From an uncultured Acidimicrobiales bacterium (lineage in GTDB: Bacteria > Actinomycetota > Acidimicrobiia > Acidimicrobiales > DATKAS01), in contig CAVPSD010000006.1 in the NCBI GenBank assembly GCA_963708175.1, forward strand, positions 640,538-704,537: 64,000 nt of DNA, read 5' to 3'. The notes beneath the pieces were generated by a model. The model ran no database searches. It had not been told where the DNA came from and saw only the letters and a list, made by a program, of their open reading frames with translations. Each line of letters starts with the position of its first letter. Position 1 is the first letter of the stretch. Shown piece by piece: positions 1-64,000 of this stretch. The translations under genes and the position numbers were made by a program.

Positions 1-500
1 GCACTACCGCATTCGGGACTTTCCTGGACTCGAAGAGGTCTTTCAGGCGTCGCCACCAGGGCCCGCCCGCTCGTTCCCGCCTCTCCGTACTGCGGACACG
101 CACGGGCCCGCGTTGATGGCGATCGCGATGGTGGACATCTGCGGCTCCGGGCACACCATCCAACAGCTCGATGAACGCGAGGTGGTCGCGTTGAGTAAGC
201 AGTGGGTCACGTCGACGCGCCGCCTCGCTGAGGTGCATGGCGCGGCCGCTCTCAAGCTCTTGGGCGACGGATGTGTCGCTGCCTTCGAGGATCCCCTTGC
301 CTGCGTCGCGTTCGCCCAGGACTTCCGCGCATCTGCTGCCGCGGAAGGCTTCGAGATCAGGGCCGGGATCGACGTGGGCAGGGTCGAGCTCACCGACGGC
401 GAGATCATCGGGATGGCTGTGTACCGCGCCAGTGTGTTGGAGCGAGAGGCCGCACCCGGCCAGATCGCGTTGAGCCAGTTGGCGAGCGAGCTCGTCGGTG

Positions 501-2045
<1,545 letters not shown>

Positions 2046-2088
2046 GACGCGCCGAAAGTAGGGTCGTCGGCACACGACCGGGGGACCG

Positions 2089-3219
2089 ATGACAGACATC
2101 AAGGGCACGTGCGACCCGCGCTTCGAGAGCGTCAAGCAGGCGTTCGCGAGCAACTTCGACCAAGGGCTGGATGTCGGGGCGTCGGTGGCCGTCGTCCTCG
2201 AAGGTGAGCTCGTCGTCGACCTCTGGGGCGGCCATGCCGACGAGGCGAAGACCAAGCCGTGGGAGCGCGACACCATCATCAACGTCTGGTCCACGACCAA
2301 GACGATGACGGCGCTCTGTGCGCTGATGCTGGCCGACCGCGGTGAGCTCGACCTGCACGGCAAGGTTGCGACGTATTGGCCCGAGTTCGCGGCCAACGGC
2401 AAGGCGGACATCGAGGTGAGCCATCTGATGGCGCACTCGGCGGGTCTCTCGGGCTGGCAGGAGCCGATCGTGCCCGAAGATCTCTATGACTGGGAGAAGG
2501 CCACGTCGCTGCTTGCCGCGCAGGCTCCGCTCTGGGAGCCCGGCACCGCGTCCGGGTACCACGCGATCACGCAGGGCTACCTCGTCGGCGAGGTCGTGCG
2601 CCGCATCGCGGGCGAGTCAGTCGGCACGTTCTTCGCGAAGGAAGTCGCCGGGCCGCTCGGCGCGGACTTCCACATCGGCACACCGGCCGAGTGCGACGAC
2701 CGGATCGCGCTCGTGATCCCGCCGCCGCCGCTGCCGATCCCCGAGAACCCGAGCGAGATCATCCTCAAGACGTTCGCCAACCCGCCGATGGACGCCGCCC
2801 AGTCGTGGACTGTGCCCTGGCGCCGGGCGGAGATCCCGGCGGCCGGTGGCCATGGGAATGCTCGCTCGGTCGCGCTCGTGCAGTCGGCGCTGTCGTGCGG
2901 AGGCGAGGCGAACGGCGTGCGCCTCCTGTCCGCCAAGGGTTGTGAGGTCGCACTCGAGAAGCAGATCAGCGGCATCGACCTGGTGCTCGGGCTGCCGATC
3001 ACGTTCGGCATGAACTACGGGCTCAATTCCGCGGACCTGCCGATCAGCCCGAATCCCCGGGCCTGCTTCTGGGGAGGTTGGGGTGGCTCGATCATCGTGA
3101 ACGACCTCGACGCGCACATGTCCGTCGCCTATGTCATGAACCGGATGGGCGAAGGGACGATGGGCGACCCCCGTGGCCTCGGGATCGTCATGGGAGCGTT
3201 CGCCGGCCTCGCCTCCTGA
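2089..3219 (+). CDS. serine hydrolase, beta-lactamase/esterase (class C-like) family
   Basis: 376-aa ORF. S-x-x-K nucleophile motif STTK after WSTTK. The HLMAHSAGLSGW and YHAITQGYLVGE segments are typical of EstB/beta-lactamase-related esterases. Confidence 0.8.
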   Translation: MTDIKGTCDPRFESVKQAFASNFDQGLDVGASVAVVLEGELVVDLWGGHADEAKTKPWERDTIINVWSTTKTMTALCALMLADRGELDLHGKVATYWPEFAANGKADIEVSHLMAHSAGLSGWQEPIVPEDLYDWEKATSLLAAQAPLWEPGTASGYHAITQGYLVGEVVRRIAGESVGTFFAKEVAGPLGADFHIGTPAECDDRIALVIPPPPLPIPENPSEIILKTFANPPMDAAQSWTVPWRRAEIPAAGGHGNARSVALVQSALSCGGEANGVRLLSAKGCEVALEKQISGIDLVLGLPITFGMNYGLNSADLPISPNPRACFWGGWGGSIIVNDLDAHMSVAYVMNRMGEGTMGDPRGLGIVMGAFAGLAS

Positions 3220-3271
3220 CGTTTGCCGCGGCGCCATCTCGCGTTCACCTCGACCGATCAGACTCGGCGAG

Positions 3272-3628
3272 ATGACCGTGCGGGGTGTTTTCATCAACGC
3301 GAGGAAGACGAGGGAGGTCGCCGCCGGCGACACGATCTTCGTGCAGGGTGACGAGGGCGACTACATGTACGGCGTCGTCAGTGGTGAGGTCGAGCTGCGA
3401 GTCGGCGACCACACCGTCGAAAAGGCCGGCGAGGGCGACGTGTTCGGCGAGATGGCCCTGATCGACAAGTCGCCACGCGCGGCTACCGCGGTCGCGACCG
3501 CGGACACGGCTCTCGCGATGATCGATCAGCGCGAGTTCATGTTCCTCGTCCACGAGACGCCGATGTTCGCCCTCCAGGTGATGTCGTCACTCGCCGATCG
3601 CCTCCGCAAGCTCGACACCAACCTCTAG
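3272..3628 (+). CDS. cyclic nucleotide-binding domain protein (single domain, 118 aa)
   Basis: ORF 3173..3628 trimmed to ATG 3272 (MTVRGVF). cNMP-binding cassette GDVFGEMALID...RAATAVA (G-E...R-[ST]-A). Confidence 0.75.
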   Translation: MTVRGVFINARKTREVAAGDTIFVQGDEGDYMYGVVSGEVELRVGDHTVEKAGEGDVFGEMALIDKSPRAATAVATADTALAMIDQREFMFLVHETPMFALQVMSSLADRLRKLDTNL

Positions 3629-4008
3629 GAATGAGGCATCGCCCCGCCGGTGTGCGCGAACGTCTTGTTGACGATCTTCCACGCACCGTCGATGCGCGCC
3701 AGTGAGAAGTAGTCGACGAACGACACCTCTCCCCAGCAACCCTCCTCCGCAAGGGTCGCGACCGCGGCATCGCCCACCTGCTCGATCGAGGTGATCTCCG
3801 CCTTGTAGGTGCCCGCCACGTTCATCGGCGCCGAGGCCGCGATCTCGAAGAACTGCTGGATCGGCATGTCGAATCGGCTGCCCTCGACATGACCGAACAT
3901 CCGGGCGTCGTCGTGGAACGCCTCCTTGAGCTTGCCGGCGTCGCCGTCGGCGCTCCCGTCGACGTAGAGCTGGATCACCTGAGCGATCGCGTCACGATCC
4001 GCTGTCAT
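3625..4008 (-). CDS. NTF2-like / SnoaL-type small protein
   Basis: 127-aa ORF with ATGA overlap with the upstream PhyH gene (4005..4008). The IQLYVDG..FHDDARMFG..ARIDGAWKIVNKTF pattern fits the NTF2-like fold. No closer assignment. Confidence 0.6.
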   Translation of the reverse strand: MTADRDAIAQVIQLYVDGSADGDAGKLKEAFHDDARMFGHVEGSRFDMPIQQFFEIAASAPMNVAGTYKAEITSIEQVGDAAVATLAEEGCWGEVSFVDYFSLARIDGAWKIVNKTFAHTGGAMPHS

Positions 4009-4793
4009 GCCTGGACCTCCGTAGTGATGTAGCGACGGGGATGGCGGCCGTCAACGTAGCCGAGGAACGGCGGGTAGATGTTGTAGCCCAGAAGCTCCTG
4101 GAGGCGCTCGGGCAGGTCCGCTGCCACTGCCCTCGGCACGGCGAGCAGGTGCGTCTCCTGGGGACGGAGCCACGCGGCGACGTACTCGAGGATCACGCCG
4201 AGGCGCGGCGTAGAGGTGGTGTTGGCTCCCCCGCCGTGGAAGACCTTCCCGCCGTAGAAGATCACCGAACCCGCGGGCATCACGGCATCGACGACGGTGT
4301 CGCGGCGCTCGGGCGTGCGGTCCACCCATCGGTGGCTCCCAGGGACGATCCGCGTCGCGCCGTTCTCCACGGTGAAGTCGTCGAGCGCCCACATCGTGTT
4401 CAGGACGACATCCCGGAAGTCGCGCGGCAGGGGGTAGACGCTGGCGTCGTAGTGCAGGACCTGTGCGTTCTCGCCTGTACCGATCTGGATCCCGGTCGGC
4501 GCAGAGAGCTGGTAGTGGCCGAGCACACGATCGAGCACGCCGAGGAGCAATGGATTGATCGCGGCTTCGTCGAAGGCACGGGTCTTGGCGAAGAGCGCGT
4601 ACACCCGACGGGTGCTGAACCCTTCGAAGTCGTTGCGGCCGAAGGGCAGCTCGTCGACCACCTCCTTCAGCGACGCCTTGGCAGTCGCGACCTCATGGGA
4701 CGACAGCATCCCCTCGACGATGGCGTAACCATCCTCATCGAGAGCGCCGACCACGTCGTCGACGGTGACGGTGGACGCCTGGAAGCGGGTCAT
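4005..4793 (-). CDS. phytanoyl-CoA dioxygenase (PhyH) family Fe(II)/2-oxoglutarate oxygenase
   Basis: 262-aa ORF. Candidate facial triad H-x-D in VLHYDAS and distal His in KVFHGGGAN. ENGATRIVPGSH is characteristic of PhyH-family proteins. Confidence 0.8.
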   Translation of the reverse strand: MTRFQASTVTVDDVVGALDEDGYAIVEGMLSSHEVATAKASLKEVVDELPFGRNDFEGFSTRRVYALFAKTRAFDEAAINPLLLGVLDRVLGHYQLSAPTGIQIGTGENAQVLHYDASVYPLPRDFRDVVLNTMWALDDFTVENGATRIVPGSHRWVDRTPERRDTVVDAVMPAGSVIFYGGKVFHGGGANTTSTPRLGVILEYVAAWLRPQETHLLAVPRAVAADLPERLQELLGYNIYPPFLGYVDGRHPRRYITTEVQA

Positions 4794-4830
4794 CTCCCAT
4801 GCACCCTACGACCGCGGGTCAAGATGCGAC

Positions 4831-5799
4831 ATGGGCTGGGAGCAAGACGCCGAGGGTGTGCTCGTGGGTGGCCTCGAGCCGGTGGCCGAAATCCTGATCG
4901 TGGACTACGACCCGGGCTGGCCGGGACGGTTCGAGGACGAGCGCGCCCGCATCGACGCCGCCCTCGGCGACCACGCGTTGCGGGTCGAGCACATCGGCTC
5001 GACGTCCGTCCCGGGGCTCGCGGCCAAGCCGATCGTCGACATCCTCCTCGTCGTCGCGGACGTCGAGGATGATGCGGTGTTCGGCCCCGCGCTCGAGGCC
5101 GCCGGCTACGAGCTGCGGGTGCGCGAGCCCGATCACCGGATGTTCCGCACGCCGGCGCGAGATGTCCACGTGCACGTGTACGCGCAAGGGTCGCACGAGA
5201 TCGTCGACTACCTCGACTTGAGGGACTGGCTTAGAGAGGATGCCGAAGGCCGCGTCCGCTACACCTCGGTGAAGCGCTCGCTCGCCACGCAGTCGTGGCG
5301 CGACATGAACGAGTACGCCGACGCGAAGTCACCGGTCGTGAGCGACACGTTGAGGCGTGCCCGCGAGTGGCGGTGCAGCCGGCATCGCGCAGTGGTGCGC
5401 CGGCTCTTCGACGAGGTCTGGAACGGCCGGCAGCTCGGGCTCGTCGACGAGCTCTACGCGGCGGACGTCGTGTTCGACTACACGCCCTACGCACCCGTCG
5501 GGCACGGCCGCGAGACGATCCGCGAGTCGCTTCAGCGGGCATGGAGCGCGTTCCCCGACTATGACGAAGAGTTGCTGTCGCTGACCGCTGAGGGTTGGCG
5601 GGTCGCGATGCATCTGCGGATCACCGGCACCCAATCGGGTCAGTGGGGATCGTTGCCGCCGACGGGCAAGCGGCTCGAGTTCGAGGAGATGGCGGTGCTT
5701 CACTTCGACAGCGAGGGACGCGTCGCACATCAGCGGGGGATCGTCGACAACCTGAACGCGCTGCGTCAAGCGGGCGTCATCCCGACACCGCGGTCATGA
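4831..5799 (+). CDS. GrpB domain fused to SnoaL-like ester-cyclase domain
   Basis: ORF 4765..5799 trimmed to ATG 4831. The N-terminal half has GrpB signatures (YDPGWP, HIGSTSVPGLAAKPIVDI, HVHVY). The C-terminal half is SnoaL/ester-cyclase-like (RRLFDEVWNGR, YTPYAPVGHGRE, GIVDNLNALRQAG). Confidence 0.65.
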   Translation: MGWEQDAEGVLVGGLEPVAEILIVDYDPGWPGRFEDERARIDAALGDHALRVEHIGSTSVPGLAAKPIVDILLVVADVEDDAVFGPALEAAGYELRVREPDHRMFRTPARDVHVHVYAQGSHEIVDYLDLRDWLREDAEGRVRYTSVKRSLATQSWRDMNEYADAKSPVVSDTLRRAREWRCSRHRAVVRRLFDEVWNGRQLGLVDELYAADVVFDYTPYAPVGHGRETIRESLQRAWSAFPDYDEELLSLTAEGWRVAMHLRITGTQSGQWGSLPPTGKRLEFEEMAVLHFDSEGRVAHQRGIVDNLNALRQAGVIPTPRS

Positions 5800-6739
5800 A
5801 CCGGTCGAGCTCGTCGGGGATGTGGGGCCCCGCTGGCTGATAGGCGATCTCCGTCGCACCGGCGGCCTCGAGCGACGCGACGTGGTCGCGCCACTGGTCC
5901 GCCGAACGGGCGACGCCGAACATCGTCAACGTCTCCCCCGTGACGACGAGCCGGTCGCGCTCGTTCGCCTCGATCAGGTGGCCTTCGTGAAGCGCGAGGT
6001 GGCGTTCGTCCTCGGGGACGGCTTCGAGCGCGGCCACCCACTCGTCGCCCTTCGGCAGGGTGGCGGCGGCACCTCGGAGATGGAGAGCGTGGTAGATCAG
6101 CGCGGCTGCGTGGCCCGCGGCTTCCATGCACCGCTCGCTCCCTGGGTCCTCGTCGGGGTCGAGCACGGTCCCGAACGCAAGGATCGAGCATCTCTCGAAC
6201 CCATTGGTCGGCTGCGTCGCAAAGATCCCGTCGGCGAGATCACGGGCAACGGCTTCGCCCTTCGGGCCGCCGGTGCCGAGGATGATCGGGACCCGGATGG
6301 GCCGCGCCGCGCCAAACCCCGACGGGTGCAGCATTCGGATGCGCGCGCCCTCCCATGACGTCGTCTCGCCGGCAAGGAGCGCGATGACCACCTCCACGTA
6401 CTCACGCACATAGGACCACGGCAACGGCTTCTGCCCGAGCGTGAGGCGCCCGGTGAACCCGGATCCGAGTGCGAGGTTCACTCGGCCCGGTGCGATCTCG
6501 CAGAGGGTCCCGACAGCCGACGCCGTGACCATCGGATGACGCAGCGACGGGATGGCGACGCCCGGCCCGAGCTCGATCGTCGAAGTCCGCCGTGCGCACT
6601 CGGCGAGCGTCATCCACACGTCGGGATACAGCGCCGGCGAGTCGTAGAGCCACGCTCGGCGATAGCCGAGCTGTTCGGCCGCAGCCACGTGGTCGGGTGT
6701 AGCCATCGACGTTGCGAACGCGCACGAGATGTCGAGCAT
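5777..6739 (-). CDS. LLM-class (luciferase-like) flavin/F420-dependent oxidoreductase
   Basis: ORF 5777..6826 trimmed to ATG 6739 (MLDISCAF). There is a 1-nt TGATG overlap with the stop of the upstream gene. AEQLGYRRAWLYDSP and NLALGSGFTGR are typical of the LLM family. The cofactor is a family-level guess. Confidence 0.7.
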   Translation of the reverse strand: MLDISCAFATSMATPDHVAAAEQLGYRRAWLYDSPALYPDVWMTLAECARRTSTIELGPGVAIPSLRHPMVTASAVGTLCEIAPGRVNLALGSGFTGRLTLGQKPLPWSYVREYVEVVIALLAGETTSWEGARIRMLHPSGFGAARPIRVPIILGTGGPKGEAVARDLADGIFATQPTNGFERCSILAFGTVLDPDEDPGSERCMEAAGHAAALIYHALHLRGAAATLPKGDEWVAALEAVPEDERHLALHEGHLIEANERDRLVVTGETLTMFGVARSADQWRDHVASLEAAGATEIAYQPAGPHIPDELDRFMTAVSG

Positions 6740-7128
6740 CAGCGTGGCGATTCGAGCGCCGCGAGCATTGCGGGCGTGTCGATCGAGAAGTGCGCGGCGA
6801 CGGCCTTGCCCTCGCGGATCGTCCACCGGTGGACCTCGGGGATGTCGAACGGCGTGCCGTGGGCGACCGTCGTCCCCTTCGTGTGACCGACCTGGATCAC
6901 GTCGCCATCCGCCGTGAACATCTCATGGGTCGTGACCGCTGACTGGATCGCCCCGGTCAGCGCTCCGGCGAACGCGAGGAAGCCGGGATGCCCGACGTGG
7001 CGGCCGCCCCACGGCAGCCGATCGTCCTGGGTGATGACGCAGGACTCGTCGATGAGCTTGGCGAGCGTGTCCACGTCGCGGCCTGCCATGGCGGCGTAGA
7101 TCTGCTGCACGACTTCGATGTCCGACAT
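6739..7128 (-). CDS. SnoaL-like / NTF2-fold protein
   Basis: ORF 6739..7218 trimmed to ATG 7128 (MSDIEVVQQIYAAMAGRD). The N-terminal helix and C-terminal WTIREGKAVAAHFSID fit the SnoaL-like fold. Confidence 0.6.
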   Translation of the reverse strand: MSDIEVVQQIYAAMAGRDVDTLAKLIDESCVITQDDRLPWGGRHVGHPGFLAFAGALTGAIQSAVTTHEMFTADGDVIQVGHTKGTTVAHGTPFDIPEVHRWTIREGKAVAAHFSIDTPAMLAALESPR

Positions 7129-7153
7129 CGGAGCATCCTGACACCCGGGTGTG

Positions 7154-7167
7154 CGAACATATGTTCG
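7154..7167. promoter_or_regulatory. LexA/SOS box (GAAC-N4-GTTC palindrome) overlapping the dinB start codon
   Basis: CGAACATATGTTCG is a perfect 14-nt palindrome. Its core GAAC-N4-GTTC matches the Gram-positive/actinobacterial LexA operator. The central ATG (7161) is the dinB start. Confidence 0.6.
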
Positions 7168-8357
7168 TGCGGGCCGATGCCACGATCCTCCACGCCGATC
7201 TGGACTCGTTTTACGCATCAGTCGAGCAGCGCGACGACCCGTCGCTGAGGGGCAAGCCCGTCATCGTCGGCGGTGGCGTCGTGCTGGCCGCGAGCTACGA
7301 GGCCAAGGCCTTCGGGATCCACACGCCGATGGGCGGCCGGGAAGCGCGCCAGATGTGCCCGAACCTCATCGAGGTCTCACCCCGGTTCTCTGCGTACTCC
7401 GACGCGAGCAAAGCCGTGTTCGAGATCTTCAACGACACGACTCCCCTCGTCGAGGGGATCTCGATCGACGAAGCGTTTCTGGACGTGGGTGGGCTGCGCC
7501 GGGTGTCCGGCACGCCGACCCAGATCGCGATCCGGCTCCGCGACCGTGTGCAGGACGAGGTCGGCCTGCCGATCACCGTCGGTGTCGCCCGCACGAAGTT
7601 CTTGGCGAAGGTCGCGAGCCGCGTCGCCAAGCCCGATGGCTTGCTCGTCGTGCGGCCCGAGCGCGAGCTCGCGTTCCTGCATCCGCTGCCCGTCGAACGG
7701 CTGTGGGGCGTGGGCATCAAGACCGCCACCAAGCTGCACGACCGCGGCATCGACACGGTCGCCGACGTGGCACGCCTCGAGCAGTCAACGCTGATGTCGA
7801 TCCTCGGCCCTCACGCTGGTCGGCATCTCCACGCCCTCGCCCACAACTACGACCCCCGACCCGTCGAGGTCGGTCGGCGCCGGCGCTCGATCGGCTCGCA
7901 GCGAGCGATCGGGTGGCGCGCCAAGGCGCCCGGAGAGATCGAGGCGACCCTGGCGGGTCTGGTCGACAGGGTCACGCGCCGACTGCGCGTGGCCAATCGG
8001 GTCGGCCGCACAGTCGTGCTGCGCATGCGCTTCGAGGACTGGTCGCGCGCGACGCGCTCGCACACGATGGCGCGGCCGACCGCGCTCACCGAACCCATCC
8101 TCGAGACCGCGCGTGGCCTGCTCGCCGACGTGCAGCCCCTGATCGACGATCAGGGGCTCACGCTCATCGGCATCGCCGTGATGAACCTCGACGACGACGA
8201 TGCCGTGCAGCTGCCGCTCCCATTCGACCGCCGCACCGCGAGCCGCCTCGACGCCGCGCTCGACGAGGTGCGCGACAAGTTCGGGTCCGCCGCGGTGAGC
8301 CGAGCCGGACAGCTCGGCCACGACCCCGGGTTCGCGCCGCCCCTGCTGCCCGACTGA
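7161..8357 (+). CDS. dinB: DNA polymerase IV (Y-family translesion polymerase)
   Basis: MFVRADATILHADLDSFYASVEQRDDP, SIDEAFLDV and GVARTKFLAKVAS are Y-family hallmarks. An alternative GTG start lies at 7149. Confidence 0.85.
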   Translation: MFVRADATILHADLDSFYASVEQRDDPSLRGKPVIVGGGVVLAASYEAKAFGIHTPMGGREARQMCPNLIEVSPRFSAYSDASKAVFEIFNDTTPLVEGISIDEAFLDVGGLRRVSGTPTQIAIRLRDRVQDEVGLPITVGVARTKFLAKVASRVAKPDGLLVVRPERELAFLHPLPVERLWGVGIKTATKLHDRGIDTVADVARLEQSTLMSILGPHAGRHLHALAHNYDPRPVEVGRRRRSIGSQRAIGWRAKAPGEIEATLAGLVDRVTRRLRVANRVGRTVVLRMRFEDWSRATRSHTMARPTALTEPILETARGLLADVQPLIDDQGLTLIGIAVMNLDDDDAVQLPLPFDRRTASRLDAALDEVRDKFGSAAVSRAGQLGHDPGFAPPLLPD

Positions 8358-8382
8358 TCGGTGGCTGTGCCAGTGTCTCGGG

Positions 8383-9391
8383 ATGCGGGTCGGGACGGCG
8401 GTGGCGGTGCTGCTGTTTCTCGCGGCCTGCTCGGAGTCGTCCCTGTCGGCACCGACGACAGTGCCGGCGACGACGGCGGCCGTGACGACCAGGGCCACCC
8501 CAACGACCGCGGGCACCACGACGACGACCATCGCTGCGCCCGAGGTGGAGAGCGTCATCGACGTCGGCGGCACGCAGCTGCTCGGTCTCGCGGTGACGAG
8601 CGATGCCGTGTGGCCGGTGTCCTACGACGCAGGCACGATCAGCCGCGTCGATCCGACGACGAACGCGGTGACAACCGCATACGCCATCCCCGGCGCGGCA
8701 TCGGCGCTGAGCGTGGCCGATGCCGTGTGGGTAGCGAGCTACGGCGGGCCTCACTCCGTCGTCGCCATCGACGCCACGACGGGAGCCATGAAGGCAAGCG
8801 TCCAAGCGGGCGAGGTCTGCTGTGATCTCACGAGCGACGACGAGGGCGACGTGTGGGCGATCGATCCCGGCGGACGGGTGCTCGAGATCAGCGATGGCGG
8901 TGTGAGCAAAGGTCTGCCCGTCGACATCGACGCGGCGAAACGCGCACACCAACGTCGTTTACGCGGGCGGCAGCCTGTGGGTCTCGAGCGACACGACCGC
9001 GATGCATCGGATCGACCCGGTCTCCGGTGCGACCGTCGACGTGGACGTCGGCGGCGGCGTGCCGTTCGTCGTGCACGAGGGACTGGTCTGGGGCGCGTCA
9101 CCGACTGAGATCTGGGCCGTGGACCCGGCCTCGGGCCAGGTCGCGGAGCGCATCCCCATCGACGGCTCGACCGAGGTGCTCTCGTTGAACTTCGACGGCG
9201 ACGGCGACATCTGGGTCGGGATCCGGCGCGCGGGGAGAGTGGGCGCAGTGCTGCAGCTCGACCGGGCGAGCGGCACGGTGAAGACCGAGCTGCGCGATGT
9301 CGACATCCCGGCGCGCATCGAGTTCGGGTTCGGATCGATCTGGGTCACCGATTCGGGTGGCAGCTCGCTCTACCGCATCGCGCCAACGTGA
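8383..9391 (+). pseudogene. secreted lipoprotein with beta-propeller-like repeats, frameshifted (1 extra base near 8938)
   Basis: Lipobox LFLAACS and a Thr-rich linker, then repeats of the type VWVASYG / VWAIDPGG / LWVSSDT / IWAVDPASG / IWVTDSGG. Frame 1 (8383..) reads ..GLPVDIDAA. The sequence then continues in frame 2 as NAHTNVVYAGGSLWVSSDTTAMHRIDP.. (ORF 9002..9391). The junction is at an AAA run, 8938-8940. Confidence 0.6.
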
Positions 9392-9767
9392 TCTGCGAGG
9401 CTCACGCCGTGGATCTGAACCACATGAACCTGCGGGTCCGCGATGCCGTCGCTTGCCGCGACTTCTACGTCCAGCACTTCGGGTTCAGGCCGGCGTTCGA
9501 GGTCGACGACGGCTTCTTCGTCCGCAACGACGACGGCTTCCTCCTCGCGCTCGTGCCCGCCGATCCGCACACTGCGCTTCCCGAGGGCTTCCACATCGGG
9601 TTCAACGGCGCCGACGCGGACGAGGTGCTCGCCCGCCATCGCGAGCTGTCCACCGTGGGCGTGCAGACCACCGCGGTCGTCGGGACTTCCGCCCCGACGA
9701 GCAGTACGTGACCTTCCGCTGTTGGGACCCCGACGGCACCGAGATCGAGATCTTCTGGGAGCCCTGA
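9388..9767 (+). pseudogene. VOC/glyoxalase-family protein, frameshifted (1 base missing at GGG run 9682-9684)
   Basis: GTGA overlap with the upstream gene. VDLNHMNLRVRD..FYVQHFGF is VOC-like. The C-terminal DFRPDEQYVTFRCWDPDGTEIEIFWEP is in the -1 frame (tail of ORF 9297..9767). Confidence 0.6.
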
Positions 9768-9842
9768 GTGTGCCCGGCTTCCGACTCTCTGTCGCGAAGT
9801 GCGCCACTTCTGGCGCAGTTTGCGACACAGAGCCCGAGGGAC

Positions 9843-11244
9843 TCAGACAGAGGGGCGAGGGATCGGCCGGGTCGTCTCGTAGGCGCGAGCGGCACGCAGG
9901 ACGAGCGCGTCGGCGAACATCGGGCCGACGATCTGCATGCCGATCGGAAGGCCGTCAATGGTGAGACCGCATGGGATCGTGCACGCGGGTTGCTGGGTGA
10001 GGTTGAACGGATACGAGAACGGCGTCCAGCCGAGCATCGACTCGGGCGTCATGGGCGAGTGACCCGCGGGCCTCGCCTCGAACGCGGGCACGGCGACCGC
10101 CGGAGTGACGACGAGGTCGTAGCTCAGCATGAGCTGGCGCATCGTCGACCCGAGCTCGCCGCGCCGGAGCACGAGGCGTTGCACCTCGAGGTTGCTGAGC
10201 TCTGACCCGAGGCGAGCCTCGGCGGCGAAGTCGGGGTCGGTGACCTCCTGCTGCGCTGGGGTGAGCGTGTTCCACAACGTCCACGCTCCGGTGAACCACA
10301 AGCCGGTGGTGATCGGGAGCGGATCTTCGAACCCGGGATCCCGCTCCTCCACGCGCGCTCCCAGGGCCTCGAGCTGCTTGACGCCGGCGGCCACCGCGTC
10401 GGCGACCTCAGGATGCACCTTCGCATGGCCGAGCGTCGGCGAGTAGAGCACCCGGAGCCCGTCGATCCCGTCGTCGAGGCCATCGAGGTAGTCGGCCTCA
10501 TCGGGCGGCAGCGACGTCCAGTCGCGTGCGTCGGGCTGCTTGAGCACGTTCATCATCAGCGCCGCGTCGCGCACGCTCATGGTGTGCGGCCCGATGTGCG
10601 ACACCGTGCCGAACGGTGACAGCGGATGCGCGGGGACGCTGTCCGAAGCTCGGCTTCAGCCCGAAGTTTCCGCAGAACGCCGCAGGGATGCGCACCGACC
10701 CCGCGCCGTCACTGCCGATGCTCAGCGGCGCGAGGCCAGCGGCGACGGCGGCGGCAGTGCCACCGGACGAGCCGCCGCTTGTCTTGCTCGGGTCCCACGG
10801 ATTGCGCGTGATCCCCGTCATCGGCGAGTTGGTCTCGCCCTTGCAGCCGAACTCGGGAGTCGTGGTCTTGCCGACGAACACCGCGCCGGCCTCTCGCAGA
10901 CGCGCAACCGAGGGTGCATCGACATCCCAGGCCTGGTCGGGATCGACGGTGAAGCTTCCCCGTCGCGTGGGCCACCCGTGGGTCAGGAGCAGATCCTTGA
11001 TCGACGTGGGCACACCGTCGAGAGGACCCATCGGCTCGCCGCGCTGCCAACGCGCCTCACTCACACGAGCAGAAGCGAGCGCCGATTCCTCGTCGACGAG
11101 GCAGAACGCGTTGAGCGTCGGGTTGACGACCTCGATCCGCGCGAGCACGGCCCCGGTCACCTCGACCGGTGATGCCTGGCCCGTCCGGTAGAGATCGAGC
11201 AGCTCGGTTGCGCTGCGCTGGGTGAGATCAGAAGGGGTGCTCAC
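9843..11244 (-). pseudogene. amidase (amidase-signature family), frameshifted near 10640
   Basis: N-terminal part (ORF 10498..11394, GTG 11244) has GVPTSIKDLL, GGSSGGTAAAVAAG and GSDGAGSVRIPAAFCGNFGLKPSFG. The conserved continuation VPAHPLSPFGTVSHIGPHTMSVRDAAL is in another frame (ORF 9843..10604). Removing one base from ggaCAGcgt restores SFGRVP. Confidence 0.75.
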
Positions 11245-13043
11245 CAAAGGCGACGGCGCGACGCGAGGGCGAGGAGCCCGATGCCGCCGAGGACGCCCGC
11301 GATGCCGACCAGACCGAGCCCGGGCTGCGAGCCCGTGGCGGGCAGCGTCTCGCCGCCCGTCGTCGTGCTCGTCGTCGAGCCGCCGAGCTCGCACTGATCG
11401 GGCGCCGTGGTCGGCACGACCGTGGTGCCCGCCCCCGCAGCCGTCGTCGTCGTCACGATTGTCGTCGCCGTTGTCGTGGATGTGCCCGCGGTCGTCGACG
11501 TGGATGCCGTCGTCGACGTGGATGCCGTCGTCGACGTGGATGCCGTTGTCGACGTGGTGCTGCTCGTGGTCGTCGAGCTCGTGGTCGTCGAGCTCGTGGT
11601 CGTCGAGCTCGTGGTCGTCGTCGTGCTCTCAGTGCTCGACGTCGACGAACCGGAGGTCGTCGTGGTGGCGATCGTCGAGGACGGGCTCGTCGTGTTCACG
11701 ACGTTCACGAAGGTGACCGGCGGTGATGCCTGGAGCGGCTGCGGGCTCTCCGGTGGGCAGACGTCTGCCGCTTGCGTCGCCGAGAGCGCGCTGACTCCTC
11801 CAGGGCCCACCACATCGATCTTCTGGTTGTCGCCCGAGGACGACTCCTTCAGCTCGCATCGGGCTGGGACGGTGATCCCTGTGACCACGGTGCTCACTGC
11901 TCCGGTAGCGCCGGCAGGGATCACGAACGGCGGGATGGGCCCGTTCGGCTTGGAGCACACGATGTCGATCCGGATCTCACCTTGCTGCCCCGCGCCGTCA
12001 CCCTCGATCGACTTGACGACCGTCAAGTCCTGTGGACCGAAGAGCACCACTGTCTTGGTCACGTCGGTCACCGCGATGAGAGGGCCGGCCTGGATGATCG
12101 TCTGCGCGCCCAGGGTCGGTTGGTTCGTGGGCGGGATGAAGAGATAGACGGTGCCGCCGGGTTGCGACACCGTCGCCGTGACGGTGAGGGATATGGGTCC
12201 GGGCGAGTCGCCCTGCAACCAGACCTGTTGACCATCCGTGACCTCGAACGTGCTCCCGAGGCTCTGCGTGCCGTCTTCATCACCGAACGCATTCGCTCCC
12301 TCGCTGACGCGAGCGACCGCGGTCTGCCCGTTGGTGTGCACGACGAACGGCCCGACGACCGCGCTGACCCCGCCGGCCTTGGGCCCGTCGATCGTGACGT
12401 TCGGCGCCGGCGGAGCTGACAGTGGGCCGAGCTTGATGACGTTCGCGACGATCGCAGACACCGCGGAGTACAGCGGCGAAGTCGTCGACAAGACGTAGCC
12501 GTCGCTGAAGTACCAGATCGCGGCCTGCACCGCGGCGGCGCGTTGATTGGCGTCGAGGTTCGACGGCTCGTTCGTCGTCGGGAAGTACGACTGGAGCAAG
12601 CGAGCGACGTAGCCCACGTTCGGCACGTTCGCCTCGTTCCACTCTCCCGGCTTGTAGGGCCAGCCGACGTACGTCGGTGTGAGGAGGTCGATGCAGTAGC
12701 TGTCGAACTGGCTGCCCACGCCGGGACCCGAGGTCACCTCCATCCGAATCAGTCCCGCAAAGCCTTCGTCCTTCGCCGTCCATCCCTCCTGCGGGACGGT
12801 CGTCGGGTAGCCGACCAGTCGCGCTCCCTCCGTCAGCGTCGAGACATACCCCTGCACGCCTTGGCCAGCGCCCGTGTCGATGATCTTCACGGGCCCCGTC
12901 GTGAGTCCGCTGTCCTGTGGCGACGGGCTCGGCGGCGACGGCTGGACAGCGGCGTTCGCGAACGCGACCGAGGTCGCGAGGACCAACGTGGTCGCCACCC
13001 CCATCGCAGAGAGCACCGCGAGGAGTCTGCGGGGAGCGCGCAT
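11241..13043 (-). CDS. LPXTG-anchored surface protein with thioester (TQxA-type) adhesin domain and Thr/Ser-rich stalk
   Basis: Trimmed to ATG 13043. Signal peptide MRAPRRLLAVLSAMGVATTLVLATSVAFA. Cys in DSYCIDLL plus Gln in AAVQAAIWYF is a candidate Cys-Gln thioester pair. Ig-like middle region and T/S tandem-repeat stalk. C-terminal LPATG + hydrophobic helix + RRRLW. Confidence 0.75.
   Translation of the reverse strand: MRAPRRLLAVLSAMGVATTLVLATSVAFANAAVQPSPPSPSPQDSGLTTGPVKIIDTGAGQGVQGYVSTLTEGARLVGYPTTVPQEGWTAKDEGFAGLIRMEVTSGPGVGSQFDSYCIDLLTPTYVGWPYKPGEWNEANVPNVGYVARLLQSYFPTTNEPSNLDANQRAAAVQAAIWYFSDGYVLSTTSPLYSAVSAIVANVIKLGPLSAPPAPNVTIDGPKAGGVSAVVGPFVVHTNGQTAVARVSEGANAFGDEDGTQSLGSTFEVTDGQQVWLQGDSPGPISLTVTATVSQPGGTVYLFIPPTNQPTLGAQTIIQAGPLIAVTDVTKTVVLFGPQDLTVVKSIEGDGAGQQGEIRIDIVCSKPNGPIPPFVIPAGATGAVSTVVTGITVPARCELKESSSGDNQKIDVVGPGGVSALSATQAADVCPPESPQPLQASPPVTFVNVVNTTSPSSTIATTTTSGSSTSSTESTTTTTSSTTTSSTTTSSTTTSSTTSTTASTSTTASTSTTASTSTTAGTSTTTATTIVTTTTAAGAGTTVVPTTAPDQCELGGSTTSTTTGGETLPATGSQPGLGLVGIAGVLGGIGLLALASRRRLW
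11491..11622. repeat. in-frame tandem repeats inside the adhesin stalk (18-bp unit x ~4, then 15-bp unit x ~4)
   Basis: gtcgtcgacgtggatgcc at 11491, 11509 and 11527, with a degenerate copy at 11545. ctcgtggtcgtcgag at 11563, 11578 and 11593, with a partial copy at 11608. These encode TASTST / TTSST repeats on the minus strand. Confidence 0.85.
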
Positions 13044-13089
13044 CCGCGGAGTTTCCCACCAATCCGCTCGGGGCGCGAGACTGCGCACG

Positions 13090-14301
13090 ATGGCGTACAA
13101 CTCCACGGGCCGCGTCGTGCACGACGCGGACGCCCACATCATGGAGACGCCCGGCTGGCTCGTCGATCACGCCGATGCCGCGATCAGCGGTCGCATCGAG
13201 CCGCTGCGCTATTCGAGCGGCAACGAGCTGCGACAGACTGGCGATCCAGACGAGCAGCTTCGTGACCTCACGTCAGCGTTTGCCCGGCTCGCCGAGCGCC
13301 ACCGCTCGGACGAGTACCGGGCCAACGAAGCCGCCGAGATCATGAACCGAAAGAACTTCGCGGCGACGGGGTCGTTCCTTGCCGAGGATCGAGGCCGCGC
13401 GATCGACCTCCTCGGCTTCTCGAGCCAGCTCGTCTTCAACACGTTTCACAACCGGCGGCTTCGCGACTGGGAGCACTCTGGCGATCTCGAGCTCGCGCTC
13501 GGCGCGGCGCGCGCGCACAACCGCGGCATGGTCGACTTCTGCTCGGCGGATCGTCGCCTCTTGCCGACCTGCTACGTCCCCTTGTGCTCACTCGATGACG
13601 CCGCGTCGATGACGGACGAGGCGATCGCGATGGGCGCGGCAGCGTTGCTGATCGCGTCCAGTTGCCCACCGGGCCACTCGCCGAGCCACATCGGCCTCGA
13701 CGGCGTGTGGGCGCGCGCGCAGGAAGCCAGGATCCCGGTCGTCTTCCACGTCGGAGGTACGGGCGACCTGATCGACAAGAGCTACTTCAACAATGGGTTG
13801 CCCATCCCGCCCGACTTCCATGGCGGCGAGGAGAACTTCCGCTCGGTCGACTACATGGGCATCCCCCACCCGCCGATGCAGACCCTCGCCACGATGATCT
13901 TCGACGGCGTCCTCGAGCGGTTCCCCGGTCTGCGGATCGGTGTGATCGAGCAGGGCGCGATCTGGCTTCCGTCCTGGATGCGCCAGATGGAGGCCGCGTT
14001 CGACGCGTTCGCTCGGCACGAGGAGCGGCTGCGCGCGCTGTCGTTGCGCCCGAGCGAGTACGTGCGGCGCCAGGTGCGCGCCACGCCCTATCCGACGGAG
14101 GACGTCGGCTGGATCATCGAGGAGTCCGGCCCGGAGGTGTGCTTGTTCTCGAGCGACTACCCGCACGTCGAAGGCGGCCGTCGCCCGATCGAGCGTTTCG
14201 AAGCGTCCCTCGCTCACACCGACGAGGACGCCAAGAGGCGTTTCTACTGCGACAACTTCCTCGACCTCATGGGGAGCTCCGCGACAGCACTCGCTGCTTA
14301 G
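13090..14301 (+). CDS. amidohydrolase-2 (ACMSD-like metal-dependent hydrolase/decarboxylase) family protein
   Basis: ORF 12874..14301 trimmed to ATG 13090 (MAYNSTGRVVHDADAHIMET). The N-terminal D-A-H metal motif, VVFHVGG and SSDYPHVEG are typical of the Amidohydro_2 family. Confidence 0.7.
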   Translation: MAYNSTGRVVHDADAHIMETPGWLVDHADAAISGRIEPLRYSSGNELRQTGDPDEQLRDLTSAFARLAERHRSDEYRANEAAEIMNRKNFAATGSFLAEDRGRAIDLLGFSSQLVFNTFHNRRLRDWEHSGDLELALGAARAHNRGMVDFCSADRRLLPTCYVPLCSLDDAASMTDEAIAMGAAALLIASSCPPGHSPSHIGLDGVWARAQEARIPVVFHVGGTGDLIDKSYFNNGLPIPPDFHGGEENFRSVDYMGIPHPPMQTLATMIFDGVLERFPGLRIGVIEQGAIWLPSWMRQMEAAFDAFARHEERLRALSLRPSEYVRRQVRATPYPTEDVGWIIEESGPEVCLFSSDYPHVEGGRRPIERFEASLAHTDEDAKRRFYCDNFLDLMGSSATALAA

Positions 14302-15146
14302 CAGGCGTGGTCGCGGAGCCACTCGAGCGCCGCGGGCGCCGAGCGCAGGATCGAGATGTGCCCGTCCTCAGGTGAGAGCCGCAGCTCTGCCGATCGGCAC
14401 CGCTTGGCGAGCCACTCGCTGTGTGCGCAGGGCACAACGCGGTCTTTCCCGCCATGCACGAAGAGGGCCGGACACGCGATGTGCGCAGCATCGAAGCCCC
14501 ACGGCGAGACGTAGGCGAGATCGTCGGCGATCAGGCCGCCGGGCCCGGCCGCAACCGCCGGCGTGACGACACTGCCGAGCCACGACCACTCGCCAGCGAG
14601 GGCATCCAGGTCGGCGGGCATGAACTCGGGGTCGTATACGACTCCCGACTGCTCGTGTGCCTCCTTGGCGGCACGACCCTCGAGGGCGGCCGACAACGAC
14701 GCCACTCCCGACGCGGTCATCCCCGCGAACCAGTCGAGTCCCTCGGCTCCGAACGGCGCCAGGCCCGCAACGCTCACCACGCCGACGACTCGCTCCGGCA
14801 GCAGCGCGGCGCAGGCGAGGGCGTGCGGTCCGCCGCCGGAGTGGCCCATCACGGCGAATCGATCGATGCCGAGAGCATCTGCCACCGCGGAGACGTCGCC
14901 TGCCGCCGACGCAACGTCGCGGTCTGCATGGGGGGTCGATCCGCCGTAGCCGGGCCGGTCGTACGACATCCATCGGATGCCGAGGCGCTCGGCAGTCGCG
15001 AACAGCGGCTCCGGAGGCGCGCCGATGTTCGGTGTGCCGTGGTGCCAGAAGACAGCGAGCTTGCTCGCGGCATCGCCGCTCCCGCCGGCGTCGTATGCGT
15101 GGAGCACGCGTCCGTCGGGCAACCGCACCTCGAGCTCCGAGACCAT
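14298..15146 (-). CDS. alpha/beta-fold hydrolase
   Basis: Nucleophile elbow GHSGGG, FWHHGTP oxyanion region, C-terminal EDGHIS. Start set to ATG 15146 (MVSELEV), 7 nt after the stop of the upstream gene. The ORF-track start at 15188 would overlap that gene. Confidence 0.75.
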   Translation of the reverse strand: MVSELEVRLPDGRVLHAYDAGGSGDAASKLAVFWHHGTPNIGAPPEPLFATAERLGIRWMSYDRPGYGGSTPHADRDVASAAGDVSAVADALGIDRFAVMGHSGGGPHALACAALLPERVVGVVSVAGLAPFGAEGLDWFAGMTASGVASLSAALEGRAAKEAHEQSGVVYDPEFMPADLDALAGEWSWLGSVVTPAVAAGPGGLIADDLAYVSPWGFDAAHIACPALFVHGGKDRVVPCAHSEWLAKRCRSAELRLSPEDGHISILRSAPAALEWLRDHAC

Positions 15147-15153
15147 GGGCGGC

Positions 15154-15555
15154 TCAGCCGAATGCGGCGAGTCGCTGACGGAGCTCATTCACGCGGGCGC
15201 GCCATTCGTCGGCGGAGGGTGACTCGTCCCAGAGCTCAGCGAGCTCGGAGCCCTTACCAAGGACTCGATCGATCGCGCTTCGGGCCAGCGCCGCGTCGGT
15301 GCCGGTCGCGGCACCCGCGTGCACCGAAACCCACTCGGCAAGGTCGTCGGCGAGCCCGGACATGGGCGCTCCGAGCGCCGCGGCCACGATCTCGCTCGCA
15401 GCGATCGCGATGCTCGCATCCCGAGCGTCGAGATACGCGACATCCGGCAACCGGAGGACGGAACGTGCGCGCTCGAGGTCGGGAGCCTCGGTCAGGCTCC
15501 AGCACCAATCGCTCGCGTCGTCGTTCTCGAAGGGCCCGATGCCCCATGCGCCCAT
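15154..15555 (-). CDS. DUF4259-like small protein
   Basis: ORF 15154..16083 trimmed to ATG 15555 (MGAWGIGPFENDDASDW), the N-terminus I recognise for the DUF4259 family. 133 aa. Confidence 0.6.
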   Translation of the reverse strand: MGAWGIGPFENDDASDWCWSLTEAPDLERARSVLRLPDVAYLDARDASIAIAASEIVAAALGAPMSGLADDLAEWVSVHAGAATGTDAALARSAIDRVLGKGSELAELWDESPSADEWRARVNELRQRLAAFG

Positions 15556-15597
15556 TGCGGCCACCCTATGACGCGACGCCGCCTGGGAGCATGAGGC

Positions 15598-16125
15598 GTG
15601 CCCCGACCGACCCTCGTCGTTGTCAGCGGCCCGGCCGGCACCGGCAAGACGACGCTCGCGCACGAGCTCGCGGGTGCCATCGGCTGCCCGGTGATCTGCC
15701 GCGACGAGATCAAGGAAGGGATGGTGCGGACGGTCGGACCATTCGAGCCCACCCCGGGCGACGAGCTGACCAAGAGGACGCTTCCGGTGTTCTTCGACGC
15801 GATTCGGCTGATGCTCGAGAACGATGTGAGCCTCGTCGCCGAGGCTGCGTTCCAGCATCACGTGTGGGCGCCCCGCCTCGATGCCCTCGCGTCGATCGCG
15901 GACATCCGCATCGTGCAGTGCCACACCGATCTCGACACGATGCGCATCCGAGTCGAAGAGCGAGGCAACAGAGGTGCGCACGCCGATGACGCGTGGCTGC
16001 GCGAGTGGCCTGCCTCGGTCGAGGGCTTTCAGCGGTTGTCGCTCGACGCGCCGTCCATCGACGTCGACACCACGTCGGGCCACGAACCGCCGTTGGACCA
16101 GATCGTCGAGTTCCTCAACGTCTGA
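15598..16125 (+). CDS. P-loop ATPase/kinase (AAA_33 / zeta-toxin-like fold)
   Basis: Walker A GPAGTGKTT near the N-terminus, in a 175-aa single domain. The 3' end overlaps the convergent SDR gene by 11 nt. Confidence 0.6.
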   Translation: MPRPTLVVVSGPAGTGKTTLAHELAGAIGCPVICRDEIKEGMVRTVGPFEPTPGDELTKRTLPVFFDAIRLMLENDVSLVAEAAFQHHVWAPRLDALASIADIRIVQCHTDLDTMRIRVEERGNRGAHADDAWLREWPASVEGFQRLSLDAPSIDVDTTSGHEPPLDQIVEFLNV

Positions 16126-16831
16126 CCCCGCCGTCGGAGTGCAGCAGCTGCGCGTTGATCCAGCCGCCTTGCTCCGACAGGAGGAAGCTCACGAGGTTCG
16201 CGGTGTCCGAAGGAGTGCCGAGTCGTGGCTGCAGGTTCCTTTGGACGATGAGATCCCTCAGCTCATCGTCCATCCAGCCCGTGTCGTTCGGTCCGGGGTT
16301 GACGACGTTCGCTGTGAGGCCGAGATCTTTGAGCTCGACCGCAGCCGCGAGCACGATCCGGTCGAGGGCGCCCTTGCTCGATCCGTACGGCAGGTTGAAC
16401 GAGGTTGCATCGCTCGTGAGGGCGACGATCCGTCCGGCGCCCGCCGCAGAACGCGGGAACTGGCGTGCGAACGCTCGGATGAGAAGCCAGCTGGCGCGCG
16501 CGTTGACAGCGAAGTGGCGATCGAAGCTCTCGACCGTCGTCGACAGGATGTCCGAGTCGACGCTCTCGGCATGGCACATGACCATCGCGATGACCGGCCC
16601 GCCGCTCGCGAGCTCCTCGAACAGCGCGTCGGGCGCCACCGGATCGGTGAAGTCGACCTCGTGATCGGCCAGCGGCTGGTCGTCCGCGCCCCAATCCATA
16701 CGCGCGTCGTAGCGACGCCATCCGGTGGTGACGACTTGCCAGCCGTCGTCACGCAGTCGGTCTGCGATCGAGGCGGCGATGCCGGCCTTGCGGCCGACAC
16801 CGGTGACGATCACGCGGCGCGGATCGGTCAT
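16115..16831 (-). CDS. short-chain dehydrogenase/reductase (SDR)
   Basis: ORF 16115..17008 trimmed to ATG 16831 (MTDPRRVIVTGVGRKAGIA). Y-x3-K in YGSSKGAL and NVVNPGP. ATGA overlap with the upstream AlkB-like gene. Confidence 0.75.
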   Translation of the reverse strand: MTDPRRVIVTGVGRKAGIAASIADRLRDDGWQVVTTGWRRYDARMDWGADDQPLADHEVDFTDPVAPDALFEELASGGPVIAMVMCHAESVDSDILSTTVESFDRHFAVNARASWLLIRAFARQFPRSAAGAGRIVALTSDATSFNLPYGSSKGALDRIVLAAAVELKDLGLTANVVNPGPNDTGWMDDELRDLIVQRNLQPRLGTPSDTANLVSFLLSEQGGWINAQLLHSDGGVRR

Positions 16832-17532
16832 GCTCGACGCGAGCGCGAGCCCGGCATCCGGGGTCCGTCGCTGAACCGGCGGCCGTCGTAGTACGTCGGG
16901 TTCGTGTCGGGCCGACCGCGGCGGCTCGTCCACCGCCACGTCAGCGAGATGCGCGGCTGATCGACGCTCGGCGCCGCAGGCACTCCGTGCAGCCACTCGC
17001 GCTGACATGCCCCACCCATGATCAGCATGTCGCCCTCGCCCGGGGTGAGGATCACGTCGTCGGGGCTCGAGCCCGCGGGCACGCGCTCCACCGGTACGCC
17101 TCGCTCGAGCCTCGGCCGAAGCACGAACGGTCGGCGCGCGCCGAGGACGACGATCGCGATCACCGTGTCGTCGAGCCAGCGCATCTCACGGTCGCTGTGA
17201 AGACCTTGGAAGTCCTGGCCGTCCCGGTAGAGGATCGCCGCCACTCCCGTGAACGGCACGTGGAACCGGGCCCTCAAGTGGAGGTTGGTCTGACGCAAGA
17301 CCGGATAGGCGTCGTTGCGCACGCCCACGCCGAGCCGCTTCTCCGGCACGTACTTGTCGTAGCGGAGCACCTCGGTCTGCTGCCACGAGAGCGAGTCGTG
17401 CAGCTCGGCGAACACCGCAGCCGCGTTCCGCACGAAGCCCGGGACGAGCTCGACCCAGGAGGTCGACGGCAATGCGAGGCGCTCGACGGGCGCAGCACGG
17501 TCGATGCGCAGCTCGTCGGCGGGCACAGTCAC
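16828..17532 (-). CDS. AlkB-like Fe(II)/2-oxoglutarate-dependent dioxygenase
   Basis: H-x-D in GLHSDRE, second His in WLHGVP, Arg in RISLTWR. No in-frame ATG near the domain start, so GTG 17532 (VTVPADEL) is proposed. The longer ORF to 18129 is GC-shadow extension. Confidence 0.7.
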   Translation of the reverse strand: MTVPADELRIDRAAPVERLALPSTSWVELVPGFVRNAAAVFAELHDSLSWQQTEVLRYDKYVPEKRLGVGVRNDAYPVLRQTNLHLRARFHVPFTGVAAILYRDGQDFQGLHSDREMRWLDDTVIAIVVLGARRPFVLRPRLERGVPVERVPAGSSPDDVILTPGEGDMLIMGGACQREWLHGVPAAPSVDQPRISLTWRWTSRRGRPDTNPTYYDGRRFSDGPRMPGSRSRRA

Positions 17533-17598
17533 AGCGTCAAGTATCGCCTCAGGTGCAACGATTCGGGGCGGCTGGACGACTGGAGAGACGTGACCGGC

Positions 17599-18051
17599 AT
17601 GTCGCGCGAGCTGCAGGCCATCGAGGCCGTGTACAAGTCGTCGTGGCTGGCGCTCACGCGGCTCGCGTACCTGCTCGTCGGCGACCGCAGCGAGGCCGAG
17701 GACATCGTCCAGACGGTCTTCGTCACGGCCGCCTCCCGGTGGGAATCGATCGAGGAACCGGCCGCCTACTTGCGCAGAGCGGTGGTGAACCGGGCCCACG
17801 ACGTGCATCGCCGGTCGTTCAGGTCCGCGGCGACGACGCTCGCCCCGACCGGGGCCATCAGCGAGCCCGAGGTCGACGACGCCTGGAGGTTCGTGCAGGC
17901 GCTGCCGACCATCCAACGAGCGGTTGTCGTGCTCCGCTTCTACGAGGACCTGAGCCTGACGGACATCGGAGCGATGCTCGGCCGGCCAGCAAGCACCGTG
18001 CGCTCCGATCTTCGGCGGGCATTGACGACGTTGAGGGGGTCGATGGTGTGA
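17599..18051 (+). CDS. ECF-type RNA polymerase sigma factor
   Basis: ORF 16987..18051 trimmed to ATG 17599 (GTG 17590 also possible). Region 2 (AEDIVQTVFV, YLRRAVVNRAHD) and region 4 (LRFYEDLSLTDIGAMLGRPASTVRSDLRRA). Confidence 0.8.
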   Translation: MSRELQAIEAVYKSSWLALTRLAYLLVGDRSEAEDIVQTVFVTAASRWESIEEPAAYLRRAVVNRAHDVHRRSFRSAATTLAPTGAISEPEVDDAWRFVQALPTIQRAVVVLRFYEDLSLTDIGAMLGRPASTVRSDLRRALTTLRGSMV

Positions 18052-19205
18052 ACGACTTCGACGATCTCGATCAGCTCGAGCGCGACGTCGGCCACGCGCT
18101 ACGTACCGCACTGCGGCGGGGCGCCTCACAGATCAGGCCCGAAGACATGCCGCGGCTGGATTCGGGGGAAATCCTCATGGGCTACGTCACCTCTCCATCG
18201 CCCGAGAGGCCTCTTCGCGACGAGCACAGGCGTGCCCCGCGTCGCGGGGCGATGCTGATTGGTGCGCTGTCGGTCGCCGCGGCGGTCGTCGCCGTCGCGG
18301 TTCTCGACCGGCCGTCCCACCCAGCGCCACCGATCCAGTCGCCCACGACCACGTCCGCGCCTGCTCCGACCACGACCACGTCGCCGCCGGTGCCATACCC
18401 ATACAAATCACCCGTCTTCTTGTTCGACGTCGCTACTCGGACTCGGACGCCCCTGCCTTCCGGGCTCCTCGAGGGCTTCAGTCCCAGCGGCGGCTATGTG
18501 CCGTCGCCAGACGGTACGCGGGTCGCGGCCATCGGTTGCACCCCCGACACGTACCCGTGCGTGGTCCCTGACTCGATCGCCGTCGGCAACATCGACGGGA
18601 GCAACGTCCGCACGATCGCGCCTCCCGACGGCACGAGGCTGCTCGTGCCGGGACCCAGCTGGTCGCCTGACGGCACCAAGATCGTCTACCACGCCCGGGA
18701 CGACAGCACCGCCCTCATCGGAGAGCTCTTCATCGAAGACGTGGCGACCGGGGCCGGGATCCAGCTCACCCACCTCGAGCTGTTTTACTCTGGCGCGTTC
18801 CCCCTGTCGCCGACGTTCACCCCTGACGGCCAGAGTGTGCTGTTCATGCTTCCCAATTCTTCACGGATGAACGGCAGCGATGTGTGGTCGGTTCCCGTGA
18901 CTGGGGGTGAGCCCACACTCGTGATTGAGCACGCCGCGTGGCCCGCGCCTCTGCCCGACGGTAAGAGCATCGCGTACGTCTCAGAGTCCCTCAGTGACAT
19001 CTGGGTTGCGAGCAGGAACGATCCGGGCTCGGCTCGACCCGTGATCTCCACGGCGGCCCCCGTCTTCGGCCTGTGGGCCTCGCCCGACGGGACCAAGCTC
19101 CTCTGTGGCGGGGTCGTCGTCGACATCGGCACCGGTGCGGTGCACTCCGTCCCAAACGGTGGAAGCGCCGCGTGGCTCGACAATGAGACGCTCATCCTTA
19201 GCTAG
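18048..19205 (+). CDS. membrane-anchored anti-sigma-like protein with periplasmic PD40/TolB-type beta-propeller
   Basis: GTG 18048 overlaps the sigma stop (GTGA). One TM helix MLIGALSVAAAVVAVAVL and a Pro/Thr linker. PD40-like repeats SPDGTRVAA, SWSPDGTKIVY, TFTPDGQSVLF, PLPDGKSIAY, WASPDGTKLL. Confidence 0.65.
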   Translation: MNDFDDLDQLERDVGHALRTALRRGASQIRPEDMPRLDSGEILMGYVTSPSPERPLRDEHRRAPRRGAMLIGALSVAAAVVAVAVLDRPSHPAPPIQSPTTTSAPAPTTTTSPPVPYPYKSPVFLFDVATRTRTPLPSGLLEGFSPSGGYVPSPDGTRVAAIGCTPDTYPCVVPDSIAVGNIDGSNVRTIAPPDGTRLLVPGPSWSPDGTKIVYHARDDSTALIGELFIEDVATGAGIQLTHLELFYSGAFPLSPTFTPDGQSVLFMLPNSSRMNGSDVWSVPVTGGEPTLVIEHAAWPAPLPDGKSIAYVSESLSDIWVASRNDPGSARPVISTAAPVFGLWASPDGTKLLCGGVVVDIGTGAVHSVPNGGSAAWLDNETLILS

Positions 19206-19534
19206 TGATGCCGCCAGAATGCCGGGGTGCCGCTCCTGCTGTGCGACTTCGACGACACCCTCGTCTCCGCCCCGACTTCTTCCACTGATCATCGACCCTT
19301 AGGCCTTGACGACTCGGTGGAGACGTTTCGAGCGCGCTACCACCGCGGCTACCTGACGACGTTCCAATGTGCGATCAGCCCGTAGATCGAGATGAAGGCG
19401 ACGAGCGCGGGCACGAATGCGAGGACGCGTAGAACGCGACACCTGCGGCGACGAGCGTGAGGTTGTGCTCTTTGATGCGCCCCGAGAGCCCCGAGGCCAT
19501 CGACCGCATCCGAGCCATCCGCGAGGATCGCGCC

Positions 19535-19945
19535 ATGACCGAAGCGCGAACCAGTGGTCAGCTCCTCCGATACGTGTACGAGGAGGTGTCCCGCGGCAAC
19601 CCCAAGCCCCTCGTCGCTGCCCTCGCCGACGACGTGTCGTGGACGATCATCGGCACCACTCCCCTCTCCGGGACCTATCGGGGCAAGCAGGCCGTGCTCG
19701 ATGGTCTCTTCGGCGGCCTGCGACAGCGACTCGCGACCCCCGTCGTGTTCTCGGTCGATCGCGTCATCGAGGAGGGCGAATGGGCCGTCATGACCGCTCG
19801 CGGCACCGCGACCAGCGCCCGGGGTGGCCCGTACAACAACACCTATTGCATCGTCGCCCACGTCGTCGACGGACGCTTCGTCGAACTGACGGACTACGTC
19901 GACACCCAGCTCATCGTGCGGACGCTCTTCGACACCGCCGATTGA
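19535..19945 (+). CDS. SnoaL-like / ketosteroid-isomerase-like protein
   Basis: ORF 19457..19945 trimmed to ATG 19535 (MTEARTSGQLLRYVYEE). DDVSWTIIG..GTYRGK and YCIVAHVVDGRFVELTDYVD fit the SnoaL_2 pattern. Confidence 0.65.
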   Translation: MTEARTSGQLLRYVYEEVSRGNPKPLVAALADDVSWTIIGTTPLSGTYRGKQAVLDGLFGGLRQRLATPVVFSVDRVIEEGEWAVMTARGTATSARGGPYNNTYCIVAHVVDGRFVELTDYVDTQLIVRTLFDTAD

Positions 19946-19948
19946 GCG

Positions 19949-21166
19949 CTACTCGATGCGCAGACCGCTGATCGCGCGTGCGATGACGAGGCGCTGGATC
20001 TCGGAGGTGCCCTCGAAGATCGTGTAGATCTTCGCGTCGCGGTGCCAGCGCTCGACGGGATACGCACGCGTGTACCCGTAGCCGCCGAGGATCTGGATCG
20101 CCTCTTCGGTCACCTTGACCGCGACCTCGCCCGCCTTCAGCTTCGACATGGAGCCTTCCCCGGCGACGAACGGCTTGCCGTTGCGGCTCATCCACGCGGC
20201 GCGCCACACGAGCAGACGAGCGGCGTCGATCTCGGTCTTCATGTCGACGAGCTTGAACGCGATGCCCTGGTTCATGATGATCGGCTTGCCGAACGCGTGG
20301 CGCTCCTTCGCGTAGTCCAGCGAGAACTCGTACGCGGCGCGTGCGATGCCGAGTGCCTGCGCGGCGACTGCCGGACGGGTCGCCTCGAACGTCGCCATCG
20401 CCGGCTGCTTGGCACCGGTGCGACCAGCCTCACGGGCCTTCGCGAGCTTGGCGTCGAGCTTCTCTTTTCCACCGAGCAGGCAGCGGCCCGGGACACGGAC
20501 GTCGTCGAGCACGACCTCCGCCGTGTGGCTCGCACGGATGCCGTGCTTCGCGTACTTCTGCCCCTGCGACAGTCCCTTCGTGCCCGGCGGGACGATGAAG
20601 CTCGCTTGACCTCGGCCCTTCAGCGCCGGGTCGACAGTTGCGACGACCACGTGCACGTCGGCGATCCCACCGTTCGTGATCCACGCCTTCGTGCCGTTGA
20701 TGACCCACTCGTCGTTTGCCTCGTCGTAGACGGCTCGGGTGCGCAGCGAGGAGACGTCCGACCCTGCGTCAGGCTCGCTCACACAGAAGGCACCGAGCTG
20801 GATCTTGTCGGCGGTGCCGTAGCACTGGGGCACCCACTCCATGACCTGTTCCGGGGTGCCGTTGCCGGAGATGCCGGCCGCGGCGAGGGCGGAGCCGAAG
20901 ATCGCGAGCCCGATGCCCGCGTCGCCCCACCACAGTTCCTCGAGACAGACCGGGAGGGTGAGGCCCGTCGGGTCGGCGAACGTGTTCGCCATGAAGTCGA
21001 AGCTGTAGAGGCCGATGTTCGCGGCCTCCTGGACGATGGGCCACGGGAACTCCTCCCGCTCATCCCAGTCGTGTGCTGCGGGACGGACGACGTCCTCAGC
21101 GAAGTCGTGAACCCACTTCTGCAGCTGCAGCTGGTCTTCGTTGAGCTCGAGGGAGAAGTCGGTCAT
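19949..21166 (-). CDS. acyl-CoA dehydrogenase
   Basis: 405-aa ORF with ATG start. CVSEPDAGSD, WITNGG and the C-terminal YTIFEGTSEIQRLVIAR are classic ACAD motifs. Confidence 0.9.
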   Translation of the reverse strand: MTDFSLELNEDQLQLQKWVHDFAEDVVRPAAHDWDEREEFPWPIVQEAANIGLYSFDFMANTFADPTGLTLPVCLEELWWGDAGIGLAIFGSALAAAGISGNGTPEQVMEWVPQCYGTADKIQLGAFCVSEPDAGSDVSSLRTRAVYDEANDEWVINGTKAWITNGGIADVHVVVATVDPALKGRGQASFIVPPGTKGLSQGQKYAKHGIRASHTAEVVLDDVRVPGRCLLGGKEKLDAKLAKAREAGRTGAKQPAMATFEATRPAVAAQALGIARAAYEFSLDYAKERHAFGKPIIMNQGIAFKLVDMKTEIDAARLLVWRAAWMSRNGKPFVAGEGSMSKLKAGEVAVKVTEEAIQILGGYGYTRAYPVERWHRDAKIYTIFEGTSEIQRLVIARAISGLRIE

Positions 21167-21227
21167 GCGTCCAAGTTACCCAGCGGTAACAACGAACTGC
21201 AACTCATGGACGGGGAAAGAATCAGTC

Positions 21228-21674
21228 ATGGCTGGCGGTACCCCTGACCTGCGGATGCTCAATCTGATCGTGCGCGACATGGCCTCGTCCGTCGAGTTCT
21301 ACCGGCGCCTCGGCGTGACGGTGCCGGAGGGCGAGGCCGCCACTGGTGTGCACGTGCAGCTGCAGATGCCCAGCGGGTTCAGCCTCGAGCTCGACACTGG
21401 CGAGTCGGCGGCGTGGTGGCACGCGGGATGGCGGGCCGACCCTGGCAGCGCCGCGGTCGTCGTCTGCTTCTCCCTCGCGACCCGCGACGCGGTTGACGCG
21501 ACGTACGCGGACCTGACCGGCGCCGGCTACGTCGGCCGGCAGCCGCCGTTCGACGCGTTCTGGGGCGCGCGCTGGGCGATCGTCGCCGACCCCGACGGCC
21601 ACGACATCGGGTTGATGAGCCCCATGGACGACGCGCGGCGGTCATGGCCGCCGACGCCATCGCCGGAGCCGTGA
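21228..21674 (+). CDS. VOC/glyoxalase-family protein
   Basis: ORF 21141..21674 trimmed to ATG 21228. LNLIVRDMASSVEFYRRLG and WAIVADPDGHDIGLMSP. Confidence 0.65.
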   Translation: MAGGTPDLRMLNLIVRDMASSVEFYRRLGVTVPEGEAATGVHVQLQMPSGFSLELDTGESAAWWHAGWRADPGSAAVVVCFSLATRDAVDATYADLTGAGYVGRQPPFDAFWGARWAIVADPDGHDIGLMSPMDDARRSWPPTPSPEP

Positions 21675-21702
21675 GCCAGTCCCGGACGATCGGGGGGGCG
21701 GG

Positions 21703-22917
21703 TCAGAGGTCGCTGAGGGCGGCGGGAACGTCGGAAGGCGAGGGCTGCTCGTGCAGCGTCAGCACGAGTCCGAGCGCGGCGGCGGTGATCCCCGCGCCGA
21801 CGACGTAGGGGGCGCCGACACCGACGTGCTGGAACAGCGCGCCGGCCATCGCGGGGCCGACGACGCGGCCCAAGCCGCCTGCCATCTGCTGCAAGCCGAG
21901 CGCGCCGCCGCGGCGCGCGATCGGTGAGCGCCCCGCGACGATCGACGCGAGCGTCGGCGTCATGAGGCCCTGCCCGACGATGAGCGCAGCGAGCGCGAGC
22001 ACGAGCACCGGCCATTCGAGCGCAACCGCCAGCAGGAGCAGCCCCACGATGTTGAGCGCTAGGCCGCCGCGCAGCGTCCCGAGCGGGCCTAGGCGCGACA
22101 CCACGGGATGCACGAGACCGACCTGGACGAGGACGAGGAACAGCCCGATGCCCGCGAACACCGCCCCGGTCGAGCTGAGCGTCAGGTCGAAGCGCGCTTG
22201 GCCGAAGAGGGCGAACGTCGCCTCGAAGCCGGCGAACGCACACGTCGCGACGAACCCGCACAACGCGAGGCGCCACAAGTCGCCCCGCACCTGAGCACTG
22301 AGCTTTTCGCCCCGTTGGCGGCGATTCGACGTCGATTCGCCCCCCATGGGGGCGGTCTCGGGGAGGCGGCGGATCGCGACGAGAGCGTTCGCGAGCGCGA
22401 CGCACCCCGCCAAGTAGAACGGGACGTGCGGGCCGCCGAGCGCAGCGAGCGCGCCGAGCGCCGGCCCTGCGACGAACCCGACGCCGAATGCCGCGCTGAG
22501 CAGACCGAGCAGACGCGGCCGCTCCGATGGTTCCGCGACGTCCGCGACCGCGGCCTGCGCAACGGACACGCTCGCGCCCGAGCCGCCGTCGACGAGCCGA
22601 CCGAGGAAGAGCATCGGCAGCGAACCCGCCGCGCCGGTGATGAAGCTGCCCGCGGCGGTGCCGAACAGCGAGATGAGGATGACCGGCTTGCGCCCGACGC
22701 GGTCGGAGATGCGACCCCACACGGGCGCGAGCAACAGCTGCGCGACGGAGAACGTCGACAACAGGATCCCGACGGTCGTGGCGCTCGCGCCGAACCGCTC
22801 TGCGTAGAGCGGGAGGATCGGCAGGACGATGCCGAAGCCGACGAGATCGAGCGCGACGGTCGTCCAGATCGTGCCGAACCCGGGCGGGAGCGGCTTGCGC
22901 TCGCTGCGCTGGGTCAC
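21703..22917 (-). CDS. MFS transporter
   Basis: 404 aa, about 12 predicted hydrophobic helices, MFS loop motif GRISDRVGRKPV. GTG start. Confidence 0.85.
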   Translation of the reverse strand: MTQRSERKPLPPGFGTIWTTVALDLVGFGIVLPILPLYAERFGASATTVGILLSTFSVAQLLLAPVWGRISDRVGRKPVILISLFGTAAGSFITGAAGSLPMLFLGRLVDGGSGASVSVAQAAVADVAEPSERPRLLGLLSAAFGVGFVAGPALGALAALGGPHVPFYLAGCVALANALVAIRRLPETAPMGGESTSNRRQRGEKLSAQVRGDLWRLALCGFVATCAFAGFEATFALFGQARFDLTLSSTGAVFAGIGLFLVLVQVGLVHPVVSRLGPLGTLRGGLALNIVGLLLLAVALEWPVLVLALAALIVGQGLMTPTLASIVAGRSPIARRGGALGLQQMAGGLGRVVGPAMAGALFQHVGVGAPYVVGAGITAAALGLVLTLHEQPSPSDVPAALSDL

Positions 22918-22935
22918 ACGCGACTCACGGGCGGT

Positions 22936-24300
22936 TCACGCGCGGCGCACGAGCGTGCCGCCCGGGGTGTCCTCCACGATCCAGCCCTCCGCTTGGAGCT
23001 GGTCGCGAATCGCGTCGGCGCGCGCGAACTCCCTGGCGGCACGAGCGCTGTCCCGCTCGGCCGCGAGCGCGGCGACCCCTGCCGGCACGTCGCCGGTGTC
23101 GCCGTGAAGCACGAGGCCCACGGCTTCGCAGATCGCATCCACCGCCCCGACCAGCGGGCCTGCCGTCGCCACGTCACCGGAGTCGAGCGCGACGTTCACC
23201 CGACGCACGCTGTCGAACAAGAGGGCCATGGCTGCGGGCGTGTCGAGGTCGTCGTCCATCGCGGCGCGAAACCGTTGGATCGTCTCGGGATCCGCGGCGT
23301 GGAAGCCGGGGATCTCGGCCGCGACTCGGCGGGCGAACGCATCGAGGCCCGCAAGCGAGCGCTCGGCACGGTCGGTGGTGTCCTTGCTGATCTCGAGCGG
23401 CGACCGGTACTGGGACTGCAGCACGAGCAGGCGGTACGCCCGCTGGTCGACCCTCTCGACAAGGTCGAGCAGGTTCGTGAAGTTCCCGAGCGACTTCGAC
23501 ATCTTCTCTCCGCCGACCTCGACGAACCCGTTGTGCACCCAATGCCGCGCGAACGGCTTCCCCAGCGCGACCGCCTGAGCGCGCTCGTTCTCGTGATGGG
23601 GGAACGCGAGGTCCTGCCCGCCGCCGTGGATGTCGAAGCCCTCGCCGAGGAGATCGAGCGACATCACGACGCACTCGGTGTGCCAACCGGGACGTCCGGC
23701 GCCCCATGGCGACTCCCAGGAGGGCTCACCCGGCTTCGCCAGCTTCCACAGCACGAAGTCGGCGGGCGAGCGCTTCTCCTCGCCGACGAGGGAACGCTCG
23801 CCGCCACCGGCCCGCATGTCCTCGAGCGACTGGTGCGCGAGCAGGCCGTAGCCCTCCACGGTCTCCACCGAGAGGTACACGCCGTCACTCGTGATGTAGG
23901 CGTGGCCTCGGTCGACGAGCTCGGAGACGAGAGCGATCATCTCGTCCACGTATGCGGTCGCGTGCGGGTCGAGTGTCGGTCGCTTCACGCCGATCGCGTC
24001 CATCCCCTGGTACCACACCGCCTCGCACTTCACCGCGATCTCCTCGGGCGTACGTCCCTCGCGGTTCGCCCGATCGATGATGTGATCGTCGATGTCGGTG
24101 ATGTTGGAGACGTAGCGGACCTCGAGGCCCGTCCATTCGAGGTAGCGGCGTAGCACGTCGAACACGAGCGAGAACCGACCGTGGCCGAGGTGCGGAGGGC
24201 CGTACACCGTCGGACCACACACGTACATGCCCACCTTGCCCGGCTCGCGCAACGCGAGCTCGCGGACAGTGCCGGAGGCGGTGTCGTGGAGGTGGATCAC
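22936..24300 (-). CDS. cysS: cysteine--tRNA ligase
   Basis: HIGH motif (PPHLGHGR), KMSKS ([10 protein letters not shown]), WHTEC zinc site. The C-terminal anticodon-binding region ending [17 protein letters not shown] argues for CysS rather than MshC. Start set to GTG 24300 ([10 protein letters not shown]). An ATG at 24354 is the alternative. Confidence 0.85.
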
Positions 24301-24352
24301 GGGGGGAACGGTAGCGGGAGGCCCAGGGCCCACCCGGTAGCGTTTCCCCACC

Positions 24353-26884
24353 ATGAGCGCTCCCGAGAAGCCCACACTCGACGGTCTCGAGGAGCGATGG
24401 GCCGCGGTCTGGGAGCGTGACGGCACCTACCACTTCGATCGCACGAAGACCCGCGAGCAGATCTTCTCGATCGACACCCCACCCCCGACGGTCAGCGGCG
24501 CGCTCCACCCCGGCCACGTGTGCAGCTACAGCCAGACCGACATGGTCGCGCGCTATCGCCGCATGCGCGGGCACGAGGTCTTCTACCCGATGGGATGGGA
24601 CGACAACGGCCTGAACGTCGAGCGGCGCGTCCAGCTCACCTACGGCGTCACCTGCGACCCGTCCCTCCCCTACGACCCCTCGTTCGTCGCGCCAGAGGCG
24701 CCCGCGAAGCAGCCCATCCCGATCTCGCGACCCAATTTCGTGGCGCTGTGCGGCGAGCTCACCGAACAGCTCGAGCAGGCCTACTTCGAGCTCTGGACAC
24801 GCGTTGGCCTCTCGGTCGACTGGCGGCAGACCTACACGACGATCGGCACGAAGGCGCGCCGCATGTCGCAGCGGGCCTTTCTCGGGCTCCTGCGCGACGG
24901 GCACGCACACCTCGCCGAAGCACCCACGTTGTGGGACGTCGACTTCAAGACGTCGGTCGCGCAGGCCGAGCTCGAGGACCGCGAGCGGCCTGGTGCGTAT
25001 CACCGCATCGGGTTCAAGAAGACGAGCGGCGGTGAGCAGGTCTACGTCGAGACGACGCGCCCCGAGCTGATCGCGGCGTGCGTCGCGCTCGTGGCCCATC
25101 CCGACGATGCGCGCTACAAGCCGCTCTTCGGGACGACCGTCCGCTCACCGCTGTTCCACGTCGAGGTTCCCGTCGTCGCGCACGACCTCGCCGATCCCGA
25201 GAAGGGCTCGGGCATCGCGATGATCTGCACGTTCGGTGACACGACCGACGTCATCTGGTGGCGCGAGCTCGGACTTCCCGTCCGCTCGATCGTCGGCCGC
25301 GACGGCCGGATCGTCCCCCATCCGCCTCAAGGCGTCGAGGCGGACGGCGCGTGGGCGGAGATCGCGGGCCGCACGGTCTCGCAGGCCCAGACGCGGATGG
25401 TCGAGATGCTCACCGAGTCGGGCGACATGGTCGGTGAGGCGAAGCCGATCACGCATCCGGTGAAGTTCTGGGAGAACGGCAACCGTCCGCTCGAGATCGT
25501 CACGAGCTGGCAGTGGTTCATCAAGTACCCGCCGGCGGAGGCGCTGCTGGCTCGGGGCCGCGAGCTGCGCTGGTTCCCCGATTTCATGCGGGTCCGGTAC
25601 GAGAACTGGGTCAACGGCCTGGCCGGCGACTGGAACATCACCCGTCAGCGGTTCTTCGGCGTGCCGTTCCCAGTCTGGTATCCGTTGCTCGACGACGGCA
25701 CCGTCGATCGCGCACAGCCGATCGTCCCGAGCGAGGAGCGTCTCCCCGTCGATCCGTCGACGGACTGCCCGGACGGCTACGACGAGTCACAGCGTGGCCA
25801 GCCCGGAGGCTTCGTCGGCGATCCCGACGTGATGGACACTTGGGCGACCTCGTCGATCTCGCCACACATCATCTCCGGATGGGTCGACGACCCCGATCTC
25901 TTCGCGCGTGTCTTCCCGATGGACATGCGGCCGCAGGCTCACGAGATCATCCGCACGTGGCTCTTCTACAGCGTCGTCCGGTCACAGATCATGCACGGCA
26001 CGCTCCCGTGGCACGACGCGGCGATCTCGGGTTTCGTCCACGACCCCGATCGCAAGAAGCTCTCGAAGTCGAAGGGGAATGCCGAGGACGACCCCAACAG
26101 CCTGCTCTCGCAGTTCGGCTCGGATGCGATCCGCTATTGGGCAGGCAACGGCCGCCCGGGTCAGGACATCTCGCTCGACAAGAACCAGATGAAGGTGGGG
26201 CGCCGCCTCGCGATCAAGCTGCTCAACGCGAGCAAGTTCGTGCTCGGGCTCACCGCGGACGAGGTGAGCGAAACCGCGGTGACCCACGCGCTCGACCGGG
26301 CGATGCTCGCGGGCTTGGCCGACCTCGTCGACCAGGCGACCAGCGCGTTCGAGGTGTACGACTACGCCCGCGCGCTCGAGCGCACCGAGACGTTCTTCTG
26401 GAGCTTCTGCGACGACTACCTCGAGCTCGTGAAAGGCCGGGCCTATGGCGCCGCCGGCTCCGAGGCCGCGGCATCGGCGAACGCTGCGCTGCGACTCGCG
26501 TTGTCCACGCTGCTGCGGCTGTTCGCTCCGATCCTTCCGTTCGTCACCGAGGAGGTCTGGTCCTGGTGGCAGCAAGGCTCCATCCATCGCTCGTCGTGGC
26601 CCGACGCGGCCTCGATGCGCGCGGTCGCGGCGGACGGCGATCGGCGCGTTGCCGAGGTGACCGGCGAGGTCCTCGGCGCAGTGCGGAAGGCGAAGTCCGA
26701 GGCGCAACGCTCGATGCGCGCGCCCGTCGACCGCGTCGTGGTCCGCGACACCGCCGAGCGTCTCGCCGCGCTGCAGCTTGCGATCGACGACCTCAAGGAA
26801 GCGGGCTCAGTGCGCGAGCTCGTGCTCGAGGCGAGCGACGACGCTCCCGGCGTCGAGGTCGCGCTCGCGGACGACGCCGCCTGA
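24353..26884 (+). CDS. valS: valine--tRNA ligase
   Basis: 843 aa. PPTVSGALHPGH (HIGH-type), KLSKSKGN (KMSKS), class Ia editing-domain layout. Divergent from cysS with about 52 bp between starts. Confidence 0.85.
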   Translation: MSAPEKPTLDGLEERWAAVWERDGTYHFDRTKTREQIFSIDTPPPTVSGALHPGHVCSYSQTDMVARYRRMRGHEVFYPMGWDDNGLNVERRVQLTYGVTCDPSLPYDPSFVAPEAPAKQPIPISRPNFVALCGELTEQLEQAYFELWTRVGLSVDWRQTYTTIGTKARRMSQRAFLGLLRDGHAHLAEAPTLWDVDFKTSVAQAELEDRERPGAYHRIGFKKTSGGEQVYVETTRPELIAACVALVAHPDDARYKPLFGTTVRSPLFHVEVPVVAHDLADPEKGSGIAMICTFGDTTDVIWWRELGLPVRSIVGRDGRIVPHPPQGVEADGAWAEIAGRTVSQAQTRMVEMLTESGDMVGEAKPITHPVKFWENGNRPLEIVTSWQWFIKYPPAEALLARGRELRWFPDFMRVRYENWVNGLAGDWNITRQRFFGVPFPVWYPLLDDGTVDRAQPIVPSEERLPVDPSTDCPDGYDESQRGQPGGFVGDPDVMDTWATSSISPHIISGWVDDPDLFARVFPMDMRPQAHEIIRTWLFYSVVRSQIMHGTLPWHDAAISGFVHDPDRKKLSKSKGNAEDDPNSLLSQFGSDAIRYWAGNGRPGQDISLDKNQMKVGRRLAIKLLNASKFVLGLTADEVSETAVTHALDRAMLAGLADLVDQATSAFEVYDYARALERTETFFWSFCDDYLELVKGRAYGAAGSEAAASANAALRLALSTLLRLFAPILPFVTEEVWSWWQQGSIHRSSWPDAASMRAVAADGDRRVAEVTGEVLGAVRKAKSEAQRSMRAPVDRVVVRDTAERLAALQLAIDDLKEAGSVRELVLEASDDAPGVEVALADDAA

Positions 26885-27814
26885 TCAGCCAGGCGGCGGC
26901 GTGGACGGCGACGCGGTGGCGCCCGCGTAGATGCCGGCCGCGTCGAGCCCGTCCTTGAGGTGCACGCGCATCCTGCGCTGTGCCTCCCACTGGCTTCCGG
27001 GCTTCGTCCGGGCGGTGACCCGGATCGTCATGTGGTCGGGAGAGAGCGCCTGCACGCCAACGACCTTCGGCGGCGCGAGGAGCAAGGGGGCGATCGCGTC
27101 GTCCTTCGCCGCTTCGTCGGCGAGCCGCCCGACGACCTCGATCGCCCTCGTCGCGCTCACCTTTGACGTCACCTCCACGTCGAGGACGGCGGTCGAGTAC
27201 TCGGAGGACTTGTTCCCGAGGACTCGGATGTCGCCGTTCGCGATGTGCCACAACGTCCCCTGGCCGTCGCGGAGATCCGTGACGCGGATCGAGACCCGCT
27301 CGACCACTCCTTCCTGATCGCCGATCGTGACCGTGTCGCCGACGCCGAACTGGTTCTCGACGAGCATGAGGAAGCCAGCGAGGTAGTCCTTCACGATCTG
27401 CTGCGCGCCGAAGCCGAGCGCGGCACCGACGAACGCACTGCCGATGGCGAGCGCTCGCACATCCACACCGAGGATCGCGAGCACCCACATGGCGCCGAGG
27501 ACCAGCACCGCGCCACGGACCGTGCTCGCCGAGACCGTCGCGAGCGTGTTCGCGCGCTGCTCGAGCGCTTCCGGTGCTTCCGGCGTGAGCGGGTTCCTTC
27601 CGCTGAGCCTCACGAAGTTCGTCATGGCCCGCTTCGTGAGGCGTTTCAGCAGCCAGGCGAGCACGAACGTGACGACGATCGCGATGAGGATCTGCAGTGG
27701 CTTGTCGACGAGCCAGTTCGCCGCCTTCGCGAGCGCTTCGTTGTGCGTGTTGTTCCAGACCCACTCGCAGGTCGTGCCGGGATCTTCGCCGCACGCGCTC
27801 GTGAGGTCGGCCAC
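26885..27814 (-). CDS. mechanosensitive ion channel (MscS family)
   Basis: 309 aa. TM helices followed by the conserved FGVGDTVTIGDQEGVVERVSIRVTDLRDGQGTLWHIANG beta-domain. The stop abuts the valS stop (0-nt spacer). Confidence 0.85.
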   Translation of the reverse strand: MADLTSACGEDPGTTCEWVWNNTHNEALAKAANWLVDKPLQILIAIVVTFVLAWLLKRLTKRAMTNFVRLSGRNPLTPEAPEALEQRANTLATVSASTVRGAVLVLGAMWVLAILGVDVRALAIGSAFVGAALGFGAQQIVKDYLAGFLMLVENQFGVGDTVTIGDQEGVVERVSIRVTDLRDGQGTLWHIANGDIRVLGNKSSEYSTAVLDVEVTSKVSATRAIEVVGRLADEAAKDDAIAPLLLAPPKVVGVQALSPDHMTIRVTARTKPGSQWEAQRRMRVHLKDGLDAAGIYAGATASPSTPPPG

Positions 27815-27864
27815 GTCAAGCGACGTTACTCAGGCGGCACAGGACAACTCGCTACCGTGACGCG

Positions 27865-28974
27865 GTGGCCGCCAAGCAAGAGCCGCCGATGCCGACGCGG
27901 GTGGTCGCGATCAACGCCGCCATCGACGACACGCGCACCACCGGCACTGTCGCGACGCCGAGTCGCCGCAAGCTGATCATCCGCATCGCGATGCTGTCGG
28001 TCACCGCCTTCTCGCTCTACTTGCTCTTCCCCGCCCTAGTCTCGGTGCTCGGTTCATGGAAGGACCTCGAGCGGGTCAACCCGGGTTGGTTCGTCGCGGT
28101 GCTGTGCACCGAGAGCTTGAGCCTGATCTGCTTCTGGAACCTCCAACGAATCGCGTTGCGCACGAAGGCGTGGTTCTCCGTCGCAACCTCACAGCTCGCG
28201 AGCGGGGCGATGACCAGCATCATCCCTGCCGGACAAGCGGCCGGCGCGGCGCTCCAGTTCAAGATGCTCACCACCGCCGGAATCGACGCCGCCACCGCCG
28301 GTTCGTCGATCACTGCGCTGTCGTTGCTCACGACCGGCACTGTCCTCGCGCTCCCCATCCTCGCCCTGCCCGCAATCCTCACCGGCACCACGGTGCCCTC
28401 CGGCCTCGCACAGGCCGCGTGGATCGGCGCGATCGCGTTCGTGCTGCTCGCGCTCGGGGCCGCATGCCTCCTGATCTTCGTCAAGCCCCTCGAGGTCGTC
28501 GGCTCGGTGATCCAACGCGTTCGAAACCGGTTCGAACGCAAGAAGGCACCCCTCACGGACCTCCCCCTTCGGCTCGTGCGTGAGCGCGACCTCATCCGCC
28601 AAACGTTGGGCTCGCATCTCGGCGCCGCCGTGCTGAGCGCGGTGGGACGGTCGCTGTTCGACTACCTCACGTTGCTCGTCGCGCTGCGGGCTGTGGGAGC
28701 GAGCCCGGACCCGACCCTCGTGCTCCTCGCCTACGCCGCGGCTCAGATCCTCAGCATGATCCCGATCACGCCGGGAGGTCTCGGCTTCGTCGAGGCCGGC
28801 CTGACCGCGACCCTCGCGCTCGCGGGCGTCAGCGGCGGTGAAGCGGTGCTCGCCACGCTCATCTACCGGTTGGCGTCGTACTGGTTGCCGATGCCGAGTG
28901 GTCTCGTCGCCTATCTGCTGTTCCGTCGCCGCTATCAGACGGGGAAGGTCGGCCGGCCAGTGCCGGCGACCTGA
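27865..28974 (+). CDS. flippase-like / lysylphosphatidylglycerol-synthase TM-region family (UPF0104) membrane protein
   Basis: 369 aa, polytopic. The C-terminal ITPGGLGFVEAGLTATL motif is characteristic of the LPG_synthase_TM family. Confidence 0.65.
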   Translation: MAAKQEPPMPTRVVAINAAIDDTRTTGTVATPSRRKLIIRIAMLSVTAFSLYLLFPALVSVLGSWKDLERVNPGWFVAVLCTESLSLICFWNLQRIALRTKAWFSVATSQLASGAMTSIIPAGQAAGAALQFKMLTTAGIDAATAGSSITALSLLTTGTVLALPILALPAILTGTTVPSGLAQAAWIGAIAFVLLALGAACLLIFVKPLEVVGSVIQRVRNRFERKKAPLTDLPLRLVRERDLIRQTLGSHLGAAVLSAVGRSLFDYLTLLVALRAVGASPDPTLVLLAYAAAQILSMIPITPGGLGFVEAGLTATLALAGVSGGEAVLATLIYRLASYWLPMPSGLVAYLLFRRRYQTGKVGRPVPAT

Positions 28975-28975
28975 C

Positions 28976-29548
28976 GTGCTCGAAGCGTTCCTCATCAGCT
29001 TTGGAGTGATCTTCGTCGCCGAGCTCGGCGACAAGAGCCAGCTGATGGCGCTCGGCTTCGCCACGCGCTATCCCGCGGTCTCGGTCTTGATCGGGATCAC
29101 GTTGGCGACGGCGATCGTCCACCTCCTGTCGGTCGGCATCGGAGCGGTGATCGGGTCTGCGCTGCCCGATCGCGCGATCCAGGCGGTGTCGGGTCTCGCG
29201 TTCCTCGGCTTCGCGCTCTGGACCCTGCGGGGCGACGACCTCACCGCGGGTGACAAGGAGAGAATCGCGCAATCCCAGGGTTCAGTGATCCTCACCGTCG
29301 GTGGGCTGTTCATGCTGTCCGAGCTCGGCGACAAGACGATGCTCGCCACCGTCACACTCGCGACCGAGCACGGCCTGTTCGGCACGTGGCTCGGCTCGAC
29401 CGTAGGCATGGTGGCCGCCGACGCGATCGCGATCGTCGTCGGTCGGATTGCCGGCGATCGCCTCCCTGAGCGCGCCATCCGCATCGGCGCGGCCGTGCTG
29501 TTCGCGCTCATCGGGATCGCGTCTCTCGTCGAGGCCGCGATCGGATGA
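28976..29548 (+). CDS. GDT1/TMEM165 (UPF0016) family cation transporter
   Basis: Two E-x-G-D-K-[ST] motifs (AELGDKSQ, SELGDKTM). ORF 28838..29548 trimmed to GTG 28976 (VLEAFLISFGVIF), 2 nt after the upstream stop. Confidence 0.75.
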   Translation: MLEAFLISFGVIFVAELGDKSQLMALGFATRYPAVSVLIGITLATAIVHLLSVGIGAVIGSALPDRAIQAVSGLAFLGFALWTLRGDDLTAGDKERIAQSQGSVILTVGGLFMLSELGDKTMLATVTLATEHGLFGTWLGSTVGMVAADAIAIVVGRIAGDRLPERAIRIGAAVLFALIGIASLVEAAIG

Positions 29549-29590
29549 CCGCGATCGAGTGACCGCGAACCCCACCTGTACCCTGGGCCG

Positions 29591-31126
29591 GTGCGACGGA
29601 CGGCGGTGCTCATCGGGCTCCTCGCCACCGCCACGATCGCCATCTCGTGCGGCTCGAACGCGACGCCCGCGGCCGCTCCCTCGACGAGCGACCCGACGAC
29701 TTCGGCGGCGGTCGCGACGTCGACGCCCGCGGATCCGTCGTTCCCCGCGGGCACACAGCACCTGCACTTCGAGTTCGGTCCGGTCGACGTGCAACCGGGA
29801 CAGAACTCGATCGAGTTCTCGAAGGGGCAGATCCCGAAGCCCGACGTCGACGGATGGATCTTGCGCATGGCAGCGAACCTCAGGCGCGAGGACGGCAGCG
29901 TCCCGCCCGTCGACGTCATCCACCTCCATCACGGCGTCTGGTTGAACGCGTCGCGGAAGGACAGCACCTTCCCGACGTTCCCCGAGCGGTTCTTCGCTGC
30001 CGGCGAGGAAAAGACGACCACGGAGTTCGCGCCTGGCTACGGCTACGCGTATCGCGCGACCGACCGCTGGGCGCTGAACTACATGCTCCACAACCTCACG
30101 CCGACCGGCGAGAAGATCTGGATCACCTACGACCTCGACTTCCTGCCGTCGTCCCAGGACGCCGCGGCCGCCATCATCGGAGCTCGACCGGTGTGGCTCG
30201 ACGTCGAGAACGGCAGCAGCTATCCGGTGTTCGACGTCATCCGCGGAACGGGCACGAACGGCACGTTCACCTATCCCGACGACGCGACCGACCCCTACGA
30301 CGGAGCGCCGCCGAAGAACGAGTGGACGGTCGACATCGAAGGCGTGCTCGTCGGCACCGGTGGCCACCTGCATCCCGGTGGGCTGCACGACGACCTCTGG
30401 CTCGACCGCGCCGGCCAGACCGCGCACCTCTTCAAGTCCGACGCGAGGTACTTCGAGCCCGCGGGGGCGGTGTCTTGGGACGTCGCGATGACGGTGACCA
30501 ACCCGACGTGGAATGTCACGGTGCACCCGGACGACGTGCTCCGCGTGTCGGCGACGTACGACTCGGCGCGGGCGTCGTGGTACGAGTCCATGGGGATCAT
30601 GGTCGTGTGGATGGCGAACGGGGCGAGCGGAGGCGCCGACCCGTTCGTGACGCCGGTCGACGAACCCGGTCACCTCACGCACGGCCACCTGCCCGAGAAC
30701 GACCACCACGGCGGCCAGAACGCGACACTTCCCGACGTGACCGCGCTGCCGACGAACCCCGCGACGGGGCCGATCCACATTTCCTCGTTCTTCTACGCCT
30801 CCGGTGACATGCGCACGGGCGGTGACTTGCCGAGCGTCAAGCATGGAGAGCCGCTCACGTTCATCAACGACGACTCGCCGGTCGGTCCGGGCATCTGGCA
30901 CTCGATCACCGCGTGCAAGGCGCCATGCAACCTCGAGACGGGGATCGCGTATCCGATCGCGGACGCGGACATCCCCTTCGACTCCGGCCAGCTCGGCACC
31001 CAAGGCGTTCCGACCACCGGCAGCATCGAGTGGTCGACGCCCACCGACCTCCCCGCGGGCACGTACACCTACTTCTGCCGGATCCACCCGCTCATGCGCG
31101 GCGGCTTCGTCGTGACGGAGGGCTAA
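29591..31126 (+). CDS. secreted copper lipoprotein: PHM/DBH-like two-copper monooxygenase-like region fused to amicyanin-like cupredoxin domain
   Basis: Lipobox IAISCGS. The His/Met pattern H113-H114 ... H167 ... H259-x-H261 ... M334/M337 parallels the CuH/CuM ligand order of peptidylglycine alpha-hydroxylating monooxygenase. C-terminal type-1 Cu ligands are H437 and C496-x2-H499-x2-M502 (YFCRIHPLM). The function is inferred only. Confidence 0.55.
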   Translation: MRRTAVLIGLLATATIAISCGSNATPAAAPSTSDPTTSAAVATSTPADPSFPAGTQHLHFEFGPVDVQPGQNSIEFSKGQIPKPDVDGWILRMAANLRREDGSVPPVDVIHLHHGVWLNASRKDSTFPTFPERFFAAGEEKTTTEFAPGYGYAYRATDRWALNYMLHNLTPTGEKIWITYDLDFLPSSQDAAAAIIGARPVWLDVENGSSYPVFDVIRGTGTNGTFTYPDDATDPYDGAPPKNEWTVDIEGVLVGTGGHLHPGGLHDDLWLDRAGQTAHLFKSDARYFEPAGAVSWDVAMTVTNPTWNVTVHPDDVLRVSATYDSARASWYESMGIMVVWMANGASGGADPFVTPVDEPGHLTHGHLPENDHHGGQNATLPDVTALPTNPATGPIHISSFFYASGDMRTGGDLPSVKHGEPLTFINDDSPVGPGIWHSITACKAPCNLETGIAYPIADADIPFDSGQLGTQGVPTTGSIEWSTPTDLPAGTYTYFCRIHPLMRGGFVVTEG

Positions 31127-31136
31127 CCGTCAGCTC

Positions 31137-32132
31137 GTGACGGCGATTGCGCTCGTCGGGGCGTTCGCGCTCGCCCTCACGATGGGGATGGCAGCCGCGG
31201 GCAACGCGAGCGCAAACCTGGTCGACGCCCGCCTGGGGAGCCCGCGGTCGATCTTCGCGCTCTCGTTCTTCTCCCACCTCGCCGGGGCGATCCTCTCGGG
31301 AACCGCGGTGGCGAGCGTGGTCCTCGGCGCGATCCGCGTCACCGACGCCGATGCGCCGACCGTCCTCGCCGCAGGCACCGTCGCCGCAGTGGGGTTGCTC
31401 GTCGTCGCGTTGCGTGTGGGCATCCCGCTGAGCGCAGGCGTCGTGCTCGTCGGCGCACTCGCCGGCGCAGCGTGGGCCGGCGCTGGAGCGGACGCCGTCG
31501 TGTGGGGCGGCCTTCACGGGATCAAGCCGTACGGCGTCATCGGCGCGGCTCTTGCGATGGTCGTCGGCCCGGCGCTCGGCGTGACGGCCGCGTTCGCAGG
31601 CCGCCGCCTCGCGCGCCGCGGGCTGCGCAATGCCTCGCAGCGCGCCCGGGCGCCTCTCGACGTCACGCTCTGGATCACCTCGGGCTTGGTCGGCATCGCT
31701 GACGGAACCAACGACGGGCAGAAGGCAATGGCGATCGTGGCCGGCGCGCTCGTCGCCCGCGGCTCGATCGAGCCGGGCGAGATTCCGATGTGGGTGCGGG
31801 TGACCGTCGGCCTGGTGCTTGCGCTCGGGACCGTGCTCGGCGTTCGCGTGCTGCGAACCGTCAGCCGTCGTCTGTATCGCAGCCGGTCGCTCGACGCGGT
31901 GACCGCGGAGACGTCGTCGGCCGCGGTGATCCTCGCGTCGTCGTTCGTCGGCGCGCCCGTGAGCACGACTGCGGTGGTGACGTCCGGCGTCGTCGGCGCG
32001 GGACTGGCGACGCGGCCGCGCCATGTCGGCTGGGGAACGGTCGCCCGCATCGCGATCGCCTGGGCGATCGCCCTCCCTGCCAGCATGGCCGCCGGCGCGC
32101 TCATGTTCGCTCTGCTCGACGCCGTCACCTGA
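31137..32132 (+). CDS. inorganic phosphate transporter, PiT family
   Basis: 331 aa, polytopic. C-terminal PVSTTAVVTSGVVGAG...WGTVARIAIAWAIALPAS matches the PiT signature. The N-terminal GANDxxN motif is diverged (GNASANL). Confidence 0.7.
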   Translation: MTAIALVGAFALALTMGMAAAGNASANLVDARLGSPRSIFALSFFSHLAGAILSGTAVASVVLGAIRVTDADAPTVLAAGTVAAVGLLVVALRVGIPLSAGVVLVGALAGAAWAGAGADAVVWGGLHGIKPYGVIGAALAMVVGPALGVTAAFAGRRLARRGLRNASQRARAPLDVTLWITSGLVGIADGTNDGQKAMAIVAGALVARGSIEPGEIPMWVRVTVGLVLALGTVLGVRVLRTVSRRLYRSRSLDAVTAETSSAAVILASSFVGAPVSTTAVVTSGVVGAGLATRPRHVGWGTVARIAIAWAIALPASMAAGALMFALLDAVT

Positions 32133-32153
32133 CCGGGAACGTGGGGGGACGGG

Positions 32154-32795
32154 GTGCGCGAGGCTGAGCCTGTGGCGAACCGGCTGCCGTGGTTCCTGTC
32201 AGGCGAGCCCGACGTGCTCACGTTGTTCGACGCGCAGGTGGAGGCGACGGTCATCGGGATACGGGCGTTCGCGGCGTGGGCTGCGAGCGGGGACGACGAG
32301 CACGCGCATGCCGTGCGCGACGCGGAGCACCGCGCCGACCGCGCCCGCCGCGCTCTGGCGGACGGGTTGCGCAAGGCGCTTGTGACCCCCCTGGATCCCG
32401 AGGACCTCTACACGATGTCCGAGCGGCTCGACGCGGTGCTCAACGGCGCGAAGAACACGGTGCGCGACGCCGATGCGCTCGGCTGGAAGCCCGACCAGTC
32501 GGCGAGCGAGATGGCCTCACACGTGCTCGACGGCACCGAGCACCTCGCGCGTGCGTCGAGAGCCATCCGCAACGATCCCGACGGCGCGAGCAAGGAGGCG
32601 GACGCAGCCACCCACTGCTCGCGTCTGGTCGAGAAGTCCTATCGAGCTGCGATCGTCGCCCTTCGCTCGGAACCGGCGGAGGAACCGCTCGCGATCGTCA
32701 CGACCTACGAGGCCTACCGGTCATTGCTCGCGATCTCGGACGCGATCGTGCACGTCGCGCACCGAATCTGGTACTCGGTGCTGAAACTCAGCTAG
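32154..32795 (+). CDS. DUF47 (PhoU-like, PiT-associated) protein
   Basis: 213 aa, helical. HAVRDAEHRADRARRAL...TPLDPEDLYTMSERLDAV is typical of DUF47, which is normally paired with PiT. Confidence 0.7.
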   Translation: MREAEPVANRLPWFLSGEPDVLTLFDAQVEATVIGIRAFAAWAASGDDEHAHAVRDAEHRADRARRALADGLRKALVTPLDPEDLYTMSERLDAVLNGAKNTVRDADALGWKPDQSASEMASHVLDGTEHLARASRAIRNDPDGASKEADAATHCSRLVEKSYRAAIVALRSEPAEEPLAIVTTYEAYRSLLAISDAIVHVAHRIWYSVLKLS

Positions 32796-32801
32796 GTCGC
32801 G

Positions 32802-33728
<927 letters not shown>

Positions 33729-33887
33729 GAGTACTCCTGGCGAGGGGTGTTGAAAGGTCAGGTCCAAGCCGAGGGGGAAACACGGCTCGCAGGCTCATTG
33801 ACGCTATGAGGTCAACAAGAGTTCCCAGCGTGGCGCGCGTCACCCCCCGTTTGCAACCCCGAAAGGCGTCTGTTACCCAACTGTGAC

Positions 33888-33927
33888 CGAAAAGTCCAGG
33901 TCACGCGCGGATCGGCTCTCACCTGGA
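33888..33927 (-). terminator. possible intrinsic terminator downstream of the aminotransferase operon
   Basis: Minus strand: tccaggt-N19-acctgga (7-bp stem, 33895..33927) followed by cttttcgg. Lies about 40 nt after the stop at 33966. The loop is long and the U-tract short. Confidence 0.3.
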
Positions 33928-33965
33928 CCTGTCCGGTCCGGGCCGAGCCGATCCGGGCGAGCCCG

Positions 33966-35315
33966 TCAGGCGAGCCAGGCGGCGGTTCGGTCCAGGACCT
34001 GGCTGAGGCGGGTCGCGAGATCGTCGAGCTCCTCCGTCTGGCAGATCAGTGGTGGGGCGATGACCAACATGGTGGCCCCCCGGTCGTCCGGGCGGATGTG
34101 GAGACCGGCCTCCCGGATGAACCGGGCGAGCTCACCGCCGAGGAGCCCGGCCGACTGCTCGGCGCTCAGGTCCCGGCCCTCGGACCGGCTCGCCATGAGC
34201 TCGAAGGCGTAGAAGTAGCCCATCCCGCGGGTCTCCTTCACGACGTCGTAGACGTCGTGGAGCTCGCGGACCCGGTTTGCCAGGTGGCCCTGGTGGGCGA
34301 CCACGTTCTCGATCACGTGCTCGTCACGCATCGCCGTCAGGTTCGCAACAGCGACCGCGGTGGCGACGGGATGTCCCCCGAACGTCGAGCCGTGCACGAA
34401 GCTTCCGAGCGGGGATGCCGCGATCTCGTCGACGACCTTGTTCGTCGCGATCACGCCGCCCAGGGGCGCGTACGCCGAGGTCACCCCCTTGGCGAACGTC
34501 AGCAGGTCGGGCACCACGCCGAACAGCTCGCTGCCGAACCACGCGCCGAGCCGGCCGTAGCCATTGATCACCTCGTCGGCGCAGAGAAGGACCCCGTACT
34601 TGTCGCAGATGCGTCGCAGCTCGGGCCAGTAACCGTCGGGAGGCACGAGGGCTCCACGTCCGTTCTGCACGGGCTCGGCGATGACCATCGCCATGGTGTC
34701 GGGGCCCTCCTCGAGGATCGTCTCCTCGACCGCACGTGCGCGATCCAGACCCTCTTCCCTCGTGTTGGCGTGAAGCGTGTTGGGCACATTGCGCACGCCG
34801 TCCCAGAGCATCGGGAGGAACGGGGCGCGCAGGCGAGGCACTGCCGTGATCGAGAGCGCGCCGAGTGTCGTGCCGTGGTACGCCCAGTCGCGCGAGATCA
34901 CCTTGTAGCGGCCTTCGTCTCCGCGAGCGACGTGGTAGTTGCGGGCGAGCTTCGCTGCGGACTCGACCGCCTCTGACCCCGAGCTCACGAAGAACACATG
35001 CTCGAGGTCGCCGGGTGCGAGCTCCGCGATGAGCTCCGCGGCCTCGATCGACGGCGGGCTCACCACACCCCAGTTCGTCGTGAAGGCGAGGGTCTCCATC
35101 TGCTTCGCCGCGACCGCGCCGAGGTCGGCGCGCCCGTGTCCGATCTGCACGCAGAACAGGCCGCTCAGGCCGTCGAGCACCTGCCGTCCGGCGTCATCCC
35201 AGAGGTAGGCGCCGTCCCCGCGCACGAACACAGGAAGCTGCGGGCTCTGCCACGCCTCGGCCTTGGTGAAATGCGGGATGAGGTGGCGCCGAGCCGCGTC
35301 CCGGATGTCGCTCAT
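33966..35315 (-). CDS. class-III (omega) aminotransferase, PLP-dependent
   Basis: ORF 33966..35771 trimmed to ATG 35315 (MSDIRDAARRHLIPHF), with ATGA overlap with the upstream PhyH gene. SGSEAVESAAKLAR, DEVINGYGRLG, and PLP-Lys in LLTFAKGVTS. Confidence 0.85.
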   Translation of the reverse strand: MSDIRDAARRHLIPHFTKAEAWQSPQLPVFVRGDGAYLWDDAGRQVLDGLSGLFCVQIGHGRADLGAVAAKQMETLAFTTNWGVVSPPSIEAAELIAELAPGDLEHVFFVSSGSEAVESAAKLARNYHVARGDEGRYKVISRDWAYHGTTLGALSITAVPRLRAPFLPMLWDGVRNVPNTLHANTREEGLDRARAVEETILEEGPDTMAMVIAEPVQNGRGALVPPDGYWPELRRICDKYGVLLCADEVINGYGRLGAWFGSELFGVVPDLLTFAKGVTSAYAPLGGVIATNKVVDEIAASPLGSFVHGSTFGGHPVATAVAVANLTAMRDEHVIENVVAHQGHLANRVRELHDVYDVVKETRGMGYFYAFELMASRSEGRDLSAEQSAGLLGGELARFIREAGLHIRPDDRGATMLVIAPPLICQTEELDDLATRLSQVLDRTAAWLA

Positions 35316-36151
35316 GACGAGAACCCCCGATCCTGTGGGCCGTGCAAGGCCTCCATCGGATCCTGCAGATCGCCGAAGTAGCCGAGTGCGTACGCGCCAC
35401 GCCGGTACCCGATGAGCTTTGCGAGCTCGGGATCGAGGGTGCGGGCGACATCCGGCGGGCACGCCAGGTACTGGTTCTCCTCCTGGCGAAGCCACGAGAG
35501 CGTGTAACCGACGTTGATGCCGAGTCGCCGACCATCCGAGCGGTTCGCGCCGCCCCCGTGGTACACGGACCCGACGTACACGAACACCGATCCCTTCGGC
35601 ATCTCCGCGGGCACCGTCTCGTCGTACTGAGGCCGCAGCTTGTCCTCCCACTTGTGACTGCCGGGGATGACCCGGGTCGCGCCGTTCTCCTCCGTGAAGT
35701 CCGTCATCGCCCACATCACGTGGCACTCGACTTCGTAGCCCGAGGGGAACGGGAAGAAGTCGAAGGCCCACTGGTCGCGGTGCACGAGCTGGCCGGGCTC
35801 GCCGGGCCCGATGTCGATCACCTGCGTGAGGTGCAGCTGGTAGCTCGTCGCGTGATCGCCGAGCACGCGGTCGAGCGCACCGAGGACGAGAGGATGCGCG
35901 GCGAGCGGCCGGAACGAGGGCGAGCGGGCGATCATGCTGCCGGTACGGCGGGTGCGGTGGCCGCTGAAGTCGTCGGGGCCCATCGGCGTCACCTCGATGA
36001 ACGGAGTCATCTCGCGGTGGATGTCATCCATCACGTCCGGGCTGACGAGCTCGGACACGGTGACGCATCCGTCCTCCGCGAGGACCGTGACGACGTCGTC
36101 GGTTGACGCACTCGCATCGAGCGTTTGCACCGCTCGGAGATCGGTCGACAT
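35312..36151 (-). CDS. phytanoyl-CoA dioxygenase (PhyH) family oxygenase
   Basis: 279 aa. QLVHRDQ (H-x-D), ENGATRVIPGSHKW, VYHGGGAN. Translationally coupled to the aminotransferase. Confidence 0.8.
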   Translation of the reverse strand: MSTDLRAVQTLDASASTDDVVTVLAEDGCVTVSELVSPDVMDDIHREMTPFIEVTPMGPDDFSGHRTRRTGSMIARSPSFRPLAAHPLVLGALDRVLGDHATSYQLHLTQVIDIGPGEPGQLVHRDQWAFDFFPFPSGYEVECHVMWAMTDFTEENGATRVIPGSHKWEDKLRPQYDETVPAEMPKGSVFVYVGSVYHGGGANRSDGRRLGINVGYTLSWLRQEENQYLACPPDVARTLDPELAKLIGYRRGAYALGYFGDLQDPMEALHGPQDRGFSS

Positions 36152-36249
36152 CCGCCCAGCCTATGGGCGCCGAAGAGCCTGCAGGATTTGAGAAGGGTGC
36201 GGATTGCCCCTATTGCAGGCGACTTGCAACAACCATAAGGTCGGTGCCG

Positions 36250-36930
36250 ATGCACATCCCCGATGGATTCATCGACGGACCCACCTCTGTCGCGGGCGGT
36301 GCCGTCGCCATCACCGGTCTCGCGGTCTGCCTCCGGAAGGCGTCCGAGACGATGGAGGACAAGCAGGTCCCCCTTGCCGGCCTCACCGCCGCGTTCGTCT
36401 TCGCCGTCCAGATGCTCAACTTCCCCGTCGCCAGCGGCACGAGCGGACACCTGCTCGGAGGTGTGCTCGCCGCGGTCCTCGTCGGGCCGTGGGTCGGAAC
36501 CTTGTGCGTGTCGGTCGTGCTCACCGTGCAGTGCCTGCTTTTCGCCGACGGAGGCATCAGCGCGCTCGGCCTCAACATCATCAACATGGCGATGATCGGC
36601 GCGTTCGGCGGTTACGCCGCCTTCTTCCTCGTCAAGAAGGTCGTGGCGAAGACGAAGGGCGGTGTCACATTGGCGGCCGGCATCGCTGCCGGTTTCGCGC
36701 CCGTGCTCGCGGCCATCGCGTTCACCGTCGAGTACGCGATCGGCGGCAACGACGCCGCTTCGGTCGGCACCGTGGCGGCCGCGATGATCGGGGTGCACAT
36801 CCTGATCGGGATCGGAGAGGGCGTCATCACGGCGATGGCGGTCGGCTCGGTGCTGGCCGTCAGACCGGACCTCGTGTGGGGCGCGAAGGATCTGACGACA
36901 CGGGCGTCGATGGAAGTGGCAGTCGCATGA
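36250..36930 (+). CDS. cbiM: ECF-type cobalt/nickel transporter substrate-capture subunit CbiM
   Basis: ORF 36103..36930 trimmed to ATG 36250. The N-terminus MHIPDGF is the invariant metal-binding start of CbiM/NikM. Polytopic. Confidence 0.85.
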   Translation: MHIPDGFIDGPTSVAGGAVAITGLAVCLRKASETMEDKQVPLAGLTAAFVFAVQMLNFPVASGTSGHLLGGVLAAVLVGPWVGTLCVSVVLTVQCLLFADGGISALGLNIINMAMIGAFGGYAAFFLVKKVVAKTKGGVTLAAGIAAGFAPVLAAIAFTVEYAIGGNDAASVGTVAAAMIGVHILIGIGEGVITAMAVGSVLAVRPDLVWGAKDLTTRASMEVAVA

Positions 36931-37244
36931 AACGCCGCATCGCGGTGTTCGTCGCGGCCGGGCTCGTGGTGGCGCTCGGCCTCGCGTTCTTCGTGAGCCC
37001 GTACGCGAGCTCGCAGCCCGACGGCCTCAACAAGGTGGCTGCGGAGAAGGGATTCGACTCGAGCGCAAGAGATCACAGCCTCGACGACAGCCCCCTCGCG
37101 GGATACAGCGTCGAAGGCGTGGGCAACGGCAAGCTCAGCAAGGGCCTGTCCGGGATCATCGGAGTCGCGCTCACCTTCGCCGTCGGGTATGGCGTGCTGA
37201 CGCTCGTCCGGGTCTCACGCCGTCGGCGTGCTGTCACCACGTGA
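36927..37244 (+). CDS. PDGLE-domain protein (CbiN-equivalent small membrane subunit)
   Basis: ATGA overlap with cbiM. MKRRIAVFVAAGLVVALGLAFF...SSQPDGLNKV, plus a C-terminal TM helix. Confidence 0.7.
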   Translation: MKRRIAVFVAAGLVVALGLAFFVSPYASSQPDGLNKVAAEKGFDSSARDHSLDDSPLAGYSVEGVGNGKLSKGLSGIIGVALTFAVGYGVLTLVRVSRRRRAVTT

Positions 37245-37999
37245 GCGGCAACCACCACCTCTACGTCCCCGGCGCGTCGCCGATTCACCGGCTCGCGCCC
37301 CAGTGCAAGCTCGCGGCCGCCGTCCTGTACGTGCTCGCCATCGTCGCCACGCCCAGAGAGGCGTTCGGCGCGTTCGCGGCCTTTGCCGCCATCCTGGTTG
37401 TGCTGACCTTCGTCGCGCGGGTGCCGCTGACGTTCCTGCTGCGGCGGCTCGTGATCGAACTGCCCTTCCTCGCGTTCGCGCTGCTCCTGCCGGTCTTCGG
37501 GCAGGGCGAGCGCGTCGAAGTTCTCGGTGTGTCGCTCTCCGTTGCCGGCCTTTGGGGGATGTGGAACATCCTCGTGAAGGCGACGCTCGGTGTTGCGACA
37601 ACCGTCCTCATGGCGGCCACCACGCCGGTGCCCGACCTCTTGCACGGGCTCGAGCACCTGCGACTGCCCAAGGTCTTCGTCGGCATCTGTGGGTTCATGA
37701 TCCGCTACGCGGACGTGATCACGTCCGAGCTCCACCGCATGCGCGTCGCTCGCGTGTCCCGCGGCGCCGATCCGAGGTGGCTGTGGCAAGCGCGGGCGAC
37801 GGCGGCGTCGGCGGGCACGCTGTTCATCCGCTCGTACGAACGCGGTGAGCGCGTGTACCTCGCGATGGCGTCACGGGGCTACGCCGGATCGATGCCGATG
37901 GTCGAGGATCACGCCGCCCCTGCCGACCAGTGGGTCGTGACCCTCGCGCTCCCGTTCGTGGGTGCGCTGATCGCCACTGCTGCCTGGGTGGTGACGTGA
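37241..37999 (+). CDS. cbiQ: ECF transporter transmembrane (T) component CbiQ
   Basis: 252 aa. Overlaps the upstream stop. Arg-rich coupling helix region (ELHRMRVARVSRG) typical of CbiQ/EcfT. Confidence 0.75.
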   Translation: MSGNHHLYVPGASPIHRLAPQCKLAAAVLYVLAIVATPREAFGAFAAFAAILVVLTFVARVPLTFLLRRLVIELPFLAFALLLPVFGQGERVEVLGVSLSVAGLWGMWNILVKATLGVATTVLMAATTPVPDLLHGLEHLRLPKVFVGICGFMIRYADVITSELHRMRVARVSRGADPRWLWQARATAASAGTLFIRSYERGERVYLAMASRGYAGSMPMVEDHAAPADQWVVTLALPFVGALIATAAWVVT

Positions 38000-38739
38000 C
38001 GTTTCCCGCGCTCGAAGTACGGGGCGTGACCTTCGCCTACCCGGACGGGCATCAGGCGCTCTTCGGGGTCGACCTCAGCATCGGCGAGGGTGAGCGCGTC
38101 GCGCTGCTCGGGCCGAACGGCGCCGGCAAGACAACGCTCGTCCTCCACCTCAACGGGATCCTCGACGGAGGAGCCGGGGAGGTGCGCGTGGCGGGCATCC
38201 CGGTCACGAAGCCGAACCTCCACGAGATCCGCCAGCGCGTCGGCATCGTCTTCCAGGATCCCGACGATCAGCTGTTCATGCCGACCGTGCACGACGACGT
38301 CGCGTTCGGCCCGGCGAACTTCGGAGTCCGCGGGGCCGAGCTCGAGACGCGCGTGGACGAGGCGCTCACCGCAGTTGGCATGGAGGCGTTCGGGTCCCGG
38401 GCCCCGCATCACCTGAGCTTCGGGCAACGCCGCCGGGTGGCCGCGGCAACGGTGCTGGCAATGCATCCGAGCATCCTCGTGCTCGACGAGCCTTCGTCGA
38501 ACCTCGACCCCATGGCCCGCCGCGAGTTCGCGGACATCGTGAAGGGCCTCGGCCTCACCACGCTGATGGTCACCCACGATCTCCCCTACGCGCTCGAGCT
38601 GTGCCCCCGCGCGCTCGTGATGAACGACGGCCGCATCGTCGCCGACGGCACCACGCGCGAGGTGCTGGCAGACACGGAGCTGATGCGCGCCAACCGCCTC
38701 GAGCTGCCCTACGGGTTCGATCCCGCGTTCACCCGGTAG
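37996..38739 (+). CDS. cbiO: ECF transporter ATPase CbiO
   Basis: GTGA overlap (GTG 37996, VTFPALEV). Walker A GPNGAGKTT, signature LSFGQRRR, Walker B ILVLDEP. Confidence 0.85.
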   Translation: MTFPALEVRGVTFAYPDGHQALFGVDLSIGEGERVALLGPNGAGKTTLVLHLNGILDGGAGEVRVAGIPVTKPNLHEIRQRVGIVFQDPDDQLFMPTVHDDVAFGPANFGVRGAELETRVDEALTAVGMEAFGSRAPHHLSFGQRRRVAAATVLAMHPSILVLDEPSSNLDPMARREFADIVKGLGLTTLMVTHDLPYALELCPRALVMNDGRIVADGTTREVLADTELMRANRLELPYGFDPAFTR

Positions 38740-38811
38740 CGGCCGCACGTCTTTACAGACTTCTCAGCCACGTCACAGAAGGCTCCGAGGGATGCGGCGC
38801 AGGATCAGTGC

Positions 38812-39639
38812 ATGGCTGCAGAGATCTCCTCCGCAGAAGGCCGTCCCCATCACCCTCGCCCCGACCGGTCGGCGACGCCCGCCGTGGACATCGCGCTGCC
38901 GGTTCACAACGAGGAACGCACCTTGGCCGCGAGCGTCGAGCGCCTCCACGAGCACCTCAGCGAACACTTCCCCTACTCGTGGCAGATCACGATCGTCGAG
39001 AACGGCAGCACTGACCGCACCCCTGGGGTCGCCGAGCGGCTCGCCGGCGAGGTGCGCGAGGTCCGCGTCGTCTCGATGGCGACGCCGGGACGAGGCGGCG
39101 CGTTGCGCCGGGTGTGGTCCGAGAGTGCGTCGGAGGTCCTCGCGTACATGGACGTCGACCTCTCGACCGATCTGTCGGCACTGACGGCTCTCGTCGCTCC
39201 GCTGACCTCGGACGACGCGGACATCGCGATCGGCTCAAGGCTCTCCCCGCAGTCGCACGTGCTTCGCTCCGCGAAGCGTGAGGTGCTCAGCCGCGGCTAC
39301 ATGGCCGTGCTGCGGGCCGCGTTCCATCCTCCGTTCCACGACGCGCAGTGTGGCTTCAAGGCTCTGCGCGCCGATGCGGCCGCCATCCTCCTCCCCCTCG
39401 TCGAGGACGACGGATGGTTCTTCGACACAGAGCTGCTGCTGCTCGCGTGCCACCTCGACCTTCGGCTTCACGAGGTGCCCGTGGCGTGGATCGAGGACAC
39501 AGACAGCCGCGTTCGCATCGCATCGACGGTGTGGCACGACCTGCACGGCGTCGCCCGGATGCACCGCCGCCTCCGCGCCAGTGCGATCACCCGCGTTCGA
39601 CCCACTCCCAACCGTCATGTGACCGAGCACGCCGCATGA
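38812..39639 (+). CDS. family-2 glycosyltransferase (polyprenol-phosphate sugar synthase-like)
   Basis: 275 aa. DIALPVHNEE, ENGSTDRT, MDVDLS (DxD), CGFKALR are typical of GT2 DPM1-like enzymes. Confidence 0.8.
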   Translation: MAAEISSAEGRPHHPRPDRSATPAVDIALPVHNEERTLAASVERLHEHLSEHFPYSWQITIVENGSTDRTPGVAERLAGEVREVRVVSMATPGRGGALRRVWSESASEVLAYMDVDLSTDLSALTALVAPLTSDDADIAIGSRLSPQSHVLRSAKREVLSRGYMAVLRAAFHPPFHDAQCGFKALRADAAAILLPLVEDDGWFFDTELLLLACHLDLRLHEVPVAWIEDTDSRVRIASTVWHDLHGVARMHRRLRASAITRVRPTPNRHVTEHAA

Positions 39640-39649
39640 CCGCGTCGTC

Positions 39650-41698
39650 GTGAGCATGACCCTGGTCGCCGCCCCTCCGGTGACCGAGGAGGCCACGCCC
39701 GTCGAGCGCCTGCCCGGGACCCCCACTCCTGTGCGGCTCGCGCTCGGCGGCGTGGTCAGCATCGCCTTCGTCTTGAACTGCTGGGCGCTGTCGCGGAACG
39801 GCCTCGGCAACACCTACTACTCAGCGGCAGTTCGCAGCATGACCGCGAGCTGGCGCAACTTCTTCTTCGCGGCCTTCGACCCGGGCGGCTTCATCACCGT
39901 CGACAAGCCGCCGGTCGCGCTCTGGTTCCAGGCGATGAGCGTCCGGATCTTCGGGTACTCGAGCTGGTCGCTCCTGCTGCCCTCCGCCCTCGCCGGCACG
40001 GCGTCGGTCGCGCTCCTCTTCTCGATCGTGCGGCGCCACTTCGGCGCGGTCGCGGCGACGATCGCTGCGCTCGTGCTCGCAGTGAGCCCAGTGAGCGTTT
40101 CGGTGAACCGGCTCAACCTCCCCGAGCCGTTCATGATCCTGTTCCTGGTCGCTGCCGCGTGGGCCGTGCTGCGATCGCTCGACGCCGCACGGCCCCTCGT
40201 CTGGTTGGCCGTGGCCGGGGGGTTCGCCGGCCTCGCGTTCAACACGAAGACCCTCGCCGCCGCGATCGCGTTTCCCGCGTTCGGCCTCGCGGTGCTCTTC
40301 GGCTCTGCGACATGGAGAGCTCGCATCGTTCGCGGCGCGGTCCTTGCTGGCGTGGCCGCGGCCGCGTCGCTCTGGTGGGTCGTCGTCGTCGACGCGGTCC
40401 CGGCGACCATGCGCCCCTACGTCGGCGGCAGCAAGGACAACACCGAGCTGAACCTGCTGATCGGCTACAACGGCCTCGGCCGGGTCGACGGCGACGGTCA
40501 GCTCGGACCGAGTGGTCGTGTCGGTGGTCTCGGCGGAGCCGGCGGGGTGTTCGGCGGCCAACCCGGCAAGCTGCGCCTGCTGAGCGATGCAGTGGGTTCG
40601 CAGATCGGATGGCTGTTGCCCCTCGCGGTCGGCGCAACCGGGTTGACGATCTGGACGTACCGCAAGCGGCGGCACCGCCTGGCCGCGGTGATCCTGTGGA
40701 GCACCTGGTTCTGGCTCTACGCGATCGTGTTCAGCGAGGCGAAGGGCATCTTCCACTCGTACTACACGTCCGCGATGGCGCCCGCCGTGGGCGCGCTGGT
40801 GGGAATCGGCGCGGTCGCAGCGTCCCGGGCGATCCGTCGCAACGCTGCGGTCGCGTTCGCCGTTGCCGCGGTGGTCGCGTTGACGGTCGCGACCCAACGG
40901 TTGATCACGAACCGGGCACCGCACTTCCACGCCTGGGCGCCGACCGCGATGACGGTGGTCGTGTCGATCGGCATCGCCGCGCTGTTCGTCACCGCGTTCG
41001 TCAGCCGAATCCGCCGCTTCGTCGGCGTCTCACTCCTCGTGATGCTCGGCGGGCTGCTCATCGCTCCCGCAGCGTGGGCGACGAGCGAGATGACGACCCA
41101 GGCGCTGAACGCCACGCTTCCGCAGGCGGGACCGCGCATCGGCGCGTCGGGCTCCACATTCGGATCGGCGGCGTTCAGCCCGGACGAGGGTCTCGCCGGG
41201 TTCTTGATCGAGGAGGCGTCGGGCGAGCGGTGGCAGCTCGCGACCACGAGCGCGATGACGGCGTCGGGGCTGATCGCCCAGAACGACTTGTCGGTGATGG
41301 CGATGGGTGGCTTCCTCGGCAGTGACCCTGCGACCTCGGTCGCGAAGGTCGCCGACCTCGTGAACAAGGGTGAGCTGCGGTTCTTCCTCGCCGGCGCCGG
41401 CATCGTGCCTCGCTTCGCCACGGGCTTCGCCGGCCCCCCTCCGGTCGGGCTCCAAGGGCCGGCCTCGCTACCGCAGCCCAGCGCAGGGCGTCCCGGCACT
41501 GCGCCCGGCCCGGTCCCCGGAGGCTTCGGCGGCCAGCGCTTCCTCAGGGCCAACCCAGCCTCGACGGTCGTCGCCGCGGTGGAGCAGGTGTGCACGCCCC
41601 TCACCTACACGTCCACGGGCGGACGCCTCCCGAACACCTACGACAATCGCGTGTACGACTGCCGAGGGTTCGGAGACGAACTGGCGGCGCTCGGCTAA
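39650..41698 (+). CDS. family-39-like glycosyltransferase (ArnT/PMT-type polytopic membrane enzyme)
   Basis: 682 aa. N-terminal YYSAAVRSM...AFDPGGFITVDKPPVALW loop (DxD/E-like) and more than 10 TM helices, plus a soluble C-terminal domain. Starts 11 nt after the GT2 stop. Confidence 0.7.
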   Translation: MSMTLVAAPPVTEEATPVERLPGTPTPVRLALGGVVSIAFVLNCWALSRNGLGNTYYSAAVRSMTASWRNFFFAAFDPGGFITVDKPPVALWFQAMSVRIFGYSSWSLLLPSALAGTASVALLFSIVRRHFGAVAATIAALVLAVSPVSVSVNRLNLPEPFMILFLVAAAWAVLRSLDAARPLVWLAVAGGFAGLAFNTKTLAAAIAFPAFGLAVLFGSATWRARIVRGAVLAGVAAAASLWWVVVVDAVPATMRPYVGGSKDNTELNLLIGYNGLGRVDGDGQLGPSGRVGGLGGAGGVFGGQPGKLRLLSDAVGSQIGWLLPLAVGATGLTIWTYRKRRHRLAAVILWSTWFWLYAIVFSEAKGIFHSYYTSAMAPAVGALVGIGAVAASRAIRRNAAVAFAVAAVVALTVATQRLITNRAPHFHAWAPTAMTVVVSIGIAALFVTAFVSRIRRFVGVSLLVMLGGLLIAPAAWATSEMTTQALNATLPQAGPRIGASGSTFGSAAFSPDEGLAGFLIEEASGERWQLATTSAMTASGLIAQNDLSVMAMGGFLGSDPATSVAKVADLVNKGELRFFLAGAGIVPRFATGFAGPPPVGLQGPASLPQPSAGRPGTAPGPVPGGFGGQRFLRANPASTVVAAVEQVCTPLTYTSTGGRLPNTYDNRVYDCRGFGDELAALG

Positions 41699-41713
41699 CT
41701 AGCCTCCGACCGG

Positions 41714-42772
41714 ATGACCGCAGTCGGCGGCGCGATCAGCTTGGTCGGCCTCGAGAAGCGATTCGGAGACCACCTCGCCGTCGACCACATCGACCTCGAC
41801 ATCCGCGGGGGCGAGTTCTTCTCGTTGCTCGGACCGTCGGGATGCGGGAAGACGACGACCCTGCGCATGATCGGAGGCTTCGAGCGACCGACATCGGGGC
41901 AGGTCTTGATCGACGGTGCGGACGTGAGCGGATCGCCGCCCGAACGCCGGCCCGTGAACACCGTCTTCCAGAGCTACGCGCTGTTCCCCCATCTCACCGT
42001 GCGCGACAACGTGGCATTCGGCCTCCGGTTCGGGGACGCCTCGAAAGACGACGCTCGCCGTCGCGTCGACGAGGTGCTCGCGACGGTGCGCCTCACGGGC
42101 TTCGACAAGCGCAAACCCCATCAGCTGTCGGGCGGACAGCAGCAGCGCGTCGCCCTCGCTCGCGCTCTGGTGCTGCGCCCACGAGTGCTGTTGCTCGACG
42201 AGCCGCTCGGCGCACTCGACGCGAAGCTTCGCAAGGCATTGCAGCTCGAGCTGGTCGCTCTGCAACGTGAGGTCGGCATCACGTTCGTCTACGTCACCCA
42301 CGACCAGGAAGAGGCGCTCACGATGAGCGACCGCCTCGCGGTCATGGACAGCGGCCGCATCGAGCAGTGCGGCACGCCTCGGGAGGTGTACGAGCAACCG
42401 TCGTCGGTGTACGTGGCCGACTTCCTCGGCGTCACGAACCTCATCCATGCGCACGGGCACGGCGACGGGCGCTGCACCATCGGCGAGCAGACGATCGTCG
42501 CCGGCGACGGGGCTCTTGACGTGAGCGGCCCAGTGCGGCTCATCGTGCGACCGGAACGCGTCAGCCTCGACGGAGAGTCGGGCAGCGCGCTCGCGGGTCG
42601 CGTCGAGCGCCTCGTCTACGTCGGCGCGACGACCCAGGTGATCGTGGGGCTGCCGACCGGTGACACCATGCAGGTGCTCGTGGCGAACGACGGCCGCCGC
42701 AGCCTTCCCCCCGAGGGCTCGACGGTGACCCTGCGCGTGCTCCCCGAAGCAGTCCGGGTGATCAGCGCCTGA
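41714..42772 (+). CDS. potA: polyamine-type ABC transporter ATP-binding protein
   Basis: Walker A GPSGCGKTT, FQSYALFPHLTVRDNVAFGL, LSGGQQQRVALARAL, LLLDEP, C-terminal TOBE-like domain. Confidence 0.8.
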   Translation: MTAVGGAISLVGLEKRFGDHLAVDHIDLDIRGGEFFSLLGPSGCGKTTTLRMIGGFERPTSGQVLIDGADVSGSPPERRPVNTVFQSYALFPHLTVRDNVAFGLRFGDASKDDARRRVDEVLATVRLTGFDKRKPHQLSGGQQQRVALARALVLRPRVLLLDEPLGALDAKLRKALQLELVALQREVGITFVYVTHDQEEALTMSDRLAVMDSGRIEQCGTPREVYEQPSSVYVADFLGVTNLIHAHGHGDGRCTIGEQTIVAGDGALDVSGPVRLIVRPERVSLDGESGSALAGRVERLVYVGATTQVIVGLPTGDTMQVLVANDGRRSLPPEGSTVTLRVLPEAVRVISA

Positions 42773-42779
42773 GCGCCGG

Positions 42780-42837
42780 GCGGGATTGTCGAGCGAAGCG
42801 AGCAGGAGCCAGCCGAAGCGAAGCGGAGGATGGCGAC
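42780..42837. repeat. intergenic 57-58-nt repeat, copy 1
   Basis: cgggattgtcgagcgaagcgagcaggagccagccgaagcgaagcggaggatggcgac, identical to copy 2. Lies between the convergent potA and potC stops. Confidence 0.9.
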
Positions 42838-42855
42838 CAGGGCTCAGCGCCAGTC

Positions 42856-42874
42856 GGCGGCGCACTGCGCCGCC
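42856..42874. terminator. GC hairpin centred between the twin repeats (possible bidirectional terminator)
   Basis: ggcggcgc-act-gcgccgcc: perfect 8-bp G/C stem with a 3-nt loop. No U-tract on either strand. Confidence 0.3.
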
Positions 42875-42887
42875 GGGCGGCGGACTC

Positions 42888-42945
42888 GCGGGATTGTCGA
42901 GCGAAGCGAGCAGGAGCCAGCCGAAGCGAAGCGGAGGATGGCGAC
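42888..42945. repeat. intergenic 57-58-nt repeat, copy 2
   Basis: Perfect direct copy of 42780..42837, 51-nt spacer, ends 15 nt before the potC stop. Confidence 0.9.
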
Positions 42946-42959
42946 GAGGAAGGCTGAGC

Positions 42960-43853
42960 TCACACGATTTCGAGGTCGGCGACGGTGCGCAGCGCGCTGG
43001 TCGACGCGTCTTCGTCACCCGAGCGGCGGCGCATGCCGCGCATCACGGTGAAGACCAGGATCAGCGCGCCCACGGTCGCGACGAGGATGCATGTGGCGAG
43101 CGCGTTGAGCGCCGGCGTGCTGCCGCCGCGGATCGATCCGTAGAGCTTGACCGGCACAGTCTCGGAGCTGGCGCCGTTCGAGAGAAATGCCGACACGACG
43201 AAGTCGTCGATCGAGGTCGCGAAGACGATCACGGCGCTGGCGATGACCGCCGGCGCGAGAAGTGGCAGCAAGATCAACCGAACGGCCTGCAATGGCGACG
43301 CACCCAGATCGCGGGCCGCCTGCTCGAGGTCAGGGCCGATGGTGAGCAACCGGCTCCGCGTGATGATCACCACATAGGAAAGCGAGAGCGTCACGTGGCC
43401 GATCAGCTGCGCAGGTCGCCCGAGGCTGATCGCGTCGAACAGGTTGGTGAACACCAGGAAGAGCGAGGTCCCGATCACGATCTCAGGCGTGACCAGTGGG
43501 ATCAGCATCCCGACTCGGGTGGCCCGCGCCGTCCGGGACCGCCAGCGCACCATGCCGACGGCGAGCGCGACACCGAGTGGAGTCGCAACGCAGATCGTGA
43601 GCGCGGCGAGGATCAACGAGTTCGTGAGGGCGTGGTGCAGGGTCGGGTCATTGCGCACCGACAGGTAGGGATCGGTCCAGTACCAGCGCAGCGAGAAGCC
43701 CTGCCAGACAGAGCGGCTGCGGCCGGAGTTGAACGAGAACAGCACTGCGACCGCTACGGGTGCGAGTGACCACACGACGTAGAGCCACGTGATGGCGACC
43801 AGTGCCCGCGGACGACCCCACGGGTTCGCGATCCACATGCGGAGCCGGCTCAT
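42960..43853 (-). CDS. potC: polyamine-type ABC transporter permease
   Basis: ORF 42960..44492 trimmed to ATG 43853 (MSRLRMWIANPW), with ATGA overlap with the upstream permease. EAA-type loop LEQAARDLGASPLQAVRLILLP. Confidence 0.75.
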   Translation of the reverse strand: MSRLRMWIANPWGRPRALVAITWLYVVWSLAPVAVAVLFSFNSGRSRSVWQGFSLRWYWTDPYLSVRNDPTLHHALTNSLILAALTICVATPLGVALAVGMVRWRSRTARATRVGMLIPLVTPEIVIGTSLFLVFTNLFDAISLGRPAQLIGHVTLSLSYVVIITRSRLLTIGPDLEQAARDLGASPLQAVRLILLPLLAPAVIASAVIVFATSIDDFVVSAFLSNGASSETVPVKLYGSIRGGSTPALNALATCILVATVGALILVFTVMRGMRRRSGDEDASTSALRTVADLEIV

Positions 43854-44773
43854 CGCTCGAGCTCCCGTTGCGCCCTGGCCGTCACCCAGACGTAGTACGC
43901 CATGAGCACGAGCAGCATCGCCGACAGGATGAGCACCAGCGACGCGCCCACCTGCTTCTGCGTCGAGTTCTGTATGTAGAAGGTGATCTGGTTGCCGATC
44001 ATCGAGGTCTTCGGCGACCGCGAGAGCAGGTCGGTCGTGTAGTAGTCGCCGAACATCGGCAACGCGACGATGACGGCCGCGGCGATGCACCCCTGCTTGC
44101 TGAGCGGCAGCGTGACGCGGAAGAACGCCGAACGCGCGGTCGCGCCGGCGTCGCGCGCGGCCTCGAGCAGCCGTGGATCGATGCGATCGAGACTGGCGTA
44201 GAGCGGAAGGATCAAGAACGGGATGTACCCGTACACGAGCCCGAGCACGACGGTGACGGGGTTCGCGTCGAGGAAGTTGCGGGGACCCCCGAAGATCGGG
44301 AACGCCTCGAGGAACCGGTTGACCCAACCGTCGGCACTCAGCAGGTTGACCCACGCGAGCATCCGCATGAGGTAGCTGACCCAGAAGGGCAGGACGAGCA
44401 ACGCCAACAGCAGCGCACGCCGTCGACCCGCGTGGCGTGCCAGGTAGTAGGCGACCGGGTACCCGATGAGGAAGCAGAGCGCGACCGCGCACGCGACATA
44501 GAGGATCGTGCGCTCGAACGGTGCCCGCAGATCACCGGTGAGGACGCGAGACAGGGTGTCGTTGAACGCGGTGAAGTCCCACTGCAGCGGGTTCCACTCG
44601 GGCTGCGCGGTGAGGAAGATCGGGTCGGTCGTGCCGAAAGCGACGCCGGCCACGGCGTAGAAGGGGATGAAGAAGAAGGCGAGCAGCCATGCCGTACCGG
44701 GAAGCGTGAAGCCTCCCCAGAGGAACCCGAGCTCGTTCGGCCGGGTCAGCCTCCGGCGTTGAACTTGCTCCAC
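43850..44773 (-). CDS. potB: polyamine-type ABC transporter permease
   Basis: 307 aa, GTG start. LEAARDAGATARSAFFRVTLP EAA loop. Six TM helices. Confidence 0.75.
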   Translation of the reverse strand: MEQVQRRRLTRPNELGFLWGGFTLPGTAWLLAFFFIPFYAVAGVAFGTTDPIFLTAQPEWNPLQWDFTAFNDTLSRVLTGDLRAPFERTILYVACAVALCFLIGYPVAYYLARHAGRRRALLLALLVLPFWVSYLMRMLAWVNLLSADGWVNRFLEAFPIFGGPRNFLDANPVTVVLGLVYGYIPFLILPLYASLDRIDPRLLEAARDAGATARSAFFRVTLPLSKQGCIAAAVIVALPMFGDYYTTDLLSRSPKTSMIGNQITFYIQNSTQKQVGASLVLILSAMLLVLMAYYVWVTARAQRELER

Positions 44774-45958
44774 GCGTCCTCGAGCTTGGCCTCGGTCTCA
44801 CGCGGCAGGGCGAGGATGAAGATGCCCTGGGCGAAGTCCTCGTCGGTCACCAACGTGTTCGTGAGGTTCTCGGGGATGATCTCGGCGGCGAGCACCTTGT
44901 CGGCCTCCATCCCCTGCACCACGCCCTGGTAGCCGGTGAACGCGAAGTTCGTGAGCGCGTTGTCGGTGTCCATCAGCATGTCGAGGAAGAGGTGCGCGAG
45001 CACCGGATGCTCCGCGTCCTTCAGGATCGCGCTCGAGGTCGGTGCCGACGACGGTGACGTCCTTCGCGGGGCGCCAGTAGCCGAGCACCGAAGGCTCCAC
45101 GCCGTCGGGCAGATAGCCCGTGGCGAGCACCATGTCGCCCGACCAGGCCTGGTTGATCTTCGCCTCGCCGGCAGGCAGCTTCTCGTAGGCGACGATGTCG
45201 ACCTTCACGTTCGAGTCGTCGACGAGACGCTGCAGCTCCGCGGCGGCCGACGCGAGGTCGTCGTCGCTGGGCGTGTTGATGTTCGTCTTACCCAGCTTGA
45301 GCATCGCCATCGCGAATGCGTCACGCGAGTCGTTGAGGATGCCGACCTCGCCCTTCCATTTCGGATCCCACAGTGCGTCCCATCCCTGCTGGTCCATCGT
45401 CGCCGGGTCGATCGCGTCGGTGCGGAAGCCGATGCCGGTGGTGAACACCGTGTAGGGGATTCCGTAGTGCAGCCCTTGGTCGAAGAACGGGTTCGCGGCA
45501 CTCGGCAGCAGGTTGCCGACGTTCGTGAGGTAGGTCTTGTTGAGCGGCTGGATGAGCTTCGCTCCGACGTACTTCGGCAGCTGGTCGATGCCGATCGACA
45601 GGATCAGGTCGACCTTCAGCGCGCCCGACGAGATCCTCGAGAGAAGCTCGGGGCCGTTTTCGTAGGTGGAGATGGAGACGTCGACGCCGTACTTCTCCTT
45701 GAATGCATCGACGAGCTCGGGCGAGACGAAGTCGGCGTAGTTCGCGATGTTGAGCGTGCCGCTCTCGGGGCTGAGGCCGTCGGCGATCGCCGGGTTGTCG
45801 TCGTAGATCGGCAGCGTGACGGGTTTGTCCGGGGTGGCGATCTGCGTAGCCACCTCGGTGTCGACGTTGGCACTCGAGTCGTCGCTGCCGCACGCAGCGA
45901 TCACCACGACGGCGGCTGCGGCACCGAGGAGCGTGCGACGGGAGAACGGCGCGGCCAT
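44746..45958 (-). pseudogene. potD: polyamine-type ABC transporter substrate-binding lipoprotein, frameshifted (extra base near 45034)
   Basis: Twin-Arg/lipobox N-terminus RRTLLGAAAAVVVIAACGS. ORF 44798..45958 reads to ..VTVVGTDL. The conserved SAILKDAEHPVLAHLFLDMLMDTDNAL...KFNAGG* continues in another frame (ORF 44746..45003). The junction is gac ctc G agc gcg. Confidence 0.75.
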
Positions 45959-46042
45959 GATCGAGCGAGCCTAGGGGCCGGAACAGACCTGTCGGGCGGC
46001 GGGAGCGAAAGCTGAACGACGAGTCAGGACTACGCTCTGCCC

Positions 46043-47670
46043 ATGGCAGAGCTCGCCGATGCGATCGTGATCGGCGGCGGGCACAACGGCCTCGTCGCCG
46101 CCGGCTTCCTCGCCAAGGCCGGGCTGCGCCCGATCGTGCTCGAAGCCCGCGACGGTCATCGGTGGCGCAGCCATCACCGAGCAGCCGTGGGGGCCCGACT
46201 TCAAGGTCACCGCGCTGTCATACGTCATGAGCCTGATGCCGCGACGCGATCATCGACGGGCCTCGACCTCGAGCGGCACGGCTACAAGGTGTACCCGATG
46301 GGCCCGTCGTACTCGCCGCTGCCCGACGGGCGGCGCCGTGCACATGAGCGAGGACCCTGCGGACCGCTTCGAGTCGGTCGCCAAGTTCTCCAAGCGCGAC
46401 GCCGAAGCGCTGCTCGAGTACGACGCCTGGCTCGAGGGCATCGCCGAGGTGCTCGGACCGCTGCTCACCGCGGTGCCGCCGAAGCTCGGCTCGAAGCGGC
46501 CGCGCGACCTCGTCGACCAGCTGCGGACTGGCGTGGCGGCTGCAGGGTCTCGACGTGCGCACCGCGGCCGACGTCGACGCGGCTGTTCACGATGTCGATC
46601 GCGCGACCTGCTGCGCGAGTGGTTCGAGACGCGACGCGGTGCAGGCGATGATGGCGGTCAACGGCATCATCGGCACGTGGGCCGGGCCCGAGGAACCGGG
46701 CACGGCATACGTGATGCTCCACCACTCGATCGGTGACGTCGGCGCCGGGCCGACCTCGAGGCGTGGGGCTACCCGCACGGCGGCATGGGCGCGGTGAGCG
46801 ACGCGATCCGCCGCGCGCCGAGTCGCTTCGGCGCGACGGTGCGCACGAGCGCCCCGGTCGAGCGGGTGCTCGTGCGCAACGGCGGGTCGTACGGCGTGGC
46901 CCTCGCCGACGGCGACGAGATCGACACCGACCTGGTCGTCACTGCGATCCACCCGCAGATCCGCTTCCTCCGCCACCTCGACGCCAGCGAGCTGCCCGAC
47001 GACTTCGTGCGCCGCATCCGCAACTGGCAAGACCGCAGCGGCACCGTGAAGGTGAACCTCGCGCTGTCGCGAGCTGCCCGACTTCTCGTCGCGATCCCGG
47101 CTCACACCAGCAGCCGCACCACACCGGCGCGATCGAGCTGGCCCATCGCTCGACTACCTCGAGCACGCGTTCCAAGCAGGCGGTGAGCGGCGCGCCAGCG
47201 ACCCGCCCGTTCAGCGACGGCTGCATCCCCTCGACGTGATCGCACGATCTGTCCCGCCGGGCACGCACGTGATGAGCCTCTTCACGCAGTGGGTGCCGCA
47301 GACGTGGAGCGACGAGCCGCACCCGCGACGAGCTCGAGGCGTACGCCGATCGGGTGATCGACGGCTACGACGAGCTGGCGCCCAACTTCCGACGTCGATC
47401 ATCCACCGCCAGGTGATCGGGCCGTACGAGATGGAGCACACCTACGGCCTCATCGGCGGCAACATCTTCCACGGCGAGCTCAGCGTCGACCAGCTGTTCC
47501 ACAACCGCCCGGCGCCGGGGTACGCCGACTTCCGCCCCCCGATCGCCGGCCTCTACCAGGCGCACTCGGCCACGCACGGCGGTGGCGGCGTCACCGGCAT
47601 CCCCGGCTGGCAGGCCGCGCGGGCCGCACTCGCCGATCAGCGGGCCGCGCGGTGGAGAATCAAGCGATGA
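46043..47670 (+). pseudogene. CrtI/phytoene-desaturase-like FAD-dependent oxidoreductase, multiply frameshifted (copy 1)
   Basis: Starts DAIVIGGGHNGLVAAGFLAKAG (Rossmann GxGxxG). Conserved segments alternate between all three frames more than ten times. Ends ..GGGVTGIPGWQAARAALADQ..*. ATGA overlap with the next gene. Confidence 0.75.
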
Positions 47671-48874
47671 CGACGCGGCGGCCCGCCCCCATCGACCCGG
47701 CGGCGCTCGACCGCGTGCTCGCGCCGTTCGGCCACAGCCACATGCTGCCGCGGGAGGCCTACGTCGACGAGGCCGTGCTCGCGTGGGAGCGCGAGGCACT
47801 TCTTCGAGGGTGGATGGGTGTGCGCGGCCGCGTCACGGACCTGCCCGAGCCCGGCAGACCAGCGCGCACTGTCGGCCGGCGGCGCCGGGCGTGCTGCTCA
47901 CGCGTGACCGCGACGGCGTGCTCCACGCCTTCGCCAACGTCTGCCGCCACCGCGGCCACGAGCTGCTCCCGTGCGCGGGGCGACAGTCGTCAACACGAGT
48001 GTCGTCGACAAGGCTGTCGTGCAGTGCCCGTACCACGCGTGGAGCTACGAGCTCGACGGCCGCCTGCGCCTCGCGCCACGGTTCGACGGCGGACGAACTT
48101 CGATCCGTCGAGCGGTCGCGCTGCTGCCGGTCCGGTCACGCCGAGTGGGGCGGCTGGCTGTTCGTGAACGTGTCCGGCGACGCCGCCGGCCCTTCGACGA
48201 GCACCTCGGCGTCTCTCGCCGGCGCAGCTCGCGAACTGGGAGTGCGAGCGCCTGGTCGTCGCCGCCACCCATCACTACGAGCTCGCCGGCGAACTGGAAG
48301 ATCGCGGTCGAGAACTACCACGAGTGCTACCACTGCCCGCTCATCCACCCCGAGCTGCGCGGGTGTCGCCCGCCCGACGTCGGGCGACAACTCGACGAGG
48401 GCCCGGCGCGTGGGTCGGCGGCACGATGGACCTGCGCCGACTGCGCGTCGACGATGTCGCTCAACGGCGAGTCGGGCGGAGTGGCGCTGCCGCGGGCTCG
48501 ACCGCCGAGCAGCGGCGCCAGGTGCTCTACCTCAAGGTGTTCCCGAACCTGCTGGTCAGCCTGCACCCCGACTACGTGATGACCCATCGGATCGAGCCGG
48601 TGTCCGCCGGCGCGCACGACGGTCGAGTGCCAGTGGCTCTTCGCGCCCGAGGCCGCGAGCGTCCCGACTTCGACCCACCTACGCCGTCGACTTCTGGGAC
48701 CTCACGAACCGCCAGGACTGGGCCGCGGTCGAGTCGGTGCAGCGGGGACTTTCGCATCCCTCGTTCGTGCCGGGCGTGCTTGCGGAGCAGGAGAGCGACG
48801 TCTACCGCTTCGTCACGATGGTGGCGCGCGGCTACCGCTGCGAGCCGATCAGGGGCGGAGCGGTACCGCGCTGA
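47667..48874 (+). pseudogene. Rieske [2Fe-2S] oxygenase alpha subunit (choline-monooxygenase-like C-domain), multiply frameshifted (copy 1)
   Basis: Rieske motifs CRHRGHEL and CPYHAWSY are found in different frames. WKIAVENYHECYHCPLIHPEL and the C-terminal DFWDLTNRQDWAAVESVQRG are in yet other frames. Confidence 0.7.
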
Positions 48875-49448
48875 CGCCGAGCAGCGACGCGGTGGCGCGG
48901 CGCGCCTGTCCGAGCGACGCCGCACGCCGGCTCGAGGTCAGCGCGACCTGCACGCCGAGGCCGTCGATCAACGCAGCGATCACCGCGGCCATCTCGGCTG
49001 CGTCGCCTTCACTGAACACACCGCTGTCCATGCCCTCCTGGACGACGGCTTCGAGGACGGCACGCCAGCGGTCGTCCAGCTGACGCCACGTACGCCGCAG
49101 CACGGGCGAGCGCAGCGCCTCCCCCCACGAGTCGATCCACATCGCCCACGACGCGCGTGTGCTCGGTCCGACGCCGGCGACGAGGAGCGCGTCGATGCGA
49201 TCGACGGGCGACGAGGGTGAGTCCGCGATCGCGTCGAGGTCGTCGAGCTCGTTTCGTGAGGCGAACGCGAACGCCTCGGCGAGCAGCGCGTCCTTGGACC
49301 CGAAGTGGTACACGACGAGCGGCGGCGAGATGCCCAGCCGGTGGGCGACGTCGCTCATGCGGGTGTTGGCGAAACCCCGCTCGCGCAGCACCTCACACGT
49401 GGCCCCGAGGATCTCCTCGCGCCGAGCCTCCCCCTTCGGCCGCGGCAT
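48849..49448 (-). CDS. TetR-family transcriptional regulator
   Basis: ORF trimmed to ATG 49448 ([49 protein letters not shown] is the TetR HTH). 1-nt TGATG overlap with the upstream accessory gene. Confidence 0.85.
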   Translation of the reverse strand: MPRPKGEARREEILGATCEVLRERGFANTRMSDVAHRLGISPPLVVYHFGSKDALLAEAFAFASRNELDDLDAIADSPSSPVDRIDALLVAGVGPSTRASWAMWIDSWGEALRSPVLRRTWRQLDDRWRAVLEAVVQEGMDSGVFSEGDAAEMAAVIAALIDGLGVQVALTSSRRAASLGQARRATASLLGVSAVPLRP

Positions 49449-49696
49449 CAGGCGGCCGTGACCCCGTCGGCCGCAAGCATGTCCTCGAGCGCGTGCACCC
49501 ACGCCTCGTAGTAGGGCATGTCATCCGGATGGGCGGCGATTGCCGCGATGAGATGCGGGCGGAAGTGCTCCCACGCCTGGCCGGTGCTGTCGAGGTAGGC
49601 GGCCACCATCCCGAACGCCCGGCTCTCCCAGGGTGCCCCGAACACGAGCTCACCGTTCTTGCGCGGCACCTCGCTCGGGAGGTCGCCCTTGGTCAC
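49448..49696 (-). CDS. nitrile hydratase accessory (activator) protein
   Basis: GTG 49696 overlaps the alpha-subunit stop (GTGA). [37 protein letters not shown] matches the NHase accessory-protein family. 82 aa. Confidence 0.7.
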
Positions 49697-50308
49697 CGGA
49701 CCACGCCGATCATGTGGTCTCGCGTGACGAGAGTCGGCGAGCTCGTCCTCCGACCGGCCGTCGACGGCGTCGGGCACGAGCGGCAGGACGAGGTAGCGGA
49801 TCTCGGCGCTCGAATCCCACACCCGCAGCTCGACGTCGTCGTCGAGAGTCGTCCCGAACTCTGCCAGGACCGCACGGGGTTCGCGCACGACTCGCGACCG
49901 ATACTCGGGGCTCTTGTACCAGCGCGGCGGGAGGCCCAGCACGGGCCACGGGTAGCACGAGCACAGCGTGCAAACGACGACGTTGTGGACGGTGGGCGTG
50001 TTCTCGAGGGCGACGATGTGCTCACCCTCGGCGCCGCCGAAGCCGAGCTCTGCGATCGCCGCTGTCGCGTCGTCGAGCAGGCGCTCGCGGTACGCGGGGT
50101 CGACCCAGGCGCGGGCGACGACCTTGGCACCGTTCATCGGCCCGAGGTCGTGCTCGTAGGCCTCGACGACCGCATCGATCGCGTCACTGGTGACGAGACC
50201 GCGTTCGACGAGGAGCGACTCGATGGCGGCGACGCGGTTCTCGACGTCCGTGAGCGGCGCGGGGTGGTGCCCATGGTCGTGATCGTGGTCGCCGTGCTCG
50301 TCGCTCAT
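49693..50308 (-). pseudogene. nthA: cobalt-type nitrile hydratase alpha subunit, frameshifted near the 3' end (extra base at about 49732)
   Basis: Metal claw [10 protein letters not shown] (CTLCSC is the Co type). The His-rich N-terminus is [15 protein letters not shown]. After ..SEDELAD the conserved [12 protein letters not shown] is in the +1 frame, so the ORF track shows an alpha::accessory fusion (49448..50326). Confidence 0.8.
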
Positions 50309-50943
50309 TCGAGGTAGGTCTCCCACAGGTCGATGTACAGCGTGCCCGGTTCGGCATCGGCGCCCCAGAGATCGTGCATTGCGAAGGCAACGGTGTAGAG
50401 CGCCTCGGGCTCACCCTCGCCCATGGTGTGCGGCAGCGGCCACCCGCCGTGCATGGCGACGACCGTGCCGGTGACGCCGCGGACATAGCGCGGGCACCGG
50501 TGATGGTGCGCGGGAGCCATCCTCCGGACGGTCACGCGCTGACCGCTCGCGAACCGCGGGCTGACGCTCGCGACGGGGTCGTCGCGTGGGGAGGTCAGCG
50601 CGCGCACGAGCCCCGCGGCACGATCAGGGTTGGCGGTGGGCGCGACCTCGACGGGCCGTTCGATGCGGTCGTCGATGTCGGCGACCGCGAGAGTGCCCGC
50701 CGCGACGAGACCTCGCTCGAGCGAGAACGCCCAACGCTCGAAGTAGCTCGCCGCGAGGTACGCCGCCGGCGGCATCGCCTCGATGTTCGGGCGCACCCCT
50801 CCGGCCCGGAGCCCGGCGGTGTTCATCATGAGGGCGAACGTGCGACCCTCCCACCGCTCGCGGAACACCGGTTCGTCGTCCTCGAGGAGGGCAGCGACCG
50901 ACCCGAACCCGTGCATCCCACCCATGTCGTGGGCTCCATCCAC
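50305..50943 (-). CDS. nthB: nitrile hydratase beta subunit
   Basis: ORF 50305..51117 trimmed to GTG 50943 ([14 protein letters not shown], the canonical beta N-terminus). ATGA overlap with alpha. Confidence 0.85.
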
Positions 50944-51004
50944 ATTGGTCACCCTACGCGAGCCCGGTAGGCTGAACGACGGTTCAGGATCCGCCGGAGG
51001 TGAC

Positions 51005-52637
51005 ATGGCCACGATCGCCGAACAGCTCGGCGAGATCGGGTTGCCGGAACCGATCAGTGCGCTCGCCGCACGGGAGTGGGACGCAGTGGTCGTCGGCGGC
51101 GGCCACAACGGACTCACGTGCGCGGCCTACCTCGCCCGAGGCCGGCAAGCGCGTGCTGGTGCTCGAGCGGCGCGAGCGGCTCGGCGGCGCGTGCACGCTC
51201 GAGCGACCGTTCCCCGACAGCCGCTACGTCGTCAGCCCGTGCGCGTACGTCGTCGGCCTGCTCGACCAGGTCGTGATCGACGAGCTCGACCTCGCGCCGC
51301 CGCGGGCTCGAGGTCTTCGTGGCCGATCCGAACCTCTGGGCGCCGTTCCCCGACGGCGACGTCGTTCGCGCAGTGGAACGACGACGCGAAGACGCAGGCG
51401 AGCCTCGACGCGCTCGGCCTCTCGCGCGCACGACATCGAGGGCTACTGGGCCTACGAGCAGGTCTTCGACGAGATGCGCCAGCGCCTGCGCACCCGCGGC
51501 CGCGACAGCCTGGATCGGCGAGTCGCCCACGCGCGACGAGCTCGAGGCGATGCTCGGCCACGACCAGTGGATGATCGACATCCTGTTCGACGCGTCGATC
51601 GCCGAGGTGCTCGACCACTACATCGACGATCAGCGCCTGAAGGACGCGCTGTACGGCCAGGGCGTGATCGGCGCGTACGCCGGCCCGCGCGACTGGGGCA
51701 CGGCGTCGGTCAAGCTGATGCACTACCAGGGCGACCTCGGCGGGCAGGGCCCGGTGTGGGGCTACGTCAAGGGCGGGATGGGGGTGATCAGCTTCGCCAT
51801 CGCCGAGGCCGCGGTGGAGGCCGGCGCGGTGCTGGCCTGCGGCGTCGAGGTGGCCGAGATCGTCCCGGGCGAGGGCGTCCGCCTGGAGGGCGGCGAGCTG
51901 ATCCGAGCGTCGCACCGTCGTCTGCAACGCCGACCCGAAGCGGGCGCTGACGATGCTCGGCGCTCCGGGACGCGGTGCCGGCCGCGTACCGGTCGCCGCC
52001 TCGAGGACGTGGCAGGTCCGCAGCCCGGTCGTGAAGTTCAACGCCGCGCTCACCCGCCTGCCGACCGTTCCCGGCCGCCGACGGCGCGACGTGGCCGTAT
52101 CACGTCGATGATCTCGGTGACCCACGGGCTCGACGCCGCGCAAGCAGGCGTTCGAGGACTGCCGGCCGGCCGCGCCAACGTCGGCTACGGCGAGGTGTAC
52201 TTCCAGACCGGCTACGACCCGACGCCCGCGCCCGAAGGGCCGGCACCTGATGAGCGTGTTCGGGCAGTACGCGCCGTACACGCTGCCGACGGCTCGACGT
52301 GGGACGACACGCGCGACGGCGTCGCGCGGCAGTTCGTCGACCTGATCGGCGACGTTCGCGCCCGACATCGAGGACTGCATCGAGCACTGCGAGGTGCTCG
52401 GCCGCCCCGGACATCGAGGCGCGCGTCGGGCTCACCGGCGGGCACATCTTCCAGGGCGAGACGATGCCCGACCAGATGTGGGAGCACCGCCTCACGGCGC
52501 GCACGCCGATCCCCGGCTTCTACTTCTGCGGCGCCGCGACCCATCCCGCCGGCTCGGTCATCGCGCTCAACGGCCGCAATGCGGCCATGGCCCTGCTCGT
52601 GGACGACCTACCAAAGGGAGTCGGCGAGCGCGCGTAG
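51005..52637 (+). pseudogene. CrtI/phytoene-desaturase-like FAD-dependent oxidoreductase, multiply frameshifted (copy 2)
   Basis: WDAVVVGGGHNGLTCAAYLA at the N-terminus. Later conserved blocks (DQWMIDILFDASIAEVLDHYIDDQRLKDALYGQGVIGAYAGP.., ..TGGHIFQGETMPDQMW..FYFCGAATHPAGSVIALNGRNAA) lie in different frames. Confidence 0.7.
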
Positions 52638-53693
52638 CAGGAGCTGGTGCACGTGAGCCACGCCCTTCTCGTGCTCGGGCGACAGCCTCCCCCGCGGGTC
52701 GAGGCCGCCGTCGTAGCTGCGCTGGACCCGCTCGCAGATGTCGAGGTCCTGCTCGCCGACCGCGAGCGCGGCTTCGTGATCGGCCTTGCGGCGGGCGTCA
52801 CCGACCTCGGACGTCCAGTAGCGGTGGTAGTCGACGCGTGACGTGCGCGGGCCGAGCGGCGTGACGATCAGCGCGTGGAAGTAGCTCGGGAAGACGCTCA
52901 CCATCAGGTTTGGGAAGATGGTGAAGTAGAGGCCGGACATGAAGGGCTCGTCCGCGTGCGATGCCGCGACTTCCTCCCATCCGGGCTTGATGCGGTCGGC
53001 CGCGAGCACGACCATGCCCTCCACTTCGATCGGATAGTCCCAGCCCGTGCCCCCGAGCTGCGGATGGATGAACGGCGTGTGGAAGTTCTCGGAGTAGTTC
53101 TCGACGAGCAGCTTCCAGTTGAACGAGCGCACGACGTGCTCGGTGAGGCCGGGCTCCATCGTCTCGACGGCGCACGGATCGATCGCGTCGGCGAGGGGCC
53201 CGAGGTCGAGCGGCGGCGCTTCGAGGTCTGGGTTGACGAACAGGAAGCGCGACCACGTGGCGACCTGCACGGGGAAGAGCGAGGAGTCGGCGAGGTCGAA
53301 GCCTGGGGCGCCGGTCATCCCACGTGCCTTCGAGAGGCGTCCGTCGAGCTGATAGATCCACGCGTGGTACGGGCACTGCAGCACTCGCACCTGACCCGTG
53401 CCCTCCGCGACCGGCGAGCCCCGATGGCGGCACACGTTGAGGAAGCCGTGCAACGTGCCCTTCGCGTCCCTCGTCACGAGCACAGGGATCTCGCCGCCGA
53501 CGAGAGCGGTGGTGAACGAGCCCGGTGCGGCAACCGAGTCGGTGGTGCCGACACACGACCACCCGTGCCGGAACACCGCGTCGACCTCGGTGTGGTGATG
53601 ATCGGTGTCGCCGTACCAGCGCACCGGAAGTGTGGTCGCGCGGAGCAGGGGAACGCCGAGCCGCAACCGCACCTCGTCTCGCAACGATCCCAC
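52608..53693 (-). CDS. Rieske [2Fe-2S] oxygenase alpha subunit (choline-monooxygenase-like C-domain), intact (copy 2)
   Basis: 361 aa, GTG start. CRHRG...CPYHAW Rieske motif. NWKLLVENYSENFHTPFIHP mononuclear-iron region. The 3' end overlaps the convergent oxidoreductase by 30 nt. Confidence 0.8.
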   Translation of the reverse strand: MGSLRDEVRLRLGVPLLRATTLPVRWYGDTDHHHTEVDAVFRHGWSCVGTTDSVAAPGSFTTALVGGEIPVLVTRDAKGTLHGFLNVCRHRGSPVAEGTGQVRVLQCPYHAWIYQLDGRLSKARGMTGAPGFDLADSSLFPVQVATWSRFLFVNPDLEAPPLDLGPLADAIDPCAVETMEPGLTEHVVRSFNWKLLVENYSENFHTPFIHPQLGGTGWDYPIEVEGMVVLAADRIKPGWEEVAASHADEPFMSGLYFTIFPNLMVSVFPSYFHALIVTPLGPRTSRVDYHRYWTSEVGDARRKADHEAALAVGEQDLDICERVQRSYDGGLDPRGRLSPEHEKGVAHVHQLLLRALADSLW

Positions 53694-53705
53694 GGCTCCA
53701 GCCTC

Positions 53706-55143
53706 TCAGGCGTAGGAGGGGTGCGCGCGGGCCGAATGCCGATCGTCGAGCGCGGACACCGCCTCGGCGAAGCGCTCGACGTTGGCGACGAAGCGCCGAG
53801 CGTCGCTGTCGGTGTGCTGCACCGACAGGGTCCACTGCTCGCTCTTGCCCCAGGGCGGAAGGAAGACGCCGCCGTTGTGCTGGAAGAGCCAGTGGCAGTG
53901 GGAGAGCTCGGTGTCGACAGCAAGGAACTCGCGGTAGTGGCGCACCGGGGTCGGGTGGAACACGAGACACCCCTTCGCCCCGAACCGATGCCCGTACGCG
54001 GACACGCCGTTCTCGGCGCACGCGGTGAGGGCTCCTTGCATCATCTGCGCGCCCAGCTCGTCGATGCGCGCGTACGCCGTTGGGGTGAGCACCTCGGTGA
54101 GCGTGGCGCGAGCCGCAGCCATCGTGAGCGGGTTTCCGTTGAACGTGCCGACCTGGTCGTAGCGGCCGTCTGCGATCGCCGACATGACCGCTTCGGTGCC
54201 ACCGATCGCACCGCAGGGCAGGCCACCCGCGAGCGCCTTCGCGAGGCAGACGATGTCCGGGGTGACCCCGGAGATACCGGTGACGCCGGCGGGACCCGTG
54301 GTCAGGCCGGTCTTCACCTCGTCGAACGCGAGGAGGACGCCGTGCTTGCGGGTCAGCGCGCGGACCCCCTCCAAGTAGCCGGGCAGCGGCGGGATGATCC
54401 CCGCGTTCATCATCATCGGCTCGATGATCACGCCTGCGATCTGACCGTCGAGCTCGGTGAGGACCCGCTCGAGCACCGCGAGGTCGTTGAAGGGAACGAC
54501 AGTGGCGAGGTCAATCATCGCCTGGGGGATGCCGCTGCCCGCGGCGACGCTCGCGGGTCGCTCGTACGGACCGACCTCGTCGAAGCCGTGGAACATCGAC
54601 ACCATCACCGCGTCGTGATGACCGTGGTAGCTGCCTTCGATCTTCACGATGCGATCGCGGCCCGTGATCGCGCGCATGAGATGGATCGCGTCCATCGTTG
54701 CCTCAGTGCCGCTGTTCCCGAAGCGCCAGAGGGGAAGGCCGAACCGTTGCGCGAGGTTCTCGGCGACGACGACCGCGTCGTCGGTCGGCTGCGCGAAGTG
54801 CGACCCGAGCGCGATCCGCCGCTGCACCGCCTCCGACGATCGCCGGATGGGCGTGGCCGACGAGCATCACGCCGTAGCCGCCATGCAGGTCGACGTACTC
54901 CGTGCCGTCGACGTCCCAGATCCTGGAGCCGTGGCCGTGGCTGACCCACACCGTGCCTGGCCTGCTGATCATCCAGCTCGAAGTCGCCCCACCCGCGAGC
55001 ACCCCTTTCGCTCGCGCGGTGCGGGCGGCGGACGCCGGTTGACGGGCGATGAAGACCCGCTCTTCCCGCTCGATCAGGTCATCGAGCGACATCTCCGAAA
55101 GCTGTGACTCCGAAACCCTCGCGGCATCAGCGAGGAGTGCCAT
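53706..55143 (-). pseudogene. class-III aminotransferase (glutamate-1-semialdehyde aminomutase-like), frameshifted (extra base near 54833)
   Basis: The N-terminal 103 aa (MALLADAARV..GYGVMLVGHAHPAIV) are in one frame. EAVQRRIALGSHFAQPT...FDEVKTG...CLAKALAGG (PLP-Lys) is in ORF 53706..54827. The junction is atc gtc G gag gcg. Confidence 0.75.
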
Positions 55144-55164
55144 GGGAACCAACCCCTGTCGCCT

Positions 55165-55201
55165 GACTGACTCATCAGTCGAGACTGACTGATTGGTCAG
55201 T
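55165..55201. promoter_or_regulatory. two operator-like palindromes sharing GACTGACT half-sites in a divergent promoter region
   Basis: GACTGA-ctca-TCAGTC (55165..55180) and ACTGAC-tgattg-GTCAGT (55184..55201). GACTGACT occurs at 55165 and 55183. The segment is locally AT-richer, between the divergent aminotransferase and M15 genes. Confidence 0.45.
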
Positions 55202-55229
55202 ATAAACACAGGCGGGCGCGCCCGGGAAG

Positions 55230-55247
55230 CCCCCCCCCCCCCCCCCC
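55230..55247. repeat. C18 homopolymer tract
   Basis: 18 consecutive C residues (counted by hand from the numbered lines), 25 nt upstream of the M15 peptidase GTG start at 55273. Confidence 0.9.
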
Positions 55248-55272
55248 ACACGCGCGCCCGTACGCTTCCCAG

Positions 55273-56039
55273 GTGGCTCGCCGGCTCAAGCTCGCGGGGG
55301 CTGCGCTCGCGGCGCTGCTTCTCGCCGGTTGCGTGCACCCCCGCCCGGACTGGTTGGGCACGCGGCCGCTCCCGCTTCGGCCGGACGGGCTCGGTGAGAT
55401 CCAGCCGACCCCGCCCGAGCTGGTCGACCGCCAGCTCGTGTCGATCGACTACCTGCCGCCTCCGGCGTCCGACACGTTCGAGTCGTCGATCGAGATGGTG
55501 CCCGCGGAGGTGGTCGCTCGATCCACGTACACGCGGGCGTGCCCGGTCGCGCTCGAGGACCTCCGCTACGTGAAGGTGTCGTTCTTCGGGTTCGACCGGA
55601 AGTTCCACACCGGTGAGCTGCTGATCCACGAAGTCGCGGCCGCACCGATCGTCGAGGTGTTCCGCAAGCTGCACGCGGCTCGCTTTCCCATCGAGGAGAT
55701 GCGAATCCCCGATCCCGCACTGGCGAACGCCGCGCCCACGGGCGATGGCAACGACACGGTCGCGTTCGCGTGCCGTCCGGTCGTGACGTCGACGCAGACG
55801 TGGTCGCAGCACGCGTTCGGCTTGGCGATCGACATCAACCCGTTCCAGAACCCGTACGTGAAGGGCGACATCGTGATCCCCGAGCTGGCGTCGTCCTATC
55901 TCGCCGCGGCAGCGTTCGTCCGGGGATGATCGAGCCGAATGACGTCGTGGTGAAGGCGTTCACGTCGATCGGCTGGAAGTGGGGCGGCAGCTGGAGCTCG
56001 CTGAAGGACTTCCAGCACTTCTCCGCCAACGGCAAGTAA
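55273..56039 (+). pseudogene. M15-family (VanY/LAS-type) D-Ala-D-Ala carboxypeptidase-like lipoprotein, frameshifted (1 base missing near 55900)
   Basis: Lipobox LLLAGC. Zinc motif SQHAFGLAID (H-x6-D) and the distal His in DFQHFS. The C-terminal RRGSVRPGMIEPNDVVVKAFTSIGWKWGGSW..* lies in the -1 frame (ORF 55770..56039). Confidence 0.7.
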
Positions 56040-56104
56040 CGCTTCGCCGATTCTCTTGGTGCTGGCGTGCCGTATCGAGTGAGAAACACCAAGAAATCGA
56101 GCCG

Positions 56105-56549
56105 TCAGCGGCGGCGGATCTTGGTGCGGCGGATGTCGAGGCGCTCGCCGGTGGACTCGTCGACGACGACGGGATGGATCTCGTCGCCGGTCTCACGGTC
56201 GACGAGGCGGACGGGGGGCAGCTCGCCGTCAGGCCAGAGCCAGTCCTCGCCCCATCGCCACATCGCCGCGAGGACATCCCAGAACGCGCGGCCCTTGTCG
56301 GTGAGGCGGTACTCGTAGCGTGGCGGATGCTCCTCGTACGCCACGCGGTCGAGCATCCCTTCGTCGACCAGTCGATCGAGCCGCGCCGCGAGCACCGCGC
56401 GCGGGATGCCGAGGTCCGCGATGAAGTCGTCGAAGCGTTTGCACGCCGGCGAACGCGTCGCGCAGCACGAGCGGCGTCCACCAGTCGCCGATGAGGTCGG
56501 TGGTCCGAGCGATCGGGCACGGCCACTCGTCGAAGCGCGTGCGGCGCAC
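56105..56549 (-). pseudogene. HxlR-family transcriptional regulator, frameshifted (extra base at about 56441)
   Basis: CPIARTTDLIGDWWTPLVLRDAFAGV is in one frame, then KRFDDFIADLGIPRAVLAARLDRLVDEGMLDRVAYEEHPPRYEYRLTDKG in the next (ORF 56105..56395). GTG 56549 lies 2 nt after the upstream stop. Confidence 0.7.
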
Positions 56550-56551
56550 CG

Positions 56552-58812
56552 TCAGGCCACCGCCTCGACCCGAGCCCGCACGTGCTTGTGCCACGGAGTG
56601 CCAGCGAGCCAGTCGCGGTCGTGCCGCGACGTGAGCTCGTTCGGCGCCACGCCGTGCGATCGGCCGTCTGTCGGGCGAGGTGAGCCCGAGGCCGTTCGGC
56701 AGGCTCACGTGGCCGGGCTGCATGCATCGGTGACCTCGACCGGCGCTTCGATCGATACCGCGCCGGGTCATGACGCGCACGCGCCCACCGCTCCTCCACG
56801 CCGACGGTCGCGGCGTCGTCGGGGTTGATGCGCAGCGCGCTGCCGCCGTCCTTCTTCCGCCAGGCGGGGTCGCGGAAGATCGTGTTGGCCGTCGACGATG
56901 CGCCGCTCGCCGGCCGAGAGCACGAACGGGAACTCGGCGTCGGCGAGGCACCTCGTCGGCGAGCGACGAGAGCTCCTCGAGCAGCTCGGGGATCACGAGG
57001 TTGATCTTGCCGTCGGCGTGTATCGAGCCGCTTCCAGGTCTCGTCGTACTCGTCGACTGTGAAGACGACGCCCGACGCGGTTCGCGAGGATCGCGTCGAA
57101 CAGCGCGTCGCCGGCTGGCCATCGAGCCCGCTCGTCGCACCGACTCGGGATAGGTCATGAAGCACGTCTGCGCGAGGCCCCACACCGCAGCCGCGCCTTC
57201 TCGGCCCTCGCCGAGCGTCGGGCCGAGCGTCTCGTAGAGCACGACCGGCGCGAGCCGGCGCGAGGTGCGGCTGCTCGACCATGGCGTCGAGAAAGGCGTC
57301 CGCGTACGCGCCGCGCCCCATTGCGCGCCGCAGCGTGCAGGCCGGCGACGTCGTCGTCGGTGAACGCGCCGAGCGCGCGCACGAGCCGGCGTGGATCTCG
57401 GGCTCCGGCAGCGTGCCGGGCAGCGGCTCGAGGATCGGCGCGCGCAGCTGGAAGACGTTCTCCGGGAACTCGAGCGTGAAGAACGTCGCCTCCCACTTCT
57501 CGTACTGGGACGAGGCCGGCAGGACGTAGTCCGCGCGGCGCGCGGTCTCGGTCAGGGCGACGTCGATCACCACGACGCAGCTCGAGCGCGTCGAAGCGCC
57601 TCGCGCATGCGCTGGCTGTCGGCGAGCGAGTGGACCGGGTTCGTCGCTCTCGACGATCATCGCCCGGAAGCGCTCGGGATGGTCGGTGAGGATCTCGTCG
57701 GGGATCGACGTTGCACGGGATGAGCCCGGTGATGATGCGGTGACCGCCGACCGGGCTGCGCCGTCGCCGCCGCCCTTGCCGCCACCGCCGAGGCCCGCCA
57801 TGCGCGTGTGGATGTTCATCCCGCCCGGCTTCGCGAAGTTGCCGGTGAGCAGGTAGAGCGAGCTTCTCGAGGTAGGAGTTGAGCGTGCTGTGCGGCGCCT
57901 GCTGGATGCCGAGGTCCTCGTAGATCGACGACGCTCGCGGCGCGGGCGATGCGGCGCGCGACCGCCCGCACGTCCTCCTCGGCTCACACCGGCGCGTCGC
58001 GCACGAGTCCGCGATCGGCACCGTCGCGAGATGGGCGCGCAGCTCGTCAGCCGTTGCGCGTGCGTCGGCCAGCGAAGCCGTGGTCGAGCAGGACCTCCTC
58101 GACCAGGACGCGAGCAGCGCGCGCGAGGCAGCAACGCGTCGGTGCCCGGACGCACCTGCAGATGGATAGTCGGCCAGCTCCGCCGTCTCGGTGCGGCGCG
58201 GGTCGATCACGATGAGCGCCCGCTCGGGATCGTTGACGATCGCCTTCAGCACGGTGCGCGCCCGCGGGAACCCGTGCGACTGCCACGGGTTCTTGCCGAC
58301 GAACACGGCGACCTCGGCGTGCTCGTAGTCGCCGGTCGTGTGGCAGCGCGGGCCGCCCGAAGAGCTGACCGTCGACCCAGAACTCGCCCGTCTTCTCCTG
58401 CGCGAGCGCGTTCGAGCGTGTAGATCGAGCCGAGCGCGCTGCGTGTCGCGCGCGCCGTAGGCGCCGCCGAGGTGGTTCCCCTGCCCGCCGCCGCCGTAGT
58501 AGAAGATCGACTCGCCGCCGTGGGCGTCGCGGATCGTCGCCGAGCCGTTCGCGCGACCTCGGCGATCGCGGTGTCCCAGTCGATCTCCTCGAACGTGCCG
58601 TCGGCGCGCCGCCGCAGCGGCGTCGTCAGGCGGTGCCGGCCGTTCTGGTAGTGGTCGAGCCGCAGCGCCTTCTCGCACGTGTAGCCCTGCGAGGCCGGGT
58701 GGGCCTTGTCGCCGCGCACCCGCGTCGAATGCGCCGGCCGTCGAGGCTGCACCTCGATGCCGCAGTTGACGCTGCAGAGGATGCACGCGGTCTGGTGCCA
58801 GTCGTCGCTCAC
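56552..58812 (-). pseudogene. molybdopterin-dependent oxidoreductase (formate-dehydrogenase/nitrate-reductase superfamily), multiply frameshifted
   Basis: GTG 58812 is preceded by GGAGG 6 nt upstream. N-terminal Fe-S motif CILCSVNCG...RVRGDKAHPASQGYTCEK. Internal blocks (GGESIFYYGGGGQGNHLGG, VAVFVGKNPWQSHGF, VVVIDVALTETARRADYVLPASSQYEKWE) and the C-terminal NELTSRHDRDWLAGTPWHKHVRARVEAVA* are scattered over three frames. Confidence 0.75.
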
Positions 58813-58849
58813 GCGGAACCTCCGTTCGGGGCGAGTTCTGTAGTTGAAC

Positions 58850-59524
58850 TTACTCCCGATCGCGAGGATCGTCCACGAAACCGACCGATTTGTGGCTCCC
58901 GTCGCACAGGGGCTTGCGGTCGGAGGCGCCGCATCGACAGAGGGCAACCCGGTTGCGGCGTTGCAGCTCGCCCTCCTCACCGACGTCCACCGGGATGCCG
59001 CCGGTCACCCACAGCGGGCCGTTCACCATCACGCCGATCTCGGCAAGGAGCCGAGGTTCGTTGTCGGTCGAGCCGCCGTCGATCGAATAGCTGATCGCAC
59101 CCGAGGGGCACCGCTCGACCATCGCGACCAGCATCGAGCGAACGGTCGTGTCGTCGGTCTTGCGAACCATCTTCCAGACGTTCGTGATCGTCGTCCCGCA
59201 GAACCCCGCGTGCACACAGACGTTGCGGTCGTCGAAGAGCGTCACCCCCGTGCCCGGATACTCGGTCGGCTGGCGCTCCCGCCGAGCATCATCGGCTTCG
59301 AAGCCGACCCGCAGATGCGAGCCATCGCAGAACGGCTTGCGCGCCGACTGCCCGCACCGGCAGAGCGCGTAGCGCTCCTTGTGACCGATCTCGGGCCCGA
59401 CTTCCCATGCGATCGGCTCCCCGAGCTCGGTCTCGACCTGGGCCTTGGCGACGACGGGCACGTCGCCGACGACCGCGTACGGCCCGTTCGGCCGCACCGT
59501 GATGCGGGGCTCGACCGGAGACAT
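58850..59524 (-). CDS. CDGSH iron-sulfur domain protein (CDGSH - ferredoxin-like mono-cluster - CDGSH)
   Basis: Two CDGSH motifs (CRCGQSARKPFCDGSH, CRCGASDRKPLCDGSH) flank a C-x-H-x2-C ... CP segment (VCVHAGFCG...ERCPSGAI). Confidence 0.85.
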   Translation of the reverse strand: MSPVEPRITVRPNGPYAVVGDVPVVAKAQVETELGEPIAWEVGPEIGHKERYALCRCGQSARKPFCDGSHLRVGFEADDARRERQPTEYPGTGVTLFDDRNVCVHAGFCGTTITNVWKMVRKTDDTTVRSMLVAMVERCPSGAISYSIDGGSTDNEPRLLAEIGVMVNGPLWVTGGIPVDVGEEGELQRRNRVALCRCGASDRKPLCDGSHKSVGFVDDPRDRE

Positions 59525-59561
59525 CGAGCCCGACCGTACCCCTGTATCCCCGCCGACACGG

Positions 59562-60635
59562 TCAGAGGGCGGAGACGGGCTCCTCGCCGTTGGCCTTCAG
59601 CACCTCGTTCAGGATCGCGAGGTCGAAGAGGCCCGTGAGGTCAGGGACCTCTTCGAGCAGCCCGACGTCGTACGCGTCGGCTGCCGACTGCTGCACGGAC
59701 GACGCAACGGGATCGTTCGTGAATGTGAGGTTCCCGAATGCCGGGCCGAGCACACCGTCCGCGATCTTGTTCCCCGTGATCGACTCGATCTGCTCGTTCG
59801 CGATCTGCTCGGCCTCGTCGGGGTTCGCCGAGATGAACGCCTCGGTGGCGATCTGCGCCTCGATGAGCGTCTTCACGACGTCGGGATGTTCGTCGAGGAA
59901 CTTCTTGCTCACGATGAGCTCAGTGGTGGCGAACTTGCCGTCGGGCCAGAGGTCGCGCTCGTCGACGAGCACCTTGCCGCCACCCTCGACGACGAGGCGC
60001 GTCGCCCAGGGTTCGGGCACCCAGGCGCCCTGCACGGTGTCGGCCTTGAACGCCTCGAGGGTCTGGGAGTTCTCCTGCGGATGGATCGACACGTCGCCGC
60101 CGCCGGTCGTGTCCACGCTGAGGCCGTTGTCCTTCAGATACGCGCGCAGCGCGACGTCCTGCGTGTTGCCGAGCGAGGGCGTCGCGAGCACCTTGCCCTT
60201 CAGATCTTCGGGACCCTCGATGTCCGGCTTCACGACCAGCGCCGCGCCACCTGACGTCGCGCCGGCGACGATGCGCAACGCCTCGCCGTTCGACTTCACA
60301 TAGCCGTTGACGGCGGGGTTCGGGCCGATGTACCCGGCGTCGATCGCACCGGCGAACAAGGCCTCGATCTCCTCGGTGCCGGCACCGAAGATCGACGTCT
60401 CCAGCTCCACGTCCGAGCCGAGCGTCTCGGCGAACGTGCCGTTCCCCACGCCGACGAGAGGCGTCGCGTGGGTGATGTTGGCGAAGTACCCGAGGCGGAG
60501 CGTGGTGGCTTCGCCCCCACTGTCGCCGCCGCCCTCGGCTGCGCCCGCTGAGCCCCCGTCGTCCCCACACGCGGCCGTGAGCAGGGCGAACACGAGCAAC
60601 AGCGGCAGCAAGAGGAGCGGTCGGCGGCGGTCCAT
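59562..60635 (-). CDS. ABC transporter substrate-binding lipoprotein (NitT/TauT, aliphatic-sulfonate/nitrate-type family)
   Basis: Trimmed to ATG 60635, with GGAG 9 nt upstream. Lipobox LLTAACG. LRLGYFANITHATPLVG and TPSLGNTQDVALRAYL are typical of the NMT1/SsuA-like family. No permease or ATPase is adjacent. Confidence 0.7.
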   Translation of the reverse strand: MDRRRPLLLLPLLLVFALLTAACGDDGGSAGAAEGGGDSGGEATTLRLGYFANITHATPLVGVGNGTFAETLGSDVELETSIFGAGTEEIEALFAGAIDAGYIGPNPAVNGYVKSNGEALRIVAGATSGGAALVVKPDIEGPEDLKGKVLATPSLGNTQDVALRAYLKDNGLSVDTTGGGDVSIHPQENSQTLEAFKADTVQGAWVPEPWATRLVVEGGGKVLVDERDLWPDGKFATTELIVSKKFLDEHPDVVKTLIEAQIATEAFISANPDEAEQIANEQIESITGNKIADGVLGPAFGNLTFTNDPVASSVQQSAADAYDVGLLEEVPDLTGLFDLAILNEVLKANGEEPVSAL

Positions 60636-60723
60636 GGGTGTAATCTCCATAAAGTTGATCGGATTAGTCAGGTATTTCTACTCCGCGCCGCGCCGCTTCT
60701 GCAAGGGGTCGGTGACGCCCGGC

Positions 60724-62049
60724 CTACCAGCCCGTGACGGGGAGGAGATCGGGAAGGTTGCCGGCGCCGTCGATCGGCATCGCCATCAGGCCGCTGAGCA
60801 CGTCGATGTCGTCGCGCAGCTCGGCTTCTTCGAGCAGCGCCTCCGAACACGCAACGACATCGAGGTCGAGCGTGCTGCGGATCCAGAGCACGCGCCCCTG
60901 CGCCGGCGAGCGCAGACCGATGAGCGGCAGGACGGCGTCGATGATCTCGCCGTCGGTCTCGTAGTCGACCGGGAGCATCGCCGCCGGGACGTCGCCCGCG
61001 GTCAGCGCGTTGAGCCGGGTGACCGCGACGTCCATCTCACGCAGGATGCGGCTGCGGCAGAACTCCGCGAACCCGACACCGACCGCGTTGCCGTGCGTCT
61101 CCTCGGTCAGGTTGCGGGCGGCGATGTACCGCACACGCAGGTCGCGAGCCGGGTCGGCGACGTGCAGCGCATCCTTCCGGCCGACGACCGTCGGGTCGAG
61201 ACCGGTGCCGCTGATGTTCTTCCCGATCTGGTCGATCAGGAGGAGATCGACGTCGGTGAACGGCAGCGTCGCCATCCACCGGTTCGAGTCTGCGAGCAGC
61301 TCGGGCTCCACATCACGCATCGATTCGGCAGAGATCGCCTCGACCCGCGCCGTCTGCTCGTCGCCGCGCTCGATGAGCGCGAGCCCCGCGAGGATGTTCC
61401 CCTTCTCGATGACGACGGGCATCACATCGTCGATGACGTCCATCCACCCGAGCTCGAACATCGCGCGGTGGTACAGCGCGGCACCCTCCAGCTTGCCGAG
61501 GCCGATCGTGGCCATCTTCGCCAGCCCGCTCTCCACCGGCCCCGTGAACATCGTGTGCGTCTTGACCCGGTTGACGACGACGACGTGATCGGCCTCGCTC
61601 GCCGCTCGGCTGTAGAGGATCGGGAACCCGAGCTTCGACTCGGCGAGGGTCACGACGTCCATGCGGGCATCGATCGGGCAGCCGCACGACTCGGGTGTGA
61701 TGCCGAACGACGCGAGCAGCTCGGTCTGTCCTTCGGGCGTCCCGCCGCCGTGGCTCCCCATCGCCGGGACGATGAAGGGCTCGGCACCCAATGTGCGCAT
61801 GTGCTCGACCGTCGCCGCCACGGCGACGGCGATGTTGGCGATGCCTCGGCTTCCTGCGGTGACTGCGACCCGGTCACCCGGCTTCACCCGCGTCCCGAGA
61901 CCGAGCGCGGACAGTGCCTCGTGCACTCTCGCGGCGACGTCGGTGACGATCGGTCCGCGCACCGACTGACGAGCCAGGAAGAACGACGGCAGAACTCGGG
62001 CGATCGCGGGATCGTATCGCCGTAGCCTCGCCGTCGTGCTGAGGGACAC
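60724..62049 (-). CDS. LarA-N-terminal-like (DUF2088-type) domain protein, function unknown
   Basis: 441 aa. KPGDRVAVTAGSRGI, PAMGSHGGG, VNRVKTHT resemble the lactate-racemase N-terminal-domain family as I recall it. The assignment is tentative. GTG start 62049 overlaps the divergent PhyH start by 14 nt, so the true start may be internal. Confidence 0.4.
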   Translation of the reverse strand: MSLSTTARLRRYDPAIARVLPSFFLARQSVRGPIVTDVAARVHEALSALGLGTRVKPGDRVAVTAGSRGIANIAVAVAATVEHMRTLGAEPFIVPAMGSHGGGTPEGQTELLASFGITPESCGCPIDARMDVVTLAESKLGFPILYSRAASEADHVVVVNRVKTHTMFTGPVESGLAKMATIGLGKLEGAALYHRAMFELGWMDVIDDVMPVVIEKGNILAGLALIERGDEQTARVEAISAESMRDVEPELLADSNRWMATLPFTDVDLLLIDQIGKNISGTGLDPTVVGRKDALHVADPARDLRVRYIAARNLTEETHGNAVGVGFAEFCRSRILREMDVAVTRLNALTAGDVPAAMLPVDYETDGEIIDAVLPLIGLRSPAQGRVLWIRSTLDLDVVACSEALLEEAELRDDIDVLSGLMAMPIDGAGNLPDLLPVTGW

Positions 62050-62828
62050 CGACCGCGCGCACTTCGACGAGCGGGGTTACGTTCGCGTGCGCGGTGCCTT
62101 CGGCTCGGACGAGGCCGACGCGATGCGCGATGTCGTGTGGGCCGCGCTCGCCCGCGACGGAATCCTCCGCGCCGACCCCACGTCGTGGACCAACGAGACG
62201 CCGTCCCACCTGCAGTCACTCAAAGGAAGCGATGTGTTCAACGCCATCGGCAGCGATCGCACCCTGCAAGCCATCGACGACGTCGTCGGTGTCGGTCGGT
62301 GGAGCCAGCCGTCGGACTGGGGCGCGTACTTCCTGTTGTTTCCCACCCGGCGACCGTGGTCAGTGCCGTGGAAGGCCTGGCACCTCGACCACGACTACAC
62401 CGGACCGCTCTCCCCTGTCGACGGCCTGAAGGTGCACTCGATGTTCGGTGACGTCGCTCCCCGAGCGGGAGGCATGACGATCGTCGCCGGGTCACACCGC
62501 TTCGTGGCTCTCCACTTCGCTGACCATCCACCGCGCGCCGGGAGCGAAGGCCGCGCAGATCCGCAAGCACCTGATGCAGAGCAACGACTACCTCCGCGAG
62601 CTGGGCACCGATCCCGGTGAGGGCGACGAGAACGCGCGCATCGCTCGCTTCGTCGACTCGGTCGAGGCGGTGAACGGCGTGCCGCTTCAGGTCGTCGAGC
62701 TCACCGCGACCGCAGGCGACGTGATCCTGATCCACCCGTTGGTGCTGCACACACGCCCGACGAACGCGGGCACGCAGCCGAGGTTCCTGCTGAACAAGGA
62801 CCTTTATCTCACTGGCCGGGCTGCATGA
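62036..62828 (+). pseudogene. phytanoyl-CoA dioxygenase (PhyH) family oxygenase, frameshifted (extra base at about 62543)
   Basis: FDERGYVRVRGAF, WHLDHD (H-x-D), GGMTIVAGSH in ORF 62036..62620. AKAAQIRKHLMQSNDYL...VILIHPLVLHTRPTN continues in ORF 62574..62828. The junction is gcc ggg A gcg aag. Confidence 0.7.
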
Positions 62829-63768
62829 TCGAGAGCGGGTTCGCGGTCCCCTCGGCGTAGATGCCCTCGGGGTCGGAGCGCACGAGCTCGTCGAGCCGAT
62901 GAGCGTCGTCCCCGACGAGGATCCGCCACTTGCCCGCTTTCACCGCGTCGAGGATCACCGTCGCGGCCTGGGCAGCGGACACTGGCGCCATTGACTTGAA
63001 GCCCTCCCCCAGCATCTTCATCATCCCGCGGATGTCGTCGTCGCTCATGCCCTGCGTCGGCATGCCGCGCTTGCCCATCTCGACGCGGGCCAAGGCGAGG
63101 TCGTCGGCGGTCATGTCTTCGGGCTCGGGACCGCCCAGGACGCGGCGGCTGTTCGAGACGATGTCGGTTCCGATGTGGCCGGGCATCACGACCGCGACCT
63201 TCACGTGCGGGGCATTCACGCGGAAGTCCTCGATGAGGGCTTCGGAGAAGCCCTTCACCGCGAACTTCGCGGCGGAGTAGGCCGTGTGCGGGTTGCCGGG
63301 GCCGAGCGACGCCCAGAACCCGTTCACGCTGCTCGTGTTGATGAGGTAGCCGTCGTCGCTCGCGACGAGCAGCGGGACGAAGGCGCGGCAGCAGTTGTAG
63401 ACGCCGCTCCAGTCGATCCCGAACACGCGGTCCCACTCTTCGCGCTTGCCCGCAACGAACGAGCCGCCACCGCCGATGCCGGCGTTGTTGAACAGCAGGT
63501 TGATGTGATCGGTGTCGTGCTGTGCCACGACCTCGTCGCGGAAGCGCTCGACCTGCGCCGCGTCGGCGACGTCGCAGAGGTGCGAGGTGACCCGGACGCC
63601 CGGCTTGGCCTCGTTCTCGGCGCGCTTGACCGTCTCGGCCAGGGTGTCTGGGATCACGTCGCACGCGGCGACGGAGCACCCTTGCGTTGCGAGCTGCACG
63701 ACGAGCTCGCTGCCCATGCCCGTGCCGCCGCCGGTGACGACTGCGATCAGACCCTCGAACGACTCCAC
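62809..63768 (-). CDS. short-chain dehydrogenase/reductase (SDR)
   Basis: 319 aa. GTG 63768 with GAGGGGG 5 nt upstream. TGGGTGMG cofactor motif, NNAG, YSAAK. Confidence 0.85.
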   Translation of the reverse strand: MESFEGLIAVVTGGGTGMGSELVVQLATQGCSVAACDVIPDTLAETVKRAENEAKPGVRVTSHLCDVADAAQVERFRDEVVAQHDTDHINLLFNNAGIGGGGSFVAGKREEWDRVFGIDWSGVYNCCRAFVPLLVASDDGYLINTSSVNGFWASLGPGNPHTAYSAAKFAVKGFSEALIEDFRVNAPHVKVAVVMPGHIGTDIVSNSRRVLGGPEPEDMTADDLALARVEMGKRGMPTQGMSDDDIRGMMKMLGEGFKSMAPVSAAQAATVILDAVKAGKWRILVGDDAHRLDELVRSDPEGIYAEGTANPLSIMQPGQ

Positions 63769-63810
63769 GATGACCCCCTCGGCTCGAAGGCCGAACCTTA
63801 CCGAGAGCGA

Positions 63811-63877
63811 TCAGCGGGGGTCGACACTGCCGCGCTCAGCGGCGGTCGACACTGCCGCGCTCAGCGGCGATCGACAA
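63811..63877. repeat. 25-bp tandem repeat (2.6 copies) spanning the stop codon of the upstream minus-strand gene
   Basis: tcagcggGggtcgacactgccgcgc (63811), tcagcggCggtcgacactgccgcgc (63836), tcagcggcgAtcgacaa (63861, partial). Confidence 0.85.
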
Positions 63878-64000
63878 GGAACGGGAATCGCGTCCGGGTG
63901 TCACTCACGACGGACGGGTCGACCTCGGCGACCAACACCCGCTCGCGGTCGTCGCCGACGGCCGCCTCTTCGCCGAAGGGGCCGATGATCGCGCTGTCCC
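63861..64000 (-). CDS. carbon-nitrogen hydrolase (nitrilase superfamily) protein, C-terminal fragment (gene continues beyond the window)
   Basis: The minus-strand translation of 64000..63861 reads DSAIIGPFGEEAAVGDDRERVLVAEVDPSVVSDTRTRFPFLVDRR*, resembling the C-terminus of CN-hydrolase family proteins. Only about 46 codons are visible. Confidence 0.45.
   Translation of the reverse strand, partial: DSAIIGPFGEEAAVGDDRERVLVAEVDPSVVSDTRTRFPFLVDRR

Follow-up and report, generated by a model that had tools for sequence, protein, structure and literature searches.

BetI of Escherichia coli is the protein that binds the dyad ATTGA-N8-TCAAT of the betI-betT region, and this is the described operator closest to the palindromes considered here. 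In actinobacteria, a TANNNT hexamer placed a few nucleotides before the start codon is the signature of a leaderless transcript. In the fim promoters of Bordetella a C tract forms the spacer between the site of an activator and the -10 element; its length sets promoter activity, and its variability has been measured. These Bordetella C-stretches contain from 13 to 22 C (PMC1891110).

The window, by which we mean the whole 64-kb stretch of Acidimicrobiales DNA that was analysed, has an intergenic gap of 129 bp (55144-55272) flanked by the ATG of a minus-strand gene (55143) and the GTG of a plus-strand gene (55273), and within it are two palindromes and a run of 18 C residues (C18). Neither C18 nor the palindromes are due to chance. 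The palindromes are likely to be ordinary, newly delineated operators of a BetI-like TetR regulon, placed over the promoter of an amine-breakdown operon, and C18 is a striking singleton in a noisy assembly, at a position where a role as spacing switch is improbable. The joint explanation that we regard as rather probable combines a repressed aminotransferase promoter, a leaderless M15 peptidase gene, and a real C tract that is close to neutral. From a preliminary description of this DNA the operators, the TetR candidate, the divergent region and the caution about the assembly are all retained, and the promoter-spacing phase switch is not.

The divergent region and its neighbours

The gap lies between an operon of two genes, of which the aminotransferase is the first, and a lipoprotein gene that is followed by a regulator gene:

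52608-53693, minus strand: Rieske oxygenase gene, GbcA-like, the second gene of the aminotransferase operon
53706-55143, minus strand: class-III aminotransferase gene, with Pfam Aminotran_3 matches to both pieces
55273-56039, plus strand: M15 (VanY-like) metallopeptidase lipoprotein gene, with a Pfam Peptidase_M15_4 match and the lipobox LLAGC
56105-56551, convergent to M15: HxlR-type regulator gene, 0.9 kb from the operators

The DNA is locally AT-richer here, with a G+C content of 0.58 at 55100-55199 as compared with 0.69 for the window overall, and both this property and the presence of a divergent control region between the aminotransferase and M15 genes agree with what was first described. 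So does the observation that both flanking genes are frameshifted. The aminotransferase has a +1 frameshift near 54834, seen as a frame switch at 54833/54835 in a tblastn search with the intact protein of the related locus L005, and alignment to a relative places a single extra base at 54835. The M15 gene has a -1 frameshift near 55900, where the tblastn frame change and the sequence indicate that one base is missing, and its C-terminal WGG...DFQHF motif is readable in the next frame. The frame past each shift stays well conserved in both genes, and the shifts have the appearance of errors in the consensus or of mutations that are very recent. A molybdopterin oxidoreductase gene is also convergent to M15, and the HxlR gene is the last of the molybdopterin-oxidoreductase operon.

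The nearest genomes are metagenome-assembled genomes (MAGs) of uncultured Acidimicrobiales, with no more than 92% amino-acid identity in M15 and approximately 80-88% DNA identity over the blastn segments. Most of the near relatives are MAGs of the Microflora Danica long-read catalogue, which were assembled from nanopore reads with Flye (nano-hq) and one Medaka round, without short-read polishing (PMC12313526).

The aminotransferase-Rieske cassette (window 52608-55143) is repeatedly decaying across L001-L008 and L093-L095. It is missing from L002, L003 and L006-L008, with a short 3' remnant of the Rieske gene in L002 and L003; it has an internal deletion in L004 and L095, an inverted 5' end in L001, and frameshifts both in the window and in L093. 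A deletion between CTGAC repeats has removed the operators from L095. A segment of about 6 kb (window 41800-47650) that includes FAD/amine-oxidase gene fragments is without a counterpart in L002, L003 and L006-L008, and the alpha and beta genes of a nitrile hydratase lie directly upstream of a BetI-like TetR gene on the minus strand (window 48849-51126). The predicted nitrile hydratase, GbcA-like Rieske oxygenase, amine oxidase and aminotransferase point to an amine, nitrile or betaine catabolic island. On the other side of M15, at 56041-56107, there are two window-specific insertions (25 and 27 nt) that constitute an inverted repeat, GATTCTCTTGGTG / CACCAAGAAATC, in the gap, of lower GC (0.55), that separates M15 from the convergent HxlR gene; this repeat may be a bidirectional terminator.

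Palindromes and the predicted aminotransferase-Rieske promoter

The two palindromes built from one half-site that the preliminary description reported are present, the first reading GACTGA-ctca-TCAGTC (55165-55180) and the second ACTGAC-tgattg-GTCAGT (55184-55201). We use ACTGAC-NN-GTCAGT as the operator consensus, and a wide form, ACTGACTC-NN-GAGTCAGT, is also found. These and the other elements to the left of the C tract are as follows:

55153-55157, minus strand: AGGGG, the likely ribosome-binding site from its position 9 nt before the aminotransferase ATG
55166-55179, no strand: putative operator O1, ACTGACtcATCAGT, with one mismatch to the consensus and within the predicted 5' UTR of the aminotransferase mRNA
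55184-55201, no strand: putative operator O2 in its wide form, ACTGACTGATTGGTCAGT, overlapping the aminotransferase -10 and the predicted start site
55188-55201, no strand: the inner 14-mer of O2, ACTGATtgGTCAGT
55199-55204, minus strand: TATACT, the predicted -10 hexamer, at which GTCAGTAT is invariant in alignment A1
55223-55228, minus strand: TTCCCG, a putative and weakly assigned -35, 18 nt from the -10

The centres of O1 and O2 are 22 bp apart (two 17-nt copies at a spacing of 22 in the repeat analysis). Allowing one mismatch, ACTGACNNGTCAGT has two matches in the 64-kb window, both of them in this gap, as compared with 0.12 expected by chance from shuffled sequences, and none of 100 shuffles reaches two. 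A further site with up to two mismatches was looked for near the window TetR and nitrile-hydratase genes, and none is present there. In alignment A1, which comprises 11 related intergenic regions, the arms (CTGACTGA...ATCAGT and CTGACTGA...GTCAGT) are invariant and the centres are variable, and because of this the palindromes have the pattern of protein-binding sites.

The same motif recurs at considerable distance. A pattern scan of metagenome contigs, together with the context of aminotransferase and TetR homologues, places the operator in five distant Actinomycetota clusters, ahead of aminotransferase, Rieske, amine-oxidase or transporter genes. In L081/L086 it lies between a Rieske gene and an aminotransferase gene whose product is 64% identical to that of the window and which is followed by the orthologous Rieske gene. 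L089 has two sites; L090 has three, each of them intergenic in a cluster of aminotransferase, Rieske, amine-oxidase and ABC-transporter genes; and L091 and L096 have one each. With conserved arms around a variable centre, a length of approximately 14-18 bp as in TetR operators, and recurrence in distant clusters, the palindromes are well accounted for as protein operators, as had been proposed. A literature search for the half-site returned nothing relevant. The double palindrome is also present at L087:317-352 and L084:2895-2930, a pair of loci that includes a phage-like contig encoding a terminase, a portal protein and a primase, and a contig of 51% GC in which it is directly 5' of a TetR-SulP gene pair; the half-site is therefore in use well beyond Acidimicrobiia.

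An E. coli-type promoter scan gives no site in this region, and we infer the promoter elements instead from conservation across lineages. The likely ribosome-binding site falls inside a block, GGGAACCAACCCCT, that is near-invariant in A1. The putative -35 is within a second conserved block, CGCGCC(G/C)GGGAAG, in which GGGAAG is 18-19 nt from GTCAGTAT; its distance from GTCAGTAT is nearly constant in every motif-bearing relative in A1, and it is missing from the aminotransferase-less loci L003 and L006-L008. The last three bases of TATACT (ACT) are the first three of O2, and on the minus strand the fusion in the window clade reads (T/C)ATACT-GAC. Most of the operator sites that were read show a similar fusion to a -10-like hexamer (TAGACT-GAC or CATACT-GAC), namely those of L081 and L089 and two of the three in L090, and the L091 site reads TAGACT-CAC. 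With the window included, TAGACT, CATACT or TATACT is fused to GAC at five sites in four lineages. Because the hexamer is fused to the operator in L081, L089 and the two L090 sites, the operator is taken to overlap the -10, and thus to have the location expected of a TetR operator, over the predicted -10 and start of the promoter that it regulates.

The recurring motif, its fusion to a -10 and the conserved block argue that the palindromes are two tandem operators. A minus-strand sigma-70-type promoter (TTCCCG at 55228-55223 and TATACT at 55204-55199) would drive the aminotransferase-Rieske operon, and O1 and O2 would cover its -10, its start site and the early part of the leader. With a dimeric repressor of the helix-turn-helix kind on O1 and O2, RNA polymerase would be blocked until an amine or betaine-type ligand released the repressor. 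The best candidate for this repressor is encoded at some distance from the gap:

48849-49448, minus strand: BetI-like TetR regulator gene, with TetR_N and TetR_C_6 (Pfam), the candidate binder of O1 and O2

The best NCBIfam matches of this protein are BetI models but are below the cut-offs (79.8 bits against 201.3 for TIGR03384 and 70.5 against 118 for NF001978), so that it is BetI-like and not BetI; it is 27% identical to E. coli BetI.

The preliminary description named an adjacent HxlR or TetR regulator as the possible binder, and of these the TetR protein is the better candidate, with a mixed pattern of co-occurrence with the operator. TetR_C_6 homologues are encoded inside the motif-bearing clusters L089, L090 and L096, and regulator and operator co-occur there and in the window clade. 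Against the TetR protein stand the loci L003 and L006-L008 (about 12 kb each), which retain its gene but have lost the motif together with the aminotransferase and Rieske genes. That the operators are bound instead by the HxlR protein (56105-56551), or by a regulator outside the sequence seen, would agree with the position of the HxlR gene only 0.9 kb away and its conservation beside M15 in relatives, and also with the visible sequence of the motif-bearing loci L091 and L081/L086 (11-21 kb seen), in which there is no TetR gene. We consider this unlikely, as no HxlR gene is among the called genes of L089, L090, L091 or L096, three of which have the TetR_C_6 homologue, and as the HxlR gene persists in loci without the motif and belongs to the molybdopterin-oxidoreductase operon. 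The palindromes could also act not as protein operators but as a hairpin in RNA or DNA, for instance as a recombination site or as a leader structure in which the ribosome-binding site is hidden. In favour of this, the 14-mers have 87% complementarity to each other, a fold of -23.7 kcal/mol (z = -2.7) is obtained for the predicted 5' UTR, and in L001, L004 and L009 the middle dinucleotide of one unit can pair with that of the other. We find this highly improbable, since every unit is itself a near-palindrome of one consensus, lone units are present at other promoters in L090 and L096, the L084 units are direct and not inverted, the centres are unpaired in L002, L005 and the window, and none of the Rfam 15 covariance models matches anywhere in 54800-55600 at E values up to 1. 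A long covarying hairpin formed by the two 14-mers was accordingly rejected; three of six lineages pair, but the consensus is palindromic, single units occur, and the L084 copies are direct. The preferred reading of the palindromes thus remains that of two operators for a BetI-like TetR protein.

Close to the end of a nanopore MAG contig, L009 has an inverted duplication (4700-5600) that takes in the operators together with the 5' ends of the M15 and aminotransferase genes. Its second copy is full of frameshifts and looks like a foldback-read assembly artefact. An invertible element bounded by the inverted motif copies of L009 was therefore rejected, the second copy being part of this error-ridden duplication near the contig end, and this origin of the second inverted copy also counts against a hairpin or recombination site.

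The predicted M15 promoter and the C18 tract

The remaining elements of the gap lie between the putative aminotransferase -35 and the M15 start codon:

55230-55247, plus strand: C18 homopolymer (G18 on the minus strand), a net gain of 16 nt relative to relatives
55252-55260, no strand: GCGCGCCCG, a direct repeat of 55216-55224 and the inverted partner of CGGGCGCGC (55213-55221)
55261-55266, plus strand: TACGCT, the predicted M15 -10 hexamer, 6 nt before the GTG at 55273, with TAC..T invariant in A1

The M15 mRNA is predicted to be leaderless because TACGCT is only 6 nt before the GTG, an arrangement with the leaderless signature. A TAC(C/G)(G/C)T hexamer is found 6-7 nt before an ATG or GTG in every relative, and TANNNT is located 5-8 nt before the in-frame start in 46 of 82 homologous M15 loci, as compared with 1/82 and 0/82 for the other two frames; this suggests that the M15 lipoprotein family is generally leaderless in many Actinomycetota lineages. 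Nothing is conserved upstream of the -10 among the M15 loci that lack the aminotransferase. M15 would thus be transcribed without a leader from a -10-only promoter (TACGCT at 55261-55266), with the transcript starting at the GTG at 55273. GGGAAG was also considered as an ECF-type -35 for M15 and was rejected, as its spacing does not fit and the block is absent from the aminotransferase-less M15 promoters.

C18 is uninterrupted and ends 25 nt before the M15 GTG, as first described, and no other homopolymer in the 64-kb window exceeds 7. From the run-length decay of the window itself, which drops about five-fold per added base, approximately 1e-7 runs of at least 18 are expected. Related loci amounting to 962,969 bases have a maximum G/C run of 8, and a search for other long poly-C/G tracts through the window and these 963 kb of relatives finds none above 8. 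The view that such a tract is extremely unusual even in a GC-rich genome is therefore well founded. It lies between the putative aminotransferase -35 (55223-55228) and the M15 -10 (55261-55266), and spans -26 to -43 relative to the start of M15 and approximately -38 to -55 relative to that of the aminotransferase transcript.

The distance from GGGAAG to the M15 -10 is 15-16 nt in nine relatives, 31 nt in the window and 57 nt in L009 (alignment of 11 sequences). The relatives have GGGAAG followed by 2 nt, 9-10 variable nt and (C/G)(C/G)(C/G)(G/T)-TAC, and in the window 18 C replace the 2 nt, such that L005 has a gap of 16 nt opposite C18 in the alignment. L009 has an unrelated surplus of 41 nt at the same position, indicating that this spot tolerates changes in length, and as relatives carry 15, 16 or 57 nt here the spacing is unconstrained. 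Poly-C is absent from the 12 related copies of the intergenic region, none of which is from the same species. The relatives closest in M15 sequence (L001, L088 and L094) have C-rich CACCCCGCCC or CACCCTGTCC at exactly this position. Growth from 2 C to 18 C cannot begin through slippage alone, but two substitutions in CACCCCGCCC or CACCCTGTCC could produce a C10 run able to slip, which is a natural route to a real tract. C18 is bracketed by GCGCGCCCG and CGGGCGCGC, which are 9 nt long, 100% complementary and 30 nt apart (repeat search and DNA fold), although we estimate such a repeat to be only moderately unlikely by chance. Crossed inverted repeats are present at 55213-55273, consisting of CGGGCGCGC/GCGCGCCCG (9 nt, perfect) and CCCGGGAAGC/GCTTCCCAGG (10 nt, 90%).

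The preliminary description raised the possibility of an assembly or consensus problem, and this caution is justified because the window consensus has many unique frameshifting insertions. In a multiple alignment of 56.1-60.5 kb (4.4 kb) the window has 24 unique insertions of lengths that are not multiples of three and six unique deletions, relative to mostly 0-4 unique insertions in relatives (none in the short-read MAG L005 and 13 in the nanopore MAG L004). Most of the window insertions are single bases outside homopolymers, and their lengths range over 1-4 nt. They cluster at 51991-52402 and 56438-58748, where single-base insertions are seen every 40-80 bp in genes common to all relatives, and they are much rarer at 52402-56438; reads of related populations, cross-mapped at the polishing stage, may account for this clustering. 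A contig join at C18, which had also been considered, was rejected, as both flanks are collinear in order and orientation with L004, L005, L082 and L093.

We lean towards the tract being real, with its length uncertain, consider an artefact less probable but a serious rival, and leave a small remainder to other causes. If real, C18 would be a C-rich spacer turned homopolymer, a lineage-specific surplus of 16 nt between two core promoters, with little or no switching role. The alternative is that it arose as an artefact in the consensus of a metagenome assembled from nanopore reads only, with a true run of about 2-10 C inflated by stalled or miscalled signal or by mixed reads from related populations. 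Against an artefact, long-read errors at homopolymers usually shorten a run that is already there or make its length fluctuate, and do not as a rule add 16 bases; an insertion also enters the consensus only with the backing of most reads. The sequence on either side of the tract aligns cleanly with that of relatives, the remaining insertions specific to the window measure 1-4 nt and are not homopolymers, and the nearest relatives have a C-rich precursor. Set against these points are the unique frameshifting insertions, the two frameshifts within 700 bp of the tract, the absence of the tract from relatives in which no G/C run exceeds 8, and the rarity of long homopolymers in bacteria. Because the surrounding consensus is error-prone the tract may be partly or wholly artefactual, and in a noisy long-read consensus its reported length is unreliable. 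The nearest relatives are nanopore MAGs without short-read polishing, and the window is presumably of nanopore origin as well; R10.4 consensus sequences resolve homopolymers only to about 10, and runs of 10 or more not reliably (PMC9262707).

The same tract was proposed earlier to be a promoter-spacing phase switch for one or both of the divergent genes, in which case it would be hypermutable and would phase-vary M15, the aminotransferase operon or both in the style of the Bordetella fim C-stretches. The 18 C in the assembly, the true length being uncertain in this consensus, exceed the homopolymer length of about 8 from which slipped-strand mispairing can occur, and are far beyond that threshold; they are 25 nt 5' of a lipoprotein gene and within its promoter region, cell-envelope genes are typical targets of such tracts, and C runs of up to 19-22 are present in Bordetella fim3 promoters (PMC1891110). 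Nonetheless, C18 does not lie between the -35 and the -10 of either promoter. It is upstream of the putative aminotransferase -35 and over a part of the M15 promoter in which only the -10 is conserved among homologues, and, being located between two core promoters at a spot that tolerates 15-57 nt in relatives, it does not separate elements of a single promoter whose spacing is critical. After a change of 1-2 C the -35 region would still be all C, and both neighbouring genes appear broken in this assembly. We therefore regard a switch as improbable, and as C18 is a one-off surplus of 16 bases in a length-tolerant spacer of an error-prone assembly it cannot yet be called one. The specific version in which expansion and contraction of a real and hypermutable tract modulate a leaderless cell-wall peptidase promoter and its coupling to the TetR-controlled neighbour is more improbable still; a C/G18 run has the length required for an i-motif in one strand and, in its complement, for a G-quadruplex of three tetrads. 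A near-neutral spacer, if the tract is real, remains our preferred reading.

Significance and comparison with described systems

The ACTGAC-NN-GTCAGT motif and its promoter architecture would define a BetI-like TetR regulon of aminotransferase, Rieske-oxygenase and amine-oxidase clusters in Acidimicrobiia, and the leaderless organization predicted for the M15 lipoprotein family is useful evidence in its own right. C18 serves as an example of a striking homopolymer in a nanopore-only MAG that needs a check of the reads before a biological reading. If it were hypermutable, uncultured soil Acidimicrobiales would have their first described contingency locus of the homopolymer kind, and if real and variable it would extend homopolymer phase variation to leaderless promoters and to soil Actinomycetota that are free-living and GC-rich, which would be a modest surprise.

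Compared with the Bordetella fim2, fim3 and fimX promoters (PMC1891110), the window likewise belongs to a GC-rich genome and has a long C run within the promoter region of a cell-envelope gene, but its M15 promoter is without a conserved upstream element and the length of the spacer is unconstrained among relatives. The likeness to actinobacterial leaderless genes with -10-only promoters, in which TANNNT is followed after 6-7 nt by the start codon, is closer and, at the level of sequence, extends from M15 to the 46 homologues noted above. The E. coli betI-betT region differs from the window in the sequence of the half-site, in the presence of two tandem operators in the window, and in the regulator of the window, which has low identity to BetI, is far under the BetI cut-offs and is encoded 5.7 kb from the operators in a separate transcription unit. 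The resemblances to betI-betT are in the regulator, with its TetR_N and TetR_C_6 domains and BetI models as best NCBIfam matches, in the geometry of the dyad, with A(C/T)TGA-N8-TCA(G/A)T in the window corresponding to the E. coli ATTGA-N8-TCAAT, and in a gene cluster that includes a GbcA-like Rieske oxygenase and amine oxidases.
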